Part shown: piece after piece, positions 1 to 64,000 of the stretch
Position numbering within the stretch: the stretch's first letter is position 1
Layout of the letters: the number at the start of each line of letters is the position of its first letter
Assembly: GCA_016187125.1 (NCBI GenBank)
Contig: JACPKF010000002.1
Coordinates: forward strand, 1,469 to 65,468
DNA from: Candidatus Saccharimonadota bacterium
GTDB taxonomy: Bacteria > Patescibacteriota > Saccharimonadia > Saccharimonadales > UBA10212
Length of the DNA stretch: 64,000 nt
Reading direction: 5' to 3'
Position numbers and translations under genes: made by a program
Notes under the pieces: generated by a model
Database searches by the model: none
Told to the model about the DNA's origin: nothing
The model's input: only the letters and a program-made list of their open reading frames with translations

Positions 1-1181
1 CAAGCCACGAAAAGATTAGCACTGGCGTAGCGGCGGCGGGTACCGCTATCCACTAAATAGTTCTCGGGACTGGCACTGGTCTTGATTGAATAGATCAGAT
101 TGCCGGAATTTATCGGTAGCTGAGCTAAACCCACAATTACGTTACTGACGGCACCGGCGGAAAAGCCCCAGGCATCCATCATTTGCGGCGAGGTAACTCT
201 ATAAGATTTACCACTGTCTACAAAATAAATATCCTGACTGCCACTGGGTCGCATCAACCTGCCAAGTGGCGGTCCTTCGGGTATAGTACCTAGGTAACCG
301 CCAACCATTGTATTGAGTGTCACATTCTGCAAACCCCAAGCCGTTTTTACATCTTCGTTAGCGATATGCTGGCGGATACCACTTTGGAGTACCCACTGGC
401 GCGGATCGCCGTTATCGGCTATTACCAGTGTGAAGTTGTCGCCCTGAGTCGGGCCAAACCAAGAGCTAAAGAAGTTTATAAAATTATAATTGCCGTAATA
501 ATGACTGCCATTGCCAGCTGTTTCGTAACCGCTGTCTGGGCGGTGCGGCGTGTAGGCGTATAAGGCGCCGGTGGCGCAAGTCTGAATCAACGTGGCTTTA
601 TCATCAACGGTTGTGGTATTGCCCAGACGCCACCGGGCATCAACGCTCCAGCCTGGATATGAAGATGAGTTCCCACAGTTGCGATCAACTCCGACTCTCA
701 GCAGCTTAGTGCCTAAATGAATTTGATTGGTAAAGCCAAAGTATTGGGAATCACAGACCGATTGTGATTCCGGGCAACCATAGCCCATGGCCGTTTGGTA
801 CTGACTTTCCAGGGGAAAATCATCAGTCACTAAACTTTGCTCTTTTTGCAGGGTAACTAAAATAACCTGGGGGTTGATACTAAATTCGATAGCTTTGTCA
901 TAAATTATCTGAGCGGCTGACTTGCCATTTTCCGTAAAATTTTTAAGACAGGTGTAGCCAGGGCGGCAAGACGGCACTTTGGCGTTTAAAAAAGCCTGGA
1001 TCCCCGCCGCCGACATCGAGCTAGTCTTGGTAAAAATATCATCGTCAATTATCCTAGCGTTATAGGACGGATCGAGTGGGGTTTTATGTATGCCGTGAGC
1101 CAAAACACTGCCGACCGGCAAGATGGTCCAAACCGTGGTCAAAAAAAACAGACCGAGCCCCAAAAATACCGCCTGCTTCAT
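1..1181 (-). CDS. secreted protein of unknown function; C-terminus cut by the window edge
   Basis: Absent from the ORF track because no stop lies in the window. My reverse-strand translation from the ATG at 1181..1179 stays open to base 1 (MKQAVFLGLGLFFLTTVWTILPVGSVLAHG...TLQKEQSLVTDD...). It has an N-terminal signal peptide, and its start overlaps the stop of ORF 1178..1672 (ATGA). Confidence 0.6.
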   Translation of the reverse strand, partial: MKQAVFLGLGLFFLTTVWTILPVGSVLAHGIHKTPLDPSYNARIIDDDIFTKTSSMSAAGIQAFLNAKVPSCRPGYTCLKNFTENGKSAAQIIYDKAIEFSINPQVILVTLQKEQSLVTDDFPLESQYQTAMGYGCPESQSVCDSQYFGFTNQIHLGTKLLRVGVDRNCGNSSSYPGWSVDARWRLGNTTTVDDKATLIQTCATGALYAYTPHRPDSGYETAGNGSHYYGNYNFINFFSSWFGPTQGDNFTLVIADNGDPRQWVLQSGIRQHIANEDVKTAWGLQNVTLNTMVGGYLGTIPEGPPLGRLMRPSGSQDIYFVDSGKSYRVTSPQMMDAWGFSAGAVSNVIVGLAQLPINSGNLIYSIKTSASPENYLVDSGTRRRYASANLFVA

Positions 1182-1672
1182 CCGGCTATTAACTCCAGAT
1201 CTGTGGCCTCAGCTTTGGCACCATCAGCCATGGTATACAGTTCAAGATAGAGAGTTTCGCCAGTTTTGGGACTTTTTTCCAAAATAATCTCAAAACTAAA
1301 AGCCTGGTTAGTCTTACTACTTGGAGTAATTTCCAGTGAATAATCAGTTAAGACCCCACTGCGCGAGCCTTTGACGATCACGTACAGCTTACCGTCGGAA
1401 CTTTGAGCGCTGCCGGCAATTTTCGTTCCATCCATCAGAATAGCGCCTTTTTTAGGAGCGGTAATCACTATCTTGGGACTGGCAACCAGCGGGCCGGGCG
1501 GCGGTATACTGCTGGAAGGTGGCACAGACTTTTCGGCATCGGATGACGAGCTATTGTTACTAACTGGGGGGCTGTTGTCTTGGCGGTTTAATAAAATAAT
1601 CGCGCCGCCGGCCGCCAGGCCAGCTAGGATAACTAAAATTAAGATTTTTCTGCGGTTCATCATCCAGTACAT
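1178..1672 (-). CDS. membrane-anchored protein with a Ser/Pro-rich linker, function unknown
   Basis: ORF track, 164 aa. N-terminal TM segment ILILVILAGLAAGGAIILL is followed by an SSSS/PPP linker and a beta-rich domain. It sits in the operon downstream of the ABC exporter genes. Confidence 0.6.
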   Translation of the reverse strand: MYWMMNRRKILILVILAGLAAGGAIILLNRQDNSPPVSNNSSSSDAEKSVPPSSSIPPPGPLVASPKIVITAPKKGAILMDGTKIAGSAQSSDGKLYVIVKGSRSGVLTDYSLEITPSSKTNQAFSFEIILEKSPKTGETLYLELYTMADGAKAEATDLELIAG

Positions 1673-1713
1673 TCCAGTTTATTTTTTAGTGTCTGTAGTT
1701 CAATTATACCGCT

Positions 1714-2922
1714 CTAATCGGCTTGACTCCAGCTGCCACTGATATAAAACTCGCCGTTTTGGGTTGATGAGCCTTCCAATATTGTAATAATAGGTACCTT
1801 AATGTCGTAGCTTGTATCAAGTACATCAATCAGCTTGGAGGCGTGGTTATAGACAGCCGCATTTACAAAATAATCTCCCTTGGTTAGCTGGCCGGCTTTT
1901 AGGCGGCAGGTTATCCGGTTTTTACCTTCTTGAGGCTTAAACTGACCAAGGTCGGAAGTGGTATTAATACCGGCCAAATATCGGCCATCGGGACGAACTA
2001 AGAACAGATTAAACTGGACTGGCTCGTTTAAGTTATGGACTCTAAAATCGATATCTACCAAAATATCTTCGCCACGTTCAAAATGCGACGTGGCCTTTTT
2101 TGGCGAACGGGTCTTGAGGTTCAGAAGCTTGAGCGGCGGATTGAGCGGGCGAGATGATTTTGTAGGGCCGGTCTGAACAGACTGCTCAGAAGCTGAGTTG
2201 GCTACTTCATAACGCAGGGCTACTTCCCGGGGTTTACCTATTATCAACATGTGGGAATCGGCAATCATCATGGCCCGATCGCAATACTCCTGAACAGCCC
2301 CCATGTCATGGGTTACAAAAATCACCGTTTTGCCATGGTTTTTAATATCTTTAAAGACGCCGAAGCATTTGCGTTGAAAAGCGGCATCACCAACCGCTAG
2401 GACTTCGTCTATCAGCAAAATGTCGTTATGAGCTTGGATAGCGATTGAAAAAGCCAAGCGCACTTGCATACCGGATGAATAGTTTTTAAGTTTCTGATCC
2501 ATAAATTTTTGAAGTTCGGCAAAGGCTACTATCTCATGATATTTGGCCTTAACCTCTTTTCTGGTCAAACCAAGGATGGCGCCGTTAAGAAAAACGTTTT
2601 CGCGGCCGGTTAGTTCCGGATTAAAACCGATCCCTAGTTCTATAAATGGTGTTAGTGATCCATGAACCTGAACTCGTCCGCTGGTGGGCTGATAAATCCC
2701 GGCGATAATTTTCAAAAGAGTACTTTTGCCGCTACCATTGCGGCCAACAATGCCAAAAAATTCGCCTTTCTTAACTTCAAAGTTAATATCTGATAGTGCT
2801 TGCAGTCTTTCATAAGTTGGCCGTTTAAAATGGACTACCCATTCTTTGAGTGAATTCTTACGCTCATGCGGCAGCTTAAATTCTTTGTAGAGGTTTTTGA
2901 CTGATACGGCTATATCATCCAT
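1714..2922 (-). CDS. wzt: polysaccharide/teichoic-acid ABC exporter ATP-binding protein (Wzt/TagH type) with a C-terminal extension
   Basis: Walker A GRNGSGKST, ABC signature YSSGMQVRLAF and Walker B ILLIDEVLAVGD. About 150 aa follow the NBD, as in Wzt-type exporters. It is adjacent to an ABC-2 permease. Confidence 0.85.
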   Translation of the reverse strand: MDDIAVSVKNLYKEFKLPHERKNSLKEWVVHFKRPTYERLQALSDINFEVKKGEFFGIVGRNGSGKSTLLKIIAGIYQPTSGRVQVHGSLTPFIELGIGFNPELTGRENVFLNGAILGLTRKEVKAKYHEIVAFAELQKFMDQKLKNYSSGMQVRLAFSIAIQAHNDILLIDEVLAVGDAAFQRKCFGVFKDIKNHGKTVIFVTHDMGAVQEYCDRAMMIADSHMLIIGKPREVALRYEVANSASEQSVQTGPTKSSRPLNPPLKLLNLKTRSPKKATSHFERGEDILVDIDFRVHNLNEPVQFNLFLVRPDGRYLAGINTTSDLGQFKPQEGKNRITCRLKAGQLTKGDYFVNAAVYNHASKLIDVLDTSYDIKVPIITILEGSSTQNGEFYISGSWSQAD

Positions 2923-3061
2923 CTAAGCCTCCGGAGGCAATTACCAATTTACAATTCTGCAATTTACAATCAATTTTCAATGACTCAATTTCCAAAGCCT
3001 TGCTTATTTGACCTTTTGGTTCTTGAATGAAAATTGAAAATTGAAAATTGAAAATTTTCAT

Positions 3062-3907
3062 TTAGAGTTCCTCGGCAAAATTACGAGAACTACGGCGGAA
3101 ATACCAAATCGATATAGCTGCCAGAACCAGAATAAAAATTACCGGCCAAACCCGGCCCAAAAACTGAGAATTAAATACCTGCTTGGTTGTCAGCGTTTGG
3201 GGAGTAATAGTTATCGAGCGCATATCCTGAATAATTTGAGTTAAGGGATTAATGCTCAGGAGCTCACGTATTGTTTGGGAGCTGGGATAAGTTAATGGAT
3301 AGAGTATTGGTGTGGCATAAAAAAGGGCTTGCAAAATTACTTCCCAAATGTGGCTAATGTCGCGGAATTTCACGAACAGCGCCGAAAGCGTGAACGAAAC
3401 TGCCAGACAAAGCAGCGCCAACTCGACAATAAGCAAAGGTACGAATACTAAGCTAGCTCGAAAAGGCACGTGGCCTATGATCATAAAAATAATCACTACC
3501 AGCAAGTTAAGGGAAAAGTTGATAAAGGCTGAAAGGGTCGTACTAATGACAATAATGTGTTTGGGGACGGAGACCTTACGAACCAAATCACCACGGCCGG
3601 TAATAGCGTTCAAGCCGCTCATTGTAGATTCGGTAAAGAAAGTCCAAAGAACTATGCCTAGCAGAAGATATGACGGAAAATATGGAACGTCTTTACCGAC
3701 ATTAAATACTTGGGTAAAAACTACATAAAGAACGCCGAACAGCATCAACGGCCGGAGCAGCGACCAAAGATACCCCAGCACCGACCCTTGGTAGCGCAAC
3801 TTAAAATCGCTAGCCACTAGTTCCCTCAGTAAGCTGCGGTTGCTGGCTTTAAAAAATTGCTGGGTTGAATTCACGCTAAACCACCTCCGAATAGAATTTT
3901 TCGGCAA
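3062..3907 (-). CDS. wzm: ABC-2 type polysaccharide exporter permease (Wzm/TagG type)
   Basis: 281-aa polytopic membrane protein with about 6 TM segments, located immediately upstream of the Wzt-like ATPase. Its start overlaps the upstream glycosyltransferase gene. Confidence 0.8.
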   Translation of the reverse strand: MPKNSIRRWFSVNSTQQFFKASNRSLLRELVASDFKLRYQGSVLGYLWSLLRPLMLFGVLYVVFTQVFNVGKDVPYFPSYLLLGIVLWTFFTESTMSGLNAITGRGDLVRKVSVPKHIIVISTTLSAFINFSLNLLVVIIFMIIGHVPFRASLVFVPLLIVELALLCLAVSFTLSALFVKFRDISHIWEVILQALFYATPILYPLTYPSSQTIRELLSINPLTQIIQDMRSITITPQTLTTKQVFNSQFLGRVWPVIFILVLAAISIWYFRRSSRNFAEEL

Positions 3908-5948
3908 TCTTCATTATGGCATCCCAGCGAAACTGGCGGGCGGTTTTTAGGCCCTCAGCTGCTAAACGCTGCCTCAGGGCATGACTCGACTGGAGTTTTT
4001 TAATTGCTTCTGATAAAGCTTGTTCGTCGTCTTGTTCAACCATTAGGCAGTTTTTGCCAGCCAAACTAAAGTCACGATTGCCATGGGCATCGGTACAAAT
4101 TACCGGGCAGCCGGCGGCCATGGCTTCCAGAATCGGTAAACAAAAACCTTCGTGGCGGCTGGTTTGGACAAAAAAAGTAGCTTGGTTGTAAAGCTTATTT
4201 ACTTCACTGTTCTGCGGTTTTTTAAAGTAGGTAATTTTTCGGTCAAGTCTAGCCATTTCTGGCTCCGCGCCATAAAGCCACATCTCGGGACGCTTGTCAC
4301 CCAGCAGTTTCCAACCTCTAAAAGTCATCGGAAAGTTTTTTTGGAAAAAGCTGCGGCCGACTGCCAGCATCACATTGGCTTGGCGCTCGACATTTTTCAG
4401 CGGATGGTAGATTTTGTCGTCATAGCCACAGGGCAATAGCGTGGCCTCAAGACCTATGGCCCTAAGTTCTTCCTGGTTGGAAGACGAGATGGTTAAATTA
4501 CGAAATTCCTTACGGTAACAAGAGACTACTACCGACTGGGCTACGATATCATCTGGATAAAACCATGTTTCGAATTCCGAAACCATATATACCGGAATAC
4601 CCCTTTTAACCGAAGCTAGCCAAACCGGAAAGGCTGTTTCCCACCAAGTGGCGACTTTTATGGCGTCTTCATGAGACAAAGCTTGGGTTAGGCGGTCATA
4701 ATTTTTAAAAGTTCGAATTTTTATCTTATCGGAGAAATCCCAGATGGGACGATCTCTGTCTAGCCCCCAAATTTCAATGTCAAAATTACGCTCTGATAAG
4801 CGGTTAGCCTGCTCAAAAATATTCTTTATTCCCCCAGACAAGCCAAAGGTTTGGAGCACAAAAATAATTCGGCGCTTCCCTGCAGCGTTTGTCACTCTTC
4901 GTTTATCAAACCAGTCGCCCCATTTGTTCCAAAAATAATCGATTGATTGTTTTTCTTTGACGGACATGGTTTTGTGTTTTGCCCTAGTAGCTGACTCCAC
5001 GTGGGTCAGGGTGGCTGAAGGGAAGTATAAGGTTCGATAGCCAGCTTCCCAACCGCGCAGGCACAAATCAACATCCTCAAAAGCAAATTCAAAGTTGGTA
5101 TCAACCCCGCCAACGTAATCCAAAAGTTCCCGTTTTATATACAAACAGGCACCAGTCATAAACAGACAATAATGCGGCACGTTGGCCGGGCCATAATTAG
5201 ACTCTTGGAAACGATAATAGTGGTCAAACCACTTCGGCTGATCGGTGTTACGATGGCCGCCGGCGCTCTGGATACGGCCATCCGGATAAAGCAGTTTTGG
5301 CCCAACGATGCCGGTATCAACACCAAATTCATAGGCTCCGTATTGCAGGGCTTCCAGCCAGCCTTGGTGGGCGATGATATCGCTGTTGAGCAGCACTACG
5401 TCGTGTTTTTTGTCAGCTGCTTCCAGACCGCTATTGACGGCTTTGGCAAAACCGCCATTTTGTTTGCGGTAAAGCACCTTAACTTGTCCGTCTTCCAAAG
5501 TTTTCAGATACTGGCGGCTGGCGGACGTACAATAATCATCAACTATCAAAATCGATACCATCTCAGGGTCAGTAGTTGTTTTAAGGCTGTCGACACAAGA
5601 AGCCAGTACCTCAAAGTCGTTATAGCTAGGGATAACGATAGTTACTGGTTTGGCATGCTTGGCATACCAGGGTGTTATCGCCTCAGACGATACGCCACTG
5701 ACCAAGCCGTTCGGCAGAGCCCAGCTATCACCAAGTCCCGATGCCCGACGGTCAAAGCTAATTAGCTCATGCTTGAATTTACGTATAAAAGCCGAGGGGC
5801 CAAAGCGAAATAAATATAGGGTAGCCAAAAAAATCGTCCTGATGGGTCCTTTACCTCGGTATTTAAAGTTCCCGTGGGCGGCTCTTCTGAGAATTTTTTT
5901 AAAGACTCGGAATAGTATTTTAAACTTATTCATCCCGTTAGATCTCAC
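3876..5948 (-). CDS. two-domain glycosyltransferase (N-terminal GT2-like, C-terminal GT4/GT1-like)
   Basis: The N-terminal half has VTIVIPSYND...ILIVDD...LLNSD (GT2-type). The C-terminal half has RHEGFCLPILEAMAAGCPVICTD (GT4 E-x7-E region). Confidence 0.8.
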   Translation of the reverse strand: MRSNGMNKFKILFRVFKKILRRAAHGNFKYRGKGPIRTIFLATLYLFRFGPSAFIRKFKHELISFDRRASGLGDSWALPNGLVSGVSSEAITPWYAKHAKPVTIVIPSYNDFEVLASCVDSLKTTTDPEMVSILIVDDYCTSASRQYLKTLEDGQVKVLYRKQNGGFAKAVNSGLEAADKKHDVVLLNSDIIAHQGWLEALQYGAYEFGVDTGIVGPKLLYPDGRIQSAGGHRNTDQPKWFDHYYRFQESNYGPANVPHYCLFMTGACLYIKRELLDYVGGVDTNFEFAFEDVDLCLRGWEAGYRTLYFPSATLTHVESATRAKHKTMSVKEKQSIDYFWNKWGDWFDKRRVTNAAGKRRIIFVLQTFGLSGGIKNIFEQANRLSERNFDIEIWGLDRDRPIWDFSDKIKIRTFKNYDRLTQALSHEDAIKVATWWETAFPVWLASVKRGIPVYMVSEFETWFYPDDIVAQSVVVSCYRKEFRNLTISSSNQEELRAIGLEATLLPCGYDDKIYHPLKNVERQANVMLAVGRSFFQKNFPMTFRGWKLLGDKRPEMWLYGAEPEMARLDRKITYFKKPQNSEVNKLYNQATFFVQTSRHEGFCLPILEAMAAGCPVICTDAHGNRDFSLAGKNCLMVEQDDEQALSEAIKKLQSSHALRQRLAAEGLKTARQFRWDAIMKIAEKFYSEVV

Positions 5949-6009
5949 TCAACTTCCGTATCTCAATAGACGTCTGAACACCTATGCCTGGTTCGACGTA
6001 TAGATAAGC

Positions 6010-7047
6010 ATGGTAAGACTTTTGAGATCTAACGGGATTCATCGGTTGATTAACTCTTCACCACTATACCATATGGGGTGGTCTCTGCCGTACAATGAAG
6101 CTATGGCTAGTACAGTTTTAATAACTGGGGTTAACGGCTTTGTTGGCAAGCACCTGGCGCGTGAACTTAAAAAACGAGGTGTTAAAGTTATTGGCGTTGG
6201 TCGGGAAGTCTCACTGGCGCCCGAGTTGCAAAATACGCTTAGTGATTACTGGGTCTGTGACCTTACCCATAAAGCAGCGGTTACCAAACTTCCCTTAAAA
6301 TCTATTGAGGGGCTAATAAGCCTGGCAGGACTAGCCCGGGTTGGTGATTCTTTTGCCGACCCGGAAAAATATGAAGCTGTTAATGTCGGTGTTTTAGCTA
6401 ATCTTTGCCAGGATCTGCTTGGCAAAAAACTAAACCCAAGAATTATAGCTGTCAGCACTGCTGCGGTTTATGAGCCAAATCAGCCTTTGCCTCTGACCGA
6501 AAACTCCAAACTAACCAAAGACGGTTCGCCTTACGCTATGAGCAAACTTTTAATGGAGCGCTCGGCCAGCCAGTTTCGCGCCCGAGGCCTAGAGTTAATA
6601 ATTGTCCGGCCCTTTAATCATATCGGGCCGGGGCAGGAAGAGGGTTTTTTGGTGCCTGACTTGTTCGCCAAACTCAGGGCGGCAAAATTTTCCGGCGAGA
6701 CTATAAAAGTTGGCAACTTATCAACTAAGCGTGACTACACGGACGTGCGCGATGTAGCTAGAGCTTATGCTGATTTGGCGCTGGCTGGTTCACTGGATTA
6801 TGATCTTTATAACATTGGCAGCGGCAAAAGTGTGGCCGGCCAACAAATGCTAAATCTCTTGCTGGAGAAAACCGGCAAAAGTGGTCAGATCAAGATTGAG
6901 ACCGATAGTTCGCTACTCAGGCCCAACGATATTGCCGACATATTTGGCAGTTACCAGCGCTTAAACCAACAGACTGGCTGGAAGCCTCTTATTCCGCTGG
7001 AAAAAACTATTGAGGATTTTGTTAATTCATTCGACTCATCCGCCTGA
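6010..7047 (+). CDS. NAD-dependent epimerase/dehydratase (extended SDR); candidate GDP-4-keto-6-deoxy-D-mannose reductase (Rmd-like)
   Basis: Rossmann motif ITGVNGFVGKHL and catalytic YAMSK (YxxxK). It is convergent with gmd. The real start is probably the ATG at 6103 (MASTVLITG...), 7 nt after a TACAAT hexamer. The Rmd assignment is by context only. Confidence 0.7.
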   Translation: MVRLLRSNGIHRLINSSPLYHMGWSLPYNEAMASTVLITGVNGFVGKHLARELKKRGVKVIGVGREVSLAPELQNTLSDYWVCDLTHKAAVTKLPLKSIEGLISLAGLARVGDSFADPEKYEAVNVGVLANLCQDLLGKKLNPRIIAVSTAAVYEPNQPLPLTENSKLTKDGSPYAMSKLLMERSASQFRARGLELIIVRPFNHIGPGQEEGFLVPDLFAKLRAAKFSGETIKVGNLSTKRDYTDVRDVARAYADLALAGSLDYDLYNIGSGKSVAGQQMLNLLLEKTGKSGQIKIETDSSLLRPNDIADIFGSYQRLNQQTGWKPLIPLEKTIEDFVNSFDSSA

Positions 7048-7181
7048 GGGCGGACTTGTTCAGCATTAATCTCTTCGAGCCTGAGCTGATTCGGTCTGGG
7101 CCTCAGAGCCGAAGGCTTGAGCTAGTCGCCCGTTCGATAAACTCAGGGCGACCCTGAACGATAGTCGAATGGGTCGAAGGG

Positions 7182-8222
7182 TTAAAAGCCGGGCTTGAAC
7201 CGTTTTAGGTCGGCATCAACCATCAACTTAATTAGTTCGGAAAATGTGGTTTTTGGTTCCCAGCCCAGCTCCTTTTTAGCCAGCGAGTAGTCGCCTTTGA
7301 GTTCTTTGATCTCGGTCGGGCGAAAGAATTTTTTATCCTCGATCGTATAATCTTTCCAATCCAAGCCAACATGGGCAAAAGCCACGGCCAAAGCATCTTT
7401 GACTGAGTAAGAAGTGTTGGTCCCAATAACATAATCTTTTGGGATTTTATTTTGCAGTATCAACCACATGGCCTCGACATATTCTTTAGCATATCCCCAA
7501 TCGCGCTTGGTACTGGTATCACCCATATGCAGCTTGCCGTCAGAGTCAATCAGCGGTTCGCCGGCTTCATTAATCGGCGGATTTTTAACCTTGTTTTTAA
7601 TGCAGGCCACCCCAGCCGTAATCTTGCGGGTTACAAAATGCAAGCTACGCCGCGGACTTTCATGATTAAATAAAATACCGCCGCAGGCAAACATGCCATA
7701 AGACTCGCGGTAACAGCGGGTTATCATATGGGCGTAAGTTTTAGCAATCCCGTAAGGATTATTGGCATCAAGCGGCGTTGATTCGTTGGCGCTGGCGGCC
7801 TTTATATTACCGAAAATTTCTCGGCTGGTGGCTTGATAAACCCGGGCACCCGGCGCAAAATTCCGCACTGCTTCAAAAACTCTCACCGGTCCTAGGGCCG
7901 TAACTTCACCGGTATAAATCGGGTGCGTCCAGCTATCAGCCGGTATTGATTGGGCGGCGATATTATAAACCTCATCCGGCCTTACTGACTTTATAACTTC
8001 ATTTAAGCTGGTCTGATCAATTAAATCGGCCGCTTGTATTTTTATTTTGCCGTAAAGATGAGCTAGATTGGGGTGCTGATAACCAGTTGTGCGGCGAATG
8101 GTACCGGTAACTTCGTAGCCTTTGGCCAGCAGAAGATCTGCCAGATATGACCCATCTTGTGACGAAACTCCAATAATAACTGCTTTTTTAGCCACCATTG
8201 CTCCCTTAGTTACTGCAACCAT
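7182..8222 (-). CDS. gmd: GDP-mannose 4,6-dehydratase
   Basis: Motifs IIGVSSQDGSYLADLLLAKGYEV, NPYGIAKTYAH (YxxxK) and GILFNHESPRRS are hallmark GMD sequences. Confidence 0.9.
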   Translation of the reverse strand: MVAVTKGAMVAKKAVIIGVSSQDGSYLADLLLAKGYEVTGTIRRTTGYQHPNLAHLYGKIKIQAADLIDQTSLNEVIKSVRPDEVYNIAAQSIPADSWTHPIYTGEVTALGPVRVFEAVRNFAPGARVYQATSREIFGNIKAASANESTPLDANNPYGIAKTYAHMITRCYRESYGMFACGGILFNHESPRRSLHFVTRKITAGVACIKNKVKNPPINEAGEPLIDSDGKLHMGDTSTKRDWGYAKEYVEAMWLILQNKIPKDYVIGTNTSYSVKDALAVAFAHVGLDWKDYTIEDKKFFRPTEIKELKGDYSLAKKELGWEPKTTFSELIKLMVDADLKRFKPGF

Positions 8223-8238
8223 TCTACCAAACCTGCTG

Positions 8239-8265
8239 CTGCTGCAAGGCTAGGCCTTGCAGCAG
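8239..8265. repeat. perfect 12-bp-stem hairpin (ctgctgcaaggc-tag-gccttgcagcag) beside the RAYT-like gene
   Basis: Read directly; the two arms are exact reverse complements. It lies in the divergent spacer between gmd and the transposase gene. Confidence 0.8.
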
Positions 8266-8291
8266 TGAGGTGAGTTTAGTACTATTATCAG

Positions 8292-8906
8292 ATGCCCGCT
8301 AAAAATCGAATAAAGATCTATGTGCCAGAGGCTTTTTATCATGTATACAACCGGGGGCTCGACAAACAACTGATCTTTATCGACAATACTGATTATTCTG
8401 TCTTCCTTAGTTTGTTTAAACGATATTTGGCTAATGAAACTGTTAAAGATCCCTCGAGAAGAACCTACGAAAAATTAGCCAACGAAGTAGAACTTCTGGC
8501 CTATTGCCTGATTCCTAACCACTTTCATTTACTTATTTACCAGATTGATTCAATGGGTATGCCAAAACTTGTGCAACGGGTCCTTACTTCATACTCAATG
8601 TATTTCAATAAAAAGTATAAGAGGACTGGACCGTTATTTCAGGATACCTATAGGGCGAGTCAGATCTCTTCGGATGAGTACCTACAACATGTATCACGCT
8701 ATATTCACCTCAACCCTAAAAATTGGCGGCATTGGGACTTTTCAAGTCTAAGATATTATCAGGGCAGTCAAAAAGCCGACTGGATAAATGTAAGCCGTGT
8801 CTTAAGAATTTTTCGTAATAATAAAGAATATTTGGAATTTGTTGCCGATTATGAAGATTATAAAAGATCAATTGATGAAATCAAATACGAATTGGCAGAT
8901 CATTAA
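8292..8906 (+). CDS. IS200/IS605-type Y1 HUH transposase, REP-associated tyrosine transposase (RAYT)-like
   Basis: Motifs YHVYNRG, CLIPNHFHLLI (HUH) and SRYIHLNP (catalytic Tyr region) match the Y1_Tnp/RAYT family. Confidence 0.8.
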   Translation: MPAKNRIKIYVPEAFYHVYNRGLDKQLIFIDNTDYSVFLSLFKRYLANETVKDPSRRTYEKLANEVELLAYCLIPNHFHLLIYQIDSMGMPKLVQRVLTSYSMYFNKKYKRTGPLFQDTYRASQISSDEYLQHVSRYIHLNPKNWRHWDFSSLRYYQGSQKADWINVSRVLRIFRNNKEYLEFVADYEDYKRSIDEIKYELADH

Positions 8907-8958
8907 TTCGCTGCAGTCCATAGCCTAAAAAGCTTATAAAAATAGCTATAATTATGAG

Positions 8959-10009
8959 ATGAAGATTGTGATTGATGCCCGTGAATCTGGCACCAGTACT
9001 GGCCGCTACATAGATAAGCTAGTTGAGTATCTACATAAGCAAAAGCCGGACTTCGACTTTACGGTCCTAACAATGCCAGGGAGAGTTAGTTATTTAAAAT
9101 CGGTGGCACCGGACTTTAAAATTGTGCAGTCTACTTATAAAGAATTTAGTATGGCGGAGCAAACCGGGTTTTTAAAACAGCTAAAGGCCCTTAATGCCGA
9201 TTTGGTACATTTTGGCATGACCCAACAACCGATTTTTTACCAGGGCAAGGTCGTAACCACCATCCACGACTTAACAACCGCCAGATTTACTAATCCGGCC
9301 AAGAACCGGCTGGTCTTTAAAATCAAGCAGATGGTATACAGATGGGTTATAAAGAAAGTTGCGCGTAAATCATATGCGCTTATTACGCCAAGCAATTTTG
9401 TAAAAAGCGATGTCGCACAATATGCAAAAATCGATTTAGACAAAATTGCCGTAATTTACGAGGCCGCCGATAAAATTAATAAGCTTGCTGAGCCGTTACC
9501 TAATTTGGTAGGTAAAAAATTTTTGCTGCATGTTGGCCGGCCTTTGCCGCACAAGAATCTCAATCGCCTAATCGATGCTTTTATTAAACTTAAGGCGACT
9601 CATCCCGATTTACAGCTGGTTTTAGCCGGGAAGTTTGACGATAATTACCAGCTTCTTAAAAACTACGCCGTAAAAAAATCGGCTAAGGACGTTATTTTTA
9701 CTGACTTTGTAAGTGAGGGCCAACTTCGCTGGCTGTATGAACAGGCTACAGCCTATGTTTTTCCATCACTTTCCGAAGGATTTGGCTTGCCAGGGCGATG
9801 CCACATGTTTACCAGAAGTTTATAAAGATGGGGCTCTGTATTTTAACCCGTTAGATGCTGACGATATGGCCACCAAAATCAGCGAAGTCCTGGATAGTCC
9901 GCAGCTATGCCACAGTTTAGTTACGGCTGGTAAAATTCAAGCCGCCAAGTACTCTTGGGACAAAACCGCCTCTCGAACACTCAACGTTTATAAGTCAGTC
10001 TTGAGCTAA
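8959..10009 (+). pseudogene. GT4 glycosyltransferase disrupted by a frameshift or internal deletion
   Basis: ORF 8959..9825 ends just after SLSEGFGLPG. The homologous C-terminus (ATCLPEVYKDGALYFNPLD...YSWDKTA) continues in the +1 frame as ORF 9713..10009. The expected LEAMAxGxPV segment between them is missing. Confidence 0.65.
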
Positions 10010-10356
10010 GCGGCGACCTCTACTGGTATAACTGCGATCGGGATTGGCGCAATCCCTCTAGGGAGTCTAGCATTGTTGCAGGCAACACTACCTGCGGCAA
10101 ATTCAAGGCAGGCTCTTGGCCGATTCGGGTTTTCATGGGCAGAACATTGAAGCCAACCGTCTTTTTTCTGTAAATATCCACAATCCGTAGTTAGCACAAA
10201 AACACCTCGGATCTCAGGCTGGTCCAGAGGTACTGGTACTATTGAGCGAAGTCCACCGCCACCTTCAGATATAAAATCGGCCTCGGCTCGATTTAGTTCA
10301 ACTCTCATGCCTTGACGACAGCAAGCCCCCACACAACCACTACATATTTCACTCAT
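10006..10356 (-). CDS. YkgJ-type cysteine-cluster (zinc/iron-chelating) protein
   Basis: N-terminal CSGCVGACC cluster with additional Cys residues, 116 aa. Confidence 0.55.
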   Translation of the reverse strand: MSEICSGCVGACCRQGMRVELNRAEADFISEGGGGLRSIVPVPLDQPEIRGVFVLTTDCGYLQKKDGWLQCSAHENPNRPRACLEFAAGSVACNNARLPRGIAPIPIAVIPVEVAA

Positions 10357-10370
10357 CTAAATATACTATA

Positions 10371-10880
10371 TCATTTTTGGTTACTTTTATCAATTTCAAC
10401 TGGTTTTAGGACGATGTGGCGTTCCAGGCCCTCTCCCACCGACTCCGTTTGCAGACCATAATCGGTGGCTGCTTGATGGATTATGCGCCGGTCAGCGGCG
10501 TTCATTGGTGATAAATCCTTAGACTTGCCGCTGCCTTGAACCTCTTTAAACCAGTCCTCGGCTTGCTGCAAAAGTCGCTGGGCTCGATGCTTCTTATAAT
10601 CAGCTACATCAACATTAACCCTGGTATGAGAAAAGTTTTGGCTTTTAAGAGCCGAGCTGATGGTGTACTGCAGAGCCCGCATTGTCTCCCCATGGGCGCC
10701 GATTAAAAAGCCGTTGAGGTGTGTTGAGGGCACATTAAGTTCAATTACCTCATGATCCTCGGTGGTGGCGTAAATGTCGGTGTTAAGCCCAAAAAACGAC
10801 AGCAGGTCTTCTAAATACTTTTTGGCATACAAGATCGCCTCTTCGATATCATTATTTGAGTTAGTGATATTGTCGCTCAT
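10371..10880 (-). CDS. jag: RNA-binding protein Jag/KhpB (KH + R3H domains)
   Basis: C-terminal R3H motif (NAADRRIIHQAATDYGL) and its position downstream of yidC. Confidence 0.8.
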   Translation of the reverse strand: MSDNITNSNNDIEEAILYAKKYLEDLLSFFGLNTDIYATTEDHEVIELNVPSTHLNGFLIGAHGETMRALQYTISSALKSQNFSHTRVNVDVADYKKHRAQRLLQQAEDWFKEVQGSGKSKDLSPMNAADRRIIHQAATDYGLQTESVGEGLERHIVLKPVEIDKSNQK

Positions 10881-10910
10881 GGGTAATAAATCCCTAGGCT
10901 TTCTTGCTCA

Positions 10911-10991
10911 GAGGTCTATCCTTGGTGAAAAAGAGGTAAAATTTAGTAATTTTTATAAAAAAATACTTTGCTTTCACCAAGGATAGACCTC
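10911..10991. repeat. 81-nt palindromic element P1 (perfect 20-bp arms, 41-nt AT-rich loop with promoter-like hexamers)
   Basis: The arms gaggtctatccttggtgaaa and tttcaccaaggatagacctc are exact reverse complements. It is homologous to the element at 12805..12886 and lies 30 nt upstream of the jag start. Confidence 0.8.
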
Positions 10992-11006
10992 CAACAACAA
11001 GTTGTG

Positions 11007-11921
11007 TCATCGTCTCTTCCTTTTATGATGACCCCGCTTAGCCGTTTTTTTACGAGGGGAGGCTTTGGAACCTAGTCTATCAGCATCAACAACTGGCGAG
11101 CTTGACATCACCGTTTCAGCTTCGGACACATCCTCTCGCAAAACCTTTGATTGCTGGATCAAGGCTACGAAGCTACTGGTTAACCAATAAAGCGGCAGGG
11201 CTACTGCAAAATTCAGTCCAACGACCAGCACGATAAAAGGTATAAAGATCAAAGTGCCTCGACCGACTGCGGCGCTAACCTCTTGCTGATCAGCTTGCTT
11301 GCCCTGCCCAGCCTCCTTGAGAATTGAGCGCAGACCCCGGCTGTCTTTAGCGGTTGGCATAAGTTGCTTGCTTTGGATGTATTGAACCAGGGCTGAGGCA
11401 GCTACAATAATAACTGCCGGCCAGTAGGTTCCCTTTGGCCCGCTGGCGGTGCGGCTCAAGTCTACCATCCCGAACAAAGTATTATCAAACTGATGAATAT
11501 TATGAGCCAGCGTATCAAGCCAACCAAAGTGCAAAAAAGAGTATGAAAAGTTTATGAGTTGGTTGGGGTCTTTAATGATTTTCTGCAAGCCGAAATATAA
11601 ACCAATTAGAATCGGTGCTTGTACAAGCGCTATACCGATGGTTGCCAGCGGATTGATTTCCCGCTCTTTATACAGTTCCATCGTCAGTTGTGACTCTTTG
11701 CGCCGATCACCTTTAGCCGCTAACTTAATTTTTCTGAGTTCCGGCATTAGTAATCGTATAGCCTTGGTGTGATGGAGCTGTTTTTTAACTAGCGGCCACA
11801 TTAGCAGCCGCACAACTATGGTGAAGATTATGATAGCCAGGCCAAAGTTATGGCCCGGCACTATGTTATAAATCAGCACCAGTAAATTAAAAATCGGTTG
11901 GACTATAAAGGTATCAAACAT
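11007..11921 (-). CDS. yidC: membrane protein insertase YidC
   Basis: Polytopic 304-aa protein (LMWPLVKKQ...MPELRKI...) with a basic C-terminal tail. The rnpA-yidC-jag synteny supports the call. Confidence 0.85.
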   Translation of the reverse strand: MFDTFIVQPIFNLLVLIYNIVPGHNFGLAIIIFTIVVRLLMWPLVKKQLHHTKAIRLLMPELRKIKLAAKGDRRKESQLTMELYKEREINPLATIGIALVQAPILIGLYFGLQKIIKDPNQLINFSYSFLHFGWLDTLAHNIHQFDNTLFGMVDLSRTASGPKGTYWPAVIIVAASALVQYIQSKQLMPTAKDSRGLRSILKEAGQGKQADQQEVSAAVGRGTLIFIPFIVLVVGLNFAVALPLYWLTSSFVALIQQSKVLREDVSEAETVMSSSPVVDADRLGSKASPRKKTAKRGHHKRKRR

Positions 11922-12122
11922 ATCAGCAACTTACCTCTTCCGAACTACTATATCACGCCAGAGGTACTTCCTTCCTTAACCTGGCGTTTTAGCAATTACC
12001 CACGCACCAGAAAGCCTCGAACTTTAGTTCGGGGCTGAATGCCAGTTCTGGCTTTTAAGTGCGGGGTTCCACGCTCCGAAAGCCGTAAGCCTGAAGCCAC
12101 GGACTTTAGTCCGTGGAGCGCT

Positions 12123-12485
12123 TCACTTTTTTATTCGTTTAGCTAGAACGCCGGCAGCAGACAGTTGTTTTTTTAGCTGGCTAGTTAGAGACTCGACAGG
12201 TTCATCAATAACACTGTCGTGAAAAACCGTTAACACGATATCGTAGGCTTTTAATATATCGTTTTCATTGGTACGCACAACCTCGTAAAGTCTCCGGCGT
12301 ATCCGGTTACGAGCCACCGCCGATTTATTGATCTTACGAGCTACTACTACTGCCAGTCGGTAACTATCCCGCTTGGGATTCTCTAAAACTTTTAGAGAAA
12401 ATGAAGGACCCCGCGTGGTTACACCATGCCTGTAAACATGACGCAAGCTGCCATAGTCATGAAACCGATGCTTCCTTGAAATCAT
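12123..12485 (-). CDS. rnpA: ribonuclease P protein component
   Basis: 120-aa basic protein located downstream of rpmH. Confidence 0.8.
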   Translation of the reverse strand: MISRKHRFHDYGSLRHVYRHGVTTRGPSFSLKVLENPKRDSYRLAVVVARKINKSAVARNRIRRRLYEVVRTNENDILKAYDIVLTVFHDSVIDEPVESLTSQLKKQLSAAGVLAKRIKK

Positions 12486-12642
12486 AAAGATATAGTAACT
12501 AGGAAATAGTAACTAGGAAATAGTATTAAAAAACTTCTGGTTCGAGGTCTTTGCATCCGGAAAATAGCCCGAGATGCGGATTCACTCCGCACCCGGTGCG
12601 ATAAGAAACCGCGAAGGGGTTTCTTATAAGGCGTAAGCCGCA

Positions 12643-12780
12643 TTAGTGCGTTAAACGCACTCGGCCTCTGGCTCGGCGTCGCTTCAAAACCTTACGGCCG
12701 GCTCGCGTGGCCATACGGGCAAAGAAACCATGCTCCCGGCTACGTTGACGCTTTTTGGGTTGGTAGGTTCTTTTTGGCAT
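12643..12780 (-). CDS. rpmH: 50S ribosomal protein L34
   Basis: Too short for the ORF track. My translation is [45 protein letters not shown], a classic L34 sequence. Confidence 0.9.
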
Positions 12781-12804
12781 GATCATACCTTAACATAGTT
12801 CTCT

Positions 12805-12886
12805 GAGGTCTGTCCTTGTAAAAAAGTTAAGTAAAATCTAGTGATTTTTACTAAAAAATACATTGTTTTTTACAAGGACAGACCTC
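12805..12886. repeat. 82-nt palindromic element P2 (perfect 21-bp arms, 40-nt loop), paralog of P1
   Basis: The arms gaggtctgtccttgtaaaaaa and ttttttacaaggacagacctc are exact reverse complements. It lies 25 nt upstream of the rpmH start, in the rpmH/dnaA divergent spacer. Confidence 0.8.
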
Positions 12887-12935
12887 CCAACCGGTACGTA
12901 GAATTCACAATAGTAAACCACAAATGAGAGGGAGT

Positions 12936-13134
12936 TTTCCACTTTTATCTAACTTTTGTCCACGTTTTTACAGATGAGCGGGCCGGCTGTGTACAACTTT
13001 TCCCTTCTGGGCGTTGGCTGGCTGGGTAGTATAGTAGTTTAGGCATAAGCTGTGGAAAAGCTCGCAATGATCAGCTATATTAAGAACTGCATTGTAAACA
13101 ACCAGGAAGAGTTGAAAGAGGGTTTTAGTCCACA
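12936..13134. other. candidate oriC part 1: DnaA-box cluster upstream of dnaA
   Basis: Boxes close to TTWTNCACA are TTTTCCACT (12936), TTGTACACA (rc of 12988..12996), a perfect TTTTCCACA (rc of 13051..13059) and TAGTCCACA (13126..13134). Confidence 0.55.
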
Positions 13135-14519
13135 TGCAGGAAAATACACTGTGGCAGGCTGTGCTAGGCGAGATTGAGCTTAGTGTTAGTAGAGGCAACT
13201 ATGTAACGTGGTTCAAAAATACCCAACTTATTCGCTATAAAGATGATGTTGCTGTGGTAGGTGTGCCAAACATTTTTGTTAAAAATCAGCTAGAGCGTAA
13301 ATTTAATGACTTAGTAGTTAATATACTTGCCAAAAATGGTATCCAGCCCTCAAGAGTCGAATACAAAATTCACTCCGGCATTGCGCCAACCACCAAACAC
13401 AACGACGAGGGTATTCTGAAAAACCCAGGCGCTATAACAGGTTTATCAGAGGTAAGCACAGGCCCTAAGTTGAGAATAGCTAATGTTACTCACTCTTACC
13501 GCCAAGGTTTAAACGACCGTTATAGTTTCGAGAATTTTGTTGTTGGCGCTGGTAATGAACTGGCCTACGCTGCTTGCCAAGCAATTGCCGGCAGCCCCGG
13601 TACTCGGTACAACCCTCTGTTCATATATGGAGGTGTAGGGATCGGTAAAACTCATTTAATTCAAGCTGTCGGCAGCGCTATTTTGGCAGCCAAACCAAAC
13701 GCTCGCATTATTTACGCTTCAACAGAACAATTTGTCCAAGAATTTGTGGATGCTCTGCGCTTTAAAAAAAATACTACTGATTTTGCTGGATTTTACCGCG
13801 GCGCCGACGTCTTAATTGTTGATGATGTACAGTTTTTGGCAGGCAAAGAAAGAGTTCAGGAAGAATTTTTTCATACTTTCAATGCTCTTTATCAAGCCAA
13901 CAAGCAAATTATTCTAACCAGCGACAAACCACCCAAGGAGATCCCAACCCTAGAGGAACGACTTAGATCGCGCTTTGCCTGGGGTATGTCTATAGATATG
14001 CAAACTCCGGATTTTGAAACCCGTTGCGCCATCCTGCAAAGTAAAGCTGCGATTCAAAACATAAATTTATCCCAGGCCGTAACTGAGCTTTTGGCAACCC
14101 ATATCCACAGTAATATTCGTGAACTAGAGGGAGCTCTAAACCAACTGTTGGCTTACTGCGAAATGAGAGGTGTCGAGCCAGATATTCAGGTTGCAACCGC
14201 CATGTTTGAGAATGTAAAAAACCGGCCAAAACACATTAACGCTCGCCAAATTATTGAAAGAACTGCTAAACATTTTCATGTTTCTATGGAGGATATTTTA
14301 GGACCAAAGCGAGATAAAGATATAGTAGTCCCCCGTCAAATTGCCATGTATATGCTCAGGTGTGAGTTGCATTTGTCTTTTCCCAAAATTGCTCACGAGC
14401 TTGGCCGCAAAGACCACACCACCGCCATTCACTCTATTAATAAGATCGAGAAGGAAACCGGTTTAGACGGCCCCATCAAGCAATATGTCAGTGAGTTGAA
14501 GGAGAAATTATATGTTTAA
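13134..14519 (+). CDS. dnaA: chromosomal replication initiator protein DnaA
   Basis: Walker A GGVGIGKTHL, then VDDVQFL, and a C-terminal DNA-binding helix region (HTTAIHSINKIE). Confidence 0.95.
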   Translation: MQENTLWQAVLGEIELSVSRGNYVTWFKNTQLIRYKDDVAVVGVPNIFVKNQLERKFNDLVVNILAKNGIQPSRVEYKIHSGIAPTTKHNDEGILKNPGAITGLSEVSTGPKLRIANVTHSYRQGLNDRYSFENFVVGAGNELAYAACQAIAGSPGTRYNPLFIYGGVGIGKTHLIQAVGSAILAAKPNARIIYASTEQFVQEFVDALRFKKNTTDFAGFYRGADVLIVDDVQFLAGKERVQEEFFHTFNALYQANKQIILTSDKPPKEIPTLEERLRSRFAWGMSIDMQTPDFETRCAILQSKAAIQNINLSQAVTELLATHIHSNIRELEGALNQLLAYCEMRGVEPDIQVATAMFENVKNRPKHINARQIIERTAKHFHVSMEDILGPKRDKDIVVPRQIAMYMLRCELHLSFPKIAHELGRKDHTTAIHSINKIEKETGLDGPIKQYVSELKEKLYV

Positions 14520-14839
14520 TGGCTGTGTACAAGGATTGTTTATGTTTGGTAAAAAACTAGCACAACTAATAGGTTTATGCACGCTGTACACAGTTTTGGG
14601 GTTGGCTGTTAATAAACTGGGGTTTTTTATACGCCAATTAATAACAGTTTATACATTGTTAGTTGAGTTTTATACACCTAAACAGTTTGGGTTTTTAAGT
14701 TGTTTAGCTAGGGTTTTTGCACACTTTCCACAAAACCTATATCTACAACTAAATAAAAGATTTGTATTAATAGACCCACTTAAAACCCTAGCTATCTTCC
14801 AACCTTCAAACAATCGTAATACAAACGGACTGTAAAGGA
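14520..14839. other. candidate oriC part 2: dense DnaA-box cluster plus AT-rich stretch between dnaA and dnaN
   Basis: Boxes are TTGTACACA (rc of 14524..14532), TTATGCACG (14575), TTATACATT (14649), TTATACACC (14669), TTTTGCACA (14715) and CTTTCCACA (14724). An AT-rich run lies around 14750-14775. Confidence 0.6.
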
Positions 14840-15931
14840 ATGAAGCTACAAACTACCCAAGAAAACCTAGCTAAAGCCCTAAACACGGTTGCTAAAGTTG
14901 CTACCACTCGTAACACACTACCAATTCTGGCTAACGTCCTTCTTAAAACAACCAACAATAGATTAAGTATTAGTGCTACTAATTTGGATATTGCCATAAC
15001 CCACACTATTGGTTCAAAAATCGAAAAAACTGGCTCAATTACTGTCCCAGCCCGCTTAATGCAAGATTTTATCTCAAGCCTTCCAGGAGGGGTGCTGCAA
15101 TTAAAACAAGACGACAATAAACTCCACATAACCACCGAAAAATACAACTCCACCATAAATGGAATAAGCGCTGAGGATTTCCCTGTAATGCCAGCCATTA
15201 AAGGTGGTGTAAATTGGAGAATGCCGGCAAGTGAGCTTAGAAAGGGTCTACAAAAAGTAGTACTAGCTGCTAGTAATGATGATGCCCGTCCTATCCTAAC
15301 GGGTGTCTATTTCCATAACCAACCCAACTCGGTCATGGTGGTCGCCACGGATAGTTACAGACTTGCCGAGTACAAACTATCCAAACAAAAGGCGCCAGTA
15401 AACTTTTTAGTGCCATCCACAGCAGCCAGCGACCTCCTAAGAATTATCAGCGATTCTAACCTAGAAGTGTTGATTACCCACGATGAACAACAGGTGCTTT
15501 TTCAATCCGGTGACATAACCTTAGTGGCTCGCTTGATTGAAGGCAATTATCCCGATTATCGTAAACTCATACCGGCTAAGTTTGCGACTGTGGCCAAGCT
15601 TCGCCGTGAAGATTTCATTAATATTGCTAAAGTATCGGCTTTATTCGCCCGCGAAAGCGCCGGCAGTATAACAATTAAAGTCGACGAAAATGACAAAAAA
15701 GTCAGTATTAACGCTGTAGCTTCCCAACTTGGGGAAAACACTGCCACCGCCGATGCCGAAGTTAGGGGCTCTGGTGAAGTAACGCTAAACTCTCGTTATT
15801 TAGTTGAAGCCCTAAACGCCTTTTTTGGCGAGGAGATCGAGCTTTGTTTCAATGGCAAACTAGAACCCTGTATTTTGCGCAGTAGCGACGACGTAAACTA
15901 TTTACACCTAATTATGCCCCTGCGGAGCTGA
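14840..15931 (+). CDS. dnaN: DNA polymerase III beta sliding clamp
   Basis: 363 aa, typical N-terminus (MKLQTTQENLAKALNTV...TLPILANVLL), dnaA-dnaN-recF synteny. Confidence 0.9.
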   Translation: MKLQTTQENLAKALNTVAKVATTRNTLPILANVLLKTTNNRLSISATNLDIAITHTIGSKIEKTGSITVPARLMQDFISSLPGGVLQLKQDDNKLHITTEKYNSTINGISAEDFPVMPAIKGGVNWRMPASELRKGLQKVVLAASNDDARPILTGVYFHNQPNSVMVVATDSYRLAEYKLSKQKAPVNFLVPSTAASDLLRIISDSNLEVLITHDEQQVLFQSGDITLVARLIEGNYPDYRKLIPAKFATVAKLRREDFINIAKVSALFARESAGSITIKVDENDKKVSINAVASQLGENTATADAEVRGSGEVTLNSRYLVEALNAFFGEEIELCFNGKLEPCILRSSDDVNYLHLIMPLRS

Positions 15932-16015
15932 AAGCTCAGCAGCCCCTAGTTACTAGTCATTAGTCTATGAGATAGTAGTTAAGAAACTAAACTAATCACA
16001 GGAGGATAGAGACTA

Positions 16016-17074
16016 ATGATCGAAAATATTCGCTTGCAAAATTTTCGATCATACCACGATGGTTCTTTTGAGTTTGATAAAGGTGTAAATATCGTGGTGG
16101 GCCCCAATGGCAGCGGCAAAACCAATCTTTTAGAAGCCGTGCTGGTTTTAGCAACCGGCAGTTCATTTAGAGCAAAAGACGCGGAGCTTATTGGGTTTGG
16201 CGGATCTTGGGCTCGACTCGATGGCTGGTTCGGACACAGCCAAAGGACGCTTAAAATTATCTTGCAGGGGACCAGCTTGCAAAAAAGCTTTGTAATTGAT
16301 GAAAAGCCATACCGACGCTTAAGCTTGGAACGTAGCCTGCCGGTCGTTTTGTTTGAGCCAAATGACTTACAGCTTTTAGGCCATGGGCCGCAAAGACGCC
16401 GCGATTATTTTGATGATATCTTGCAGCGCACCCAGGCTGGTTATAAATCACTAAACGTCAAATACTACCGGGCTCTGGTTCAGCGCAATGCTCTCCTTAA
16501 ACAACCAGCCGCCGCGGCAGCTCAGCAGATGTTTGCTTGGAATATTCGCTTAAGCGAACTCGGCGCCCAAATTGCCAAGACTCGCCGTCAACTTATCGGC
16601 GATATTAACAAAACTATTGGCGAGACATATAGTAAAATTGCTCACCAAAAAACGGCCGTGAACCTTGTTTATAAATCGCCTTTTAGTGACGCCAATTATT
16701 CCAGTAAACTGCTCTTAAAACTGGAGGCTTCCGCCACACTAGACCTTCAGCGTGGCTTTACGTCGTACGGTCCGCACCGTGAAGACGTCATTATTTACTT
16801 GAGCGATCAAGTTGCTAGTTCTATGGCTTCGCGCGGTGAAACCAGAAGCCTGCTGCTAGCCCTAAAAATATTCGAGTTGCAGTTGTTGCAAAAAGTTCAT
16901 GAGCAAAAACCGATTTTCCTATTGGATGATGTGTTTTCTGAACTTGACGCCGCCCGTCGCCAACACTTAGTCAAGCACCTCAAAGGTTATCAATCGATCA
17001 TTACTACCACCGACGCCGACGCTGTCTTAGAGTACTTCGCCGGCAAGCATAACCTTATACCGTTACAAAAGTAG
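16016..17074 (+). CDS. recF: DNA replication and repair protein RecF
   Basis: Walker A GPNGSGKTNLLEA, signature region SRGETRSLLLALK and Walker B LLDDVFSELD. Confidence 0.9.
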   Translation: MIENIRLQNFRSYHDGSFEFDKGVNIVVGPNGSGKTNLLEAVLVLATGSSFRAKDAELIGFGGSWARLDGWFGHSQRTLKIILQGTSLQKSFVIDEKPYRRLSLERSLPVVLFEPNDLQLLGHGPQRRRDYFDDILQRTQAGYKSLNVKYYRALVQRNALLKQPAAAAAQQMFAWNIRLSELGAQIAKTRRQLIGDINKTIGETYSKIAHQKTAVNLVYKSPFSDANYSSKLLLKLEASATLDLQRGFTSYGPHREDVIIYLSDQVASSMASRGETRSLLLALKIFELQLLQKVHEQKPIFLLDDVFSELDAARRQHLVKHLKGYQSIITTTDADAVLEYFAGKHNLIPLQK

Positions 17075-17075
17075 C

Positions 17076-18686
17076 CTAGCTATCTTTACCCCAAAAGAAA
17101 TTGAGATTGAGGCGCAAATCTTTCAAAAATACTACATTATCTGAGGGTATATTTTTTGATTTAAGATAAATCTTGGCCTCATCAATTCTCTTTTCGACTT
17201 CCTTGCTTTGTAAGCCTGGATTGGCAAAAAGCGGGTCTTTTATATCACCGGTGGTAGCGACAAAATAGACTTTATCTCCTAAGACGTCGAGTGTGTAATC
17301 GCTGGCTACATAGGGCAGATTACCAAGGACAGCTTGGTTATCCGCCGGCTGGCTAAGGTCTATTTTATAAAGTATTAAATTGAGGTCCAATAACGGGCTG
17401 ACAGCGAAAGTCTGCCCGCCTTGACCGCTATTTGCTCTGGTTGTTACGAATAAAGTATCACCGTTTTTCTCTAACCCTTCGTAGTCTAAAATCGCATTTG
17501 AAAAGACCATACTACTTGACTCGTTTTTAATGTCGAGTCTCTCCACGCCTTTATTGACGTCAAATGTTAAAAGTGTGTTATTGTTTTGCCAAAAGAATTT
17601 AGTGGGCCGCTTAACCACAAAGTCTGTAACTAGTTTTTTGCTAACAATATTGTAGATTCGCAAGCTGCCTTTATTGGTAACTAAACCGATTTTTTCATTA
17701 TCGGGGGAGGCTGTCATATAATTGATGGCTAAATCATTGACTTTAAAATTTATGGCCGGTCCTTCCTGATTTGAAACAGCATTAAAAGGAGTAATCGCCA
17801 AGTTATTAGAAGATTTACCTTTTCTTTTAGCCGGTATTTCTGACGAGGCTTCTTCAACGCTCGATATCGGGCCCTTATATAGGTAAAGGTTTTTGCCCGT
17901 GAAACTGGCTATCGGTCCGTTATCGCCAAAGCTATAGGAGTCACTCTTAACATCTAACTTAACAGGGTTAGCCTCGGTGTCTTTTAAGTAATAAAAATCT
18001 TTACTATCGAAATAAACTAGGCCGCTTTTATCGGCGCTACCTACTAATATAAACAGTTCACCAGCTGATGTATTATTGGACAAGCTGCGGATGTTATTAG
18101 TAACAGGATCGTAAATGGCTGCAACTGGTCCTATGAGGGATGTTTGGGTACCTATATATTTGTTATCGTAAACGACCATTGGGCTAAACGGTGCCGGTAA
18201 TATATGTAGAGAATTTTGTACAAAGGGAATATTGGGTAAATTACGGTGAAGCTCTACGGTAGTCTGCTGGCTTCCTTCATTCATGGTATAAATAACTCCT
18301 TTTGCTTCGGCGTGCAGCAAGCGGGTGTTGTTAGCTATTTTTTGGGCTTTTGCTTGACGGGCTAGACTGGGTTTAAAGCTGGTGGTCTTAAGCCATCCAG
18401 AGGACTCTAAATGGTATCTATAAATATCAGAACCCTTCGTGAAAGTGATAATTAATTTACCACTCCGGACAATCTGGGGGTTTTTCCTAATTAGTGTTTC
18501 TTTAGCACTGGCTTCTTCTCCCTTCTGAATTGTTACTTTGTCCCAGTTGGCTATATCAGGTATTGATAGCCGACCGTGTGTGGCCACAAAGATAGTAATA
18601 AGAACAATCAAAGTTAGTAGACCTACTAAAGCCAAACGCCGCGCTAGCCGGCCGTTTATTATTCTGACAATATCTCCTCTGCTCAT
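17076..18686 (-). CDS. membrane-anchored beta-rich protein, last gene of the T4SS-like operon (function unknown)
   Basis: 536 aa with one N-terminal TM segment (LALVGLLTLIVLITIFVAT). The remainder is repetitive and beta-strand-like, possibly a propeller. Its stop lies 1 nt from the convergent recF stop. Confidence 0.6.
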   Translation of the reverse strand: MSRGDIVRIINGRLARRLALVGLLTLIVLITIFVATHGRLSIPDIANWDKVTIQKGEEASAKETLIRKNPQIVRSGKLIITFTKGSDIYRYHLESSGWLKTTSFKPSLARQAKAQKIANNTRLLHAEAKGVIYTMNEGSQQTTVELHRNLPNIPFVQNSLHILPAPFSPMVVYDNKYIGTQTSLIGPVAAIYDPVTNNIRSLSNNTSAGELFILVGSADKSGLVYFDSKDFYYLKDTEANPVKLDVKSDSYSFGDNGPIASFTGKNLYLYKGPISSVEEASSEIPAKRKGKSSNNLAITPFNAVSNQEGPAINFKVNDLAINYMTASPDNEKIGLVTNKGSLRIYNIVSKKLVTDFVVKRPTKFFWQNNNTLLTFDVNKGVERLDIKNESSSMVFSNAILDYEGLEKNGDTLFVTTRANSGQGGQTFAVSPLLDLNLILYKIDLSQPADNQAVLGNLPYVASDYTLDVLGDKVYFVATTGDIKDPLFANPGLQSKEVEKRIDEAKIYLKSKNIPSDNVVFLKDLRLNLNFFWGKDS

Positions 18687-18716
18687 ATCGTTATTTTAAC
18701 CCCCATCGACCCCCAG

Positions 18717-20099
18717 TTATAATTGATTTTCCCCACATCTATTATTCATCGGCAAAGGATCCCAGTGCCATGATTCCGCGGAATATTGCTTGAAGCCAAA
18801 CTTTTCGGCATTCTCATAAAGCCATACCCACTCCTTGCTACTCCTATCGGTTATTCTCCCGGAGCAGCTGGTAGTATTGGAGCCTTTGATATATGTGTTG
18901 CCGCCAAAATCTATGGCTACCCCAAGTTGATGCGGTGATTGGCCCGGGCGGGCACAATAATCACCATCGCCAGTGCCACCGCAAGAATTAGCCAGCCTGA
19001 AAGAACTGGTCGCCAAAAAATTCATTCCTGCCGCCTTAGCCGCTTCGCCTAAAGCAAACCAGGCTCCAGACACACGGGAATTAACCGTTACGCCGCCGCT
19101 AATTTGGGTACCAGAGACATCATTACCAACGCCAGGGATGTTGGGTATTTGGCAAAGTCGTATTTTAAGATCCCCCTGATCTTTTTTAAATGTTCCGGTG
19201 TATTGGCTAGTTACAACACCCAAGTCTTTTGTTCCAGTCGCACAGGCTACAGAATCTGAACTCAAACCTATGTCGCCGACAATTTGTGAACTATCGCCCG
19301 ATGTTGTTGTACCGCCACCACATAAAGCTCCATCTCCCGTACCTCCAGTCGGGGAGCCTACCGGCGGTACATTAAATTGAATCTGAGAAGAAGGCGTAAG
19401 AATTTTTGCATCAGCATTGAAATTGATAATTTCTTGAACTATTGTTCCCACTGTTTGGGCATAGTCAGGAGCAGTTGCATACCCCCCTGCGGCTACGGCA
19501 GTAATAAACTGGATAGGATTGTTTGAGTACTGGAACGCTGATGAATAGTTAGAGTTTGTACGTAAGAAGTTTGAGTGGTCATTAAAACTTTCTTGAGCCG
19601 AAGCATAAACCCTGAATTTGGCTTGAACACGCACTGAGCTTCCATTAATTACTTCAGTCGTCCACAATAACTGTGTGGGGCCAGTCCAGCTACTGCTAGC
19701 TTTGATTCCAAAGAAGTTATTGCCAGGTGCGCTATCGCCAAAAGCTGACTCGACAATAGCTTGAGCTTGCGTCACCTCCCATGGGACACCCGATTGTATC
19801 GCATCATTATAAGCCATCTGCCCATAGGCTTTTACAAAGGCGGCTACTCGTTCGCTTGGCGATAGATTGCTAGGTATACTGGTAGATCCGCCAGGCGAAC
19901 TATTAGCACCACAGGCTTGTAGTGTTTCTTCTGTATTGAAATAATAAATTCCAGATTGGAAAACTTTTTTTTGAGCATCCGACAGGGCACTTACCGGAAC
20001 AGGAAATAGAACAATTAAAATCCCGACTCCGTACAACAACTTTGTTAAAATTCTAGCAGTCTTTTTCCCGGCACTTATATAAGAGAGTTCAGCGGTCAA
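18717..20099 (-). CDS. bifunctional peptidoglycan hydrolase: N-acetylglucosaminidase/muramidase-like domain plus M15 (VanY-like, LAS) peptidase domain
   Basis: The N-terminal half has AQAIVESAFGDSAPGNNFFGIKAS...FRVYAS...DHSNFL (glucosaminidase family). The C-terminal half has SPHQLGVAIDF and ESWHWD (SxHxxGxAxD / ExxH zinc peptidase). An N-terminal TM or signal segment is present. Confidence 0.7.
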   Translation of the reverse strand: MTAELSYISAGKKTARILTKLLYGVGILIVLFPVPVSALSDAQKKVFQSGIYYFNTEETLQACGANSSPGGSTSIPSNLSPSERVAAFVKAYGQMAYNDAIQSGVPWEVTQAQAIVESAFGDSAPGNNFFGIKASSSWTGPTQLLWTTEVINGSSVRVQAKFRVYASAQESFNDHSNFLRTNSNYSSAFQYSNNPIQFITAVAAGGYATAPDYAQTVGTIVQEIINFNADAKILTPSSQIQFNVPPVGSPTGGTGDGALCGGGTTTSGDSSQIVGDIGLSSDSVACATGTKDLGVVTSQYTGTFKKDQGDLKIRLCQIPNIPGVGNDVSGTQISGGVTVNSRVSGAWFALGEAAKAAGMNFLATSSFRLANSCGGTGDGDYCARPGQSPHQLGVAIDFGGNTYIKGSNTTSCSGRITDRSSKEWVWLYENAEKFGFKQYSAESWHWDPLPMNNRCGENQL

Positions 20100-20100
20100 T

Positions 20101-23100
20101 TTAATGTCCTCCTATGGAATAGTGGTAGTGGCCAGAGTTGCTACAGGTTTCTCCGGTTAGATCGGAAATATTATACTTTGTGCCGATTTGATCTGCTGAA
20201 AAGGCGTTAAATGGACAGCCAAAATCAACAGCCTTACCTTGATAATGATTTGATGTTATTTCTCCGTGGCACTGGCCGGCAAGGGCGTTAATTTGGATGT
20301 CTTGGACTTGGCTGAGCTCTTGGATAAATGCCAGTAGGTTGGTGCTTAAAGCAACCACGCTAACAGGAGCTTGGGCGCCACGCCCGCTGATCCCGCAGCT
20401 AGAAGTAGTATGGGCGAGCTGTCCGTTGGCTGTCTGTTGAATATTTTGCTCTGGTGTTGAACCGTCAGTTATATCTGAGCTACTAAGCACATTAAATTTA
20501 ATGTGCCCGGCCTTTGCTGAATTTAGTATTTGTTGGGCTAGTTGAGTAGCAGTCCCTGATGGAGTTGTACTGGGAGCTGTTGTCGAGCCAGAGCCTTGGA
20601 AATAAGTCTTCAGCTCGGCGATTATATTAATAATTGATTGTTGGTTGGAGCTGAAACTGTTGCCAATACACCAGCTTTTGGGATTTGGAATAAGACATTC
20701 ATTGACAACTTCTTTATCGACGAAGAAAAAGCCAGTTGCCGAGTCGCGTAACAGCAGAGACTTTTGCAGATCACCTGAGGAGTTAACTGCTTTATCATAT
20801 TCAGGATCACCTTGGGGATGGCCGGAAGCAGTACTTACCTGCCCCAAAATATCTTTTAGGTTGCTGCCTGGATGCAATTCCTGAGCTTTGGCAATAACTT
20901 CTGAAGCGGAAGGATTGGGTACTTGTACGGCAGCAAGACCAACTTGCCAGGCATAGCCAGGGGGACAAACATCAGTAAAGTTAATATGCGTATTGCCGCT
21001 GCCAGTACCACAGTTTGAATAGCCAATCGGGTTGTCGAGGCTTAGTACGCCTTCGCGCAGCGACCACCATGTACCGTTGGCGGCCATGGTAGCGTTTGCA
21101 TCAGCGCTACCACCTAGGTTTGGTACCACGTTTTCGGCTATATATTTTATCCACTTAGTTTGAGTGGCGTCTAGTTGTTGGCCACCCAAGCTTGTAAGAG
21201 GCGGAGCTGAAACAGAAGGGGTCGTGGAAGGCGCCGTACCAGTTGAGCCAGAGGTTTGGCCAAAACCGACTTGGGTACAAGAATCTTCGTCACCTTCCCA
21301 ACAGGCCATAGCATCCGCGAGGCGCGAATCAGCAACAAATAACATAATTCTATGCCAGTTTTCGCTACCATCGTCGCAACTAGCACTAGTGTAATCGCTT
21401 GAGCCAGGATTGACGTCGTCTTTAGCTATTACACTCCAGACACCGGAATCCTTGCTGATATCAACACCAAAGCAGCTTTTCGCACGGCTTATATAACTAC
21501 TATCTGCAGCTAAAAGCTTAGCTACCTCTTCACCATTGGCATACGGGTTTTCATATTTAGGGTCTTCGGCTAAACTCTGCGGAATGCCATAACGTGCAAA
21601 TCCCCAGTCATAAGGCTGTGGCTCAGCGTGAGTCAATGGTGTAAAGAGCTTGGAGGCTGTCGAGAATATACTACCGAAATTTGTAAACACAGAGCCCAGC
21701 TTAGCTATATTCTGCTGGATACTTGGGCTGTAGCCATCCACTACCTTAGATGCCAACGAACGGTAGTCATGAACATCGAATAATTTGCTGGCCAGACTTT
21801 TCGAATTGAAATCTTGCTGATCAGCCAACCTTTGCTGGCTGTCAAGCATAGCGCTCTCCGAATCACTTAGCTCAACGCCGCCAGAACTACGAGCGACTAT
21901 ATTACCCAACTCCCGGCCACTATACGCCAGTATGTTGCCGCCTAACGGGCCGCTAAGGGTTTCTGGAATCACTGCTTTATCTTCTAATAAAGGCGCTAAT
22001 TGCTGGTGAAGAACAAACAGTACGGTAGCAGTTGCCGCCAAAGCGGCGCCTTGCTGAGCCGCATATAAGCCCCAGCTGCCACCGAAGGTAAAGGCTCCTG
22101 CTGCAAGCAGTACTATACTGGCAACGCCTTGTACAATTAGCCCAGGAGTGCTGCAAAGGAAGCCGGTAGCATCAACCCCACTAACTTTTATTTGAACCTC
22201 GTTTCTTATCTTATCGGCAGTTGTACTATTGGAAAAAGCTGCCCCGATGCCGGTGGGTAAATCAGGCCCCGTCGGGTTAGCCGTACCAGCAGTGGCTTGG
22301 AGTGCCTTAGCTTGCCATATTGATTGGCCATTTTCATCAATAAGACTATTAGCCACCGCTCCGAGTTCAGTCGACGTGAAACCTCCCTGGCCCGACTGGC
22401 CTTGCGAACCCACTGCTATTTTGTCTGTGGCGTTTACTACCCCGGGTAGGACAATTACGCCTCGGTTGACGGTTACGGCGTCGTCCGCAAGTCCCCTAAC
22501 TTCACACAGCAAAGCCGACGCAGCCAAGGCGGTCGATGCTCCTATTGCTGCTACTTTACCTTTATTCGATTGTAGAAAACCTTTTACTTTTGCCCGGGCT
22601 CCGGAAACTTTTTGTGCGCCGGGCTCTTGTAGTTTCGCTTGGCGTTCCCTCTCAGCCTTAGCAGCATCGGCTGCCGAAAACTGGGCGCTTACTTTGGCTT
22701 TAACACGGTTAGACAGCGGCGAAAATAGCTTTGGTAAACCAAAAGCCGTTCTCACAAACCTAGTTTGCATCGCAGAGGTTATTGCTCCGTCACCCAGTTT
22801 TCCAATCGAAGTCTTAACCAGCATTTTTGTAAAATTCATCCCCTTTACGCTAGTGGCGTCAAGTTTTATGCTCCAGCGATCAGAGTCTACTTGGGTTAAT
22901 ATGCTAGCATCCTTGATCTCAAAATCACTCAATAATCTCTCCCTTAAGGTTAAGTTGCGTATCCCCTTATATTCATTTTTGGACGTATCAATGATAAGCT
23001 CATTCGGTACCCCAAAAGAGTTTTTCCTAAATTCAAAGCCCAGGTCCCTCAATTGCGACAGTGTGCCTCGGTAAATCCTACTCCCAACTAGATTAAGGCG

Positions 23101-23751
23101 GGTTTCGCCAATATCGCCGCTGCGGGCGTAGCGGAATAAACCTTTATATCTGGTTGAGGAAGTTTGTTGATTGCCAAAAAAATTTTTACCTAAAATCTGC
23201 GACAGATGAATAAGCTGCAGCGGTCCCTGAAGAATGGAAAAACCAAAAAATAGGCCAATGATGGTGCCGGTAATCCCACCAATACCCAAAATTTTCCGTC
23301 GGCGGGTACGGAAAAGATTTTTAAGTCTTGAAGTCTCAGATGAGGCTCCCGGACTTGGCTTATATAAACTACGTTCAGCCTTTGGAACCGCGGCGCCGGT
23401 TTTATCTGCCGCGCCTTTGTCGGTTGAGTCTTCCTTGTCTTTGAGATTTTGGGCGGCTTGTTTGGGACTTTCCGGGCTGCCCGACTGGCCACGATTCCAA
23501 GGTCTCCACGGTGTCTTCTGAGTAGGGTGTTGGTCGGTGGCAGTTTCGGGTACATTGCCCGGTCGGTCATAGGTCGGCCTTTTTTCCTCTACGGGCTGCT
23601 TGGAGCTATCTTGCAGATGATCTTTGCTTCTTGGTGTTGTTTGCCCTTGGCCGTCAATGGCTTTTAGGTCTGGGCGGTAGCCGGTACCAGAAGACTGTTC
23701 ACCGGGTTCATTATAGTCATCCGGCTCTAATTTTGGTGCTGGCTGTGCCAT
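20101..23751 (-). CDS. 1216-aa polytopic membrane protein with a C-terminal LAS-type (M15-like) zinc-peptidase motif; T4SS-associated
   Basis: Disordered N-terminus, TM segments near aa 165 and aa 540-600, and Thr/Pro/Ser linkers. The extreme C-terminus carries SNHYQGKAVDF (HxxGxAxD) and SGHYHYS. It is tightly packed between the VirB4 and hydrolase genes. Confidence 0.6.
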   Translation of the reverse strand: MAQPAPKLEPDDYNEPGEQSSGTGYRPDLKAIDGQGQTTPRSKDHLQDSSKQPVEEKRPTYDRPGNVPETATDQHPTQKTPWRPWNRGQSGSPESPKQAAQNLKDKEDSTDKGAADKTGAAVPKAERSLYKPSPGASSETSRLKNLFRTRRRKILGIGGITGTIIGLFFGFSILQGPLQLIHLSQILGKNFFGNQQTSSTRYKGLFRYARSGDIGETRLNLVGSRIYRGTLSQLRDLGFEFRKNSFGVPNELIIDTSKNEYKGIRNLTLRERLLSDFEIKDASILTQVDSDRWSIKLDATSVKGMNFTKMLVKTSIGKLGDGAITSAMQTRFVRTAFGLPKLFSPLSNRVKAKVSAQFSAADAAKAERERQAKLQEPGAQKVSGARAKVKGFLQSNKGKVAAIGASTALAASALLCEVRGLADDAVTVNRGVIVLPGVVNATDKIAVGSQGQSGQGGFTSTELGAVANSLIDENGQSIWQAKALQATAGTANPTGPDLPTGIGAAFSNSTTADKIRNEVQIKVSGVDATGFLCSTPGLIVQGVASIVLLAAGAFTFGGSWGLYAAQQGAALAATATVLFVLHQQLAPLLEDKAVIPETLSGPLGGNILAYSGRELGNIVARSSGGVELSDSESAMLDSQQRLADQQDFNSKSLASKLFDVHDYRSLASKVVDGYSPSIQQNIAKLGSVFTNFGSIFSTASKLFTPLTHAEPQPYDWGFARYGIPQSLAEDPKYENPYANGEEVAKLLAADSSYISRAKSCFGVDISKDSGVWSVIAKDDVNPGSSDYTSASCDDGSENWHRIMLFVADSRLADAMACWEGDEDSCTQVGFGQTSGSTGTAPSTTPSVSAPPLTSLGGQQLDATQTKWIKYIAENVVPNLGGSADANATMAANGTWWSLREGVLSLDNPIGYSNCGTGSGNTHINFTDVCPPGYAWQVGLAAVQVPNPSASEVIAKAQELHPGSNLKDILGQVSTASGHPQGDPEYDKAVNSSGDLQKSLLLRDSATGFFFVDKEVVNECLIPNPKSWCIGNSFSSNQQSIINIIAELKTYFQGSGSTTAPSTTPSGTATQLAQQILNSAKAGHIKFNVLSSSDITDGSTPEQNIQQTANGQLAHTTSSCGISGRGAQAPVSVVALSTNLLAFIQELSQVQDIQINALAGQCHGEITSNHYQGKAVDFGCPFNAFSADQIGTKYNISDLTGETCSNSGHYHYSIGGH

Positions 23752-23757
23752 TGGGGA

Positions 23758-25713
23758 CTAAACTCCGCCGGGCTGTTGTGACGGAGGGCTGGCTTGTTGC
23801 ACCGCGGACGCTGGCTGGTCTTGCGTCTCAAGTTCATCCTCCTCACCGGTCTCAGTCTCATCTATATCCTCATTTTCCAGGACCTCCTCCGCTTCGGGAT
23901 TTGGGCTAATTAAGCTGGCTTCGGTGGGACTGGCGATCACCTGAATGTGCACGTGATTCTGGCCGGCAAAAAACAGCCCTTGGCCAATCGGAAACTGGCT
24001 TAAGCGTTTTTTTTCTTCCTCAGTCAGCTTAAACACATCGCTCAATACATCGACGGCGCTAACGCTTTGTTTGAGTAAAATCTGGACACTGGCGTTGGCC
24101 ACAATGGCCCGTCCCATGCGCGAGGCCATGAAATCTTCCACGTCTTGAGTCACGGTCGTCAGGCCCAAATTATATTTGCGGGCCCGCTTGGCCAGACTAA
24201 ACATAAAGTTGGCGCTATCTTCAAAACGCATCAACTGCCAGGCTTCGTCAACGATCAGCAGCCGCCGCTTTTTATCGGCTTTGGTTTTATTCCATATAAA
24301 ATTCAGCACGATGTACATGGCCACCGGTCGCAGTTCGTCTTCCAGATCCCGGATGTTGAAAACAACCATGGAGTTATTGACGTTAATGTTGCTGGGCTGG
24401 CTAAAAATACCGGCAAAAGTTCCGGATGTGTACTTGCGCAGGCGCTGGGCCAGCTGCGGTCCGGTGCTGCCCATGTGCAGCAATGTGTCATATAAGTCAT
24501 GAATGGTTGGCGGCATTGAGCCGTGAGTCAAAGGATCATTGGTGATTCCGGCTTTAGCATAAGTTTCAATCAGTGCCGCGTCCAAATCGGCTTCTTCAAC
24601 CGGATTAAGAGCCGGCGCCATGGTCAGTCCGGTTTGCAGCATCTGAGCCTGAGCGCCGCCCATCATCAACCGGAACAAACCGTGCAAAGTAATGAGATTG
24701 CTTCTCAGGGCATTATCGGCTTCTTCGTCATCCACCACTTGCGGCAAGTCAAAGGGATTAATGCGCGTCGAGCTATTTAAGCTGAGTCGGACATAAGCGC
24801 CACCAACGGCATCGCACATTTTTTGATATTCGTTTTCCGGATCAATAATAAAAATTTCGGTGCCAAACATCATGCTGCGCAGAGCTTCTAGCTTAACCAT
24901 AAAGCTCTTGCCGGCGCCGGATTTGGCAAAGACTACGCTGTTGCCGTTTTCCAAAGAGAAACGGTCAAAAATAACCAAGCCCGAATTATGCATATTAATG
25001 CCGTATAAAATGCCGTTTTCCTGAGTCAGGTCAGCTGAAGTGAAAGGAAAGCTGGTGGACAGGGCGGCGGTATTCATGTTGCGGTAAATCTGCAGCTGAT
25101 CAACAAACTGCGGGATGACGCTGTTTAAGCCCTGTTCTTGTTGAGCCGTGGCCGCCTTGGAATAAACCAGCTGCTGTCCCAGCATCGATTCCACTTTATG
25201 GCTAATGAACTCTAATTCCTCATCTGAACCGGCGTAAATTGTAAAATAAAAGCCAAAGCGGAAGAAGCGTTCTTCGCCGACCTGCAGCTTATCGCGCATT
25301 TCTTCAGCGTCTTGGATAGCAGCTTCTTTGCCTGGGTCTCTAACCCGGCCTTTTTCGCTGTCAATTTGGATGCCGGCCTGCAGCTGAGAAACTTTCTTGC
25401 GCAGATTATTTAATACTACCTGGCTGTCTACCGGTTGAACGATCATAGACAGATCTATAACTTCGTCCAAATTGACCATGCCGGAAAGCCAGCCGGTATA
25501 AACTTGGCGAGGATAGCCATAAACATAATAAGTTCGGGCAAAGCGGGTGCCGATTCTGAAATTGTTACCGTTAAATTCCAGCGAGCTGGGGGCGATAAAA
25601 TCGCGCAGGGCGGTAATGCCTTTTTGAAAAGCCGTGCTAACCTCTTGAGCTTCGACTGCTTGCTGCCCAGCTACCGGATCGTCCGGTTTTTTCTTGCCAA
25701 AACCTAGCATCAA
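23758..25713 (-). CDS. VirB4/TrsE/PrgJ-family T4SS ATPase (ATPase-bearing part)
   Basis: Walker A FAKSGAGKSFMVK and Walker B RRLLIVDEAWQLM. The N-terminal region DFIAPSSLEFNGNNFRIGTRFARTYYVYGYP is typical of Gram-positive VirB4 homologs. The ATG at 25710 behind a GGAGG is the likely start. Confidence 0.85.
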   Translation of the reverse strand: MMLGFGKKKPDDPVAGQQAVEAQEVSTAFQKGITALRDFIAPSSLEFNGNNFRIGTRFARTYYVYGYPRQVYTGWLSGMVNLDEVIDLSMIVQPVDSQVVLNNLRKKVSQLQAGIQIDSEKGRVRDPGKEAAIQDAEEMRDKLQVGEERFFRFGFYFTIYAGSDEELEFISHKVESMLGQQLVYSKAATAQQEQGLNSVIPQFVDQLQIYRNMNTAALSTSFPFTSADLTQENGILYGINMHNSGLVIFDRFSLENGNSVVFAKSGAGKSFMVKLEALRSMMFGTEIFIIDPENEYQKMCDAVGGAYVRLSLNSSTRINPFDLPQVVDDEEADNALRSNLITLHGLFRLMMGGAQAQMLQTGLTMAPALNPVEEADLDAALIETYAKAGITNDPLTHGSMPPTIHDLYDTLLHMGSTGPQLAQRLRKYTSGTFAGIFSQPSNINVNNSMVVFNIRDLEDELRPVAMYIVLNFIWNKTKADKKRRLLIVDEAWQLMRFEDSANFMFSLAKRARKYNLGLTTVTQDVEDFMASRMGRAIVANASVQILLKQSVSAVDVLSDVFKLTEEEKKRLSQFPIGQGLFFAGQNHVHIQVIASPTEASLISPNPEAEEVLENEDIDETETGEEDELETQDQPASAVQQASPPSQQPGGV

Positions 25714-25852
25714 TCGGCCTCCGGCCTTCCATTAACCATTAACCATTTACTATTTACCACACATTTACCATTTGCCATTAACCACTGACCATGGATAACT
25801 GTAAAAGTAGAGAGTATGGTGAAAGGTGAAAAGTGAAGGGTAAACGGGTTTG

Positions 25853-26815
25853 TCATGACAAACCTTCCTTGCCAAAGTGCGGTTGGTGGGCATTACCCTT
25901 GCCTTTGGTTATAATCGGCACGTTCAAATCGCCGGCGTCGCCCAGTTGCTGATTGGCAGCGGTGTCGGGATTATAAGCCTCATAATAAAGCTCAATTAGC
26001 TCCTGCGTATCCAGCGGTATGCTATTGACTCCACACTGCAGCAGTCCCTGCATAACGGAATTTACCCGGTTGCGCAACTCTGTCTTGGCTTTTTCCAGCG
26101 TGCCTTCATCTATAACTACATGCGGTGTTTTGGTACCGCCTAGAAGTTCGGCCACTCCGGTAAAAAAGCCAGTACTTTGGCGAAGAGCCCGCCGGATATC
26201 GGCGTTGGCGTCGGGATAACCAATAACTATGTAAAAACGCTTATCCATGATGTTGGTACTCTGGGCAATTTGGGCTAAAAAATTAATGTAATCTTCCATA
26301 AGTACCCCCAGCAGCATGCTCTCTTGCTGCATACGTAGTTTGTCCAATTTGTCGAGGTAGGGGTCAAGATCTACCTTCTGAGAGCGCATGTATATCTGGA
26401 TCGGAAAATAAAGCGAATTCAAAAAGCCTTGGTAAGCAAATTCCACAGCTTCTCGTTCACTGGAATTCATCAGATCGAAGTTGATGGATTTACACATTAC
26501 TACTGCTCGGAAGGAACCGTCATTTAAAATAGCCAATCCGTCGCGGATTTCGGCGATTTGCAGAGTATTTTGAGTACTGTTCAGGTTGGCAACACCGGTC
26601 TTATCGGGCGTTTGCTTGGCTGGTATAACCTGGGGCGAGACCGCAGCCGCTGGCATTGGCGGCATTATCGGTTGAGTAACATTGTCAGTCGGCAGGGATT
26701 GCGGCGGGGGTTGGGCAGGCGCAGGTGCCGCTGGCAAAGGCGCAGCCGAAGAAGTTGGCGGGGGCTGACCACCCACGGTAGGGGTTATGATGTTCGGCTT
26801 TTGACTAGGATTCAT
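25853..26815 (-). CDS. proline-rich protein whose ordered part resembles the extreme N-terminal domain of Gram-positive VirB4 proteins (possible split VirB4 N-fragment)
   Basis: The first ~70 aa are Pro/Ala-rich and no TM segment is present. The remainder (IAEIRDGLAILNDGSFRAVVMCKSINFDLMNSSEREAVEFAYQGFLNSL...ELIELYYEAYNP) is recalled from memory as VirB4 N-domain-like and has not been verified. Confidence 0.45.
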   Translation of the reverse strand: MNPSQKPNIITPTVGGQPPPTSSAAPLPAAPAPAQPPPQSLPTDNVTQPIMPPMPAAAVSPQVIPAKQTPDKTGVANLNSTQNTLQIAEIRDGLAILNDGSFRAVVMCKSINFDLMNSSEREAVEFAYQGFLNSLYFPIQIYMRSQKVDLDPYLDKLDKLRMQQESMLLGVLMEDYINFLAQIAQSTNIMDKRFYIVIGYPDANADIRRALRQSTGFFTGVAELLGGTKTPHVVIDEGTLEKAKTELRNRVNSVMQGLLQCGVNSIPLDTQELIELYYEAYNPDTAANQQLGDAGDLNVPIITKGKGNAHQPHFGKEGLS

Positions 26816-27031
26816 CCCAGGCCTCCTTCGGAGGCAATTATCAATTTACAATTTACAATTTTCATTAAATTTACATTTAACAGTCTCCAAACATAGCTTA
26901 GGGCTTGAAGTTGAGTGCAAGAATTTTTTTTGGGCTGTGGACTGTTAGCTGTGGACTGTGGACTCATTTTTCTCCCACCCTCTTTGGTTATGCGGCTTGC
27001 CCGCCTAAAATCTCTAAGAAATTTTGATGGG

Positions 27032-27949
27032 TCAGTGCAAAGATATGACTACTTCGTTAGGACCGATCTGCTGCACGGCGTTTTTACGATTGGCTAATCT
27101 GGCAATCGAAGCCACACTTAAATCATTACCGCTTTGGGCTAGCTCCAGTTTATCAGCTCTAGCGGTAGCTGTCACGGGAGAAGAACTGGCCGAAGCTCCG
27201 GCTTGATTTTGGTCATTGCCATCAGCCGCCGCGGCGGTCGTTGAAGCCGAGTCAGCCGTAATAGTTGGCTCAACCGGCAAGGCCGCCTGAGTTCTGGCAG
27301 CCGAAATAGTATGAGAAATTTTTTTCCGGCGCTGATCATCTTGCTGCTGCATCAAACCGCTAAAATATTGGGCCGTCGGATTATTTTTCTCGTCCATGAT
27401 GTCATCGGCCGGATTTATATCTACGTCAATTGCCGCTTGGTTCAAGGTATTGGGGGCCACCAGGCGGTCGCTCATAGCTTCAAATGCCGGGTTGGGTTGA
27501 AGGTTCAGATTTTTTATAGCCCAACCCCGGCTATCCAGTGTCGCCGTTAAAGTCTGCAATCGGCTGCGAACCTCGGTCTCGCTGAGGCCCTTAGTGTGAA
27601 GCTTGGCGATTTTTTTAGGCGCTGTTATACTCACCAGTTTACTAATTCCGGTCTGATCCCAGAGGCGCTGGCGCGGTTTAACTAAAAAGCGTAGATGAGC
27701 CAGCAGCCAAACCTCCGTCGGCTGCTGCCGCCCTAAAGGCGATGCCAGTACGCCAAACAAGGCCATGGGAAGTACTAAAAGCAGTATCACCAGCCAGCGC
27801 CAGCTACCGACATCTGGGGCCAAAACTAGTCTAAAATCAATAAAAGCGCAAAGCCCGGCAATAACAGCGTAAATAAAGCCCTTTAGCGTCAAAGGTCCCA
27901 GGAGCTTATCTTCGGACTCAATATCTTGTATTACTTTATATACGGCCAT
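27032..27949 (-). CDS. PrgI-family (VirB3-like) T4SS membrane protein with a long C-terminal extension
   Basis: The N-terminus YKVIQDIESEDKLLGPLTLKGFIYAVIAGLCAF followed by two TM segments matches the PrgI family signature (..DI..EDK..GPLT.KQF.Y). Confidence 0.7.
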   Translation of the reverse strand: MAVYKVIQDIESEDKLLGPLTLKGFIYAVIAGLCAFIDFRLVLAPDVGSWRWLVILLLVLPMALFGVLASPLGRQQPTEVWLLAHLRFLVKPRQRLWDQTGISKLVSITAPKKIAKLHTKGLSETEVRSRLQTLTATLDSRGWAIKNLNLQPNPAFEAMSDRLVAPNTLNQAAIDVDINPADDIMDEKNNPTAQYFSGLMQQQDDQRRKKISHTISAARTQAALPVEPTITADSASTTAAAADGNDQNQAGASASSSPVTATARADKLELAQSGNDLSVASIARLANRKNAVQQIGPNEVVISLH

Positions 27950-28092
27950 AAAAATAGCTCGTAGCTGCTAGCTCGTAGCCGTTAGCTTAATCCTTTTTAG
28001 CCTTTATCATTTTTCTTGCTATTAGCTATCTGCTAATCGCTAACCCTCAGTATCTAACAGATTAACGCTTATGGCAATAATTACTGGCAAGG

Positions 28093-28353
28093 TTATTTTC
28101 TATAAACTTCTCTGCGATGATCAACGGCCAATACGCTAATTTTTTTATTCCCGGCATCAAAGAGTATCCGGTAATTACCAACTCGCCACCTGTATTGCCC
28201 GCTGCGCTTATCGGTAAGCTTCGCAGCGTAACTTAGCGGGTTTGGTTGCGCTAGGAAAAACTTAATTTTCTCACCAATCCTGCTACGGACTACCGGGTTA
28301 AGTTTCTCTAAGTCTTTTCTAGCTGTTTCTTTGAATTCAATCTGCCAGTTCAC
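28093..28353 (-). CDS. type II toxin, RelE/ParE family
   Basis: 86 aa ending YRWRVGNYRILFDAGNKKISVLAVDHRREVY. It overlaps the upstream antitoxin gene by 4 nt. Confidence 0.8.
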   Translation of the reverse strand: MNWQIEFKETARKDLEKLNPVVRSRIGEKIKFFLAQPNPLSYAAKLTDKRSGQYRWRVGNYRILFDAGNKKISVLAVDHRREVYRK

Positions 28354-28628
28354 AGACCGTCGCCAAATACTTCTTCAAAACTGTATGTCTTAGTCTCGCG
28401 ACGGGCCCTGGCTATCTTTTTTATAAAACGGGGGTTCTGGCTGGTCAGAAAATCTTCTAATATGTCAGTATCCACTAAGGCAATATCTGGTTTCCCGCGG
28501 CGCTTAACAATCAGTACGTCGCCTGAAGACACATTGTTGAGTGCCTCGGCCATATTCTCGCGGAGTTTCGCGGAAGTTATTACTGTTGTAGTCATATCTT
28601 CTCCTTTTTGTACATCAATAGTGTACAT
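28350..28628 (-). CDS. type II antitoxin, Phd/YefM family
   Basis: Sequence TTTVITSAKLRENMAEALNNVSSGDVLIVKRRGKPDIALVD. The likely start is the internal Met (MTTTV). Confidence 0.75.
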   Translation of the reverse strand: MYTIDVQKGEDMTTTVITSAKLRENMAEALNNVSSGDVLIVKRRGKPDIALVDTDILEDFLTSQNPRFIKKIARARRETKTYSFEEVFGDGL

Positions 28629-28862
28629 TATATCAGAAGGTCAGTCAACGATTTTTCGGCTAAAAGCTGTTAGCTAACAGCTCATAGCTATTTTCTGCAG
28701 GGTTCTGCAGGGATTGTCCCTGCAAACGGGGGAAATATTGTATAGTATATAGTCTTCGGGTTATTACCTTATTGTTTCCAGGGTGGTACCCTGTAAATGG
28801 GTCTCGGATTTCCAAGATTTCCAAGGACGGTTCTTGGAAAAATGATGGAGTAAATGGATCTC

Positions 28863-29198
28863 TTAAACTAGGCCTAACAGCTGTGCCAGCCTGCGCCTGA
28901 CTTCGGCCATTATTTTGGTGCTGACTTTGCCAACTGAGCGATCAATAATAAACGCCTCAACGGTGTAAATTTTATCTGGTCTAATGTAGCTATTAATCCG
29001 TAGGCCGCCTTCAATAAAATCTGTGTTGCGCAGTGTGATAGCACTTTGAGAAGCCAAGTCTTTGCTGGTTATTTGGCAAATGATATAGTTGTCAAAATCA
29101 GCCAGGCCAATTATTAAGGCCGGTCTTTTTTTGTATTTTAGGTAGTTGGAGTATGGAAACTCAACCGCTACGACATCGCCTACTGCAAGTACGCCCAT
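28863..29198 (-). CDS. type II toxin, MazF/PemK family
   Basis: Motifs GDVVAVEFPYS...KKRPALIIG...ICQITSK are typical PemK/MazF sequences. Confidence 0.75.
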   Translation of the reverse strand: MGVLAVGDVVAVEFPYSNYLKYKKRPALIIGLADFDNYIICQITSKDLASQSAITLRNTDFIEGGLRINSYIRPDKIYTVEAFIIDRSVGKVSTKIMAEVRRRLAQLLGLV

Positions 29199-29437
29199 GC
29201 CGCATCTTCTTCAGGTGTATCCCAGTCTTTAGCTAAGGCTGAGTAGCCAGGCCCGTAAGCCTTGATCATAGCCATTTTTTTAGCCTTGCTGGCAGGTCTT
29301 TTTTTTGCAGGCTCGATAAAAATCTTGCCATTTTTTAGCTTAAGCTCTAGCTCGGTACCCAGGCCAGCTTCTTCAATCAAGACTTTTGGTATGCGCACAC
29401 CTCGGGAGTTGCCAATTTTTATCAGACTTGCTTTCAT
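29180..29437 (-). CDS. type II antitoxin, AbrB/MazE/SpoVT family
   Basis: LIKIGNSRGVRIPKVLIEEAGL forms a looped-hinge-helix motif. It overlaps the MazF-like gene. Confidence 0.75.
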   Translation of the reverse strand: MKASLIKIGNSRGVRIPKVLIEEAGLGTELELKLKNGKIFIEPAKKRPASKAKKMAMIKAYGPGYSALAKDWDTPEEDAAWAYLQ

Positions 29438-29480
29438 AATTACATTGTATGTACATAGCCGATAGCTGTCAAGTGTTCTT

Positions 29481-29524
29481 TCAAGGACGGTTCTTGAAGA
29501 TCTTCTTTCAAGAACCGTCCTTGG
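29481..29524. repeat. hairpin made of two inverted copies of CAAGGACGGTTCTTG; a third copy lies at 28821..28837
   Basis: Read directly: tcaaggacggttcttga ... tcaagaaccgtccttgg. Together with the copy at 28821..28837 it brackets the MazEF cassette. Confidence 0.75.
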
Positions 29525-29557
29525 AAGTTTGGTAAATTTCTAATGCTTAATTATGGA

Positions 29558-32500
29558 CTAACGAGGTAAATTACCAGGGTCATTAGGCCCGCGAACTTCC
29601 GGAGGTGGTTCATTGCCTGGTATTGGTGGATTGGTTGGTGGTGTGGTATTGGCTCCTTGGCGTTTTCGTTGTTCGACGGCTTCGGCTCTATAAGCTCTCC
29701 TCGTCTCACGATTTATCAAGTCAGCCAACCTATCCTCGGCGGCAGGGTTGTTGTGCGAAATCCTCAGTTCACTTGTATCCACCGATCCCCCTCCGCCGCG
29801 CAGACTGCCTGTTGATACGGAACCCGTATTGTCAGATTGAGAGAGCGTTCTCACGCTAGACGCCGGAGCGGCGGTTTGGTTAACAACTGTCTGCTCGACC
29901 TTAGTTACTTGAGGAGCCGGAGTTGCAGCGAACAAGTTAGGATTTGCTGGTGGTGCGGCCGGCATTGGAATGAATTGTGCTGTGGGCGCTGCGTGAGCAG
30001 GTGCAGTCACAATCTCAGGTTGGTTAGATACCGGCTGAGCTTGAGGTGCTGGTGCTGTGGCGGCGGCTTGAGGAGCCCGAGTTGGTGTTGCAGTTGGAGC
30101 AGCTACAGCAATCGCCGCAACCTGCGTGCGAGGGCCGCTTGCTTGGCTAAGCGGAGTTGCTTCAAGTGCCTTCATTTCAGCCTCAAGGCTGTGTACATCA
30201 TCAGCAGAAACCAAGGCGCCGGGTTTAAGAGCATTCATTTCACCTTCCAGATGGAGTATTACATCAAAGGCTACCTCGCGTTCCGCCTCACTGGCCGCTT
30301 TAGCCGCCTTTTCAAAAGTACTACGGATTTGAGCGCCGGTGGCCTTAACCTTAGTTTCTACTTCTGGTCGCGAAGTTGAAGTTGCCTGCGGGGCTGGGGC
30401 TACTCCTTTAGCCGCTAAACTAGCCTCAGCACGTGCACCGCCTGCGGCCTGCATATGTCCAGGGCCAAGGTATTGATCTTCGGCTGCCGGACCAGGTCCG
30501 CCAGACAATGCCTCGCCGCCAGGGCGAGGATTAACTGGGGGGACACCGCCGCGACGTGCACCAATCCGCGCCTCAGCAGCCGCACCTCCCGAAGCCATAG
30601 CTGGACCGCCAATGTCGCGAAGGCTGAATCTTCTTATTTCTTCAGGGGTGAGTGGCGGATTAGGCGGGCCGGGTTTAAAATCATCCGGTAATGCATCGAA
30701 ATCAGCCGGAACTGCCGGCTTAACACCCTTAGGATCTTTTTTGCGATCCCAATAAGCTCTGACTGTCTCAATATCCGCTTGAGGATACCATTCCTGAAGC
30801 TGAGCCATATTTTCCATAATGAATAAATCTCTAAGCTCGTTCGGCCGTCCATCGTAACGATCAATGCCCATTAGATCTCTTAGCTCAATGGCCTTTCTTG
30901 AGGCTGCTGCATAGTATGGCCGATTCTCCGGAATTCTAAGCGCCTTGGGCACCATCTTTTCTAAAATATTCTTTGGATTCCAAGTATTTTCTAGTACTTT
31001 TTCATAGCCGCGGGCGGTGCTGGGCACACCCCGCCAGCTAGCTATTACCTGCGATGTAGAGGCATCGCGGTGTCCAATGTCTTTCACTGTTTCTTCCAAA
31101 AACTTTGTGCTTTCTCCCAAAGCCAAGCCGTAGTTTCCATCAGCATCCGGTATATTGTCATGGCCGATTAAGCCAATATCAACGTTCTCGATATCTTCCG
31201 CAGCTCTTTCAGCCATAGCATATACCGATCCTTCAGACATCGAAGCTTTAGCCGATGGAGGCGAGTGGTCTGTATCGGCATATTGGCCTATGTCACCTCT
31301 ACTATACTTCCCTTTACCAATGAGGGCATCGGGGTCATTAGTGGACTGGTAATGTCTTAGTGTTCCTGGAACCAGCATGGCGTCAAATTTTGAATGGACA
31401 TTGGCGTTGGCGTACCGGTCAAGCTGCTTTAGACGTTCATTCAATTCAGGTGTTGAGGCTGATTTCATGGTTAAACTAGGATCATTCGTTAAAGTTTCCA
31501 TATAAAACTCTTCACCGGGTTTCTTAATTTCATCAATTACTTTGCCAAATGGGGTATTATCGACCGGCTCCAGCGCCCATTCTCTGGTTTTTCTAAGGTA
31601 GTCGATTTTTTCCCTCATTCTCTTGGTCCTACCCCGGCGAGTCTTTTTGACTCCTCCCTGCCATAACTCAAACATTACCTGAATTTCTTCCATTTCTTTC
31701 TGTTCTTCAGGTGTCCTATCCCTGCCCTCAGTCTCGGGAATGGCATGTAGCTCCTCGAACTTATTCATGTCGTCAGCAGCTTCTTGAGTCGATTGCTTTG
31801 CATCATAAGGCCTTCGTTTTTTACCCGGGTGGCGTTTGTTCCACAAATGATTCAGTGCTCTAAACTCAAGGTCATCTGGATCAAGCTTGATGCCATCACC
31901 CATATGGATTCCTACCTCTGGGTGGGTTCCGGCGGCTAGAGCTGCTGCCTCACCAATGCGGTCATCTTTTTTCCTGTCAGCATTCAGCAGTGGCAAAGCG
32001 GCTGCGAAACCGGCGTCGTAACTCGGATTTTTTTCACCTTTAGGGAAAGCTTTGCGTTGCCATTTGCCGTCTTTTTTGAAGTATTTTAACGCCGGTATAC
32101 TACCAGCACGTGCAGCCTCTATAAGTCGGGAAAATCTGGTTTTTCCACCTTCATCAGTTGTACCTTTGTGTTGTTCAGACCGTCTGAGCATGCCCTCTAA
32201 TTGTCGGCGTGATTCCCACAGGGCACCGCCGCCAACGCCGACAATTTTTCTACCTTCCCAACCGAAAAGATTCCTGCGGCCGACTAATCTTCCTTCGGCA
32301 TCTCTCTCTCCCTTGGTCGTAGCAAATGCAAGCGGGTTGTATTTACGAGAACCTCTTTGCCACCACCTACCTTGTCCGTTCTTGCCCGTGCCGAATGTTT
32401 GGCGTTTTAGGTAGTCATCCTTCTCGTTATAATACCTGCCAAAGCGAAGAGCCGAGCGATCGCCAAACATATCTTTAATAAACTGGTTGCCCAGGCCTTT

Positions 32501-34666
32501 GCCTTGATTGAGTAGTTTATTCTCGCGGACAGCTTGGTTGACTCCTGCCAGAATTGAGCCGCCCCACTTAAAGGTTTTAGGCAAGAAGAAGAGCGGGCCA
32601 AAAAAAGCAATCAAAACCACCAGGTAGTCAATCGGTCCCGGCAAACCAATATTGCCCCCCAGCCAGGCGGCGATACGACCGGCGTAAATCATGGCTATTA
32701 CCAGCGGAAACAGTAGCAGCAGTTTTATAAAGTTGTCGGTGTATTTTTTCCAATATCCTTGAAAGGTTTGTCCCGGCAGCACCCAAAGCAGCAGTGCCAA
32801 AGGCGAAAATATGACAGCCATTATTATTAATATATTTCTGAAGACTAAAGTTACCAGCGCCACAAACAGCGCCGAGCCGACTGCCAGCGCAATAAACAGT
32901 ACAGCCGGCAAAATAAACGTCTTAAAGGTAAACAGCAAAGTTAACATCACACCCATGATCGCCCAATTAGCTACTGGTGGATATTCTGGATTCAAATGGT
33001 GCATTATGCTCGGTAAATCCAAATTACCACCACCGCCAAACGGTGCCAGCATAATTTGTTTAAGGCCTACGCCCAACTCATTAGCAAAGCCAATCATGTA
33101 CTTAGTCAGCACCCAAGAAAATTGCATGACAATTACCGCAATCACTAATTTAGGCAAGACTTTTTTGACCGTATAAGGATCAAAAGGCCCCTTGTCAATG
33201 GCTTGAGAAATAACCATCACCAGCATAATAATTACCAGCAGGGCGGCCACGATATTTTTAATGATGCTCCAGGCCCTATTAACTTGACAATCTTGATCGC
33301 TGCTGGACTTACTACAATCGGGCAGCATGCTGTCTACCCTAAAATGCAGCTGGTCTTCCACGTAACCATTAATCACATCTGCAAACTTGGACATTGAAGT
33401 CATCAGCGGGCAGGCAAGCCATTCGAAGCCGGTTTGACTATCAGCTGCGCAGGCCGAAGAATCCGGTCCTTCAGTGGTGTTTAAGCAAGCAGACAGATCC
33501 CCGCAGGCGCCAGGTACCTCCCCGGCTTGTAAGGCGGCATCTTGGGACGACGGGTTAGCCTGACCAGCCACCACTACCTCGAACGGATTGATTACAGCAT
33601 TGGGTTGGCCGGCGTCAAACTTACTTATAGTTACGTTTTGCTTACCAGCGCCAATGGCTTTAATATCCTGCTGTGAGCCATGCAGCCATAAATCCGAGCC
33701 ATTACAGGCTTTATTTAGATACTTATCACCGCACAAAGTGAAAGTCCTTGAATCTCGCATTTTTTCGGAAACGTGCTGGATAACCAGGTTATTAGTACCA
33801 GTGGAATCCGGCCCGACGGTATAAGTTATATTAAAGTTTTCTAAATCTTTAAAATTATCCAAGCCAATCTGAAAACCCTTGACCCCGCCCACGGGACTAT
33901 CACTAAAACCAAGTGCGCTATCATCCGATCCACTGTTATGGCACTCCCATTTTGGGGTACCGCCATCGGCCAAAGTGAAGTTTGAATCACTACCGTTACA
34001 GTCGTAGCTAATTATTGCACTGCTCGACTCAAAAGACAGGGTGATTTCCGCCTTTTGCAGGTATTGCTTCAGATCATTGATGTCAACTATTTTATCTCGT
34101 CCACCAGCACCATCTTCGGGAATACTAAGCCCAACCAACTGGTCAATTCTGGTATCATCGTCGGAGTCATCACCCGATGTGCGGTCACGGTATTGCCACT
34201 TGTTACCATCCGTGTTGTTTAGGTTGTCATTAGTTAAGAGTAGGATATTGTCTTGGCCGCTGATGTTTTTAAATATCTCGGCAAATGTAACGTTACCGAA
34301 AAAAGTAGCCGAATTTGTAGTAGCCGGAATTTGACAATTGCCCTTGGCATGGTACTCGATCTTAATTTCCGCCCTACTAACAAAACTAGCGCTCAGCCAA
34401 TCTTTAACCGCGTGATGGTTGTTATCAGTGCCGCCCTGATATTGCGGTACGCAAATCTCGTCACGATTTTTAATACTATCCGCTAGAGCTTTATGCGGCA
34501 AAGCCAAAAGCGGCAACAGGAACGCCAACGCGTAAAGCAGGATAAGACCTAGACCATTTTTTTTGAAGATTTTCATTTTAGGGGTACTGCTAGATCGTAA
34601 TATAGCATAAGCGTAAAGTGGTGTACAGATGTTTGTTGCCTTTTTGCCTGCCGCCCCATATTGCAT
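29558..34666 (-). CDS. giant VirB6/TrbL-like polytopic T4SS membrane protein (1702 aa in the ORF track)
   Basis: A signal peptide (MKIFKKNGLGLILLYALAFLLPLLALPHKALA) suggests the true start is the ATG at 34576. A Cys-containing extracytoplasmic domain of ~400 aa is followed by about 7 TM segments (aa ~470-700). The cytoplasmic tail of ~1000 aa is charged and Ala/Pro-rich. Confidence 0.65.
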   Translation of the reverse strand: MQYGAAGKKATNICTPLYAYAILRSSSTPKMKIFKKNGLGLILLYALAFLLPLLALPHKALADSIKNRDEICVPQYQGGTDNNHHAVKDWLSASFVSRAEIKIEYHAKGNCQIPATTNSATFFGNVTFAEIFKNISGQDNILLLTNDNLNNTDGNKWQYRDRTSGDDSDDDTRIDQLVGLSIPEDGAGGRDKIVDINDLKQYLQKAEITLSFESSSAIISYDCNGSDSNFTLADGGTPKWECHNSGSDDSALGFSDSPVGGVKGFQIGLDNFKDLENFNITYTVGPDSTGTNNLVIQHVSEKMRDSRTFTLCGDKYLNKACNGSDLWLHGSQQDIKAIGAGKQNVTISKFDAGQPNAVINPFEVVVAGQANPSSQDAALQAGEVPGACGDLSACLNTTEGPDSSACAADSQTGFEWLACPLMTSMSKFADVINGYVEDQLHFRVDSMLPDCSKSSSDQDCQVNRAWSIIKNIVAALLVIIMLVMVISQAIDKGPFDPYTVKKVLPKLVIAVIVMQFSWVLTKYMIGFANELGVGLKQIMLAPFGGGGNLDLPSIMHHLNPEYPPVANWAIMGVMLTLLFTFKTFILPAVLFIALAVGSALFVALVTLVFRNILIIMAVIFSPLALLLWVLPGQTFQGYWKKYTDNFIKLLLLFPLVIAMIYAGRIAAWLGGNIGLPGPIDYLVVLIAFFGPLFFLPKTFKWGGSILAGVNQAVRENKLLNQGKGLGNQFIKDMFGDRSALRFGRYYNEKDDYLKRQTFGTGKNGQGRWWQRGSRKYNPLAFATTKGERDAEGRLVGRRNLFGWEGRKIVGVGGGALWESRRQLEGMLRRSEQHKGTTDEGGKTRFSRLIEAARAGSIPALKYFKKDGKWQRKAFPKGEKNPSYDAGFAAALPLLNADRKKDDRIGEAAALAAGTHPEVGIHMGDGIKLDPDDLEFRALNHLWNKRHPGKKRRPYDAKQSTQEAADDMNKFEELHAIPETEGRDRTPEEQKEMEEIQVMFELWQGGVKKTRRGRTKRMREKIDYLRKTREWALEPVDNTPFGKVIDEIKKPGEEFYMETLTNDPSLTMKSASTPELNERLKQLDRYANANVHSKFDAMLVPGTLRHYQSTNDPDALIGKGKYSRGDIGQYADTDHSPPSAKASMSEGSVYAMAERAAEDIENVDIGLIGHDNIPDADGNYGLALGESTKFLEETVKDIGHRDASTSQVIASWRGVPSTARGYEKVLENTWNPKNILEKMVPKALRIPENRPYYAAASRKAIELRDLMGIDRYDGRPNELRDLFIMENMAQLQEWYPQADIETVRAYWDRKKDPKGVKPAVPADFDALPDDFKPGPPNPPLTPEEIRRFSLRDIGGPAMASGGAAAEARIGARRGGVPPVNPRPGGEALSGGPGPAAEDQYLGPGHMQAAGGARAEASLAAKGVAPAPQATSTSRPEVETKVKATGAQIRSTFEKAAKAASEAEREVAFDVILHLEGEMNALKPGALVSADDVHSLEAEMKALEATPLSQASGPRTQVAAIAVAAPTATPTRAPQAAATAPAPQAQPVSNQPEIVTAPAHAAPTAQFIPMPAAPPANPNLFAATPAPQVTKVEQTVVNQTAAPASSVRTLSQSDNTGSVSTGSLRGGGGSVDTSELRISHNNPAAEDRLADLINRETRRAYRAEAVEQRKRQGANTTPPTNPPIPGNEPPPEVRGPNDPGNLPR
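34599..34607 (-). promoter_or_regulatory. candidate extended -10 (TGcTATATT on the minus strand) for the VirB6-like gene
   Basis: Read by eye; located about 23 nt upstream of the ATG at 34576. Confidence 0.3.
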
Positions 34667-34704
34667 AACTAAGCCCCTTGGATCTCAATCCAACTAAGCG
34701 TAAA

Positions 34705-34740
34705 CATAACAAAATCCAGCGATCGCTGGATTTTGTTATG
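34705..34740. promoter_or_regulatory. perfect 36-bp palindrome in the divergent T4SS/pilin control region
   Basis: cataacaaaatccagcgatcgctggattttgttatg is its own exact reverse complement. It lies between two genes that diverge from it, so it is not a terminator. Confidence 0.6.
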
Positions 34741-34879
34741 GGTTCTGAAGATTGCTCCTTTTCACTCCATTAGAAGTTGGTTAATCCTATCGGAAGGCCA
34801 CGGGTTTAGAGCTTGAGTTTAGGAAATGACATTAGCTATTGTGGCGTCGGCTAAACGCTAACGGCTTTTAGCTAAATCG

Positions 34880-34888
34880 TGCTATAGT
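34880..34888 (+). promoter_or_regulatory. candidate extended -10 (TGcTATAGT) for the pilin operon
   Basis: Read by eye; located about 27 nt upstream of the ATG at 34915. Confidence 0.3.
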
Positions 34889-34914
34889 TGTAGATGTTAA
34901 GCATCTAAAAAGAC

Positions 34915-35496
34915 ATGCCAAAAACAAAATTGCATAATCTCACCATGGCTCTGGTCTCTGTCTTATTCTTTGCAATATTATTTTTAGCGCCAACTGCTCC
35001 AGCTCAAGCCGTCCAATGCACAGATACCACTTGTGACAGTAGTGGCAATCCCAACCCGCCAAGCTCGGGAACTTCTCAAGCCGCTAGTAATAGTGGACTC
35101 TGTGACCCCGCGAAAATCAAAGACTACCCGGTTCCTGATACGGAAAAAGATCGAATAACCAAAAGCTGTAACTGTGATGGTACCCCAAGCTTAACCACCG
35201 ATCAGATAAAGAGCTGTGAAGCCTGCGCAAAAGGCGCTGAAAGCTGCCTGAAAAATAATGGGATTATAAAAAAATTCATTCAGCCGATCGTGAATTTTTT
35301 GAGCGCCGTGGTGGCGGTAGTAATTGTCGGTTCGATTATGTTCGCCGGTATCCAATATGCCCTAGCCGGCGATAAGGCCGAGGCCGTCGGCGCCGCTAAA
35401 AAACGCATCGTTAGTAGTCTTTTTGCTTTTTTGGTCTTTTTGTTAACTTTTGCCTTTTTGCAATGGCTTATACCCGGAGGAGTTTTTAAGACGTGA
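34915..35496 (+). CDS. VirB2/TrbC-like T4SS pilin paralog 1 (Cys-rich N-domain)
   Basis: Signal peptide, then a Cys-rich ~90-aa region, then two C-terminal TM helices separated by a short loop (FAGIQYALAGDKAEAVGAAKKRIVSSL). Confidence 0.65.
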   Translation: MPKTKLHNLTMALVSVLFFAILFLAPTAPAQAVQCTDTTCDSSGNPNPPSSGTSQAASNSGLCDPAKIKDYPVPDTEKDRITKSCNCDGTPSLTTDQIKSCEACAKGAESCLKNNGIIKKFIQPIVNFLSAVVAVVIVGSIMFAGIQYALAGDKAEAVGAAKKRIVSSLFAFLVFLLTFAFLQWLIPGGVFKT

Positions 35497-35888
35497 CAGC
35501 GCTAGTTTTTGCTTTTGCTAAACTTGTCTCACCGGTCCTGGCGGTTTCCTGCGAGGCCAAAAAATTCTTTTTTTTCCCACCATGGTGGGAATACTTACAG
35601 ACCGGCGATGACGGCGTAGGCGGCTGCAGGCTTATCACCAATGGCTTTCAGTTTGGCGATGTTTTGGCCGTCGGCTTGGCGGTTTTGGACATCTTGCTTA
35701 GAATTGCTGGTTTTGTGGCGGTAATTTCTATAATTTGGGCCGGCGTAAATTATATAACCACCATGGGCAATCCCGAAAAGGCCGCTGCCGCCAGAAAAAG
35801 GATTTACAATTCTTTGATTGGTCTAGCCATTGTCTTTGTAGCCACGGCTCTAGTAACCTTCTTGGGTAATAGTTTAGCGAGCAAATAG
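35493..35888 (+). CDS. VirB2/TrbC-like T4SS pilin paralog 2
   Basis: GTG start overlaps the previous stop (GTGA). The two-TM core is AGVNYITTMGNPEKAAAARKRIYNSLIGLAIV. Confidence 0.65.
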   Translation: MTALVFAFAKLVSPVLAVSCEAKKFFFFPPWWEYLQTGDDGVGGCRLITNGFQFGDVLAVGLAVLDILLRIAGFVAVISIIWAGVNYITTMGNPEKAAAARKRIYNSLIGLAIVFVATALVTFLGNSLASK

Positions 35889-35889
35889 A

Positions 35890-36159
35890 ATGAATGTACT
35901 TGCACAATTGATCAGCGGTGATAACTTACCTAAAACTTCAGACCAAAGTCTAAAGACCGGCCTGACTATTACCTTTTCAGTTATCGGCGCTGTCGGTTTT
36001 TTGTTCTTGGTCATTGCTGGTGTGCGCTACGTTTTTGCCCGCGGTGATACCAACAAACTTGCCGAAGCTAAGAATATGATTCAACATATCATAATCGGCT
36101 TAATTATTGCCGCCTTGGCAGCCTCAATTGTCGCTGTTGTGGTCAGCAGGGTCCAATGA
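35890..36159 (+). CDS. VirB2/TrbC-like T4SS pilin paralog 3 (short, no Cys domain)
   Basis: The two-TM core is AGVRYVFARGDTNKLAEAKNMIQHIIIGLII. Confidence 0.6.
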   Translation: MNVLAQLISGDNLPKTSDQSLKTGLTITFSVIGAVGFLFLVIAGVRYVFARGDTNKLAEAKNMIQHIIIGLIIAALAASIVAVVVSRVQ

Positions 36160-36626
36160 AAAGCCTGACTACATTAAAAATATTTTTGATAAGCCTAGCC
36201 ATGCTTTTAGGCACGTGGGTATTTACGCCGCTGGCTTTAGCTCAAGGCTTTGATCCATTTTGCAGCAAAGTTGATCCCTCTACAGGAAAATGCACTGAAG
36301 GTGTCTGCGTCGGCGAAGCGGCTACCGGCCCGGTCTGTCAACAAAAAAAAGCTCAGCAAACAAAAAAGGATAACCCGGCTATAAGAGTTATCCACACCGC
36401 CACCAACATTTTAGCTCTGGTGGCTGGCGTAGGCGCCGTAATTATTATTATTTATAGCGGCTATGTGTTTGTAACGGCCGGCGGCGCCATAGGCGGCCAA
36501 CGTTCCGGCGATAATCCTACCAGGGCTCGCCAAGCTCGCTCAAGCTTGATCGGAGCTCTTATCGGCCTGATTATCGTGGCTCTTTCTTGGAGCATTATCA
36601 CCTTCTTTACAAATCGGTTACTATAG
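36156..36626 (+). CDS. VirB2/TrbC-like T4SS pilin paralog 4
   Basis: Signal peptide, Cys-containing region and two TM helices. Its start overlaps the previous stop (ATGA). Confidence 0.6.
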   Translation: MKSLTTLKIFLISLAMLLGTWVFTPLALAQGFDPFCSKVDPSTGKCTEGVCVGEAATGPVCQQKKAQQTKKDNPAIRVIHTATNILALVAGVGAVIIIIYSGYVFVTAGGAIGGQRSGDNPTRARQARSSLIGALIGLIIVALSWSIITFFTNRLL

Positions 36627-36630
36627 ACTT

Positions 36631-37077
36631 ATGACTGGCAAAATCAAAAAATTAATACTTCTGACGGTCTTAAGTCTTATCCCAATACTAATTCCCGCTT
36701 CGGCTTTGGCCGCTGTCGACTGCAGCCAGCCCAATTTATCCTCTAAACAGGCCATACAATGCGGCACTCAAGGAGCCAGCGGCAGCGACCAGGATCCCTC
36801 CGCTGCCGGAACCAACATTGATAATACTATCGCCAAATTTGTTAATGTCTTCTCGGTCATAATCGGCGTAATTGCCGTCGTCATGATTATTGTCGGTGGC
36901 TTCCGCTATATTACCAGTGCCGGTAACACCGAAAAGCTGACCCAGGCCAAAAACACTATTATGTATGCAATTATTGGCCTGGTGGTAGTAGCCTTAGCCC
37001 AAGCTATAAGTAGCTTTGTACTATCTAAAACGACCGATTGTGTAAAAGGCAAAACCAGCACCGGCCAAAAGTGCTAA
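36631..37077 (+). CDS. VirB2/TrbC-like T4SS pilin paralog 5
   Basis: GGFRYITSAGNTEKLTQAKNTIMYAIIGLVVVALAQ, a motif shared with paralogs 6 and 7. Confidence 0.7.
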   Translation: MTGKIKKLILLTVLSLIPILIPASALAAVDCSQPNLSSKQAIQCGTQGASGSDQDPSAAGTNIDNTIAKFVNVFSVIIGVIAVVMIIVGGFRYITSAGNTEKLTQAKNTIMYAIIGLVVVALAQAISSFVLSKTTDCVKGKTSTGQKC

Positions 37078-37087
37078 TTGCCATAAG

Positions 37088-37157
37088 CCCAGCACTTAGC
37101 TCCGCGTGCTTCGCAAGTATCTTCCAAAGGAAGATAGTCGCGGAGCTAAGTGCTGGG
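37088..37157. terminator. strong bidirectional hairpin (perfect 19-bp outer stem plus inner hairpin) between convergent genes
   Basis: cccagcacttagctccgcg ... cgcggagctaagtgctggg, with inner hairpin atcttcc-aaa-ggaagat. It lies between pilin 5 and the convergent GIY-YIG gene. Confidence 0.6.
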
Positions 37158-37167
37158 TAAGTAGGGT

Positions 37168-37422
37168 TCACCCCCTGGAATCAGACTTGAGGCGCTTATC
37201 AAGAAACATTTTCCCATAATGCGTCTTGAGATATTTTTCTCTTCGTAACGCATCTTTGTGAGTACGACAAGCTTCATAATAAATCAACTTAAGCGGTCGT
37301 CGATAAACTGTTGATGTCACGAGGCCCTTTTGGTGAGACTCAAGTCTGGCTTGTAAATCTGGAGTACAGCCTATGTAGTGTTTGCGGTCTTTAACACTGT
37401 ACAAAACATATGTGTAATACAT
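37168..37422 (-). CDS. GIY-YIG nuclease family protein
   Basis: YYTYVLYSVKDRKHYIGCTPDLQARLESHQKG...ALRREKYLK matches GIY-YIG/URI motifs. It lies antisense within the pilin array. Confidence 0.8.
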   Translation of the reverse strand: MYYTYVLYSVKDRKHYIGCTPDLQARLESHQKGLVTSTVYRRPLKLIYYEACRTHKDALRREKYLKTHYGKMFLDKRLKSDSRG

Positions 37423-37451
37423 AGCTTATATTTTACGAGCATTCCAGGGGG

Positions 37452-37479
37452 TTGACTAAACTATAACCACGTATATACT
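37452..37479 (+). promoter_or_regulatory. candidate sigma70-type promoter (TTGACT-N16-TATACT) for pilin paralogs 6-7
   Basis: Read by eye; located ~40 nt upstream of the ATG at 37518. Confidence 0.35.
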
Positions 37480-37517
37480 TATGCTTATAAAATGAAAATA
37501 ACAAAGGAAATCTAAAA

Positions 37518-37946
37518 ATGCTTCAAAAAATAAAAACTTTAATTATGTCTTTGTCGCTGCTCTTTGCTTTTGCTGCGCCTGTTTCTCTGCCGGTTGCTGT
37601 TTCGGCTGTATCACCCGATGTTCAAAAAAGTGTTTGTGAGGGCGCTAAAAAACTACAAATTTCCCCTGATAATCCCACTGGCGAACCATGTGCAGAAGAT
37701 ACAGATGGTGGTGGCACTACTAAAGTAAATCTTCTCTTGCAAAAAATCATCAATATTTTCTCAGTAATTGTCGGCGTAGTAGCCGTCGTCATGATCATCT
37801 GGGGCGGCTTCAAGTATATAACCAGCGGCGGTACCTCCGAGAAAGTGACTACTGCCAAAAACACCATTCTATACGCGCTTATTGGTCTGATCATTGTGGC
37901 CTTGGCTCAAATAATCGTCCGCTTCGTACTAGCAAAATCCACTTAA
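37518..37946 (+). CDS. VirB2/TrbC-like T4SS pilin paralog 6
   Basis: GGFKYITSGGTSEKVTTAKNTILYALIGLIIVALAQ, with a signal peptide and a Cys pair. Confidence 0.7.
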   Translation: MLQKIKTLIMSLSLLFAFAAPVSLPVAVSAVSPDVQKSVCEGAKKLQISPDNPTGEPCAEDTDGGGTTKVNLLLQKIINIFSVIVGVVAVVMIIWGGFKYITSGGTSEKVTTAKNTILYALIGLIIVALAQIIVRFVLAKST

Positions 37947-37991
37947 ACTTTCTATTCCCGCGTTGGCTTAGCCACTGCTATACTTACTAGC

Positions 37992-38402
37992 GTGAAATAC
38001 TTGTCTAGCTTTGCCCTTATCTTGAGTGTATGGCTGGTTATGGCCTTGGGCCAGGCACCGCCGGTTTTTGCTCAGAATGGCCAGCAACAAATCAACCGAG
38101 GCTTATGCGCCGGCGCCAATTTGCAGTTCACCGAAGGCGGTGCCAGCTGCCAAGGCGGAGATGATGCCACCGCCAAGTTTAATCAAATCATTAAGGTTGT
38201 TATTAATCTGCTGTCAGTCATCGTCGGCATAGTTGCCGTCATCATGATTATTGTCGGCGGCCTGCGCTATATTACCAGTGGCGGTAGCGACACCAGTGTT
38301 ACCAGTGCCAAAAACACCATTCTTTACGCTGTTATTGGCTTGATTATCGTCGCCCTCGCCCAAGTATTAGTCCGCTTTGTCCTTCGCAAAATTACCCAAT
38401 AG
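37992..38402 (+). CDS. VirB2/TrbC-like T4SS pilin paralog 7
   Basis: GTG start; GGLRYITSGGSDTSVTSAKNTILYAVIGLIIVALAQ. Confidence 0.7.
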   Translation: MKYLSSFALILSVWLVMALGQAPPVFAQNGQQQINRGLCAGANLQFTEGGASCQGGDDATAKFNQIIKVVINLLSVIVGIVAVIMIIVGGLRYITSGGSDTSVTSAKNTILYAVIGLIIVALAQVLVRFVLRKITQ

Positions 38403-38446
38403 CTAAGCCTAGGCTTAGCTAGTCCCTAGTCCATAGCCGATAGTCC

Positions 38447-38791
38447 TTAGCTATAGCTTATTGATAAAGTTATTGAGCAGTTTGTAAATTTCGTGAACTT
38501 TATTAATTGAATTTCTTCTTCGGAGCTGATGTAACTGAGCTTAGTAGCAATTACTAACATTGATTCAACTTCGGCGGCTGAGCCTTTGGCTATGAATAAG
38601 AAGTTTCGAAATGCCTTATCACTGCGTCTGGCATAACCCTCAGCAATATTATTGGGAATGGATAGTGCAGCACGCTGGATCTGATCTCGGAAGCTAAAAT
38701 CTTTGGATTTAGAGAAAGTTTTGTATATCTCAATGGAAAAATCGCTTGCTTTCTGCCAAACTACTAGGTCTCTAAAAGAGTAAACACTCAC
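38447..38791 (-). CDS. four-helix-bundle protein (23S rRNA intervening-sequence protein family)
   Basis: FRDLVVWQKA...QIQRAALSIPNNIAEGYARRSDKAFRNFLFIAKGSAAEVES. Confidence 0.8.
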   Translation of the reverse strand: MSVYSFRDLVVWQKASDFSIEIYKTFSKSKDFSFRDQIQRAALSIPNNIAEGYARRSDKAFRNFLFIAKGSAAEVESMLVIATKLSYISSEEEIQLIKFTKFTNCSITLSISYS

Positions 38792-38853
38792 AGCCCCATC
38801 CTACCAGGCTAAGTGCCAAGGACTAAGTGCTAATGGCTAATCGCGTTTGGCGA

Positions 38854-39333
38854 TTACATTACCGGTATTTTCTTTACTGTGTCTTGTTTAACTTTAGGCG
38901 AGCTGATGGTTAGTACGCCGTCTTTCAGCACAGCTTCGATCTCTTCTTCCTTGACCGGCACCGGCAGCACAATGCTGCGGCTAAATTCGCCCCAATAACA
39001 TTCCTGCAAAAAATAATTCTCGACGTCGTCTTCGGCACCCGAACTCAGCGTGCCTTTAATTGTCAGCGTATTATCAGAAATACTGACATCTAAATCAGCT
39101 TTATTAACACCGGCTACGCGGCCTTTAACATAGAGCTTTTCTTTAGTTTCGTAAACGTCTACGGCTAGTTGTCCGGCAACCGGCTCCTCGCCGTCCCAAT
39201 CTTGATCATCGGCGCTAGCATCGGAGCCAGCCGCATCGTCATTAGTAGTTACGGCCTCGTCCTCACTCAAGAAAGCCGAAGTTATATCATCGCCCATTAA
39301 AAGATCATCTTGCTGTTGGCTACCTCGAGCCAT
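38854..39333 (-). CDS. Hsp20/alpha-crystallin family small heat-shock protein
   Basis: Alpha-crystallin domain (LAVDVYETKEKLYVKGRVAGVNKADLDVSISDNTLTIKG...GEFSRSIVLP...KDGVLTI). Confidence 0.85.
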   Translation of the reverse strand: MARGSQQQDDLLMGDDITSAFLSEDEAVTTNDDAAGSDASADDQDWDGEEPVAGQLAVDVYETKEKLYVKGRVAGVNKADLDVSISDNTLTIKGTLSSGAEDDVENYFLQECYWGEFSRSIVLPVPVKEEEIEAVLKDGVLTISSPKVKQDTVKKIPVM

Positions 39334-39526
39334 AGCTTTACCCTCCTTGTCCGCCTAAAACCTCGCAGAGAATCTGTGCGGACGAACCCGCCGGTTCTTT
39401 GAAATTTTGGCGAGCGAGCTTAAAAATTTATCCGAAATTGCCTGTTTGTGTTAATGTCAGTATAGCTGAGCACTATCTTTATACGCAACATGTTACAATG
39501 AACATTTACAACAGAACAATTACAAC

Positions 39527-40219
39527 ATGGGTGTCTTTGAAACAGCAATTGGGTGGTTGGCGCCACCGCAGTGTATTGGCTGTGATATTGAAGGCACTGC
39601 CTTGTGCGAAGCTTGCTCCACCTCTGAAATTGTGGCTTACGGCGAGCGTTGCTACTTGTGCGGCGCGGTTGCTCCGGGTGGCCGGACTTGCCCGAGTTGC
39701 CGGCCCGGCTCACCCCGCTTTGTGTGGATAAGTACTAACTATGAAGGCCCAGCTAAAGACTTAGTTAAGCTATATAAATTTAGGCATCAACGTGCGGCTG
39801 CCTCGACTTTGGCACAGCTGATGAATCAAACTATGCTGGATTTTAATACCAAAGCCGATGTTGCGCGAACCGACTATTTGGTTGTACCGGTGCCTACAGC
39901 CACCAGCCGTATTCGGCAGCGTAGTTTTGATCATTCAACTTTGTTGGCTCGAGCTTTAGCTAAAAAACTTGGCCTCAAAGAGGCTGCAGTTCTAGGCCGG
40001 CTTGGCCAATCCCGCCAACTTGGCGCTCCCAGAAGTACCCGGCTCAAACAAGCCGATGGCCAATACTATGTCCGTCTTCCCCACTTGGTCAAAGGCCGCA
40101 ACATTCTGCTAATTGACGATGTTGTCACCACCGGCGCGACTATAAAAGCCGTAACTAAGCAGCTGCGGCGGGCTGGCGCCCGCCGCATTGATGCCCTAGT
40201 CTTCGCCAAACGGTTGTAG
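39527..40219 (+). CDS. comFC: ComF family protein (ComFC-like phosphoribosyltransferase-fold competence protein)
   Basis: N-terminal zinc-finger cysteines (CIGCD...CEAC...CYLCG...CPSC) and the PRTase motif ILLIDDVVTTGATI. Confidence 0.8.
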   Translation: MGVFETAIGWLAPPQCIGCDIEGTALCEACSTSEIVAYGERCYLCGAVAPGGRTCPSCRPGSPRFVWISTNYEGPAKDLVKLYKFRHQRAAASTLAQLMNQTMLDFNTKADVARTDYLVVPVPTATSRIRQRSFDHSTLLARALAKKLGLKEAAVLGRLGQSRQLGAPRSTRLKQADGQYYVRLPHLVKGRNILLIDDVVTTGATIKAVTKQLRRAGARRIDALVFAKRL

Positions 40220-40220
40220 C

Positions 40221-40886
40221 TTAACTGGTATCCATTTTCCCTCTGATAGGAATATCGTGCCATGGCTTGTCGGCCATGCCCACCAAATCCACAGCCCAAC
40301 TAGGGTCTCTTCGCCCTACTTCACTGTCCAGAATCCTTTGATCCGATATTAGCGTGCCATTAGGTCGAGTGGGATGGCTAACATCTAAACCCCAAGGCTC
40401 CATTTTAAATTGTACTTGATCAAGAATTGGTGCGCCCTTTTCTCTATTTGGACTAGGTGTAAACTTCATACCCTTCGCAACTTGTTTTAATCGTAAACTG
40501 GCAAGACCGCCAATGTTATCAGTGTTATCCAAAGGGGTGTATTCAGCCACAAAACGACCTATGGCATATTCAGGACTAGCCACCCGGTTTGGATGTTTGG
40601 GGTTCTTTACTCTGGGTATCATCACGGGGTTAAAATAGGTAGTTTCCCCGTCTTTTACTGTACCTCTGTAAAGTATGACTGGCTCCCCAGATCTAAGCAC
40701 CCTAGCTGCTCGTGTGGTTAGTACTTCTATAGGAATAAACTGTTCGTGCCCGGAAACATCCTCTATGTTTGATCCTCCAATTACAGGGCTCGGTTTTGCT
40801 TCCACCCTACCAGCTAGAGTTGCCGCAACGCCTACTGCAGCAGCAGTGGCGGCAATGTTACGGATGGTTTTTCTTCGTTCTGACAT
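40221..40886 (-). CDS. secreted hypothetical protein
   Basis: 221 aa with N-terminal RRKTIRNIAATAAAVGVAATLAGRVEA (signal peptide, possibly Tat-like). Confidence 0.55.
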   Translation of the reverse strand: MSERRKTIRNIAATAAAVGVAATLAGRVEAKPSPVIGGSNIEDVSGHEQFIPIEVLTTRAARVLRSGEPVILYRGTVKDGETTYFNPVMIPRVKNPKHPNRVASPEYAIGRFVAEYTPLDNTDNIGGLASLRLKQVAKGMKFTPSPNREKGAPILDQVQFKMEPWGLDVSHPTRPNGTLISDQRILDSEVGRRDPSWAVDLVGMADKPWHDIPIRGKMDTS

Positions 40887-41025
40887 TTTTTGATTTCCTT
40901 TTCTTTAACCTGACACCATACTACCATACTTGTGCTAAAAAGTCAATATTGATGTCAAATCCTCCATAGCTCCAACACAAGGCCGGAGCAACGGAGGATG
41001 GCGGAGCCAGATACAGTCTTGTACC

Positions 41026-41115
41026 TGGCGGAGAGAGTGGGATTCGAACCCACGATACCGTTGCCGGCACACCAGTTTTCAAGACTAGCGCCTTCAACCA
41101 CTCGGCCATCTCTCC
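41026..41115 (-). tRNA. tRNA-Ser (anticodon TGA), CCA encoded
   Basis: Folded by hand: acceptor GGAGAGA/TCTCTCC, anticodon loop CTTGAAA, long variable arm, T-arm GTGGG-TTCGAAT-CCCAC. Confidence 0.85.
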
Positions 41116-41198
41116 GCCATCGATTATACCAGTGAGCCTAAAAACAGAGGTTATTTGTTATTATGTATTAGCTATTCTAGAAAAGCGTAGCGATACCC

Positions 41199-41250
41199 AA
41201 TTTTGCAAAATCGTGCTTAGCAGATGTTTGCAAAATTGAAGAGGAGGAAG
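41199..41250 (+). promoter_or_regulatory. conserved hairpin leader motif, copy 1 (upstream of tRNA-Ser GCT)
   Basis: aattttgcaa-N19-ttgcaaaatt followed by gaagaggagg. Related copies lie at 42396..42447 and 47662..47710. Confidence 0.6.
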
Positions 41251-41314
41251 TGACCCGAGATTGAAAGTAAGCAAGCTTTACGCGCTTACGGAAACCGAGT
41301 GTCGATTCCGACGA

Positions 41315-41407
41315 GGAGAGGTACCCAAGTGGTTGAAGGGGACGGTTTGCTAAATCGTTAGGGGTGCGCAAGTGCCCGCGAGAGTTCGAATCTCTCCCTC
41401 TCCGCCA
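41315..41407 (+). tRNA. tRNA-Ser (anticodon GCT), CCA encoded
   Basis: Hand-folded: acceptor GGAGAGG/CCTCTCC, anticodon loop TTGCTAA, long variable arm, T-arm GAGAG-TTCGAAT-CTCTC. Confidence 0.85.
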
Positions 41408-41669
41408 GCTTAAGTCGTGACTCCAGCTTCCGTAAAACAGCGGAAGCTGTTTTACTTCCAGCTTACTCGTGCCTTTAAGCTACGCCCCATGAAGAATCCT
41501 CTTTTCGCAGGGACCCCTTAACACCCCGATATCTCGGTGTGTTTTGTTGAGACTGCGCTACAATAAACATAAGCATGAATCCCGTTAGACCCCAAAAGAC
41601 TCACAAGCATCGTATGTCGGTTGAATCTCGGCATAGTTTATCAATCGTTAACCAGCAACAGAAGGTTAA

Positions 41670-42257
41670 GTGGGGTCTAACGGGATGAATGATGACGAAA
41701 ATGGGTCTTGGGATTATAAACCCGACGGCCAAAATGTTTCCAAGCAGCCGGAGCTGCCCAGCACCAAGTCTGGAAAAACTCATCGTAGGCAGCCAGAACT
41801 AAAGCCGGTTAGTTGGACAGCTTCGGAATACATTGACCATAGCCGGGGGCCGGTTTGGTATATTTTACTAAGTTTCATCACCGTGTTACTAGCCGCTGCA
41901 GTTTATTTTCTTACCAAAGATCGTTTTGCAACTGGCCTGGTTGCAGTTGTTGGCATAATTGTAGCTGTTTATAGCCTAAAAAAACCTCAACAACTTACAT
42001 ATGAGCTATCTGAGTCCGGCTTGAGGGCCGGTGAGAAGGTCTACACCTACAGACTTTTTAAATCGTTTGCCATTATCCATGAAGGCGCTCTGTCCAGCAT
42101 AACTTTTCTGCCCATCAAAAAATTTATGCCGCCACTTAGTATCTTTTTTGACGCAGCGGACGAAGAAAAAATAGTCAAAATTCTTGGTCAGCACCTGCCC
42201 TACGAGCAGCGAGGACTGGACAGCATGGATCGTCTTACCCGTCGCCTCCGCTTCTAA
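41670..42257 (+). CDS. membrane protein with two TM segments and a C-terminal ~90-aa domain (bacterial PH-like?), function unknown
   Basis: 195-aa ORF; the likely start is the ATG at 41685. TM pair VWYILLSFITVLLAAAVYFL / GLVAVVGIIVAVYSL. Confidence 0.55.
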   Translation: MGSNGMNDDENGSWDYKPDGQNVSKQPELPSTKSGKTHRRQPELKPVSWTASEYIDHSRGPVWYILLSFITVLLAAAVYFLTKDRFATGLVAVVGIIVAVYSLKKPQQLTYELSESGLRAGEKVYTYRLFKSFAIIHEGALSSITFLPIKKFMPPLSIFFDAADEEKIVKILGQHLPYEQRGLDSMDRLTRRLRF

Positions 42258-42395
42258 GTAATGAGACAAAACCAATGGTTTTTTCTCATCAGACCTGACG
42301 AAATGAATTCGTCTCCGCTAATAGCGGATCGGTCCGGCTCTTTTTCCTCTATACATCTTAAAGCCCTAAATGGTAAAATAACCCCTGTTCTTACC

Positions 42396-42447
42396 AATTT
42401 TACAAGATCGTGCTTTAGCAGATTCTTGCAAAATTGAGAGGAGGAAG
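42396..42447 (+). promoter_or_regulatory. conserved hairpin leader motif, copy 2 (upstream of tRNA-Arg)
   Basis: aattttacaag-N18-cttgcaaaatt followed by gagaggagg. Confidence 0.6.
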
Positions 42448-42507
42448 CAACCAAAGGCTGAAGATAATTTGTTATCTGACAAATTAAGGAAGCCAGTCCG
42501 TCGATTC

Positions 42508-42695
42508 CGACCCGTTCGACAAGCTCAGGGTCGTCCTGAGTGAAATCGAATGGACGACGAGCACCCGTAGCTCCCGCCTACGCCACCCCCTTCGTTATCT
42601 CCTTCGCTGAAGCTACGAAGATCAAGGAAGCTTCCTCCTTCGCAAATGCTTCGGAGAACAAATCGGAGGTCAAGAAGGCTTCGGCGGGCAGGCAG
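42508..42695. repeat. composite of two dispersed repeat families in the tRNA-Arg leader
   Basis: 42508..42562 resembles 7125..7181 and 49957..50013. 42581..42695 is ~90% identical over shared blocks to 55939..56029 inside murE. Confidence 0.7.
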
Positions 42696-42719
42696 CTGGA
42701 TCGCCCTAGCACTTATCAA

Positions 42720-42794
42720 GTCCCCATAGTTTAATGGATAGAACACTGGCTTGCGGAGCCGGCGATAGAGGTTCGAATCCTCTTGGGGGCACCA
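42720..42794 (+). tRNA. tRNA-Arg with genomically encoded GCG anticodon, CCA encoded
   Basis: Hand-folded: acceptor GTCCCCA/TGGGGGC, anticodon stem CTGGC/GCCGG, loop TTGCGGA, T-arm AGAGG-TTCGAAT-CCTCT. Confidence 0.7.
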
Positions 42795-42885
42795 AAATCG
42801 GTCACATTAAGGAGAGTCGTACCATAAGGTTTGGGTCTGATGATGAGGCCGGGGATTCTCATATATCCCTAAAGGGTACATTTTA

Positions 42886-43164
42886 GTGAAAGAAATCTTA
42901 AAGCAGACTTTAATACTGGCTTACGCTGGAGTTGGCGTTGTCGGGCTTATTGCCTATTGGCCAACTATCAAAGACTTGTATCACCATCAAAAACCGAGTG
43001 CTAATGTATCTTCATATGCGATATGGACGGCAACTTCTGGTACTGGGTTTCTGTATAGCTTATTTATTCTCCCCGATTTGCTTTTTAGGATTGTGTCAGG
43101 GATTAACTTTGGAGCCTGCGCCTTGGTACCCTTTTTGAGTATCAGACTCAAGAATAATCGTTAA
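42886..43164 (+). CDS. small 3-TM membrane protein (PQ-loop/SemiSWEET-like?)
   Basis: 92 aa with three hydrophobic segments. The family assignment is a weak guess based on size and topology. Confidence 0.4.
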   Translation: MKEILKQTLILAYAGVGVVGLIAYWPTIKDLYHHQKPSANVSSYAIWTATSGTGFLYSLFILPDLLFRIVSGINFGACALVPFLSIRLKNNR

Positions 43165-43303
43165 AATATTATTCTAACCTTAAGTACTTGTAAATCTGGT
43201 TTACCGCGCCGGATAAATTTTTTTGACTCGTCTAACATCGGTTTGGCCCATTTACTAATTTTGTTAGAGCAAGACTAAGCTTACAAATCTATCCTCCGAG
43301 TTG

Positions 43304-43756
43304 TTACGTATCTGGAAATGGAGGGTACGTAACGTCCATAAGCCCGTCAGGAGCGGGGAGAGTCGTAAAAGGTTGTACCAAATGAATAAGTCTGTGGTCG
43401 CCGAGAGTGCGAGCTTGTCCGTTAGTCACTCCGCCGCTTAGAGGAACCACGGTTATCTCATCCGGGTTAGTTGGATCTTCATGGATTTCTATTACAAACC
43501 CGGGTAATATCCCCCGAGGATCGTAGTGGGTGGAATCATACATCACCCATGGTCGCAATAATCCTGGAACTAAGGTTCCTGAAGAGGGATCTATCACGTC
43601 CACTTCATGTCCTGGGGCAACTTCTACTTCCTCGGGCACTACAACTTTTTCCCGAGGATATACAACTTCGGCTTCTCCAAGAGAATCTAGAAATGCTTGC
43701 GACTCTGGCGGTAATTGCCAACCCCGGCTACGGTCTTCCACTTTTTTATTTGCCAT
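43304..43756 (-). CDS. hypothetical protein
   Basis: 150-aa ORF with no recognisable motif. Confidence 0.45.
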   Translation of the reverse strand: MANKKVEDRSRGWQLPPESQAFLDSLGEAEVVYPREKVVVPEEVEVAPGHEVDVIDPSSGTLVPGLLRPWVMYDSTHYDPRGILPGFVIEIHEDPTNPDEITVVPLSGGVTNGQARTLGDHRLIHLVQPFTTLPAPDGLMDVTYPPFPDT

Positions 43757-44020
43757 AAATACTCTTCTTTATTTATATCATTAAAAATTATTTATCAAGC
43801 TCTAGTTTAGCATCATTCTAAAAAAAAGTCAATCAGCTATCCCTGAACCTCAAAACCTCCGTCAAAGTCCATCGCCCAAGGTACAACTCATCCGTTGTTT
43901 ACAAGTTGTTTACAAGGAGCCTCCTTGTAAACGGCAAAAATATTGTCTAATAAATTATGTTTTGAGATTCAGGTAGCTATGGCTTAAATAAGAACTCTGA
44001 ATTGGTATTATAGAAAATGC

Positions 44021-45232
44021 ATGTTAAAAAGCGCTCACAATTTGGTTAAAAGTGTTGGTAAAAAGCTGAAGCTTGACGATGCGACCGTAGAAAAGCTTCT
44101 GAAGGCGGACGCGGAGCACCAGTTTGAAATTAGTTTGAAAAGTGGGAAGCAGTTTAAGGCTTACCGTGTCCAGCATAGCAATAAACTAGGCCCCTATAAA
44201 GGCGGAATCAGATTCCATCCTCGGGTGAATCTGGATGAAATAAGAACTCTGGCAACTTTAATGAGTCTTAAAACTGCCGCTGTGGGGCTGCCGCTTGGTG
44301 GCAGCAAAGGCGGCGTGACGGTGGATCCAAAGGTACTTACTCAAGACGAACTCGAGGAACTAAGTCGTAAGTATGTACAGCACCTGCAATCTCATATAGG
44401 ACCGGCTAAAGACGTCCCTGCTCCTGATGTAAATACCAATGCCCAAATCATGGATTGGATGATTGACGAATACCAAAATCTGACTGGCAACCTGAGCCAG
44501 GCTAGTTTTACCGGTAAAAGTCTGACTAGTGGCGGCAGTGAAGGCCGTGATGAAGCCACCGGCCGCGGCGGCGTAATTGCCCTGCGCGAACTCCTTATGC
44601 TACAAGGATTATCCTTGCAGCATAAGGGGGATCAGGTATTGCGTTTTGCCGTTCAGGGATTTGGCAATGTGGGTTCGAATTTTGCAATCGTCGCTGAGCA
44701 GGAGCAGCCCAACTGGAAGTTAATTGCCGCCAGTGATTCTGGTGCCACTATTTTTGACTCAGAAGGACTTAGTGCCTCTAGTCTGGCGGCCTTTAAAAAA
44801 CAAGCTGGCCGCTTTAGCCAGTACAAAAATGCTCAAGTCCTAAACAGTGACGCAATATTGTTCCTGGAAGTTGATGTTTTGGTCCTAGCGGCCCTGGAGG
44901 ATGCCATAACAAATAAGAACATGCAGCAGGTTAAGGCCCGACTTATCGTTGAGCTAGCCAATGGGCCGATTAACGAAACCGCCTATGGTTACTTGGCCAA
45001 AAAAGGCATAACTGTTTTACCGGACATTATCACCAATGCCGGAGGCGTTATTGTAAGTTATTTGGAGTGGCTACAAAATAAGGCTGATGAGCGTTGGACG
45101 CGCGCCAAAGTTAACACCGAGCTAGAACAGTACATGATTAAAGCCATAAGCGAGGTTTATAAAACTTCTAGTTCACAAAATCTGACACTCAAAGAAGCGG
45201 CAATTATGCTAGCTCTCAAACGCCTGACTTAA
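44021..45232 (+). CDS. gdh: Glu/Leu/Phe/Val dehydrogenase family (glutamate dehydrogenase-like)
   Basis: Catalytic region KGGIRFHP...LPLGGSKGG and the Rossmann motif AVQGFGNVG. Confidence 0.85.
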   Translation: MLKSAHNLVKSVGKKLKLDDATVEKLLKADAEHQFEISLKSGKQFKAYRVQHSNKLGPYKGGIRFHPRVNLDEIRTLATLMSLKTAAVGLPLGGSKGGVTVDPKVLTQDELEELSRKYVQHLQSHIGPAKDVPAPDVNTNAQIMDWMIDEYQNLTGNLSQASFTGKSLTSGGSEGRDEATGRGGVIALRELLMLQGLSLQHKGDQVLRFAVQGFGNVGSNFAIVAEQEQPNWKLIAASDSGATIFDSEGLSASSLAAFKKQAGRFSQYKNAQVLNSDAILFLEVDVLVLAALEDAITNKNMQQVKARLIVELANGPINETAYGYLAKKGITVLPDIITNAGGVIVSYLEWLQNKADERWTRAKVNTELEQYMIKAISEVYKTSSSQNLTLKEAAIMLALKRLT

Positions 45233-45393
45233 ACAATGTTCGATGTCTCATAGAATAAGGCGAGACCAAAAGCAATGCAGTATTGCTATTTATTTGCTAC
45301 AAGGATAATCCTTGTAGCAAATCTTGTAGCAAATAAATAGTCTCTAGACTACTGACGGAGAGTGCTTTTACAGTTAATAAATTTAGTAGTCTG

Positions 45394-46530
45394 TTATTGG
45401 ATGATGATCTTTTTCGTAGGCTTCTTTTTTGGCTTTGGGGCTGGAGCCCGTGGTATAGTCTCTGGTTTCGTGACAGCCGCGGGAGTCTCAACCGGTTGCT
45501 CTTTATCCGAGGTTGGCTCGGAACGTTGCGACTTCCCTTTGCCTAAAACCATCGGACCAGCAATGGCTAAGACACCCAGAGCAGCATATGTACCGCCAAA
45601 AATATAGTAAGTTTTGTTTATGTTAGCTATGATGTCGGCGGCCAAGGTTGTTATTGTTTCCTGCATAGCCTTATTCTCTATCTTCAGCTGCGGCAGTAGC
45701 TTTTTATTAACACCCCAGTTCAGGGTGTAGGCCGAGATTAGTAAGAAGACGCCAATGGTAGTAAGTGTGACGCCTAAACGGCGCAATCCCCGTGTCCGGC
45801 TGGCGCTCAGGAAGATTATGCCAAGGGCGGTTAACAGACTCAAAAGTGCCAAATAAAGCGGTGTCTTTTTAACCTGCTGATAATAGTTTGGTACGTCTTT
45901 TAGCTGGTCGGCAAAAACCGATTGGCTAGAGCCTGATAACTTAACAATGTCGGCTGTGATAACCGGGTCTTTTAAGAAGCCCTCGCTGCTGCTCAAGCTG
46001 TTTCGTATTTGCTCGGCTACGCTGGCTGGCGTTGTACCTTTGGGCAAACAAGTGGCGCTGAACGGTTCATATGAATCGGCGCTGCCAGATAATCCCGCCG
46101 GACAAGCAGGCAGCGTAGCGGCCCGGGCCTGAGCTGCCTTGGCGGTTTCGGTGGCAAAGGTCTCTTTGAGTCCGGATAAGTCAAGCTTAAAGTCAGGCAC
46201 CTTTGTCTTACCATCCAGCCATAAAAAGACACTATCTAGTACTTTTTCGGTGTTTTCCTGCAAAAACTGGGGTGTAAAAGTTTTTTCGGCTACCGCTTTA
46301 ATGTTTGGATCGGTCAGAGAGATTCCTTCACCTTCCCCACCAGAAGTCTTAACCTGATCCAGGGTACTGGAGATTAGGGAATTATAAATGTCGCTGTCAG
46401 ACAGAAACTTTTTTATATTCCCAGAGCTGCCGGCCGTGCGGATAATACCGGTGTCTATAGCCAGCGTAAACAAAAAAAGCGGCAATATAAGCGCCAAAAA
46501 AAACACTAAAGTCTTCCGCACAAAACGCAT
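45394..46530 (-). CDS. membrane protein, function unknown
   Basis: 378 aa with an N-terminal TM segment, C-terminal TM segments and a Lys/Pro-rich tail. Confidence 0.55.
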   Translation of the reverse strand: MRFVRKTLVFFLALILPLFLFTLAIDTGIIRTAGSSGNIKKFLSDSDIYNSLISSTLDQVKTSGGEGEGISLTDPNIKAVAEKTFTPQFLQENTEKVLDSVFLWLDGKTKVPDFKLDLSGLKETFATETAKAAQARAATLPACPAGLSGSADSYEPFSATCLPKGTTPASVAEQIRNSLSSSEGFLKDPVITADIVKLSGSSQSVFADQLKDVPNYYQQVKKTPLYLALLSLLTALGIIFLSASRTRGLRRLGVTLTTIGVFLLISAYTLNWGVNKKLLPQLKIENKAMQETITTLAADIIANINKTYYIFGGTYAALGVLAIAGPMVLGKGKSQRSEPTSDKEQPVETPAAVTKPETIPRAPAPKPKKKPTKKIIIQ

Positions 46531-46531
46531 A

Positions 46532-46658
46532 CCTAGTAGTAGACTTTCTGTTTGGCTATCGCCAAGCTCTTAATAACTACGCCTATCTTGAACCGAGTAT
46601 GAGATTTTATCTCATCCACTGTTGTACTGCGAAGCAGTACAGAAAGCTTACTACTAGG
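46532..46658 (-). ncRNA. candidate structured 5' leader (20-bp outer stem enclosing three hairpins) abutting the start codon of the 378-aa gene
   Basis: cctagtagtagactttctgt (46532..46551) pairs with acagaaagcttactactagg (46639..46658) at 18 of 20 positions. Inner hairpins are atgagat-ttt-atctcat, tgtactgc-gaa-gcagtaca and ttggc-tatc-gccaa. Confidence 0.4.
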
Positions 46659-46752
46659 CATAAGCGTTATTGTAAGCTATTAATTCTAGCTATGCCAGAG
46701 TAACGGTACTGACTCTCAAAAATTCCGGCCGGGCTGGGTCCAACGTAACTTT

Positions 46753-47532
46753 TTACCAATCGTGTTGATTGTTGGGTATATTCCAGTATTTTGTTTGGGC
46801 AGCATAATTCGTCAACCAGTCTATTTGCCACTGTGGGGCACCAATTTCAGTTAGTGCATCAGCTTGTATTGCTATACACTCCAGCTCAGCTTTTTCGCCA
46901 AAAAACACATCCTCTGGCACCACTTGGCCTGGATGTTCTTTCTCGTACTTACGATACTGCAATGCATGGTTACCATCATGGACCATTGTGCTTGCAAACC
47001 AAGCCGTGCCCGCTTCAAACAGCCTATCGCTAGCAAAAAATCTAGGCGGTGTTTTTTCTACTTGTATACTCGATCCACTTTTTACGCGTAATATTATTCC
47101 CATATTATCAACAACCATTTTAAAATAGTCGGGCGCTTTAGATTGCAACAGATCAAGTGCTGCTTTGGTTTGTTCAATAAAATTATCATTACCAATGATT
47201 TTTATTTCGCCGACAGGACTTTTGTAAATTTCAGTATATACCGCATTTATCTCCTCCCGCATGAATTTACTGGGGCGATTGGCCACTAAACTAAGAGGAT
47301 GATTGGGTTTAGGTCCGCCCTTGTTTATTAATGGTGCATTCGGACCACCTTCAAATATTCTGGCGTGAGCCACTTGAGTCTGATTAGGCCCACCCATAAG
47401 CGTAATAGTAGCAACACCACTGCCCGCAGCCGCGAGTACTTTGTGACCAAGGCCTCCTAATTTGCGTTTCTTTTTTTCTGGTGCTGGGTGTTTTTCTGAC
47501 ATTTTCAATGCTTTCAGTATTGAATATAACAC
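46753..47532 (-). CDS. hypothetical secreted or anchored protein
   Basis: 259 aa with a basic N-terminus and a hydrophobic segment. Confidence 0.5.
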   Translation of the reverse strand: MLYSILKALKMSEKHPAPEKKKRKLGGLGHKVLAAAGSGVATITLMGGPNQTQVAHARIFEGGPNAPLINKGGPKPNHPLSLVANRPSKFMREEINAVYTEIYKSPVGEIKIIGNDNFIEQTKAALDLLQSKAPDYFKMVVDNMGIILRVKSGSSIQVEKTPPRFFASDRLFEAGTAWFASTMVHDGNHALQYRKYEKEHPGQVVPEDVFFGEKAELECIAIQADALTEIGAPQWQIDWLTNYAAQTKYWNIPNNQHDW

Positions 47533-47553
47533 AGGTAGCTTAAAAAGTCAAAT

Positions 47554-47641
47554 TGGCGGAGAGGGAGAGATTCGAACTCTCGGTACCTTGCGGCACACTG
47601 CTTTTCGAGAGCAGCGCCTTCAACCACTCGGCCACCTCTCC
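47554..47641 (-). tRNA. tRNA-Ser (anticodon CGA), CCA encoded
   Basis: Hand-folded: acceptor GGAGAGG/CCTCTCC, anticodon loop CTCGAAA, long variable arm, T-arm GAGAG-TTCGAAT-CTCTC. Confidence 0.85.
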
Positions 47642-47661
47642 GCGTCGTCCGCCTAGGCGGA

Positions 47662-47710
47662 CTCCCTTTCAATTTTGTAAGAGTCTACTACGCACGACCC
47701 TACAAAATCG
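47662..47710 (-). promoter_or_regulatory. conserved hairpin leader motif, copy 3 (upstream of tRNA-Ser CGA)
   Basis: Minus strand reads attttgtagg-N18-cttacaaaat followed by tgaaagggag. The stem keeps pairing through compensatory changes relative to copy 1. Confidence 0.6.
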
Positions 47711-47772
47711 GGAAGACTAAGAAACAGAGGTAATTATACCCCGATTAAGACAGTTTTTGATATCATGGACTT

Positions 47773-47943
47773 ATGGGGAAAGGTTTTATTAGTTTTTTGT
47801 TGACGGTCGGGGCCTGCACCTGGATTTACGGTAAGTTCCAGCGCTACAGTGGCAATAACACCCAGCAATCCCTGACAGCAGTCGGCGTGGCCGGAGTACT
47901 GATTTTTATTGTCAGCTTTGTAGTATTAAGTCTTATCCTATGA
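47773..47943 (+). CDS. possible 56-aa two-TM membrane peptide
   Basis: Below the ORF-track cutoff. My translation is MGKGFISFLLTVGACTWIYGKFQRYSGNNTQQSLTAVGVAGVLIFIVSFVVLSLIL. No clear SD sequence is present. Confidence 0.3.
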   Translation: MGKGFISFLLTVGACTWIYGKFQRYSGNNTQQSLTAVGVAGVLIFIVSFVVLSLIL

Positions 47944-48058
47944 TGATTCGTTCCACTCACCATCAGCTAAAAGTCCTTAGCTCAGAGTCCTTAGCCACCT
48001 CATTTAGGTTAATAGCTAACAGCTCTCAGCTTTCAGCTACAGCGACGGAAGGAGCTGC

Positions 48059-48460
48059 TTGATGTCGGATAGTATTTTCAGCCGAATTATTAAGGGTGAG
48101 CTTCCCTGCCATAAAATCTACGAGGACGAGTTAACCTTCGCTTTTTTGGACATCCACCCTAAAACTCCGGGCCACGTTTTGGTAGTTCCAAAATCCGAAG
48201 TGGACAATTTATGGGACTTATCGGATCAAGATTACCAAGCTGTAATGCGAACGGCCAAGAAAGTCGCCCAGAAGATACAAGAAATTCTGGCGCCCAAGCG
48301 GGTAGGCCTGATGGTAGAAGGCATAGCCGTACCCCATGCCCACATCCATGTTTTTCCTTTTAATTCCTTAGATGAATTTCACCACGTGCCGGACATGCAG
48401 GCCGAGCCCAACCACCAAGAACTGGCCGAAATGGCCAAGAAGCTTGGCTTCGGTAATTAG
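48059..48460 (+). CDS. HIT-family (histidine triad) nucleotide hydrolase
   Basis: Histidine triad VPHAHIHVFP. The likely start is the ATG at 48062. Confidence 0.85.
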   Translation: MMSDSIFSRIIKGELPCHKIYEDELTFAFLDIHPKTPGHVLVVPKSEVDNLWDLSDQDYQAVMRTAKKVAQKIQEILAPKRVGLMVEGIAVPHAHIHVFPFNSLDEFHHVPDMQAEPNHQELAEMAKKLGFGN

Positions 48461-48541
48461 TTCACTTTCTAGCCTTCTAATGCTATTTTCTAGTTCCTAA
48501 TTTCTATTTTCTGGTACTATAGTGCTAGATGAGGTGGCGTT

Positions 48542-49408
48542 TTGGGTAGTGTTACCAATGAAACAGAATTGGGTAAAAAATTGCAGCTGGCTCGCAAACG
48601 TGCCGGCTTAACCCAACAACAGCTATGCCAAAAAGCCGGTCTGTCTTATTCAACCCTGGCCAAAATCGAACGCGGCGCTATTCGTTCCCCCTCGGTATTT
48701 ACGGTTGCCTCCATAGCCAGCGCCACTAGTACGCCTTTAGAAGACCTGCTTGATTTAGATACCCAAAGTGGCGGCTCCCCTGCCCCGCCGAACGCCAAAA
48801 AACGCTCCAAAACCGGAATCAGATTTGTTTATTTTGATATTGACGGCGTTTTGATAAGGTTTGTTATGCACGCCTTTCCTAAAATAGCTCGGGACCACGG
48901 GCTTCAACCAGACGTCGTCGAAAATGCTTTTTGGCGTCACAACGACTCGGTTTGCAGGGGGGATATTAGCCTGGAAGAGTTTAACTCAGTCGTTGGCCAA
49001 GAGCTCGGCATAAGCGGCTTCAGTTGGCTAAAATATTATTTTGAATCAGCCGAACCAACTCCCGGAGCCATCGATTTTTTGAAATGGGCAGCCCAACACT
49101 ACGACGTCGGCCTTATCAGCAACCATATGCCCGGTGAGACCGAAGAGTTATTCAAACGCCAGATTATCCCTGAGCTGGACTTTAAAACCGTGGTTGATTC
49201 TTGCAAGGTGGGAGCTGTCAAGCCAGAGGCCAAAATTTATGAAACCGCCACTGAGCTGGCAGCCGCTACGCCACCAGAAATTCTGTTGATTGACGATAAC
49301 CGGACCAATTTAACGGCTGCCGACCGTGCCGGCTGGCAAATATCCTGGTTTGACCAGTTTCAACCGGCCGAGAGTATCGAGCGGGCCAAAGCTCAGCTGG
49401 AGTTTTAA
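48542..49408 (+). CDS. fusion protein: N-terminal XRE-type HTH domain plus C-terminal HAD-superfamily hydrolase domain
   Basis: HTH region LGKKLQLARKRAGLTQQQLCQKAGLSYSTLAKIERG. HAD motifs are FDIDGV (I), LISNH (II), K-containing (III) and LIDDNRTN (IV). Confidence 0.7.
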   Translation: MGSVTNETELGKKLQLARKRAGLTQQQLCQKAGLSYSTLAKIERGAIRSPSVFTVASIASATSTPLEDLLDLDTQSGGSPAPPNAKKRSKTGIRFVYFDIDGVLIRFVMHAFPKIARDHGLQPDVVENAFWRHNDSVCRGDISLEEFNSVVGQELGISGFSWLKYYFESAEPTPGAIDFLKWAAQHYDVGLISNHMPGETEELFKRQIIPELDFKTVVDSCKVGAVKPEAKIYETATELAAATPPEILLIDDNRTNLTAADRAGWQISWFDQFQPAESIERAKAQLEF

Positions 49409-52251
49409 ATATTTTTGACAGCTGTTTGGAAAGCCGCGATTTCGTGTTTGATAGCTTCTAAAAGTTGCTGCTCTTCGACTAATTGAGTTTTTGTTTGTTT
49501 GACTAATTCCTTCGGCGCTTTTTGAGTGTAAGATTTGTTAGATAGGCGCTTTTGCAGCAGCTTTATGGCGGCTTCTCGCGCCTTTTGGGAGGTTTTTAGC
49601 CGGCCTAAGTAGGCTTGAGCGGTTTCCCGGTCAATGTCCAGCCAAGCGGCGTATTTAGTGCCGGTTAGTCGTAAGCCCTTAGCTGCTTTAGCTTCTTTTA
49701 CCTGGCTTAAGCGTCCTAAACTTTTGACTAATTCTTTATTTTCATCAATCAGCGGCGCGGCTTTATAAAACAGCGCCGGTTTAGTAACACCAACATTGGC
49801 GGCTATTTGCCTGGACTGGGTAATAATTTCTTGGAGCTCTTTGAATTGGCTAACCTTAGCTAGATCAACTTTCTGAAATTTTGGCCAAAGCTGCGAGGCC
49901 AGCAAACTCTCCTTTTCCAAGGCCAGGCCTTGGAAAAGGTTTTTATCCTGAGCAGAGTCGCCCATTCGACCTTGCTCAGGGCGGTCCTGCCCATTCGACG
50001 AGTTCAGGGCAGCCTTAGTGTTAATCGAAGGCTGAGTTTTGTCGAACGGATCGAAGGATTGCCAGATGGTTTCGGTAACAAATGGAGCAAATGGGTGGGC
50101 TATTTTTAGAGTTGATTTAAGCACGAAGGCCAGCACTTCTCTGTTGGGCGTTGTTTTGCTGACTTCTACGTACCAGTCGGCAAAATCATCCCAAACAAAA
50201 TGGTACAGCGCGTCATAAGCTTCGCTGAAACGGAAATTATCCAAGTCCTCAGAAACAGCCCTCGCCGCAATACTTAACTTGTTAAGTATCCAATGATCGG
50301 CAACCGATTTTGGCATAACACTACCCCTGTTATGACCTAAGGGTACGACCCTTAGACTTCTTCTACCTATGTTGTTCTCCTCGCCCTCTAAGGGTCGTAC
50401 CCTTAGGTCGTCTATGTAGCGGGCGATGTTCCAGAGCTTGTTAACAAAATTACGGTTGGCTACGATCTTTGACTTTCTTACTCGCTGGTCAGTTCCTGGA
50501 GAAGTGCCGGCTATCAAAGCCAAGCGCAGAGCGTCAGTGCCGTATTCATTTATAACTCCAACTGGATCAACGATGCTGTCTGGATCACTTTTGCTCATTT
50601 TCTTGCCGGTTTCTGTCCGCACTAGGCCATGCAGATAAACGGTTTTAAATGGTACTCGGCCAGTAACATAAGTAGTGGCTAGAATCATTCGGGCAACCCA
50701 GAAAAAGAGAATTTCATAAGCTGTTTCTAAGACATCAGTCGGGTGGTAAGTTTGATAGTCAATACTTTTGGCTAAAAGATCATCCAGCGATAGCGAAAAG
50801 TCCTTTGTCAGTTCTGGATCGACTAAGGTGCTCCAGGTCCAAAGCGCCGAGGAAAACCAGGTATCCAGCGTGTCCGGATCTTGCTGCCAGCCCTCTTCCT
50901 GCGGCGGCCTAACGCCTACATAAACACTGTCTTTGCTGTGGACCGCGGACTGTGGACTGTGGACTGATTCCTGTCTGTACCACACCGGAATCTGATGTCC
51001 CCACCAGATTTGACGGCTGATGCACCAGTCCCGCAGATTATCAATCCAGTGGTAGTAAATTTTCTCGAACCGTTTAGGCACAATCTTAATATCGCCATCT
51101 TCAATAACAGCTCTCATGACTTCCTTGAGGCTGCGTTTTTGACCCTTCCAATCTACCGCCGGCCGGTTGACATCAATAAACCATTGCAGTTTGATTTGTG
51201 GTTCAATAACACCTTTGCCGCGGCTATTTAAAGCGATGTTATGGGTGTATGTCTTGTCAATGCTGACCAATAAATTTTTCTGACGCAATTTTTCCACAAT
51301 TTTAGGCCGGGCTTCATCTATTTTTATAGCTTCGAATTCGCCGGCGATAGCTAAAAGCTTTCCATCAAAATCAATAATTTGTTCTTTTTCCAGACCGTGC
51401 CGCTCGGCGATTTCAAAGTCAGTGCGGTCGTGCCACGGCGTGATGGTCATCACCCCTGTTCCAAAGGCTGGGTCCACGGCCTCGTCTTTAATAATGGTGG
51501 CGGTAACTGGGCCATTGATCCATTCACATTCAAAAGTGTCGCCGGTTTTATATTGAGCGTAGCGTTTGTCACCGGGATGCATAACGACGTATTTGTCGCC
51601 AAACTTGGTTTCGGGACGGGCCGTGCTTATCTTAAAAGGGCCGTACTGTAAGGTGTAAAGTGGCGACTCCTCTTCTTTGTAAATAACTTCATCGTCAGAA
51701 ACCGTAGTTTCCAGATTGGGGTCCCAATTAACTATCCGATGGCCCCTGTAAATTAGCCCGTCTTGGTACATTTTTATAAAGACTTCGTTAACGCAACGGT
51801 TAAGTGCCTCGTCTAAGGTGTATCGCAGCCGGCTCCAATCGGCGCTGGCGCCCATAGCCCGCATTTGCTTAAGCATTGTACCTCTGTTACGATCGGCAAA
51901 CTCCTTGACCTTGGCAACAAAGGCTTCGCGGCCCAGTTCGTGTTTATTGGTCCCCTGCTCTGCCAGTTGTCGCTCAACTACAGAATTTGTAGCAATCGCT
52001 GCGTGGTCGGTTCCCGGTAACCAGAGAGCGTCGTAACCCACCTGGCGCGCATGCCTGATTAGAATGTCTTGAAGCGTTATGAATAATGCCCCGCCAAGGT
52101 GGAGGGTGGATGTTTCATTGGGGGGTGGCATGGCTATAGAGAAATGAGGTTTGGAGCTACTCGGATCAGCTATAAAGACGCCGCTCTTCTCCCAAAGGGC
52201 ATAAATATCGGCTTCATAATCACCTGCAACATAGGCTTTAGGTAATCCCAT
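49405..52251 (-). CDS. valS: valine--tRNA ligase carrying several repeat-derived in-frame insertions
   Basis: PPPNETSTLHLGGA (HIGH region with an HLGG variant), LWLPGTDHAAIAT, KMSKS (GKKMSKSD) and a C-terminal coiled coil; 948 aa. Confidence 0.9.
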   Translation of the reverse strand: MGLPKAYVAGDYEADIYALWEKSGVFIADPSSSKPHFSIAMPPPNETSTLHLGGALFITLQDILIRHARQVGYDALWLPGTDHAAIATNSVVERQLAEQGTNKHELGREAFVAKVKEFADRNRGTMLKQMRAMGASADWSRLRYTLDEALNRCVNEVFIKMYQDGLIYRGHRIVNWDPNLETTVSDDEVIYKEEESPLYTLQYGPFKISTARPETKFGDKYVVMHPGDKRYAQYKTGDTFECEWINGPVTATIIKDEAVDPAFGTGVMTITPWHDRTDFEIAERHGLEKEQIIDFDGKLLAIAGEFEAIKIDEARPKIVEKLRQKNLLVSIDKTYTHNIALNSRGKGVIEPQIKLQWFIDVNRPAVDWKGQKRSLKEVMRAVIEDGDIKIVPKRFEKIYYHWIDNLRDWCISRQIWWGHQIPVWYRQESVHSPQSAVHSKDSVYVGVRPPQEEGWQQDPDTLDTWFSSALWTWSTLVDPELTKDFSLSLDDLLAKSIDYQTYHPTDVLETAYEILFFWVARMILATTYVTGRVPFKTVYLHGLVRTETGKKMSKSDPDSIVDPVGVINEYGTDALRLALIAGTSPGTDQRVRKSKIVANRNFVNKLWNIARYIDDLRVRPLEGEENNIGRRSLRVVPLGHNRGSVMPKSVADHWILNKLSIAARAVSEDLDNFRFSEAYDALYHFVWDDFADWYVEVSKTTPNREVLAFVLKSTLKIAHPFAPFVTETIWQSFDPFDKTQPSINTKAALNSSNGQDRPEQGRMGDSAQDKNLFQGLALEKESLLASQLWPKFQKVDLAKVSQFKELQEIITQSRQIAANVGVTKPALFYKAAPLIDENKELVKSLGRLSQVKEAKAAKGLRLTGTKYAAWLDIDRETAQAYLGRLKTSQKAREAAIKLLQKRLSNKSYTQKAPKELVKQTKTQLVEEQQLLEAIKHEIAAFQTAVKNI
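50336..50407. mobile_element. 72-bp MITE-like element with perfect 20-bp terminal inverted repeats, inserted in frame in valS
   Basis: cctaagggtacgacccttag ... ctaagggtcgtacccttagg are exact reverse complements. 72 nt is 24 codons, which encode LRVRPLEGEENNIGRRSLRVVPLG in a variable part of ValRS. Confidence 0.65.
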
Positions 52252-52823
52252 CCTGTTAGAAGTCCTTCGGATTAGCTTGAATAAGGTAAACTAAATTAAA
52301 CTCGCAAATCGAGGTTTTTGATAAATTAACATCTGGAAGACTCCTAACGGGACCCATAGGGGTAAGTATACAATAAGTAGCTGACGGCAAATAGCATTAG
52401 AATACTCGTTTATAATTTCAACCGGCTACCGTAAACCATACTACTGTCAACTTGCTAGAACCCATTTCAATACCTCCTTCGGAGTTCGAGAGACTCAATT
52501 CCAGGTTAAAGATGACTGATTTCTTGCCACAAGCTGTACCCATTGGTACATCGCGAAGCAAAAATCAGTTAGATTGCCTGGAATCTGGTTCGCAGAACAA
52601 AAAACGGCCTTTCATATGAAAAGGGTTACCCTCAACTCTTCTGTTAACGCGTATCACAGAAGAACAGATCCGAATTGATTTATTTTTACCACCCGTGTTT
52701 GTTTTCAAATTAAGTATACCCAGTAGTGAGCTTTCAAGTCTACCCCAAAAGTGGTGTATAACTCGAGGAGCTTGAAAGTCTACTACCGGGTAGAACAGGT
52801 AAAAGAGTAGGGGACAAGACTAT

Positions 52824-53597
52824 CTAAGATTCAACCAGTACCAATAAAGGATGATGGTCTGATGGGCCTCTTTCGGCCACTTCCAGGCTAGTTTTATCAG
52901 TCAAATCGGGGGTGACCAGTACATGATCAAGCTCGAATGTGCCAAGAGGTATTCTACCAACGCGAAGCGGCCAAGTAGTTCGACGAGTGCTGCTTTGGAG
53001 GTCTCTCCACCCTTGTTTATTTGCCTCTTTTATTAACTTCTTGTTAACCCCAGTATTCAAATCTCCTAGAAGCATTTGTCTGCCTACTGCGGGGCCAATT
53101 TGCCTTAATATCGCCTGTCTTTCAACTGGGGGAGGGGAGTGATAGGAAGCATGGGTAGTATGAACTTTTAGTCCATCTACTACTAGTGTTCCAAGTTTGC
53201 GGGTATGGAATCTTGACTTTCTTCTTAAATGCTCAATTTTATGAAAATGAGCCCACTGTAAATGAGTGCTAACAAATCTACTACCTCCTATGAGAGTTAC
53301 AAAATCCGGGTCACGGCTGGCAAAACTCAGACCTTCAAATAAAGGTAGAGTTTTAAAGACTGTGGTGAGGCTGATATTAACTTCAAACCCCTCTTGCTCT
53401 AGTAACTCAAGAAGGGTTTCGCCATTGTAGTTTGATCTTGTTAAAGGTGCGGTTACTTCACTCAAGCTTAGTAGTACAGCTCTCGCTCCGGCCTGTCTTA
53501 ATCTTGCTTCTTGTAGCTCGATATGGCGGAACTGATCAGCTGGTTGGGCTTTATCGCAGACGTTCCAACCAATAACACCAAGAATTTCGGCAGCCAT
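52824..53597 (-). CDS. endonuclease/exonuclease/phosphatase (EEP) family protein
   Basis: LLGDLNTG and PSDHHPLLV are terminal EEP motifs. Confidence 0.7.
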   Translation of the reverse strand: MAAEILGVIGWNVCDKAQPADQFRHIELQEARLRQAGARAVLLSLSEVTAPLTRSNYNGETLLELLEQEGFEVNISLTTVFKTLPLFEGLSFASRDPDFVTLIGGSRFVSTHLQWAHFHKIEHLRRKSRFHTRKLGTLVVDGLKVHTTHASYHSPPPVERQAILRQIGPAVGRQMLLGDLNTGVNKKLIKEANKQGWRDLQSSTRRTTWPLRVGRIPLGTFELDHVLVTPDLTDKTSLEVAERGPSDHHPLLVLVES

Positions 53598-53691
53598 TTA
53601 ACAAATAAAACACTTTTTAATGCCTATCGTCAAGCCTAACATTGACAAATAAATATAAGTATTTTAATGCTAAGATGTTAAAACAAACTGG

Positions 53692-54891
53692 CTACATAGA
53701 TAGACCTGGATTAACCTCGAGGGAGTACGGATCGGCGGGTTTTTGTTTTATAGCGGCTTTAAAGTAGCCTAAACTGGCTACCATGGCGGCGTTGTCGGTG
53801 CAAAGTTTGATATCAGGGAAAAAGACCGGAGTCTTGGCGAATTTTTTGGCCACTGTTTGGCGCAAAAGCTGATTGGCGGCAACACCGCCGGCGATAACGA
53901 TAGAATTTGGCTGGAATTCTTTCTCAGCTTTCTTTAATGACTCAACCAGTGTTTCAATAGCAATATACTGAAAACTGGCGGCTATATCGGCTTTCTGGGT
54001 CTCATTTAAGGCTTCAGGCAGCTTAGTAGAAGGAAAGGTGTAATCATGACCACTTTGTTCTTGAGCTACTCTTAAAACCGCTGTTTTTAGGCCGGAGAAA
54101 CTAAAAGGATAAGCATTAGTGTGATAGGTTGAACCTATCACATTGTCGAATTTGGCTTTGGGGAACTTAAAAGCGTGAGGATTACCTTTGGTAGCAACTC
54201 TAGCGACGGATTGGCCACCGGGGTAGGGCAGGCCGAGCATTTTGGCTACTTTATCAAAAGCTTCGCCTACGGCATCATCTGTGGTTTGGCCTAAAACTTG
54301 GTAATTCATATGGCTTTTCATCAACACCAGCTGGGTGTGGCCACCGCTCACAATAAGCGCCAGAATAGGAAATTCTGGCTGCTTATTGTTCAAGCTAATA
54401 GCTGTTAGCTGAGAGCTGTTAGCTTTTTCGGTGAGGAAGGCGGCGTAAATGTGGGCCTGGACGTGATCAACAGCATACACGGGTTTGTTTTTGGCAATAG
54501 CTAGAGTCCGGGCCGTTAAAACGCCAATCAGTAAACTGCCAAGCAACCCTGGGCCCTGAGTAACGGCGATAGCATCAATCTGCGACCAAAGGTCGTCAGA
54601 TTGAGGAATTAGCAATTGGGAATTAGCAATTAGCTTTGATTTTTTACTATTTTCTAATTTCTGATTTCTATTTTCTCCGAAAGCATCCCGTAGGGCTTTG
54701 TCTATCACCGGGATGATGCTTTCTATGTGGCTGCGGGCGGCGATTTCTGGCACCACTCCTCCGAAGGCGGCGTGCAGATCTACCGAGCTGGCCACCACAT
54801 TGCTGAGCAGTTTAAGCCTCCGCCGGCCGGCGGATTCAACTACTGCCGCGGCCGTCTCGTCACAACTGGTTTCTATTCCTAAAACCTTCAT
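53692..54891 (-). CDS. tsaD: tRNA N6-adenosine threonylcarbamoyltransferase TsaD with two low-complexity insertions
   Basis: MKVLGIETSCDETAAAVV, VSGGHTQL and GLPYPGG. At 399 aa it is ~60 aa longer than usual. Confidence 0.9.
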   Translation of the reverse strand: MKVLGIETSCDETAAAVVESAGRRRLKLLSNVVASSVDLHAAFGGVVPEIAARSHIESIIPVIDKALRDAFGENRNQKLENSKKSKLIANSQLLIPQSDDLWSQIDAIAVTQGPGLLGSLLIGVLTARTLAIAKNKPVYAVDHVQAHIYAAFLTEKANSSQLTAISLNNKQPEFPILALIVSGGHTQLVLMKSHMNYQVLGQTTDDAVGEAFDKVAKMLGLPYPGGQSVARVATKGNPHAFKFPKAKFDNVIGSTYHTNAYPFSFSGLKTAVLRVAQEQSGHDYTFPSTKLPEALNETQKADIAASFQYIAIETLVESLKKAEKEFQPNSIVIAGGVAANQLLRQTVAKKFAKTPVFFPDIKLCTDNAAMVASLGYFKAAIKQKPADPYSLEVNPGLSM

Positions 54892-54995
54892 AGGTTACAG
54901 GTTACAGGTTAGAGGGGATAGTGTACAGACCAGACAAATATTGCATACTCAATACCTAATACCGCATACTTTATACTGAAGATGAGTTTTAGGCG

Positions 54996-56396
54996 TTGGT
55001 TAACGGGATGAATCCGAAAAAGCTGGCTCGCAAGGTCTTGCCGCGGCGCGGCGTGCGCCTGGCCGAGGAGACCTATCGGAAGGGCAGGGTATATAGCCTC
55101 CAAGCTCTCAACCTATTTCCGGCCAGAGGCCTGCGGGTAATAGGCGTAACCGGAACAAATGGCAAGACTACAACCTGTAATTTTATAAACGAAATGCTGA
55201 AAAACGCCGGCTATAAAACGGCTCTGTACAGCACAGCCATCATAGAAATTGATAGCCAAAAGCGACTTAATGAATCTCACCGGACGGTGCCGTTGACCGC
55301 TGAGCTGATAGGGTTTTTCAAAGATGCCGCTAAAGCCAAGGTGGATTTTGTGGTTATGGAAGTCACCAGTATGGCTCTTGACCAGCATAAAATGATCGGT
55401 ATTCCGGTGGAAGTGGCGGTTATGACAAATCTTAGTCAAGAACACCTTGATTACCACGGGACTATGGAAAATTACGCGGCGGCCAAAGCCCGGTTATTTA
55501 ACAAATATATGCATCCCAAATATGCAGTGCTAAACCGTGACGAGCAGTGGTATGAGTATTTTGCCGGGCAAGCCTCCGGCGAAGTTATTTCTTATGGCAA
55601 AGACCAGGCCAGCTCCGTCAGGATTGTTAATATAAGCCCTACAACTAACGGCAGCGATTTCAGTCTGGAAATTGATGGAAAAAATCTGGATGCTCATAGC
55701 CAATTAGTTGGCGAATTTAATGTTTATAACGCCGCGGCGGCAGCTGCCGCGGGCTTGGCGATTGGCCTAGATAACCAACAAATCACCAGCGGTATTGCAA
55801 CTCTAAAAGGGGTGCCTGGGCGCATGGAAAAAATTGAAGCCGGGCAAGACTTTGAAGTGATTATAGACTACGCTGTTACACCCGACGCTCTAGCCAAAGC
55901 CCTGCAAGCTACAGCTCAAACCACAAAGGGCCCTCCATCGCCACCTCCTTCGCTGAAGCTACGAAGATCAAGAAAGCTTCCTCCTTCGCAAGTGCTTCGG
56001 AGGACAAGAAGGCTAGGGAGGGCAGGCAGGGTAATAGTTGTTTTTGGCGCGACGGGAGACCGTGATAAGTCTAAGCGGCCGCTTATGGGTGAAGTGGCTG
56101 CCAAATATGCTGATCGGATTTTTTTAACTGATGACGAAACCTATAGCGAAGATCCGGCCGCTATCCGCCGGGCCGTCTATGAGGGCATTTTGGCAGCTGG
56201 TGGCGCCACAAAAACCACCGAAATTGGCGATCGCCGCCGGGCGATTAAAGCCGCTTTTAATGACGCCAAACCAGGCGACACCGTGCTGCTAACTGGTATA
56301 GGCCATCAAACGACTCGCAATATGGGCGGGCACGAGGAGCCCTGGAATGAGCACGAAGTTGCCAAAGAGCTATTGAGCCAATTAACTAAAACCTAA
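54996..56396 (+). CDS. murE: UDP-N-acetylmuramoyl-L-alanyl-D-glutamate ligase (MurE) with a repeat-derived insertion
   Basis: GVTGTNGKTTT, DYAVTPDAL and VFGATGDRDKSKRP. The amino-acid substrate (DAP or Lys) cannot be told by eye. Confidence 0.85.
   Translation: MVNGMNPKKLARKVLPRRGVRLAEETYRKGRVYSLQALNLFPARGLRVIGVTGTNGKTTTCNFINEMLKNAGYKTALYSTAIIEIDSQKRLNESHRTVPLTAELIGFFKDAAKAKVDFVVMEVTSMALDQHKMIGIPVEVAVMTNLSQEHLDYHGTMENYAAAKARLFNKYMHPKYAVLNRDEQWYEYFAGQASGEVISYGKDQASSVRIVNISPTTNGSDFSLEIDGKNLDAHSQLVGEFNVYNAAAAAAAGLAIGLDNQQITSGIATLKGVPGRMEKIEAGQDFEVIIDYAVTPDALAKALQATAQTTKGPPSPPPSLKLRRSRKLPPSQVLRRTRRLGRAGRVIVVFGATGDRDKSKRPLMGEVAAKYADRIFLTDDETYSEDPAAIRRAVYEGILAAGGATKTTEIGDRRRAIKAAFNDAKPGDTVLLTGIGHQTTRNMGGHEEPWNEHEVAKELLSQLTKT
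55939..56029. repeat. dispersed repeat copy inside the murE coding sequence (paralog of 42581..42695)
   Basis: Shared blocks are ctccttcgctgaagctacgaagatcaag[a/g]aagcttcctccttcgcaa[g/a]tgcttcggag and caagaaggct...ggcaggcag. In murE it is translated as a basic/Pro-rich segment (PPSLKLRRSRKLPPSQVLRRTRRLGRAG). Confidence 0.75.
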
Positions 56397-56442
56397 CTAA
56401 GACTGCGTTGCAAATTGGATTAAACTGTGATATAATACATAC

Positions 56443-57117
56443 GTGAAAAAAGGCCCCGGCGAACATCAAGCTCCTCCCCCCTTAGACCCAGGCGATTTAT
56501 CGGCAGGTCACTTTGAATCTGTCTTCGAACATTACTTACCCCCAGGGGCTATATACCGTATTTCCCGACGAGGCTATGAATTCGTTACTATAGATCCTAC
56601 AGTTCCCTATCCAGATTCGAGAGCTCTATCCGGGCCGGTAAGAGAACTTTTGCTTGATGAAGAGTCCTTACCAAGTGATCTAAGGACTTTTCGACTGCCC
56701 CCAAACACCATACTGATGGGCATGGCTCTTAATGAAGCAGCTGGTACTCAAGCCCAAACTGGGCGAATATTAAGACACCAAAGGGATAAACCACTGGATC
56801 TACTATTTAGAACTTTCGGAGCTATGTTTAGCCAAATTGGAGATGCTTTGAATCAGGGTTATACATTTAGCGGTCTTGATTATCGTCAAGTATTAGTGCA
56901 AAAGGATGTGCTTAAAGTAAGGTTGCTTCCGCCGCTAGAAGTGACAACTTTACCAGCTGAAGCAAGTGTGGCGTCTGAGGAGCAGCGTCTGGCTGATGGT
57001 TTTGTGGAAAGCCTACAAAGGGGCATTAAAACCCCTAGTGATTATGCGTTATACTCAAGGCTTAAAAGCCGGCTTGACGAGGTAATAAGGCAATCACTAG
57101 AGAAGGCCCGCAAATGA
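56443..57117 (+). CDS. hypothetical protein, translationally coupled to the downstream kinase-like gene
   Basis: 224-aa ORF with a 4-nt overlap with the next gene. Confidence 0.5.
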   Translation: MKKGPGEHQAPPPLDPGDLSAGHFESVFEHYLPPGAIYRISRRGYEFVTIDPTVPYPDSRALSGPVRELLLDEESLPSDLRTFRLPPNTILMGMALNEAAGTQAQTGRILRHQRDKPLDLLFRTFGAMFSQIGDALNQGYTFSGLDYRQVLVQKDVLKVRLLPPLEVTTLPAEASVASEEQRLADGFVESLQRGIKTPSDYALYSRLKSRLDEVIRQSLEKARK

Positions 57118-57923
57118 CCAACAGATTAAGGAAAAAAGTAGTTCCAGAATCAACACATAACGAACGTTATGCGGCTTTGAATCCTCAGTTTACTCCGCTG
57201 CCTGGATTAGCGCTCGGTGCAACTGATTCGGCACACGGTGTCTTTTTCGGCCGCGAAAATGGGCGGGATGTTGCCGTCAAGCCATACGTTAACGGGGATG
57301 ACCCGCATGGTAAAGCCGAGCACGAACGTAGAATGTACGATATTACGGCTGGGCTAGGTTTTCTTACTCTCAAGCCTGTCAAAGTTATTTTTGACGGAAC
57401 TCGACACGCATATTTAGTAACCGAACATGACCCAAACCTAGTTTCATTGCTTTCGGTTTCTCCGGGCTCCCAGGGCTACTTCGGTCTTATCCGCGGAGCT
57501 GCGGCCACGCTCGGTCGTTTTCATAGTGCTGGCATGATTCATGGCGATGCTCAAGTTAAGAACTTTGGTGCTAATAGAGGTCAAGTTGAGGAAGGCCTTC
57601 CCGGCCAAACGATGATTTTTGATTTTGAACGAACAGGGCCAACTGAAAGTGTTAGTGATCATCGTACCCACTCTTATGACCTTGGCAAACTATCCGAGTC
57701 TTTGGCTTTCACAAACTTTGGCAATACTTATAATCTCGATTTGGCTAGCGCTGCTCTCGAACATCACGTGCTTGATCCCTGGGGCGAGCAAGCTAGAGTT
57801 ACTATCCCACAAAAAGAGATTGATAGAGCAAAAGCCGAAGCTTACACGAGGTTTATTGACCGCTTTACAGCCCGCTTGCGCGAAGGCAGACATACTTCCA
57901 GGCGCCACAACCGCGCAGCATAA
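57114..57923 (+). CDS. protein-kinase-like fold protein (Kdo/WaaP/RIO/APH-like)
   Basis: VAVKPY (VAIK-like Lys), catalytic MIHGDAQVKNF (HGDxxxxN) and IFDFERTG (DFG-like). Confidence 0.55.
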   Translation: MTNRLRKKVVPESTHNERYAALNPQFTPLPGLALGATDSAHGVFFGRENGRDVAVKPYVNGDDPHGKAEHERRMYDITAGLGFLTLKPVKVIFDGTRHAYLVTEHDPNLVSLLSVSPGSQGYFGLIRGAAATLGRFHSAGMIHGDAQVKNFGANRGQVEEGLPGQTMIFDFERTGPTESVSDHRTHSYDLGKLSESLAFTNFGNTYNLDLASAALEHHVLDPWGEQARVTIPQKEIDRAKAEAYTRFIDRFTARLREGRHTSRRHNRAA

Positions 57924-58047
57924 TTGTGAGAAATATTCTTGACGAGAAGTTGGCACTCGGGTATTATGAGTGCTAATAATAGCTAATAGCCCATAGCTCT
58001 TAGCCGATAGCTAACCGCTAATCGCTATAAGCTACCAGCTGGAGAGA

Positions 58048-58329
58048 GTGAAAGGAGTGATTATGACAGTTCAATTGCAGCCCTTGGCTGATTGGGTGGT
58101 TGCCGAGCAAGAAGAAGCCGTTACTAAAACCGCTAGCGGCCTATATTTGCCCGACAAAGCGGCTGAAAAGCCCAAGATCGCCAAAGTTTTGAAGGTCGGT
58201 AATAAAGTCAAAGACGTTAAAGCCGGCGATAGAATTGTTTACAAAAGTTACAGCACGACTGAACTGAAAATCAACGGCACTGAATATGTGCTGGTTAAAG
58301 AGGAAGACGTGCTAGCTACTGTTAAGTAG
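58048..58329 (+). CDS. groES: co-chaperonin GroES
   Basis: LQPLADWVVAEQEE...TASGLYLPD...GDRIVY. The likely start is the ATG at 58063, behind AAAGGAG. Confidence 0.9.
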   Translation: MKGVIMTVQLQPLADWVVAEQEEAVTKTASGLYLPDKAAEKPKIAKVLKVGNKVKDVKAGDRIVYKSYSTTELKINGTEYVLVKEEDVLATVK

Positions 58330-58459
58330 CCCATTAACCATGATCCATTCACCATTTACCTTGCATTATCAATCAACCATTAACGGTGAACGGAACACGG
58401 AACATGCACGGAAAACGGTGAACAGTGAACGGTAAAAGTTAACAACGAAGGAGTTATAG

Positions 58460-60100
58460 ATGGCCAAGAAAGTTTTTTATGATGATGACGCCCGCCGCCG
58501 AGTGCTAGGCGGAGCCGAGATTTTATATAACGCTGTAAGAACAACCATGGGGCCCAAGGGTCGCAATGTGGTTATCAGCAAGAGTTATGGCAATCCCACT
58601 GTTACGCACGACGGCGTGGCTGTGGCCAAGGGCGTAGAATTGGACGATGTTGATGATGAGACATTAGGCTATAAAGTTGGCGCCGAGCTAATCAAACAAG
58701 CCGCCAGCAAGATGAATGATGTAGCCGGCGACGGTACGACAACCGTAACGATCTTGACTTATCACATTTTGAACGAGGCCAATAAACTGATCGCCGCCGG
58801 CCACAACCCGATGTTGCTTAGAAAAGGCCTGGAAGCCGCGGCCCACGATGTACTGGCCAAGCTCGGCGGCCTGAGTGAAAATATTGCTAGCAAACCAAAA
58901 CGGGTAGCCGAGGTAGCCACAATTTCGGCCGGTGATCCAGAAATTGGCGAACTGATAGCCGGCGTTATGGCTAGTGTCGGCAAAGACGGCGTGGTAACGG
59001 TAGAAGAAGGCCAGGGTCTAGCACTGGAAAGCGAAGTAGTCGAAGGCTTTACCATGGACCGCGGTTACGTCAGCCCCTATATGGTGACTGATACTGCCCG
59101 CATGGAAGCGATTTACGATAAACCGGCCATTCTGATCACCGACCAAAAAATCGCTGCCATTGCCGAATTTTTGCCGATGCTGGAAAAACTGGCTACTGCT
59201 GGCAAAAAAGATTTAGTTTTGATCGCCGACGAAGTTGAGGGCGAGGCTCTTGGCACGCTGATCCTTAACCGTCTAAAGGGAGTGTTTAATACTGTGGCCA
59301 TCAAGGCTCCGGCTTTTGGTGATCGCCGCAAGGAAATTCTGGAAGATATTGCCATTTTGACCGGTGGGGAAGTCATTAGCGAAGAAACCGGCATGACGTT
59401 TGAAAACGCTGATGTTTCGGTGGTTGGCTCGGCCCGCAAAGTAATTGCCACCAAGGATGAAACCACTATTATTGAAGGCGGCGGTTCCGCGGCAGCAATA
59501 AGAGCGCGCATCGAACAAATTAATAAGCAGATCGAAGCTGCGACTTCCGAGTATGATAAAGAAAACCTAGAAAAAAGGCGGGCGGCGCTGTCTGGCAAAG
59601 TGGCCGTTATTAAAGTCGGCGGCGCTACCGAGACCGAAATTGAAGAAAAGAAATTCCGGGTTGATGATGCCGTAGCCTCTGTTAAATCGGCGCTTGATGA
59701 GGGAGTGGTACCAGGCGGCGGCCTGACTTTAGTTGACCTTTCCAAACTTGTAAAAACCGGAGGCAGTGATTCGGTCTCAGCCGGCGCCGGAATTTTAAAA
59801 AATGCTTTGCTGGAACCGTTCAAGCAATTAATGGCCAATGCTGGCCTTAACGCCGAAGCCAAATTAGAAAAGTTACTGGAAGGCGGCAAGGGCCTGGGCT
59901 TTGATGTCAATAATCCCGACCAGCTGGTGAACCTTAAAGAGGCCGGCATAGTAGACCCAACCCGAGTAGTTAAAGAAGCGATCCAAAACGCTGTTTCTAT
60001 CGCCGGCACGGCTATGACCATGGGCGCCTTAGTAAACGACGTACCCGAAAAATCTGCCCCAATGCCCGGCGGAGCGCCGGACATGAGCGGCATGATGTAA
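58460..60100 (+). CDS. groEL: chaperonin GroEL
   Basis: AKKVFYDDDARRRVLGG...GPKGRNVV...AGDGTTT, with a C-terminal GGAPDMSGMM tail. Confidence 0.95.
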   Translation: MAKKVFYDDDARRRVLGGAEILYNAVRTTMGPKGRNVVISKSYGNPTVTHDGVAVAKGVELDDVDDETLGYKVGAELIKQAASKMNDVAGDGTTTVTILTYHILNEANKLIAAGHNPMLLRKGLEAAAHDVLAKLGGLSENIASKPKRVAEVATISAGDPEIGELIAGVMASVGKDGVVTVEEGQGLALESEVVEGFTMDRGYVSPYMVTDTARMEAIYDKPAILITDQKIAAIAEFLPMLEKLATAGKKDLVLIADEVEGEALGTLILNRLKGVFNTVAIKAPAFGDRRKEILEDIAILTGGEVISEETGMTFENADVSVVGSARKVIATKDETTIIEGGGSAAAIRARIEQINKQIEAATSEYDKENLEKRRAALSGKVAVIKVGGATETEIEEKKFRVDDAVASVKSALDEGVVPGGGLTLVDLSKLVKTGGSDSVSAGAGILKNALLEPFKQLMANAGLNAEAKLEKLLEGGKGLGFDVNNPDQLVNLKEAGIVDPTRVVKEAIQNAVSIAGTAMTMGALVNDVPEKSAPMPGGAPDMSGMM

Positions 60101-60403
60101 GAAACTTTTGCCACCTTTACCGCAAAGCTGGCGCCAAACTCTCGGACATTCGTAAACGAGACGGTTACCCAAGTCTCTAAATAAGTGAGCCTCGGCAACT
60201 CTTCGCCTTTGGCGAATCAAACACTCCTCGGCTCGGCTTATTTCTCAACTTTCACTCCCTCTGTTTTCTCGAGTCCGAACTATAAGCTCAAAGCTGCAGC
60301 AAAAAAGGAAGCGAGTTGAATACTGATTCAATTATGGTATAATTGGTTAAGTTTATTCGCCCTAAATTTCGCCGAAATTTAGGGCGGACGAAGGAGGAGT
60401 TTT

Positions 60404-60913
60404 ATGGAGCCAGACAAGAAACCGGAAGTTAAGACTGAAACAGTCGAAACCTCAAAAACTGAACCTATCACCACGGCGCCCGTAATTCCGCCGCCAGTGG
60501 TTCATGAATTCCACGAAAAGCCGGGCCGGCGATGGCCAATAGTCGTAGCCTATTTATTGGCGGCTCTGATAGTAGCGGTAATCGTGGTCTATCTGGCCAG
60601 ATGGATTTATCATAAAACTACTCATCAAACCACCAAACCAGTTCCTGCGGCTAATACTAGTAAAGTTCCGGAAGCGCCGGTGACTACGGTTACTCCCAAT
60701 CAAACCCCCTCGTCTGCGACAACTCCTAGTTCTGGTACTAGTCCGGACTCCAGCTCAGGCGCAGTTGCCAATCAAAATCAAACCCCGCAATCTGGAGCTA
60801 ACGGACAACTGCCCAACAGCGGTCCTGGCGACGTGGTAGCCATATTTTTGGGTGTCAGTCTGATATTCGGTGGCTTACACTATTTGCTTAGTTTACGTCG
60901 CTCGCGGGTCTAG
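60404..60913 (+). CDS. small Thr/Ser/Pro-rich surface protein with a C-terminal LPxTG-like sorting signal
   Basis: The C-terminus has LPNSG, then a hydrophobic segment (DVVAIFLGVSLIFGGLHYLLSL), then RRSRV. An N-terminal TM anchor is also present. Confidence 0.55.
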   Translation: MEPDKKPEVKTETVETSKTEPITTAPVIPPPVVHEFHEKPGRRWPIVVAYLLAALIVAVIVVYLARWIYHKTTHQTTKPVPAANTSKVPEAPVTTVTPNQTPSSATTPSSGTSPDSSSGAVANQNQTPQSGANGQLPNSGPGDVVAIFLGVSLIFGGLHYLLSLRRSRV

Positions 60914-61116
60914 CACGCACATACCCATTTACCGATTTTTCATTTAACAAATTAATTATCAATTTTCATTTGCCAAACTTTTAAAAAATGGTCAATGGTA
61001 AATAATTAGTAAATTGTTAAATGGTAAATTTGCAACCTTCGCCCGGCCGTCGTAGCCAGGGCTACTATGGCGGAGTCGGCTAGCCGTATTACGGCTAAGT
61101 AGGCTAAAATTAAATC

Positions 61117-62160
61117 ATGCTAGATGATCTCAAATACATACATCAAAAGGACTCGCAGGACGCTTTGGGAATTGCCCAGCGACAATGGCAACAACTCGAA
61201 CACAAATTTGAGGTGACAGGTGACAGCTTACAGGTGACAGGTGGATTCTCTAGCGTCGTGTATGCGGGTATGGGTGGGTCCGCCTTAGCAGCCCTTTTAA
61301 GTAAAAGTTGGCCGGGTTATAGTGTGCCGCTTGAAGTTTGCCGCCAGTATCATGTCCCGGCTTACGTTTCGCTGGGGACGCTATTTATAGCTGCCAGTTA
61401 TTCTGGCAATACCGAAGAAACATTGTCGGCTCTGGCGGAAGCTCAAGGCAAAGGCGCGACGATTGTGGTAATCGCCAGTGGTGGCCAGCTGCAAGAAATC
61501 GCTAAGGCTAAAAGCTATCCATTTATGATGATTCCTAAAGTTGAGCAGCCGCGCTATGCTGTTTTGTATAACCTCAAGGCGCTGGTTACGATTTTGGAGG
61601 CGGCTAGTTTGCTTGAGAAAGAGCAGGCCAGTGCGGCTATTACCCAGGCGGCCAATTTTTTGAAAGACAAAGTCACCGCCTGGATCGCCACTGTCCCAAC
61701 TAAGGACAACCCCGCCAAAAAATTGGCCGAGGATTTAGCAGGCAAGTCGGTAGTAATTTACGGCGGTCCGCTGCTGGCGCCGGTAGCTTATAAATGGAAG
61801 ATAAATTTTAACGAGAATGCCAAAAACGTGGCCTGGTGGAATGAATTTCCGGAATTTAACCATAACGAAATGATTGGCTGGAGCAGCCACCCGGTAGAAA
61901 AACCTTACGGAATTGTGGAGCTGCGCAGCAATTTAGAACATAAACGAGTTCAGCGCCGGTTTGAAGTAAGCGCCAAGCTACTTTCTGGCCGCCGCCCCGC
62001 ACCGTATATAGTTCAAGTTGAAGGCAACACTCTGCTGGAGCAACTGCTGTGGGCTTTGGCTTACGGAGATTTTGTCAGTATTTATTTAGGCATCCTGAAT
62101 GGACTTAATCCGGCGCCAGTTGAACTGGTCGAAAAATTCAAAACCGAACTTAACAAATAA
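61117..62160 (+). CDS. bifunctional phosphoglucose/phosphomannose isomerase (SIS-domain PGI/PMI)
   Basis: SYSGNTEETL, and NEFPEFNHNEMIGW is characteristic of the PGI/PMI family. Confidence 0.8.
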   Translation: MLDDLKYIHQKDSQDALGIAQRQWQQLEHKFEVTGDSLQVTGGFSSVVYAGMGGSALAALLSKSWPGYSVPLEVCRQYHVPAYVSLGTLFIAASYSGNTEETLSALAEAQGKGATIVVIASGGQLQEIAKAKSYPFMMIPKVEQPRYAVLYNLKALVTILEAASLLEKEQASAAITQAANFLKDKVTAWIATVPTKDNPAKKLAEDLAGKSVVIYGGPLLAPVAYKWKINFNENAKNVAWWNEFPEFNHNEMIGWSSHPVEKPYGIVELRSNLEHKRVQRRFEVSAKLLSGRRPAPYIVQVEGNTLLEQLLWALAYGDFVSIYLGILNGLNPAPVELVEKFKTELNK

Positions 62161-62162
62161 TT

Positions 62163-62909
62163 ATGTTTGACTGGCTGTATTTTCATGCTACTCACTTCAA
62201 GAAGCACCCCCTGGATTCCCACTATGAACCAAAGCAGGCGATCACTAAACGTTATTTTGTAAGTCACCCTAGCAATCAAAAACTAGCCGTCATTTTTCCT
62301 AATTGGCATCCGAGCGGAAAAATCTATAAAGTTCTACGCAAACGCCTCCACAGACGAGGCTGGACAGTTTTATATTACGAATTTCACTCTCAAATATTGA
62401 TGGCTAACGAGCAGCTAGTTATTCGGTCTATGCAACATATCCAAAAAACTGTTGCGGCTGAGCTATGTGAGCTTTCTGACAAAAACAGGTACCGAAATAT
62501 ACACCTGATTGGTCTAAGCCTGGGGAATGTTCCACTAACCATGGTCTCTGATAATTTTTCTGACTTTAGCGGAGCGACTTTGGTTGTGCCTGGTGATGAC
62601 CTGGCGGTTGATACTTGGCATAGCAACGTAACACAAGATATAAGAAAGTCTTTTGAAGATAATCATGTTGGAATAACAAAGCTAGATACCGACTGGAAAA
62701 ATGAAGCGCCCCGGGATTATGTCCGTAACTTTACCAATAAACCCGTCACCATTTTTATGTCTTTAAACGATAAAGTTATACGAACGCGGTATCAGAGAAA
62801 AATGGTCGAATTGATTACAAAATCGCGGGCGCGGGTGGATCTTAAAACCAGCCGGCTTGGTCACGTTCTAACTATTGTTCGATTTTGTTTAGCGGGTCCT
62901 TTGCCCTAG
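62163..62909 (+). CDS. alpha/beta hydrolase-fold protein
   Basis: Nucleophile elbow HLIGLSLGN (GxSxG). Confidence 0.5.
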   Translation: MFDWLYFHATHFKKHPLDSHYEPKQAITKRYFVSHPSNQKLAVIFPNWHPSGKIYKVLRKRLHRRGWTVLYYEFHSQILMANEQLVIRSMQHIQKTVAAELCELSDKNRYRNIHLIGLSLGNVPLTMVSDNFSDFSGATLVVPGDDLAVDTWHSNVTQDIRKSFEDNHVGITKLDTDWKNEAPRDYVRNFTNKPVTIFMSLNDKVIRTRYQRKMVELITKSRARVDLKTSRLGHVLTIVRFCLAGPLP

Positions 62910-62910
62910 C

Positions 62911-64000
62911 TTACTCGCCGCGCAGCGCAGTAATCGGATCTTTTCGGGCAGCTTTAAGGGCCGGGGCAACACTGAAAATAATGCCTACGGCGATCGATAC
63001 CCCGACAGCCAGCAGGACCACGGGTATTGATACTACGGGATCTAGGCCGGTGTAAAGTTTTAAGCCCAAATTGATTAGCAGAGCCACTACCACTCCAATT
63101 AAGCCACCGCCGACGCTCAGGGCCAAGCCTTCAACTAAAAACTGACTTAGGATTTGACGATTAGTGGCGCCAAGGGCTTTTCTAATGCCGATTTCACGTG
63201 TACGTTCACTGACGCTGGCCAGCATGATATCCATGATGCCAATGCCACCGACTAGCAGGGCTACAGCGGCAATAGCCGAAACAAATCTGGTTGCCGAGCT
63301 AACCACTCCGCTTGCTAAATTAAGTAGTTCAGTTTGTTTTAAAACACTAAAGTCTTCCTGTCCCGCATGATTTTTTAGGACCGTGGCGCGGACTTCGGCA
63401 ACGGCCGCGCTGGGGTTACCTCCATCACGGGCAACGGCCAGTATTTGCAGGATATTATCCTTATCTCCGACTAAGGCCTTGCCGGAACTGAATGGTACAA
63501 AGACGGCCGAATCAAAATCAGCTTGAGCTAGCGAGGGCAGGCCAGTGGAAGACTTCGCCAAAACCCCGTGAATTATAAAATCCTGCTCCAGAATTTTTAT
63601 CGTGTAGCCTAGAGGATTAACATCTCCGTACAACTGTCTGGCAATAGTTGCCCCAATTACGGCAAAGTTTTGACCTTCATCCTTGTCGCCAAAAAAATTA
63701 CCAGAGTCAAGGCTCGTATGCAGAATCTCCGGCAGGGCAGCGCTGGTTGCCAGCACCGCCACGTTATCCAGGGCTTGGTTGTCACTACTGACGCTGCTGC
63801 TAACAAAGTCGATAGGCGCTACAGCGCCGACGCTGCTGAGCTTAGTTAGTGAGCTTACGTCTTGAGTGCTGAGAGTAGAAGTACTAAGCAGGGCTAAGGG
63901 ATTCAAACTTTCACTACCATTTGAGCTGCTAACCAATTTTCCGGGGCGAACGGTAATCACATTGCCGCCAAGATGATTAACCTGACCGACTATTTTATGC
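62911..64000 (-). CDS. ABC transporter permease, FtsX/MacB type; N-terminus beyond the window
   Basis: C-terminal FtsX domain (ERTREIGIRKALGATNRQILSQFLVEGLALS). The frame stays open upstream of the track's GTG start (63960) to base 64000. Confidence 0.8.
   Translation of the reverse strand, partial: HKIVGQVNHLGGNVITVRPGKLVSSSNGSESLNPLALLSTSTLSTQDVSSLTKLSSVGAVAPIDFVSSSVSSDNQALDNVAVLATSAALPEILHTSLDSGNFFGDKDEGQNFAVIGATIARQLYGDVNPLGYTIKILEQDFIIHGVLAKSSTGLPSLAQADFDSAVFVPFSSGKALVGDKDNILQILAVARDGGNPSAAVAEVRATVLKNHAGQEDFSVLKQTELLNLASGVVSSATRFVSAIAAVALLVGGIGIMDIMLASVSERTREIGIRKALGATNRQILSQFLVEGLALSVGGGLIGVVVALLINLGLKLYTGLDPVVSIPVVLLAVGVSIAVGIIFSVAPALKAARKDPITALRGE

Follow-up and report, generated by a model that had tools for sequence, protein, structure and literature searches.

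The 64,000-nt stretch of DNA that was analysed here (the window) belongs to Candidatus Saccharimonadota bacterium, a member of the CPR (contig JACPKF010000002.1). It carries an HUH/Y1 transposase-like gene that is preceded by a short perfect hairpin, and hairpins of the same type are found at 12 further places in the window. Gene and hairpin probably represent a domesticated, vertically inherited class-2 HUH/Y1 enzyme of the RAYT-like kind together with its cognate short hairpin, whose conserved core lies close to the apex. The evidence consists of the fold and the catalytic motifs of the protein, a link between the hairpin and both flanks of the gene that spans the phylum, and the co-divergence of gene and hairpin arms.

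The Y1 gene (8292..8906, plus strand) encodes a putative RAYT-like ssDNA transposase of TnpAY1 class 2 with 204 amino acids. The protein contains the motif NHFH at residues 76-79, in which H77 and H79 form the HUH pair, and the motif YIHLNP at residues 137-142, which provides the Tyr Y137 as well as N141-P142. Two further motifs are FQ at residues 116-117 and SS at residues 151-152, the latter in the context W-x-FSS. H77, H79, Y137 and N141 are invariant across 36 homologues, and P142 is nearly so. Moreover, the protein matches the Pfam family Y1_Tnp (PF01797) with an E-value of 6.6e-11 and 42.8 bits, the cut-off being 23. By these residues it belongs to the HUH/Y1 superfamily, which is characterised by an HUH metal-binding motif on a beta-strand and by a single catalytic Tyr on the helix that follows, and its Y---NP tyrosine motif, which separates class 2 from IS200 with Y---Q (PMC6006769), places it in class 2. 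The AlphaFold model (pLDDT 90.3) predicts the RRM-like alpha/beta fold common to the TnpA proteins of IS608 and ISDra2 and to TnpAREP. A Foldseek search with this model retrieved 4er8_A as the top PDB match (E 1e-5, TM(target) 0.66), which is E. coli TnpAREP with a bound REP hairpin, followed by the TnpA structures of ISDra2 and IS608; the best 26 matches are all Y1 transposases (26/26). Sequence searches of the PDB gave no match for the single protein, 4ER8 included, and just a marginal match to the HUH region of ISDra2 (E 0.23) for the family profile, so that the protein is linked to solved structures by its fold only. With NCBIfam NF047646 (REP_Tyr_transpos) it scores 43 bits, below the cut-off of 80, which leaves it outside this equivalog. 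The C terminus is modelled as a short helical tail ending at residue 204, and Pfam gave no match to an HTH-like domain (Bac_DnaA_C, HTH_23, HTH_28) at E <= 0.1. The protein family comprises at least 1,154 clusters at 50% identity (E <= 1e-30). The genes beside the Y1 gene were identified with Pfam as gmd and a glycosyltransferase; tnpB is thus not among its neighbours.

The gene-adjacent hairpin (8239..8265) lies in the spacer that separates the Y1 gene from the divergent gmd gene, 27 nt upstream of the Y1 ORF; like all elements described below, it has no strand assigned. Its arms, CTGCTGCAAGGC-tag-GCCTTGCAGCAG, form a perfect 12-bp stem, and divided around its centre the hairpin reads CTGCTGCAAGG-CTAGG-CCTTGCAGCAG. 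As ssDNA it is predicted to fold with -17.3 kcal/mol (z = -4.95). The covariance model R1, which was built from flanking hairpins of other CPR genomes and contains no window sequence, matches at 8238-8266 (E 0.005). An earlier note on this DNA had proposed a Y1 transposase gene with HUH and Tyr motifs and a perfect hairpin in front of it, and both are borne out by the 204-aa ORF with its Pfam match and class-2 RAYT fold and by the 12-bp stem. A downstream partner hairpin of the window's Y1 gene was looked for with the R1 model, by folding and by shared flank sequence and was not found; the downstream spacer does not fold. Scanning of 8100-9050 revealed no T-tract terminators, and a promoter scan around the Y1 gene gave no match at the hairpin. 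Resemblances to -35/-10 boxes that had been read by hand were dropped as too weak. With Rfam at gathering thresholds, four tRNAs only were found in the window, and no known RNA family covers any of the hairpins.

The association between gene and hairpin that the earlier note had proposed is borne out by a comparative set of 80 Y1-gene loci from other CPR genomes. The density of perfect hairpins up to 200 nt from the Y1 gene is 12 times that elsewhere in these loci. RGG-N5-CCY palindromes reach 2.5/kb in this zone, compared with 0.026/kb in the remainder of the loci and 0.0012/kb in random sequence, which corresponds to an about 100-fold enrichment beside the gene over the rest of the loci. The canonical hairpin is present upstream in 42/80 loci, downstream in 47/80, on both sides in 33/80 and on either side in 56/80; relative to the start and the stop codon, the median positions are -40 and +35, respectively. 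In most loci, the longest sequence common to both flanks is the hairpin itself, and the two flanking copies have the same orientation in 17 loci and are inverted in 14. Moreover, 14/80 loci contain the hairpin within the Y1 gene itself, the frame being unbroken, and inverted doublets adjoin the gene in five loci (L001, L009, L025, L053 and L061). The consensus from these genomes is TTnCARGG-TCnGA-CCYTGnAA, with GG-N5-CC being invariant, and in 85 flank hairpins conservation was confined to the stem. Since the flank hairpins had been chosen for palindromy, their pairing statistics are circular and were not used; the sequence conservation and the matches in the window are independent of this choice. 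Protein and hairpin arms diverge together (Spearman 0.23; none of 1000 permutations reached this value). The exact 10-nt arm was found again within 20 kb in 11/56 loci. As dispersal of the exact arm is thus rare, a description as identical high-copy REPs was rejected, and the hairpins are better described by a core that they have in common and by arms that vary.

The same core recurs in the window far more often than expected. The pattern CAAGG-N5-CCTTG occurs at five sites (8245, 43913, 44603, 45300 and 49918), and the gap is exactly 5 in all of them, whereas about 0.06 sites are expected per gap. Similarly, there are eight ARGG-N5-CCYT cores that are extended by three or more pairs (0.085 expected) and eight strict sites (0.23 expected), while the loose pattern, which allows 1 mismatch, shows only a modest excess (18 sites, 7.2 expected). 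Scanning of the window with the foreign R1 model yielded nine distinct sites at E <= 0.02 and four weaker ones, the best E-value being 7e-5; the matches include the gene-adjacent hairpin and sites within the GDH, ValRS and tsaD genes. The hairpin density is about 0.1-0.2/kb in the window and 0.03/kb in most relatives, and the outer arms vary between the copies in the window.

Several of the dispersed elements have a three-arm layout. The element at 28693..28729 consists of TTCTGCAGGG twice, ATTGT and then CCCTGCAAAC (R1 E 0.02), and its core, the 15-mer CAGGGATTGTCCCTG, is found again beside the Y1 gene of the relative L001. It is homologous across about 80 nt to the element upstream of GDH (43894..43934; GTTGTTTACAA x2.1, core CAAGG-AGCCT-CCTTG, R1 E 7e-5), and all three arms co-vary between the two. 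A third element (28807..28843; R1 E 0.011) contains GATTTCCAA x2.1 and the core CAAGG-ACGGT-TCTTG with one G.T mismatch. Downstream of GDH, an element with the core CAAGG-ATAAT-CCTTG has a duplicated right arm, CTTGTAGCAAAT (45286..45340; R1 E 0.005, folding z = -9.5). The three-arm layout that the earlier note had described is thus a perfect tandem duplication of one arm, which is seen at four elements: 28693-28712 (period 10), 28807-28825 (period 9), 43894-43916 (period 11) and 45311-45334 (period 12). A simple hairpin with the core CAGGG-TGGTA-CCCTG lies at 28772..28800 (R1 E 8.5e-4). The sequence CAAGGACGGTTCTTG (one G.T mismatch) is common to 28821-28837 and 29481-29524, and forms a REPIN-like inverted doublet at 29478..29527 with 21-nt arms separated by 8 nt, which gives weak R1 matches and is predicted to fold with -21.2 kcal/mol (z = -8.4). 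The elements bracket both GDH and a MazF-like gene.

Other copies are located within conserved genes. The hairpin in the GDH gene (44593..44627; 17-nt arms with 1 mismatch, R1 E 0.14) encodes LLMLQGLSLQHKG at the position of a 5-aa insertion, which only 1/39 homologues shares; the orthologous palindrome in the relative L081 shows compensatory changes. In the ValRS gene, a hairpin with a 14-bp stem (49911..49939; R1 E 8e-5) encodes NLFQGLALEKE, the end of a 43-aa insertion that is missing from 34/34 homologues. The same gene contains an inverted doublet with the units AAGGG-TACGA-CCCTT and perfect 23-nt arms (50334..50409; R1 E 0.013 and 0.18, folding z = -10.1), which corresponds to an insertion of about 20 aa that is absent in 33/34 homologues and present only in the closest one. 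Finally, the hairpin TGTGATAGGTT-G-AACCTATCACA (54120..54142; R1 E 0.0027) encodes VIGSTYH within a tsaD-like gene (53692..54891, minus strand). By sequence comparison, the in-gene hairpins of GDH and ValRS are lineage-restricted in-frame insertions, which fits an insertion of hairpin sequences. The earlier note had invoked hairpin mobilisation to explain the repeats within genes of the window; these insertions agree with that proposal, which leaves unexplained the many period-7 arrays, likewise repeats within genes.

Among the recurring sites that had been listed before, those at 28821, 29481, 43908, 44593 and 45293 belong to the family, and the list lacked 49918, 28708, 28779, the doublet at 50334-50409 and 54120-54142. 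The listed sites at 10911 and 12805 are real repeats of another kind. They are part of two 85-nt inverted-repeat elements (10909..10993 and 12804..12888), which are 85% identical, with compensatory arm changes. The order of their arms (...TCCTTG...CAAGGA...) is opposite to that of the CAAGG hairpins, the R1 model matches neither element, and none of 83 loci contains a copy. The idea that they are doublets of the Y1-type hairpin was rejected, as just a 3-bp mini-stem fits. From their sequences they appear to form a family apart from the hairpins.

Three other explanations have to be weighed. It could be argued that the dispersed hairpins are either ordinary terminators or palindromes that arose by chance and have no relation to each other, and that they resemble the gene-adjacent hairpin by coincidence. 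The variable outer arms and the modest excess of the loose pattern would suit this idea, but the exact-gap count, the extended cores, the strict sites and the matches of the independent model, down to E 7e-5, already refute it, and the one scanned region (8100-9050) has no terminator-like T-runs; we consider it extremely improbable. Another explanation would be an autonomous IS200-like insertion sequence that consists of the gene and its two flanking hairpins, the dispersed hairpins being solo ends or MITE-like derivatives of its own transposition. Indeed, the hairpins lie at fixed distances on both sides, and in the relative L084 a perfect direct repeat of 34 nt encloses gene and hairpins together. 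The neighbours are also essentially unconserved: across the 80 loci only L001 has the same neighbourhood, with the glycosyltransferase upstream of the Y1 gene instead of downstream as in the window, and empty sites can therefore not be defined by synteny. However, there is just one copy of the gene in the 64 kb, and Y1 paralogues within a genome share only 57-65% identity, while a sister genome contains their orthologues (75-91%), whereas IS200 copies average 99% identity (PMC6006769). The Tyr motif is Y...NP and not Y...Q, and gmd and the glycosyltransferase stand where tnpB might be expected. Furthermore, one and the same palindrome, in either orientation, stands on both flanks, which do not differ as a left and a right end would, and the mixed arrangement of the hairpins, same in 17 and inverted in 14 loci, is unlike a fixed pair of transposon ends. 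The divergence of Y1 also follows that of a housekeeping gene, as the nearest relative shares 69% identity in Y1 and 70% in GDH; none of the genomes found comes nearer to the window's organism than about 70% aa identity. In this single comparison, the Y1 gene evolves as slowly as a metabolic enzyme. An insertion sequence is thus an improbable source of the hairpins. As far as the sequences tell, the Y1 gene behaves like a domesticated RAYT, because its paralogues are old and its divergence rate is about that of GDH. Low copy number (for the window's own gene, within 64 kb), low intragenomic identity and apparent vertical inheritance all point in this direction, and the REPtron-like arrangement is seen on the upstream side only in the window and on both sides in many relatives.

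It is likewise unlikely that the hairpins are cis-regulatory or structural elements in the untranslated regions of the Y1 gene, such as operators for a dimeric dsDNA-binding protein, transcript-stabilising stem-loops or attenuators, on which the enzyme does not act. Their fixed positions relative to start and stop codons would be in line with such a role, and a perfect dyad symmetry, often with a 'loop' of 1 nt, suits recognition of a duplex. Resemblances of the arms to a TTGCAA-like -35 box, seen by direct reading, and the elements around GDH and the MazF-like gene would fit as well. Against this stand the lack of T-tract terminators in 8100-9050 and of a promoter match at the hairpin and the in-frame copies in ValRS, GDH, tsaD and, in 14 loci, the Y1 gene itself. 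A regulator of a single gene also leaves unexplained the 100-fold concentration across CPR classes and the co-divergence of arms and protein, and the closest structure, 4ER8, is an enzyme captured on just such a hairpin.

The domesticated enzyme with its cognate hairpin would work by analogy with E. coli TnpAREP and IS608 TnpA. The Y1 protein would bind the hairpin when it is extruded on ssDNA, for instance at a replication fork, and may cleave and rejoin the strand via Tyr137 with a metal ion held by His77 and His79 and probably Asn141. Such an activity could seed, copy or move hairpins as single units, as inverted doublets or with one arm duplicated in tandem; the three-arm duplication could be the footprint of an enzyme that cuts and rejoins at CAAG|G. 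Together with its flanking copies, the gene would be a REPtron-like unit, and these copies may influence its expression as well. We infer catalysis and hairpin mobilisation from these relatives. Amplification is far weaker than in classical REP/REPIN systems because the exact arm recurs in 11/56 loci and the density of dispersed hairpins is 0.026/kb in most genomes. It is conceivable, and we propose it with reservation, that the enzyme, which is conserved and widespread in CPR MAGs, and its CARGG-N5-CCYTG apex-core hairpin represent an undescribed REP/RAYT branch. It would be the first in Patescibacteria and the first hairpin link for a subclass-2.1-like TnpAY1, distinguished by recognition of the apex rather than of a GTAG foot, in-frame colonisation of essential genes (ValRS, GDH, tsaD and its own gene), and persistence by compensatory evolution.

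Among the known groups, the protein resembles TnpAY1 subclass 2.1, as all four signature motifs of this subclass (NH[YF]H, FQ, Y[IV]HLNP and SS in the proximal tail; PMC6006769, Table 1) are present; this assignment is a motif comparison and does not use the authors' HMMs or tree (Quentin et al. 2018). The low copy number is shared as well. Members of subclass 2.1 have a median of 238 aa and a distal HTH-like domain, for which the 204-aa protein gave no match, and subgroup 2.1.2 is heterogeneous for this domain (PMC6006769). The subclass, which corresponds to Bertels' Group 1 RAYT and to Di Nocera's TIRYT/TIRtron (PMC6006769; PMC3733652), was reported without an association with REP-like hairpins, and the paper does not mention CPR taxa (PMC6006769). 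A subclass that was thought to be REP-less would in this way be linked to hairpins. The TIRYT genes also have repeats on their flanks, which keep a fixed distance and in some cases are self-complementary, moderately abundant and dimeric (PMC3733652); in the CPR, the flanks are self-complementary hairpins that are inverted in 14 loci and direct in 17. The likeness between the TIR motif GGGGWSAS and ARGGTCnG is loose (5-6 of 8 positions) and is a lead only.

In-frame hairpins in unrelated conserved genes and within the transposase gene itself are reminiscent of TnpAY1 subclass 2.4 from Cyanobacteria and Bacteroidetes and of the Rickettsia palindromic elements. The latter are about 100-150 bp long, and to our knowledge no dedicated transposase is known for them. 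The REPs of subclass 2.4 are long and either GT[AG]G-tagged or 'double-foot', and the protein motifs WQ and YIxNNP differ from those found here. Some lineage-specific insertions of conserved proteins are here explained by hairpins, which may also break assemblies and could be mistaken for terminators or peculiarities of coding sequences. With the TnpA proteins of IS200/IS605 (IS608, ISDra2), the second-best structural matches, the protein shares the HUH/Y1 fold, and these enzymes recognise small subterminal ssDNA hairpins. They differ by a Y...Q motif, a length of about 150 aa, nearly identical multiple copies, distinct left and right ends and often a tnpB gene, none of which is seen here.

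The closest likeness is to REP/RAYT systems, the standard example of how a transposase, once domesticated, can sustain a population of hairpin repeats that are not autonomous; these systems have been studied almost entirely in Proteobacteria and to some extent in Cyanobacteria and Bacteroidetes. A search of the literature joining RAYT, REPIN or TnpAREP with CPR, Patescibacteria or Saccharibacteria returned no relevant paper; the system described here is probably of the REP/RAYT type, in a lineage and a protein subclass for which we found none described. As in the REPtrons of Proteobacteria (E. coli YafM/TnpAREP, 4ER8; Pseudomonas REPIN-RAYT), a single-copy, vertically inherited Y1/HUH gene with Y...NP is flanked by short palindromes of which further copies are scattered over the genome. 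Singlets and REPIN-like inverted doublets (29478-29527 and 50334-50409) are both present, each paralogous gene of one genome has its own hairpin variant, and TnpAREP is the best structural match. Unlike these systems, the hairpin copy number is modest, the protein stays under the NCBIfam RAYT cut-off and the host is a CPR/Patescibacteria genome. Such genomes, with a size of roughly 1 Mb, are among the most streamlined of bacteria, and finding the same logic in them raises the question of which benefit keeps the system. The CPR hairpins also differ from those of classical REP/RAYT systems in their short stems with diverse outer parts and in the lack of a 5' GT[AG]G tag, neither GTAG nor GTGG being present at the foot of the window elements. 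Instead, CARGG...CCYTG is conserved within the stem, beside the apex and around a centre fixed at 5 nt, and this apex core provides a second recognition design for asking how Y1 enzymes read hairpins.

The window is best read as carrying a REP/RAYT-type system of a CPR bacterium. The Y1 gene (8292..8906), whose upstream neighbour is a GDP-mannose dehydratase gene on the minus strand (7182..8222), is translated into a protein of 204 aa with the motifs NHFH and RYIHLNP, and NCBI already has the identical protein from an assembly named 'Candidatus Saccharibacteria bacterium'. Pfam assigns Y1_Tnp to the protein (E 6.6e-11), and the NCBIfam RAYT model gives 43 bits, which is below the cut-off of 80. 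By a PDB sequence search, no solved structure was detectable for the protein. The AlphaFold model, with 36 homologues as input, is confident (pLDDT 90.3), and all 26 of its best PDB fold matches are Y1 transposases, headed by 4ER8 (E. coli TnpAREP with a REP hairpin), with the TnpA proteins of ISDra2 and IS608 next. The residues H77, H79, Y137 and N141 are invariant in the homologue alignment. The family is large and uniform: over 6,000 relatives have a length of about 204 aa; those at E <= 1e-30 fall into 1,154 clusters when grouped at 50% identity, and the majority of the relatives with a source name are labelled Saccharibacteria, Parcubacteria or Patescibacteria. Just 3' of the Y1 gene, a frameshift apparently divides a glycosyltransferase gene (8959-10009) in two: 8959..9825 and, overlapping it, the ORF 9713..10009, which carries the usual GT1 C-terminal segment. 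The cause is either pseudogenisation or an error in the assembly.

An association between the gene and the hairpins, which the earlier note had proposed, is borne out by 80 loci encoding Y1 relatives. These loci were taken from species-representative genomes of Saccharibacteria, Woese-, Levy-, Beckwith-, Gottesman- and Nomurabacteria and from some MAGs labelled, as recorded, Gammaproteobacteria or otherwise. Within 200 nt of the Y1 gene, the density of perfect hairpins is 12-fold that across whole loci. Under a strict definition (RGG-N5-CCY and at least 8/10 pairs), the density is 2.5/kb beside the gene, 0.32/kb within it and 0.026/kb in the rest of the loci, whereas random sequence has 0.0012/kb. 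A canonical hairpin precedes the gene in 42 loci and follows it in 47, at median positions of -40 and +35; 33 loci have one on both sides and 56 on at least one side. In most loci the hairpin itself is the longest sequence common to both flanks. Together, 85 distinct flank hairpins give the consensus TTnCARGG-TCnGA-CCYTGnAA, and no conservation was found among them outside the stem. The central 5-mers of the two flank hairpins match exactly in 17 loci, and in 14 they are reverse complements of each other. Tight inverted doublets adjoin the gene in the loci L001, L009, L025, L053 and L061. Furthermore, 14 of the 80 loci, chiefly from Microgenomates-type MAGs, have hairpins within the Y1 gene itself, a trait reported as unique to subclass 2.4. 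The gene of the Y1 relative P0003, which co-occurs with the GDH relative in the same three metagenome samples, is preceded by TTTGCAAGG-ACAAT-CCTTGCAAAG and followed by an inverted, three-arm version of the same hairpin. The gene and both hairpins lie, as a unit, between perfect 34-nt direct repeats; at locus L084, these are AGTATATAAAAACAGGGGCGCTCTGGCAATACGC (707-740 and 1495-1528) and may represent a target duplication or a site resembling an attachment site. The Y1 contigs are just 1.1-1.5 kb long in four independent assemblies.

In the window, the gene-adjacent hairpin CTGCTGCAAGGC-tag-GCCTTGCAGCAG (8239-8265) lies in the 93-nt gmd/Y1 spacer and has a perfect 12-bp stem; folding as ssDNA gave -17.3 kcal/mol (z = -4.95). 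CAAGG-N5-CCTTG occurs five times, the gap being exactly five every time, with about 0.06 expected per gap, and ARGG-N5-CCYT cores extended by three or more further pairs were observed eight times vs 0.085 expected. The 25-nt palindrome TGCTRCAAGG-N5-CCTTGYAGCA (family D5) is common to three elements, the gene-adjacent one among them. The CAAGGACGGTTCTTG subfamily has three copies inside 700 nt, two of which make an inverted doublet (29478-29527), and another doublet, whose 23-nt arms are perfect, is located at 50334-50409. Similar copies tend to group (44596 with 45293; 28822 with 29482 and 29509; variants in the locus L066). The three-arm layout described earlier is real and consists in a perfect tandem duplication of one arm in four elements (periods 9-12). 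In other genomes, it was found at 4/149 hairpin sites vs 3/1,600 control positions; arm duplication is a property of the hairpin family, but unusually frequent in the window. Homology over about 80 nt links the units 28677-28760 and 43880-43960, which co-vary in all three arms. An AT-rich promoter-like stretch, AAACGGnnnAAATATTGTnTAnTAnA, follows 3' of both (28730-28760 and 43933-43962). Hairpin arms also contain TTGCAA-like hexamers. A MazF/PemK-like toxin gene (28863..29198, minus strand) has hairpin clusters on both sides (region 28350-29557), and a Phd/YefM-like antitoxin ORF (28350..28628) lies 235 nt from it rather than adjacent. GDH too is bracketed, by mirror-image three-arm elements.

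The covariance model R1, built solely from foreign flank hairpins, was run unfiltered over the window and matched at 43906 (E 7e-5), 49911 (8e-5), 28772 (8.5e-4), 54117 (2.7e-3), 8238 (5e-3), 45293 (5e-3), 28815 (0.011), 50383 (0.013) and 28701 (0.02), and more weakly at 44596, 50332, 29475 and 29502. Independent support for placing the window's dispersed hairpins in the class flanking the gene across CPR genomes comes from these matches.

Four hairpin sites lie within conserved genes of the window. The GDH hairpin coincides with a 5-aa insertion, LSLQH, which just one of the other 39 closest homologues shares; in the DNA of that relative (L081), the orthologous palindrome is kept with compensatory changes, TGCTACAGGGTC-T-GACCCTTGAGCA vs TGCTACAAGGAT-T-ATCCTTGCAGCA. 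The ValRS doublet is an insertion of about 20 aa, whose sole other carrier among 34 homologues is the closest one, and ValRS of L081 has a different doublet at the corresponding place. The hairpin at 49911 ends a 43-aa ValRS insertion that is missing in 34/34 homologues. The three single in-gene hairpins share one frame, xxR-GGN-NNN-NCC-YTx, encoding Gly ... Ser/Ala/Thr.

These insertions in GDH and ValRS agree with the earlier suggestion that RAYT hairpins explain the repeat-in-gene pattern, an explanation that does not extend to the tandem arrays of period 7 or 14, a separate phenomenon. The arrays (25729-25792, 26842-26879, 26931-26964, 27955-27987, 28659-28690, 48020-48038, 50936-50966, 54399-54424, 54600-54676, 57977-58027, 60986-61029 and 61211-61243) include units such as CCATTTA, TGGACTG, TAGCTNN and TAATAGC and are chiefly intergenic, with some inside genes; for instance, CTGTGGA x4.4 in ValRS encodes SVHSPQSAVHS. 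Likewise, the sites at 10911 and 12805, formerly counted as family members, belong to a separate 85-nt inverted repeat (10909-10993 and 12804-12888), which R1 did not match in the window scan. Its two copies are 85% identical with compensatory arm changes, have arms of about 20 bp around an AT-rich 40-nt centre, and occupy the jag/yidC spacer and the spacer between the ORFs 12123..12485 (minus) and 13134..14519 (plus); no match was found in Rfam and no copies in 83 related loci. A 76-nt direct repeat (42586-42661 and 55932-56007; 89% identical) is rich in self-complementary CTTCG/CGAAG words, its first copy lying just 5' of tRNA-Arg (42720-42794). Two long perfect palindromes in intergenic spacers, the loopless CATAACAAAATCCAGCGA/TCGCTGGATTTTGTTATG (34705-34740) and CGCCCTAAATTTCG-C-CGAAATTTAGGGCG (60358-60386), are without the RGG-N5-CCY core.

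Whether the gene is part of an insertion sequence or domesticated can be judged from its copy number and divergence. The window has one copy. A Woesebacteria genome has three, which are 57-65% identical, and two of these paralogues have orthologues in a sister genome (91% and 75%). Identity to the nearest relative is 69% for the Y1 protein and 70% for GDH, and protein identity correlates with hairpin-arm identity (Spearman 0.23; 0/1,000 permutations as high). The single window copy, the old paralogues, the GDH-like divergence and the protein-arm correlation are properties of RAYTs and not of IS200. Strong amplification of the hairpin is disfavoured because the outer arms are diverse and exact arms recur locally in only 11/56 loci.

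In the proposed system, a Y1/HUH enzyme that has been domesticated would act as one unit with its cognate hairpin, a small element that would have entered both intergenic DNA and, in frame, genes. By analogy with TnpAREP and IS608, the enzyme may bind, cut and copy the hairpin. No paper was found that connects CPR, Patescibacteria or Saccharibacteria with RAYT, REPIN or TnpAREP. As a label, RAYT has been applied to the gene before, since one IMG record already bears 'REP element-mobilizing transposase RayT' as its automatic COG name. NHFH, FQ, YIHLNP and W-x-FSS of the Y1 protein are the four signature motifs of TnpAY1 subclass 2.1 as tabulated by Quentin et al. 2018 (PMC6006769), who equate it with the TIRYTs of Di Nocera and the Group 1 RAYTs of Bertels; a Pfam search found no sign in the protein of the HTH-like distal domain that typifies this subclass. 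The motifs fit, yet subclass 2.1 has been reported without REP-like neighbours (Quentin et al. 2018). In contrast to canonical REP/RAYT systems, the window hairpins are without the GTAG tag, which is also missing from the 85 flank hairpins, and the protein scores under the NCBIfam equivalog level. Thus, two defining features that fail, together with the motifs of a REP-less subclass, set the window system apart from the canonical REP/RAYT family.

Follow-up and report, generated by a model that had tools for sequence, protein, structure and literature searches.

Palindromic repeat systems and the elements P1 and P2

REPIN-RAYT systems are regarded as long-lived intragenomic replicators, known mainly in Proteobacteria and a few other phyla. 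Published REPINs are inverted REP doublets with a spacer, which form an ssDNA hairpin with common compensatory changes, and REPs flank the RAYT gene (PMC3337134, PMC3116915). REPs are found mostly on the downstream side of genes and now and then within them, and TIRtrons (TIRYTs) have been described as tyrosine-transposase genes with long inverted repeats on either side (Di Nocera et al. 2013, PMC3733652).

Two other groups of palindromic elements can be compared. The Correia elements of Neisseria, which are MITEs, resemble P1 and P2, the elements described here, in being ~100-nt palindromic intergenic inserts near start codons. They may be co-transcribed as a hairpin and may contribute promoter hexamers, and are the nearest precedent for the idea of a promoter, but their TIRs measure 26 bp, they duplicate a TA target and contain an IHF site, their promoters have been mapped and they are processed by RNase III, and their sequence is dissimilar to that of P1 and P2. 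The Rickettsia palindromic elements (RPE) are CGTC-tagged, have no known dedicated transposase and, like intragenic REPs, can lie in-frame within genes, while P1 and P2 are intergenic. A literature search on palindromic repeats, MITEs or RAYTs in Saccharibacteria/Patescibacteria returned nothing relevant.

The sequence analysed here (the window) is a 64-kb stretch of a Candidatus Saccharibacteria genome. Based on the observations below, we consider it probable that P1 and P2 are REPIN-like non-autonomous mobile elements tied to a RAYT-like Y1 transposase family that is widespread in Patescibacteria. The nearest system is REPIN/RAYT, as represented by the GI REPIN (89 bp) of P. fluorescens SBW25 and by E. 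coli REP/BIME with TnpA_REP. Unlike the known RAYT hosts, the present host is a reduced-genome Patescibacterium, from a group outside the RAYT surveys consulted here.

Structure of P1 and P2

The features of the P1/P2 region are listed here.

10371..10880, minus strand: jag (KhpB-like, KH and R3H), parted from yidC by the P1 insertion
10911..10991, minus strand: P1, family polarity 'F' read on the minus strand, covariance-model score 96 bits
11007..11921, minus strand: yidC, whose stop overlaps the jag start (ATGA) in relatives
12643..12786, minus strand: rpmH (L34), the 20 nt 5' of its start ancestral and common to L007
12805..12886, minus strand: P2, same family as P1, covariance-model score 98 bits, between the DnaA-box cluster and rpmH
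12887..13133, no strand: conserved DnaA-box cluster and GTAGAATTCACAAT block, from comparison with relatives the probable dnaA promoter/oriC-proximal region, adjoining P2

The earlier note had described two perfect palindromes of 81 and 82 nt with homologous loops, and their sequence, coordinates and arms of 20 and 21 bp are all as it claimed. P1 is a REPIN-like palindrome in which two 14-nt REP-like units GAGGTCTATCCTTG in inverted orientation are combined with an inner stem of A/T runs and a conserved, asymmetric spacer of 41 nt, which is the loop between its perfect 20-nt arms GAGGTCTATCCTTGGTGAAA/TTTCACCAAGGATAGACCTC. P2 has perfect 21-nt arms (GAGGTCTGTCCTTGTAAAAAA and its counterpart) and a loop of 40 nt. 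The loops and right arms of P1 and P2 are 82% identical over 57 nt in identical orientation. In both elements the inverted 14-nt units, GAGGTCT[A/G]TCCTTG, are spaced 53-54 nt apart, a layout common to all 12 of the 12 copies of the family described below. When we generated Markov shuffles of the window, they contained ~0.3 perfect hairpins with a stem of at least 12 nt and none with a stem longer than 14 nt, indicating that the two palindromes are far above chance. The window contains no P copy beyond these two.

The arm itself is an imperfect palindrome with an 11-nt core, AGGnC-n-GnCCT, after which come TTG and an A-run. Pairing within the core is complete in AGGAC-T-GTCCT (L029) and in AGGTC-C-GACCT (L031), and covers 4 of 5 positions in P2 and 3 of 5 in P1. 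P1 and P2 are like REPINs in having inverted REP units whose core is an imperfect palindrome, a spacer of a length published for REPINs and A/T runs beside the REPs inside the doublet, and REP singlets that resemble decayed remnants also occur. They differ from REPINs in several respects. First, the core palindrome, at 11 nt, is shorter and weaker than in classical REPs, while the doublet stem is perfect. Second, the GTAG/CGTC tag is absent, on direct reading, from either end of every P arm and Y1-flanking REP. Finally, the spacer of the P family is strongly conserved and asymmetric.

The gene context, yidC/jag for P1 and rpmH and dnaA for P2, was confirmed by Pfam. P1 begins 15 nt after the yidC stop and is followed by 30 nt up to the jag ATG. 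P2 lies 18 nt ahead of rpmH (24 nt to the second ATG) and 247 nt ahead of dnaA. An oriC/DUE role for P2 was considered and rejected, as many members of the family lie away from an origin and relatives have the DnaA-box block without P2. Elsewhere in the window, a 76-nt perfect-arm palindrome lies in-frame in valS, adding ~21-25 residues, in the manner of RPE and intragenic REPs, and other long hairpins are found at convergent junctions.

A dispersed, probably low-copy family

Using two-arm pattern scans and a covariance model, we found 12 copies, equal to 11 independent insertions, on at least 7 Saccharibacteria/Patescibacteria contigs. The mean column identity, loop included, is 82-84%, and an exact two-arm match was present in only two GTDB species. 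Four copies are located on one 18-kb contig of another genome; this number and the two copies in 64 kb suggest that the copy number is low, unlike the tens to hundreds of copies per genome of classical REPINs. All copies are intergenic, with those of L020 and L027 overlapping only a doubtful 5' ORF extension. Six of them lie 3-33 nt downstream of a stop codon, two between convergent genes (L013 and L024:8092-8168) and one, reversed, between co-directional genes (L022). Of the 9 copies that could be oriented, 8 share one polarity with respect to the gene that flanks them or lies downstream. Their neighbours are functionally unrelated (yidC/jag, rpmH, rplC, lexA-like, wzm/wzt, galU-like), and isolated arm-like half-sites adjoin three copies.

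Several other affiliations were examined. GC-rich (Acidobacteria-like) and AT-rich hairpin clades from a metagenome scan have unrelated loops and share only the pattern-forced 12-mer, so we regard them as separate families. CAAGG/CCTTG is not enriched (126 observed against ~120 expected), and we rejected it as an uptake sequence or methylation site. Viral contigs gave no match to the P family; the Rfam gathering scan reported tRNAs only, and the permissive scan only sub-threshold miRNA-precursor models, which are generic hairpins. GC skew was uninformative for orienting the copies relative to replication.

Insertion history and maintenance of the hairpin

When we compared the yidC/jag junction among relatives, the two genes overlapped (cgATGA) in L030 (86% YidC identity), L006 and L007, which represent the empty P1 site, while the window and L029 (93%) carry an insert of 113-126 nt containing P1. 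The L029 orthologue of P1 shows compensatory arm changes. P1 is a lineage-specific, datable insertion into a formerly overlapping yidC/jag junction. P2 is absent ahead of rpmH in L005, L006 and L007, and since the 20 nt before rpmH are ancestral, the P2 insert ends at most 7 nt beyond the palindrome. The filled and empty P1 sites and the absence of P2 from L005-L007 constitute the presence/absence polymorphism by which REPIN mobility is judged. The proposal of the earlier note that the elements are portable promoter cassettes or operator-promoter units holds in its first word, given the 11 independent insertions and the empty P1 sites in relatives, but the remainder is not supported.

The folding z-scores of P1 and P2 as RNA and as ssDNA are -8 to -10; the ssDNA MFE of the whole element is -22 kcal/mol (z ~ -8), and the RNA hairpin is very stable at -35 to -40 kcal/mol. 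Across the copies the outer helix is 96.8% paired, and double changes occur in 8 of 21 stem pairs, a value matched by none of 500 shuffles, while only 3 G-U cells are present in the stem alignment. This strong covariation with nearly no G-U fits pairing at the DNA level. Between the window and L029, 4-fold sites are 60-67% identical, and each 14-nt arm is identical at 12 of 14 positions, with both differences compensated. Compensatory changes have kept the hairpin intact while neutral sites diverged. The inner loop hairpin GGTAAAA...TTTTACC was rejected as a functional helix, with one covarying pair only and many unpaired cells. In its long ssDNA hairpin, frequent compensatory changes and extragenic sites, the P family again resembles REPINs.

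A RAYT-like Y1 gene and its flanking REPs

The window contains a Y1 gene ~2 kb from P1 and several REP units.

8239..8265, no strand: REP hairpin CTGCTGCAAGGC-tag-GCCTTGCAGCAG, 26 nt upstream of the Y1 gene
8292..8906, plus strand: RAYT-like gene with a Y1/HUH (IS200-like) transposase fold, whose product is a candidate for the mobilising enzyme or for a relative of it
8910..8925, no strand: degenerate REP-like remnant GCTGCAGTCCATAGCC just 3' of the Y1 gene, weak and from direct reading
28821..28837, no strand: REP singlet CCAAGGACGGTTCTTGG, across mazEF from the following doublet
29482..29523, no strand: REP doublet CAAGGACGGTTCTTGAA-8 nt-TTCAAGAACCGTCCTTG of a related REP class, covariance-model score 30.6 bits

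The Y1 protein matches Pfam Y1_Tnp (PF01797) with 42.8 bits (cut-off 23), and His77 and His79 (NHFHLL) and Tyr137 (RYIHLNP) are invariant in 23 homologues. When the AF2 model (pLDDT 88) was searched with Foldseek, the best PDB match was 4ER8_A (E 1.6e-6, TM 0.65 over the target, 174 columns), the complex of the E. coli REP-associated tyrosine transposase (TnpA_REP) with a REP hairpin, followed at a modest margin by 2XM3 and 2VJV (E 2-3e-5). The predicted fold thus best matches TnpA_REP, modestly ahead of IS200/IS605 TnpA. Searches of PDB by sequence alone, with the protein or its profile, gave nothing or a weak HUH-region match to ISDra2. Unlike RAYTs proper, the protein belongs to a divergent clade of ~204 aa with a C-terminal helical extension, and it scores 43 bits against NCBIfam REP_Tyr_transpos (NF047646), under the cut-off of 80. 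More than 6000 homologues are present in Patescibacteria, and because the family is so widespread, its co-occurrence with P copies weighs little by itself. In L031 the Y1 gene and a P copy are 2 kb apart, as in the window, and no Y1 homologue was found in the ~15 kb examined of the contig with four copies.

All 7 of the 7 Y1-gene lineages examined (window, L031, L032/33, L034, L035-40, L041-43 and L044-49) are bracketed by short palindromes CA[A/G]G[G/T]-N5-[C/A]C[T/C]TG, often as inverted doublets with spacers of 10-44 nt. A covariance model built from P copies only, when applied to 98 kb, matched only the Y1-flanking doublets and one further doublet ~2 kb from a Y1 gene (L035-L038), and the top matches of the P-arm PWM in L034 and L035 were the Y1 flanks, where P-like REPs (11-12 of 14 positions) flank the gene. 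REPIN/RAYT systems share this arrangement, in which REPs or REP doublets stand on either side of one Y1/HUH gene whose protein fold is nearest to TnpA_REP (4ER8).

Unlike in REPIN/RAYT systems, the REP next to the Y1 gene in the window itself (CAAGGCTAGGCCTTG) is not of the P type. It is homologous to REP CAAGGCCGAGCCTTG on both sides of the L031 Y1 gene, and these REPs (CAAGGC-NNN-GCCTTG) have only the CAAGG/CCTTG frame in common with the P arms, the L031 REP sharing also the tail CCTTGCAAAG. The Y1-flanking REPs closest to the P arms belong to the other lineages, L034 and L035. The L034 gene lies between 16-nt inverted repeats GCGAGGACGGTTCTTG / CAAGAACCGTCCTCGC, as in TIRtrons; these repeats resemble the P arms and are identical at 13 of 14 positions to the arm of the 29482..29523 doublet in the window. 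Unlike TIRtrons, P1 and P2 contain no gene, and at other Y1 lineages the flanks are self-palindromic REPs rather than simple TIRs.

Based on these observations, we suggest that the P family is most likely a low-copy, non-autonomous mobile element of Saccharibacteria/Patescibacteria. The ~80-nt element would comprise two inverted REP-type units around a conserved 40-nt AT-rich spacer, so that a single DNA strand could fold into a hairpin of 20-21 bp. A Y1 transposase of the RAYT-like type may make or move the copies by acting on the single-stranded hairpin, as in REP/REPIN-RAYT and IS200/IS605. Effects on neighbouring genes would be by-products or later co-options and not the reason for the elements; they could include loss of the coupling between yidC and jag, a stable hairpin in the rpmH leader and a -35-like hexamer for dnaA.

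Alternative explanations

It is unlikely that the family is a host RNA cis-element spread because it is useful, namely a U-tract-independent (possibly bidirectional) terminator or attenuator, or an RNase III/stability hairpin between cistrons. The copies placed after stop codons and between convergent genes, the stability of the RNA hairpin and the further long hairpins at convergent junctions of the window would all suit such a role; Watson-Crick-only pairing would suit a function on both strands, and co-option of REPs for attenuation or mRNA stability is known. However, the terminator scan reported no site at P1 or P2, whose 3' flanks (TGAGCAAG and AGAGAACT) have no T-run after the stem, and a classical terminator hairpin is located 3' of the L012 element. 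P2 is in a promoter region between divergent genes, where there is no upstream gene whose transcription could be terminated, and P1 and the wzm/wzt copy of L031 would split operons that are co-expressed in relatives. Nor does this explanation account for the conserved sequence of the arm core, for the asymmetric spacer or for the likeness to Y1-flanking REPs.

We consider it improbable that the elements are conventional MITEs, in which the arms would be TIRs recognised by the DDE transposase of an unseen parent IS with GAGGTCTGTCCTTG termini and a short target duplication would be formed. The inverted termini of 14-21 nt, the small non-coding body and the pair of empty and filled sites are as expected of a MITE, and in the window the 122-nt insert with P1 has ATGA at either end, a possible target-site duplication. 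Target-site duplications are not produced by Y1 transposition. The ATGA repeat is, however, needed anyway for the yidC stop and the jag start, the corresponding ends in L029 are ATAG/ATGA, and it flanks the insert and does not abut the palindrome. A common target duplication abutting the palindrome was found in none of the 12 copies. In addition, arm variants change jointly on both arms (GAGGACGATCC/GGATCGTCCTC), which argues for hairpin pairing rather than two independently bound TIRs, and among transposase-like genes, arm-like repeats were found to bracket only those of the Y1/HUH type.

Quite improbable, in our judgement, is the reading put forward by the earlier note, a portable promoter or operator-promoter cassette whose arm -35 and loop -10 drive jag, rpmH and, from the other strand, possibly dnaA. 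The quoted hexamers do exist with 17-nt spacers, and TTGnnn-N17-(T/A/G)(A/G)(T/G)AAA recurs in most copies, but their promoter-likeness is not above background. The -10 candidates TATAAA and AGTAAA are without the conserved T at position 6, AGTAAA also without A at position 2, and across the copies T6 is missing from all and A2 from most. A sigma-70 consensus scan, which gave 8 sites in the region where 4.7 were expected, did not report the quoted hexamers of P1 and P2; it paired AGGACA of the P2 arm with a conserved TAGAAT at 18-nt spacing on the plus strand, facing dnaA. The TTG of the '-35' belongs to the conserved REP core CCTTG, which by itself accounts for its conservation. The shared polarity of the orientable copies agrees with a promoter, and since P2 leaves only 18-24 nt before rpmH, the rpmH promoter must be in or upstream of P2. 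On the contrary, a promoter would not be needed between convergent genes, where two copies lie, one copy is reversed, P1 sits within a formerly translationally coupled operon, and a strict Watson-Crick 21-bp stem with compensatory changes would be superfluous. The earlier note itself had held that copies at random positions or at gene 3' ends would fit terminators or REPs instead, and the further copies do occupy intergenic 3'-of-stop, convergent and reversed sites; of these alternatives, REPs gain direct support because Y1/RAYT-like genes are REP-flanked. Individual copies may still have promoter activity, for example P2 for rpmH, and the elements may influence the expression of jag, rpmH or dnaA.

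Finally, an operator of a regulon with two half-sites five helical turns apart is very improbable: the 14-nt arm core is conserved beyond pairing and isolated half-sites adjoin three copies, but the neighbouring genes are unrelated, the element is missing at orthologous sites in close relatives and the covarying inner stem would be superfluous.

Implications

A wider, tentative proposal, which we regard as possible rather than probable, is that Patescibacteria own an old, mostly vertical RAYT-REPIN system, with the ~204-aa Y1 clade and its thousands of homologues and untagged CAAGG...CCTTG REPs, whose REPINs have been co-opted repeatedly, as in the yidC/jag split, the rpmH/dnaA origin-proximal region, the mazEF bracket and the in-frame valS palindrome.

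If the REPIN-like reading is true, REPIN-RAYT biology would extend to the candidate phyla radiation and to the ~1-Mb streamlined genomes of Saccharibacteria, and assembly breaks and odd intergenic hairpins in Saccharibacteria MAGs would be accounted for. Annotators should be wary of taking palindromes of this kind for promoters, terminators or small RNAs. At the present locus, one insertion would have parted two translationally coupled essential genes (yidC/jag), and another would adjoin the dnaA/rpmH control region.

Distribution of the P1 and P2 palindromes

P1 and P2 are located in the window exactly as an earlier note on this DNA had placed them, and the coordinates, arms and homologous loops were all reproduced.

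P1, 10911-10991, 20-nt perfect arms and 41-nt loop
P2, 12805-12886, 21-nt perfect arms and 40-nt loop

Both arms start with GAGGTCT[A/G]TCCTTG, a motif found in the window only in P1 and P2, and the loop plus right arm are 82% identical between the two, in the same orientation. The source organism is a Candidatus Saccharibacteria bacterium, and Pfam identified minus-strand jag (KH+R3H), yidC, rnpA and rpmH and plus-strand dnaA. The yidC stop codon lies 15 nt before P1 and the jag start codon 30 nt after it, and P2 is positioned 18-24 nt ahead of rpmH and 247 nt ahead of dnaA. Markov shuffles of the window gave about 0.3 perfect hairpins with a stem of at least 12 nt, the longest being 14 nt or less, and the folding z-scores of P1 and P2 were -8 to -10 as RNA or ssDNA.

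P1 and P2 are members of a dispersed family. Scanning GTDB species genomes and JGI metagenomes with a two-arm pattern revealed further elements with homologous loops at loci of other genomes or metagenomes (L009=L020, L010=L012, L013, L022, L024 and L027), and a covariance model (CM) built from nine P copies added three copies of greater divergence (L024:282-359, L024:8092-8168 and L031:7842-7921). The mean column identity of the aligned copies is 82-84% with the asymmetric loop included (loop consensus CAAAGTATTTTTTGGTAAAAATTACTAAATTTTACC), and four copies lie on one 18-kb contig. Isolated arm-like half-sites (GAGGTCCGACCTTG[TC]AAAAAGCA.. and GTCTGACCTTGCAAAAAGCA) occur directly upstream of full copies (L020:1258-1290, L012:10662-10680 and L024:251-281), and look like truncated older copies, or nested or tandem insertions.

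Among the pattern matches, a GC-rich clade (at least 10 copies) and two AT-rich elements have unrelated loops and no more in common with P than the 12-mer that the pattern imposes (GGTCTnTCCTTG in the GC-rich clade); they were kept as separate hairpin families. The GC-rich hairpins are abundant at many different soil-metagenome loci (L011, L014-L016, L018, L019, L021, L025, L026 and L028; GC about 0.63), with arms of about 30 nt ([GT]GTCAGGTCT[TG]TCCTTGTGAyTTTTTCTAC) and varying loops, and may be a REPIN-type family (inverted REP doublets forming a hairpin) of an Acidobacteria-like lineage.

Gene context and the promoter reading

Six P copies lie 3-33 nt past a stop codon (P1, L012, L013, L024:3256, L024:8092 and L031, the last between wzm and wzt), two of them in convergent-gene gaps (L013, a 99-nt gap, and L024:8092), while three lie 18-30 nt ahead of a start codon (P1, P2 and L024:282). 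The L022 copy lies between co-directional genes with opposite polarity. Polarity is 6:1 in co-directional contexts, or 8:1 when P2 and L024:282 are scored by the downstream gene, which is suggestive without being decisive.

The earlier note had read P1 and P2 as portable bidirectional promoter cassettes or operator-promoter units. The hexamers that it quoted are present, but all -10 candidates (TATAAA and AGTAAA; TAGTAA and TAGTGA on the plus strand) are without T at position 6, and none of the quoted hexamers was reported by a sigma-70 consensus scan; the scan pairs AGGACA in the P2 right arm with a conserved TAGAAT 18 nt off, facing dnaA. Together with the copies after stop codons, the two convergent ones and the reversed one, this leaves the promoter cassette unsupported; the search for further copies, which the earlier note had named as a check, gave the kind of distribution that this note had set as refuting a promoter cassette, and it favors REPs. 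Co-option as an attenuator, stabilizer or promoter is possible at single P sites.

Insertion of P1, and the P2 site in relatives

In L030 (86% YidC identity), L006 and L007, the stop codon of yidC overlaps the start codon of jag (cgATGA), and the window junction reads ATGA, 15 nt, P1, 30 nt and ATGA; an orthologous P1 is present in L029 (93% identity). Comparison of these junctions indicates that P1 is an insertion into a formerly overlapping yidC/jag junction. The portability of the elements is borne out by the dispersed family and by this insertion polymorphism. P1 would have broken yidC-jag translational coupling, jag now presumably using an AGGGA Shine-Dalgarno in the new spacer. Upstream of rpmH, the DnaA-box/GTAGAATTCACAAT block is kept in relatives, and in L007 so are the last 20 nt ahead of the start codon; P2 is absent from this position in the relatives compared, including L007. 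P2 would have to either overlap the rpmH promoter or fall within the rpmH 5' leader.

Genes of the four-helix-bundle 23S_rRNA_IVP family recur in Saccharibacteria loci (L005:5924-6349, L032:7488-7865, L035:4900-5220 and 10112-10489); that of L005 is inserted between yidC and jag, the junction that holds P1 in the window, and others are near Y1 transposase genes. The rpmH-rnpA-yidC operon spacers are unusually long, GC-rich and structured-looking (window 11922-12122 and 12486-12642; L005:4130-4300; L007:1290-1460), and those of the window have no Rfam family match. One conserved element of about 150 nt (..CAGTGCAAGGAAG...CAATGCGCCAAGAA..) is common to L005 and L007; in one of them it precedes rpmH, in the other it occupies the rpmH-rnpA spacer.

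Conservation of the hairpin

The hairpin pairing is kept. The outer 21-bp helix is 96.8% paired across nine copies with only three G-U cells, and eight stem pairs show two-sided changes, a number not attained in any of 500 shuffles. When the window is compared with L029, identity at 4-fold degenerate sites is only 60% in yidC and 67% in jag, yet the outer 14-nt arms have just two differences each, both compensated opposite (GAGGTCTA.../...TAGACCTC versus GAGGACTG.../...CAGTCCTC). That the pairs are so strictly Watson-Crick is consistent with a constraint acting on DNA or both strands, rather than on one RNA. A small inner loop hairpin found little support.

A RAYT-like transposase and its flanking repeats

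The ORF at 8292-8906 (plus strand), 2 kb from P1, contains a Pfam Y1_Tnp domain, and its product scored 43 bits against NCBIfam REP_Tyr_transpos, below the cut-off of 80. This Y1 family of about 204 residues is very large and well conserved in Patescibacteria, with H77/H79 (NHFHLL) and Y137 (RYIHLNP) invariant across 23 homologues. The protein has a predicted RAYT-like (REP-associated tyrosine transposase) fold: the best structural match of its AlphaFold model (pLDDT 88) was 4ER8 (E 1.6e-6), the E. coli REP-associated tyrosine transposase on a REP hairpin, followed by ISDra2 TnpA and IS608 TnpA. The adjacent GT4 glycosyltransferase gene (8959-10009) consists of two ORFs that overlap (8959-9825 and 9713-10009) and is probably frameshifted or a pseudogene.

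Short palindromes bracket the Y1 gene in all seven lineages whose loci were fetched.

Repeats flanking Y1 genes
Window: CAAGGCTAGGCCTTG
L031: CAAGGCCGAGCCTTGCAAAG, both sides
L035: CAAGGACSGTCCTTG, single upstream, inverted doublet with 29-nt spacer downstream
L044: CAAGTACNGTACTTGAAA, doublets on both sides
L041: TTGCAGGGCCAATCCCTGCAA, arrays
L032: CAGGGACAATCCCTG, doublets
L034: 16-nt inverted repeats GCGAGGACGGTTCTTG / CAAGAACCGTCCTCGC

The P arms (GAGGTCTGTCCTTG; variants GAGGACTGTCCTTG, GAGGACGATCCTTG and GAGGTCCGACCTTG) resemble these units. Their imperfect palindromic core, AGGnC-n-GnCCT, is the same in the Y1-flanking repeats, and 11-12 of 14 positions match the L035 REP. Two less biased checks agree with this likeness. 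Across 98 kb of additional Y1 loci, the CM, built from P copies only, matched the Y1-flanking doublets (30-34 bits, E about 5e-5), the sole other match being a doublet about 2 kb from a Y1 gene (L035-L038), and the top matches of a P-arm PWM were the Y1 flanks in the L034 (20.6-kb) and L035 (12.6-kb) loci. In L031, a Y1 gene of the window's sub-lineage (65% identity) has a P copy 2 kb off.

Other palindromes in the window

The window contains 21 perfect hairpins with a stem of at least 12 nt, against about 0.3 expected, including the following.

14705-14794, 13-nt-arm hairpin, dnaA-dnaN gap
34705-34740, loopless 18+18 palindrome, divergent gap
37088-37157, perfect hairpin with 19-nt arms, convergent-gene gap
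45286-45340, nested palindrome, convergent-gene gap

A REP doublet (29482-29523, CAAGGACGGTTCTTGAA-8 nt-TTCAAGAACCGTCCTTG) and a singlet (28821-28837, CCAAGGACGGTTCTTGG) bracket a mazEF toxin-antitoxin pair (28863-29437), and are of the class that flanks the Y1 genes in L034 and L035. Within valS (49405-52251, minus strand) there is an in-frame 76-nt palindrome (50334-50409), whose 23-nt perfect arm (GACCTAAGGGTACGACCCTTAGA) contains the REP-like core AAGGGT-ACG-ACCCTT. At the same place the protein has some 21-25 residues (LRVRPLEGEENNIGRRSLRVVPL...) that T. thermophilus ValRS lacks, and the palindrome is thereby a REPIN/RPE-like insertion inside an essential gene. The 15-bp palindrome CAAGG-N5-CCTTG occurs five times (8245, 43913, 44603, 45300 and 49918) against 1.1 expected, once upstream of the Y1 gene and twice within ORFs (44021-45232 and valS). 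The copies at 44603 and 45300 both carry GCTACAAGGAT[TA]ATCCTTG, and these palindromes are probably REP singlets. A second two-copy family (5932-6038 and 41579-41686; 16-nt arms ATCCCGTTAGA[TC]C[TC]CA, loops of 75-76 nt) is located at gene 5' ends.

Comparison with REPIN-RAYT systems

REPINs consist of two inverted REPs, each with an imperfect palindromic core, separated by 18-112 nt; they form ssDNA hairpins in which compensatory changes are common, A/T runs adjoin the REPs, and the single-copy RAYT is bracketed by REPs, singlets being decaying remnants (PMC3337134, PMC3116915). REPs lie chiefly downstream of genes and are at times intragenic, and long TIRs can flank RAYT-type genes in place of REPs (PMC3733652). 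The P family fits these properties well, although its copy number is low, the GTAG/CGTC tag is lacking, the REP core is short and the spacer is strongly conserved. In addition, the window Y1 protein scores below curated RAYTs, and the REP next to its gene is not of the P class. Our literature search found no paper linking RAYTs with Patescibacteria, which also go unmentioned in the 2017 RAYT survey.

The P elements would be mobilized as a single-stranded hairpin by a Y1 transposase, and the polarity bias might come from insertion into one particular strand as the DNA replicates; GC skew gave no information on how the P copies are oriented relative to replication. P1 and P2 are best classed as REPIN-like REP doublets that belong to a RAYT-like system of Patescibacteria.

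Follow-up and report, generated by a model that had tools for sequence, protein, structure and literature searches.

Introduction

[quoted passage not shown] In Southlakia epibionticum ML1, two genes downstream of virB4, SEML1_0007 and SEML1_0006, are both essential in Tn-seq (PMC10633639). Residues 951-1105 of SEML1_0007 are assigned to the ECOD Hedgehog/DD-peptidase group with probability 0.993 (PMC10633639 Table S2), and SEML1_0006 is annotated as two lysozyme-like domains plus a cysteine protease (PMC10633639 Tables S1, S2). Together, SEML1_0006 and SEML1_0007 have been proposed to replace VirB1 (PMC12102498).

The locus described here lies in a 64,000-nucleotide stretch of Saccharibacteria DNA (the window) and has the same layout as that of S. 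epibionticum ML1, with dnaA-dnaN-recF set against a hydrolase gene, a membrane-protein gene, virB4, a trsD-like gene and prgI. Compared by position and published annotation, not by sequence identity, SEML1_0007 like our ORF2 ends in a Hedgehog/DD-peptidase module, and SEML1_0006 like our ORF1 contains a PF01832 glucosaminidase and a peptidase. The module sets differ: SEML1_0006 comprises Glucosaminidase, Phage_lysozyme2 and a cysteine protease, whereas ORF1 comprises Glucosaminidase and VanY, and nothing equivalent to the 205-residue middle domain of ORF2 has been reported for SEML1_0007. P0079, a protein of 1113 aa with the length and architecture of SEML1_0007, resembles ORF2 only weakly once the LAS module is set aside. 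The arrangement of the gene pair is known, its combination of modules new.

Results and Discussion

The features of the locus are collected in Table 1. The dnaA, dnaN and recF genes occupy one strand, and the 536-aa gene, ORF1, ORF2, virB4, trsD and prgI the other. Genes for VirB4, a TrsD-like protein and PrgI, recognised by Pfam and NCBIfam, are found directly upstream of ORF2 on the same strand, which bears out the secretion-system link that an earlier, sequence-only reading had drawn for both proteins. The gaps between ORF1 and ORF2 and between ORF2 and virB4 measure 2-7 nt, and translation of ORF1 is probably coupled to that of ORF2 because the TTG start of ORF1 lies 2 nt past the ORF2 stop codon. 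The order PrgI-TrsD-VirB4-ORF2-ORF1, beside dnaA and the replication origin, is that of a type IV secretion operon conserved in Saccharibacteria and similar to the monoderm MPF-FATA class. We rejected the reading of the trsD-like gene as a frameshifted VirB4 N-terminus, a separate TrsD-like gene being a normal component in Patescibacteria (PMC12102498). Similarity of the 536-aa ORF to the same-position genes of other loci was looked for and not detected.

Table 1. Features of the secretion-operon region, with positions in the window
Feature	Position	Strand	Evidence or record
536-aa membrane-anchored protein, last operon gene before recF	17076..18686	-	position conserved, sequence not
ORF1, 460 aa, predicted exported two-domain peptidoglycan hydrolase	18717..20099	-	Pfam, NCBIfam, PHROG, FlgJ alignment
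ORF1 VanY/M15B-type LAS peptidase, residues 271-460	18720..19289	-	Pfam VanY PF02557 E 2e-9
ORF1 GH73/FlgJ-type glucosaminidase, residues 94-224	19428..19820	-	Pfam Glucosaminidase PF01832 E 5.4e-26
ORF1 signal peptide or membrane anchor, residues ~1-40	19980..20099	-	hydropathy peak residues 17-40
ORF2, 1216 aa, Saccharibacteria membrane-protein family after virB4	20101..23751	-	GenBank hypothetical protein HYW35_02215 (MBI2588997.1)
ORF2 LAS (Hedgehog/DD-peptidase-like) zinc peptidase module, residues 1066-1216	20104..20556	-	profile, model, alignment
ORF2 middle domain, residues 850-1054, candidate wall-active	20590..21204	-	AlphaFold pLDDT 97.4
ORF2 conserved scaffold core, residues ~150-828	21268..23304	-	hydropathy/charge analysis; alignment A6; scaffold HMM
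VirB4-like ATPase, type IV secretion	23758..25713	-	NCBIfam conju_CD1110 E 4.7e-107; Pfam P-loop_TraG
TrsD/TraC-like protein, resembles VirB4 N-terminal part	25853..26815	-	NCBIfam TrsD E 8.6e-7; PMC12102498
PrgI/VirB3-like protein	27032..27949	-	Pfam PF12666 E 8.7e-9

At the N-terminus of ORF1, basic residues (KK, R, K) are followed by the hydrophobic run LLYGVGILIVLFPVPV and then by VSA/LS, the slash marking where the signal would be cleaved. The first domain scores 92.1 bits against PF01832 (curated cut-off 30.2) and is matched by PHROG endolysin families at E 2e-45. Residues 86-226 find their best sequence matches in FlgJ C-terminal (GH73) domains (5dn4, E 1.9e-19), E117 (AQAIVES) aligning on the AQAALES glutamate of the solved FlgJ structures 5dn4 and 2zyc, and GGYATAPDYA on FlgJ GYATDPNYA, a YATD-type motif. 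FlgJ, too, is a wall hydrolase dedicated to an envelope-spanning machine, in its case the flagellar rod; the machine is another one, and the GH73 domain of ORF1 is fused to an M15B peptidase, that of FlgJ to a rod-capping domain. The second ORF1 domain matches VanY (PF02557) over residues 381-446 with 37.7 bits (cut-off 25), covering profile positions 57-127 of 132. SPHQLGVAIDF (residues 388-398) and ESWHWD (residues 442-447) supply the key residues H390, D397, E442 and H445 of the motifs S-x-H-x-x-G-x-A-x-D and E-x-x-H; in an alignment of seven such modules (A7) the H, the D and the final H are invariant, and E442 is replaced by Asp in one. With both domains above their Pfam thresholds and catalytic residues kept, ORF1 is the combination of glucosaminidase and VanY/M15-like domain that had been read from its sequence. 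Its VanY module is of the same type as the tail with which ORF2-family proteins of other Saccharibacteria end: it is 65% and 59% identical to the tails of P0002 and P0008 (A7), and HMM searches also give hits in the tails of L003, L010, L012 and L015.

ORF2 called for a different approach. The whole sequence returned no match from Pfam, NCBIfam or a PDB sequence search, and its C-terminal module none from the curated M15/M23 models of Pfam, NCBIfam and PHROG even at lenient E-values; because these direct searches were empty, the LAS call is based on a family profile, a structure model and the literature. A word-indexed homologue search with the LAS profile added just 5 sequences and an exhaustive search was required, by which the module was found in 1738 cluster representatives. 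NHYQGKAVDF (residues 1168-1177) and GHYHYS (residues 1207-1212) provide H-x6-D (H1169, D1176) and H-x-H (H1208, H1210), and these four residues together with G1172 are invariant in the family alignment (n=32). The ORF2 module is a short subtype, devoid of a ~40-residue insertion found in most family members. When its AlphaFold model (pLDDT 89) was submitted to Foldseek, Hedgehog/DD-peptidase structures made up the first 20 matches and 5 of the next 7, at modest scores (E ~0.1, TM 0.35-0.48), the top matches being M15 enzymes (Streptomyces albus DD-peptidase 1lbu, ChiX 5opz, VldE 9flk, Ply500 2vo9, LdcB and VanY) and the Hedgehog N-domain. Comparison of the profile with the PDB placed 23/23 hits in one search and 20/22 in another on the zinc-site strand of Hedgehog N-domains, the latter search also returning the phage T5 L-Ala-D-Glu peptidase, all at E ~0.1-0.2.

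Both modules thus have the zinc site of LAS metallopeptidases, H-x6-D with H-x-H in ORF2 or with E-x-x-H in ORF1; unlike the known enzymes, the ORF2 module is too divergent for Pfam, NCBIfam and PHROG. Profile-profile comparison of the two modules aligned 14 columns, the zinc motif only, and on these grounds we rejected the idea that they are duplicates. Given the missing curated matches and this 14-column alignment, the ORF2 module is, as judged from sequence, a separate, uncurated LAS subfamily. The earlier claim that ORF2 ends in a second, different LAS module therefore holds, on invariant zinc-site residues and Hedgehog/DD-peptidase structure matches: the LAS residues align and the predicted fold matches solved LAS enzymes. 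Of the domain-HMM checks that the same reading had suggested, those on ORF1 succeeded with both Pfam models, whereas the ORF2 module is recognised by its family profile and by Foldseek but by no curated model. In the six-frame ORFs of the window, the pattern H..G.A.D[FIVLM] is expected 0.04 times and occurs 3 times, in ORF1, in ORF2 and on the plus strand at 4140..4436; the last lies antisense within a glycosyltransferase gene and was set aside as a chance hit.

Between the scaffold and the LAS module lies a domain that was not noticed in the sequence-only reading and that brings the candidate wall-active modules of ORF1 and ORF2 to four, one more than had been counted. E900 (WWSLREG) is conserved in at least 90% of sequences, and Q936 and Q943 (both within WQVGLAAVQV), like two pairs of cysteines, are conserved without exception. 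No match was found in Pfam, NCBIfam, PHROG or by PDB sequence search, and the best Foldseek matches are a GH23 chitinase, g-type lysozyme and chitosanase (E ~1, TM 0.33-0.42). We identified 134 homologues, from Myxococcota, Actinobacteria and metagenome sequences; 31 of 122 are fused to SH3_3, and the ones that were inspected carry signal or lipoprotein leaders, marking them as secreted proteins or lipoproteins. Assignment as an SLT lytic transglycosylase, as WWSLREG and GLAAVQV might suggest, was rejected, there being no Pfam support and the Foldseek matches being weak. We leave the domain unassigned: it belongs to none of the known families and resembles lysozymes weakly. With its high-confidence fold and more than 130 homologues the domain is a candidate new wall-active family.

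The scaffold core of ORF2 contains hydrophobic segments at residues 153-183, 398-418, 529-565 and 562-589, its best-conserved motif is GPLQLIHLSQIL (alignment A6), and four conserved cysteines lie within residues 760-825. An HMM of the scaffold matches all 16 GTDB loci surveyed, and neither TrbL/VirB6 nor PrgH profiles in Pfam or NCBIfam match it. Assignment as a VirB6/TrbL channel was rejected, since no profile matches and there are 3-4 hydrophobic segments where at least 5 are needed; in S. epibionticum it is SEML1_0011 and SEML1_0013 that are assigned as VirB6-like (PMC10633639). The regions past the last hydrophobic segment contain 3-8% Lys+Arg, compared with 17% in the N-terminal regions, and 12 cysteines, 4 per region. 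From these two features and the signal or lipoprotein leaders on middle-domain homologues we infer that the C-terminal part of ORF2 is outside the cytoplasm. Four membrane-crossing segments would put the C-terminus inside the cell, so that the outside topology needs either the weak fourth segment (mean Kyte-Doolittle 0.64) to be non-crossing or the first to be re-entrant.

The same gene order recurs in 19 related Saccharibacteria loci (16 GTDB species representatives and 3 metagenome contigs). The ORF2 scaffold family is found in the secretion-operon context only, virB4 precedes the ORF2-family gene wherever the contig extends upstream, and a multi-domain wall hydrolase gene always comes after it. 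Across these loci the ORF2 family keeps a ~680-residue membrane core and exchanges its C-terminal tail, which may be VanY, Amidase_2, BSP peptidase, beta-lactamase-like plus M23, or endonuclease/exonuclease/phosphatase plus LAS. The tails are swapped even between close relatives, ORF2 carrying the middle domain with LAS and P0002 (53% identical) the middle domain with VanY. The downstream gene likewise exchanges hydrolase domains and often adds GDSL esterase, GH3 or M23.

This combination of a conserved N-terminal core with enzymatic tails exchanged among relatives is reminiscent of polymorphic toxins; unlike these, the carrier ORF2 is an operon component integral to the membrane and not a secreted substrate, and most ORF2-family tails are wall hydrolases, not toxins. 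Some tails (endonuclease/exonuclease/phosphatase, beta-lactamase-like, BSP peptidase) are not obvious wall hydrolases, which hints at roles beyond a hole in the cell's own wall.

Monoderm VirB1-type proteins are normally multi-domain, PrgK comprising LytM, SLT and CHAP, and TraG (pIP501) SLT and CHAP. The gene pair past virB4 encodes 1-5 recognised or candidate wall- or envelope-active domains per locus, mostly 3 or 4, among the 19 loci, and an equivalent S. epibionticum pair is already published. For these three reasons we do not retain the earlier suggestion of an unusual excess of lytic capacity.

With the identity of the domains, the conservation of their catalytic residues, operon membership and modularity across the family established here, we propose that the region quite probably encodes the unit that cuts peptidoglycan for the Saccharibacteria type IV secretion operon, with a wall-cutting role analogous to that of VirB1; that the unit is enzymatically active and acts locally, at the machine, is what we infer. 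ORF2 would be a membrane scaffold whose C-terminal part carries the middle domain and the LAS module, a putative peptidase in which every metal-binding and catalytic residue is preserved, on flexible Ser/Thr/Pro linkers. ORF1, exported by its predicted Sec-type signal, would pair the FlgJ-type GH73 domain with the VanY/M15B zinc peptidase. At the machine, the two proteins would cleave glycan strands as well as stem peptides, make way through the wall for channel and pilus, and so do the job of VirB1, PrgK or TraG (pIP501) with unrelated domains. Like monoderm VirB1-type hydrolases (PrgK of pCF10, TraG of pIP501, TcpG and the CD419/TrsG profiles), the pair belongs to a secretion operon, is multi-domain and predicted to be exported or membrane-anchored, and combines a glycan cutter with peptidases for a presumed local wall opening (PMC12102498). 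Unlike them, ORF1 and ORF2 possess neither SLT/GH23 nor CHAP, their glycan cutter belongs to GH73 and their two peptidases to the LAS metallopeptidases, and one module set is fused to a large polytopic scaffold in place of a single-pass anchor. Because a Pfam search of ORF1 and ORF2 for VirB1, SLT or Transglycosylase gave no match, the likeness is one of function, by analogy, and not of family membership.

A second reading, already raised from the sequence alone, compatible with cutting of the cell's own wall for the machine and to which we give rather less than an even chance, is that the modules are directed at the host: placed at the contact zone, they would breach or digest a (probably actinobacterial) host wall so that the pilus or channel reaches the host membrane, or wall fragments are harvested, the tails being tuned to host wall chemistry. 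The varied tails of the ORF2 family, exchanged even between ORF2 and P0002, and the variable downstream gene fit this reading, as do the secreted, SH3-fused proteins of Myxococcota and Actinobacteria among the named relatives of the middle domain. Both SEML1_0006 and SEML1_0007 are essential in co-culture (PMC10633639), and effector delivery is under discussion for the secretion system (PMC11665869). On the other hand, the ORF2 modules are tethered to the cell's own membrane by linkers of ~10-25 residues, which limits their reach. An immunity gene or self-protection determinant was looked for next to ORF1 and ORF2 and none was found, nor is there a small ORF between ORF2, ORF1 and the 536-aa gene. 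Similar domain shuffling, moreover, occurs in monoderm conjugative VirB1-type hydrolases, and in autolysins and endolysins generally.

We regard it as improbable that one or both LAS modules are non-catalytic domains that bind the wall and anchor the machine in peptidoglycan. The trimmed ORF2 module, with its modest structural matches, would suit such a role, but a binding-only domain is expected to lose conserved catalytic residues, whereas the zinc ligands and catalytic histidine of ORF2 are invariant (n=32) and so are H, D and H of the ORF1 VanY module (n=7), with the catalytic E442 kept in all but the one Asp-bearing sequence. Very improbable indeed is that ORF1 and ORF2 are housekeeping autolysins for growth and division, as GH73 and M15 enzymes commonly are, beside secretion genes by chance, given the position just after virB4 in every locus with upstream sequence, the confinement of the scaffold family to this operon and the close abutment of ORF1, ORF2 and virB4.

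Conclusions

The two hydrolase genes are the most enzymatically tractable parts of the Saccharibacteria secretion system, and the present analysis defines their catalytic residues, maps their domains precisely and surveys how these are swapped. Beyond the wall-cutting unit proposed above, we advance tentatively, as a rather unlikely extension, that the ORF2 family is a secretion-anchored carrier of exchangeable tails, the 205-residue domain counted among them, which, with its modular neighbour, is tuned to host envelope chemistry and breaches the host wall. If this is true, the ORF2/ORF1 pair would help set host range and account for the dependence of epibiotic growth on the secretion system, and the middle domain would be a new wall-hydrolase family common to Myxococcota and Actinobacteria.

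Domain composition of ORF1 and ORF2

ORF1 and ORF2 are abutting genes of the type IV secretion operon, ORF1 starting at a TTG codon 2 nt past the ORF2 stop. The sequence-only reading had given ORF1 a glucosaminidase and a VanY-type domain and ORF2 a second, different zinc peptidase module, and its motifs were found at residues 388–398 (SPHQLGVAIDF) and 442–447 (ESWHWD) of ORF1 and 1168–1177 (NHYQGKAVDF) and 1207–1212 (GHYHYS) of ORF2. Both ORF1 domains score above the Pfam thresholds, Glucosaminidase/GH73 at residues 94–224 (E 5.4e-26) and VanY/M15B at residues 381–446 (E 2e-9), with NCBIfam pointing to FlgJ-type muramidases and PHROGs to endolysins. E117 (in AQAIVES) aligns with the catalytic glutamate of the solved FlgJ structures 5dn4 and 2zyc (E 1.9e-19), and the YATDP-type motif is kept in the same alignment. 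The N-terminus, with a basic stretch, a hydrophobic segment (17–40) and a VSA|LS site, suggests that ORF1 is Sec-exported or N-terminally membrane-anchored.

The C-terminal module of ORF2 (residues 1066–1216) has no match in curated libraries or in a PDB sequence search, and its reading as a LAS peptidase is based on conservation, a PDB profile search, family size and predicted structure. The pattern H..G.A.D[FIVLM] occurs three times in the window's six-frame ORFs against 0.04 expected, as two real sites and one chance match, antisense within a glycosyltransferase gene. The residues H, G, A, D, H and H are invariant across an alignment of six homologous tails, and the histidines, glycine and aspartate are still so at 32 sequences. 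Against the PDB, the LAS profile matches almost only Hedgehog N-terminal domains and the phage T5 L-Ala-D-Glu peptidase, on the zinc-site strand and at E values (0.1–0.2) that are sub-significant but specific. An exhaustive HMMER search yielded 1738 cluster representatives at E ≤ 1e-3, of which 629 pass E ≤ 1e-10; most of the best matches are proteins of 900–1150 aa that end with the module. The module of the window is the short subtype, without the ~40-residue insertion between the two motifs. As to a hydrolase fold, when the AlphaFold model (pLDDT 89) is compared with the PDB by Foldseek, the top 20 matches and five of the next seven are LAS structures (Ihh/Shh, ChiX, VldE, Streptomyces DD-peptidase 1lbu, LysECD7, Ply500, LdcB and MepA), at modest scores (E ~0.1, probability ≤0.85, TM 0.33–0.48). 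"Second, different" is a correct description, since profile–profile comparison of the ORF1 VanY and ORF2 LAS modules aligns the 14-residue zinc motif only.

Between scaffold and LAS module, ORF2 carries a further module that the sequence-only reading overlooked. This middle domain has no relative in Pfam, NCBIfam, PHROG or PDB sequences; at E ≤ 0.01, 134 homologues of ~140–370 aa were found, the named ones from Myxococcota (Archangium, Myxococcaceae, Labilithrix) and Actinobacteria (Micromonospora, Streptomyces). Of five inspected homologues, four begin with a signal or lipoprotein leader and the fifth is N-terminally truncated, and a bacterial SH3_3 domain is fused in 31 of 122; the middle domain is probably wall-associated. 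Its AlphaFold model is confident (pLDDT 97.4) and has no significant structural match in Foldseek, the best being GH23 chitinase, g-type lysozyme, chitosanase and autolysin Auto (E about 1–6), with TM 0.33–0.42 reached by GH23 chitinase only; a viral library gave scattered lysozyme-like matches at E ≥ 0.2. E900 (in WWSLREG), at a helix end just ahead of a small beta-sheet, is nearly invariant; the two glutamines of WQVGLAAVQV, Q936 and Q943, are fully conserved, as are two cysteine pairs. The modeled topology would be compatible with a lysozyme-like enzyme, a likeness too weak to assign, and the domain may represent a new family of wall-active enzymes.

The ORF2 scaffold (residues ~150–828) is conserved in all homologues and has no detectable VirB6/TrbL relationship. 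Hydrophobic segments lie at 153–183, 398–418, 529–565 and 562–589. Lys+Arg content is 17%, with zero cysteines, in the N-terminal 156 residues and the 179–398 loop, and 3–8% past residue 419, where all cysteines are found, four in each of three C-terminal regions. From this bias, the cysteine placement and the secreted relatives of the middle domain we infer that the C-terminal part is extracytoplasmic; for this to hold, the first hydrophobic segment must be re-entrant or the weak fourth one must fail to span the membrane.

Features of the locus and its surroundings
Feature	Coordinates	Strand	Remarks
IS200-like (Y1) transposase gene	8292..8906	+	amid glycosyltransferase and sugar-nucleotide genes
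dnaA, dnaN, recF	13134..17074	+	directly adjoin secretion operon, past 536-aa gene
536-aa membrane-anchored ORF	17076..18686	-	operon's last gene, downstream of ORF1
ORF1	18717..20099	-	460 aa
ORF1 VanY-type module	18720..19289	-	residues 271-460 (~190); H390, D397, E442, H445 kept
ORF2	20101..23751	-	1216 aa; GenBank hypothetical protein HYW35_02215 (MBI2588997.1), Candidatus Saccharibacteria bacterium
ORF2 middle domain, unclassified	20590..21204	-	residues 850-1054 (205); Ser/Thr/Pro linkers either side
VirB4		-	upstream of ORF2; NCBIfam CD1110 family, E 4.7e-107
TrsD/TraC-like gene	25853..26815	-	320 aa; upstream of VirB4
PrgI/VirB3 gene		-	upstream, same strand as ORF2
Type II toxin-antitoxin pairs ParE/Phd-YefM and MazF/MazE	28093..28628, 28863..29437	-	between PrgI gene and 1702-aa ORF
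1702-aa ORF	29558..34666	-	upstream of secretion core
Type IV secretion pilin (PF18895) genes	34915..35496, 36156..36626	+	

Genomic neighborhood

The layout is that of the Southlakia epibionticum ML1 locus SEML1_0001–0019 (Wang et al. 2023, PMC10633639), where SEML1_0008 is VirB4, 0009 the TrsD-like gene and 0010 PrgI. There, residues 951–1105 of SEML1_0007 (1113 aa) are assigned to ECOD Hedgehog/DD-peptidase (probability 0.993), SEML1_0006 (643 aa) combines a cysteine protease with PF01832 Glucosaminidase and PF18013 phage-tail lysozyme, and both genes scored essential (PMC10633639). Quinonero-Coronel et al. propose that the two stand in for VirB1 (PMC12102498). Given this published locus, the arrangement is already known in kind, though described in supplementary annotation only. 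The 320-aa ORF, similar to the N-terminal portion of VirB4, was considered as a split VirB4; it is a TrsD/TraC-like gene in its own right, of a type usual in Patescibacteria secretion operons and explained by Quinonero-Coronel et al. (PMC12102498). The 1702-aa ORF, which matches no family in Pfam or NCBIfam, may correspond by position to the large VirB6-like/secretion-system proteins SEML1_0011/0013, and the PF18895 genes are probably the array of VirB2-like pilins known from Saccharibacteria. Two toxin–antitoxin pairs sit within the cluster and are absent from that position in two related loci (L018, L019). For the 536-aa ORF, which has no detectable sequence similarity to genes of the same position in related loci, a weak beta-propeller hint is the sole lead. 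Since dnaA, dnaN and recF adjoin the operon, the secretion cluster lies at the origin of replication, a location also reported in other Patescibacteria.

Module exchange across related loci

Among GTDB species representatives, a pattern scan gave 16 loci (13 labeled Saccharibacteria or Saccharimonadales, two "bacterium" and one Parcubacteria), to which three metagenome contigs were added for context. The scaffold gene is followed by a wall-hydrolase gene in every locus, and preceded by VirB4 wherever the contig extends upstream; several loci have a gene of 390–530 aa with no or unknown annotation behind the hydrolase gene, followed by recF, dnaN and dnaA in the one locus reaching that far.

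C-terminal tails of ORF2-family proteins (L, locus; P, compared protein)
Tail	Members
Middle domain + LAS	window, L001
LAS	L005, P0004, P0005, P0010, P0011, P0079
Endonuclease/exonuclease/phosphatase, then LAS	P0009 (L018 7001..10699)
VanY-type	L003, L010, L012, L015, P0008
Middle domain + VanY-type	P0002
Amidase_2	L004, L013, P0006, P0007
BSP peptidase	L006
Beta-lactamase2 + M23	L014
Beta-lactamase2	L016
None	L007, L008, L009, L011, P0012
109 residues, no Pfam or local profile match	L002

The endonuclease/exonuclease/phosphatase (P0009), beta-lactamase-like, with or without M23 (L014, L016), and BSP peptidase (L006) tails are not classic wall hydrolases. The gene at the ORF1 position carries Phage_lysozyme2 in 15 of 19 loci, with varying partners (Amidase_2, Amidase_3, NlpC/P60, CHAP, M23, GDSL esterase, GH3 and, in L006, a LAS module); SLT with CHAP/NlpC occurs in L009 and L011 and Peptidase_C39_2 in L015, while Glucosaminidase is confined to L010, the window and SEML1_0006. 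The VanY module of ORF1 is 65% identical to the P0002 tail and 59% to that of P0008, above the identity of the respective scaffolds to ORF2 (53% and 41%). The same module thus belongs to ORF1 in the window and to the neighboring gene, as ORF2-family tail, in these relatives, and from sequence comparison it appears to have crossed from one gene to the other. One simple scenario would be insertion of a cassette "LAS – stop – start – signal peptide – GH73" into the linker between middle domain and VanY module of a P0002-like ancestor.

Proposed function

We consider it likely that ORF1 and ORF2 form a secretion-dedicated wall-cutting unit, analogous to, not homologous with, VirB1, PrgK and TraG. 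The unit would comprise a single glycan-strand hydrolase, two LAS peptidases of different kinds and an unassigned domain, divided between a membrane-tethered scaffold (ORF2) and an exported partner (ORF1). Multidomain VirB1-type hydrolases are known in single-membrane secretion systems, and most surveyed gene pairs carry several lytic domains; thus, while the domain calls of the sequence-only reading stand, its claim of unusual excess lytic capacity is unsupported. Action of the modules on a host wall, compatible with secretion-dedicated wall cutting, we regard as possible but rather doubtful: the exchange of tails between close relatives, the occasional tail other than a wall hydrolase and the Myxococcota and Actinobacteria relatives of the middle domain speak for it, against which the ORF2 modules are tethered to the cell's own membrane and no immunity gene was found beside the pair. 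What is new here is the combination of domains, the arrangement itself being known; the modest novelty lies in cassette-like module exchange across two genes and in an unclassified, confidently folded domain family.
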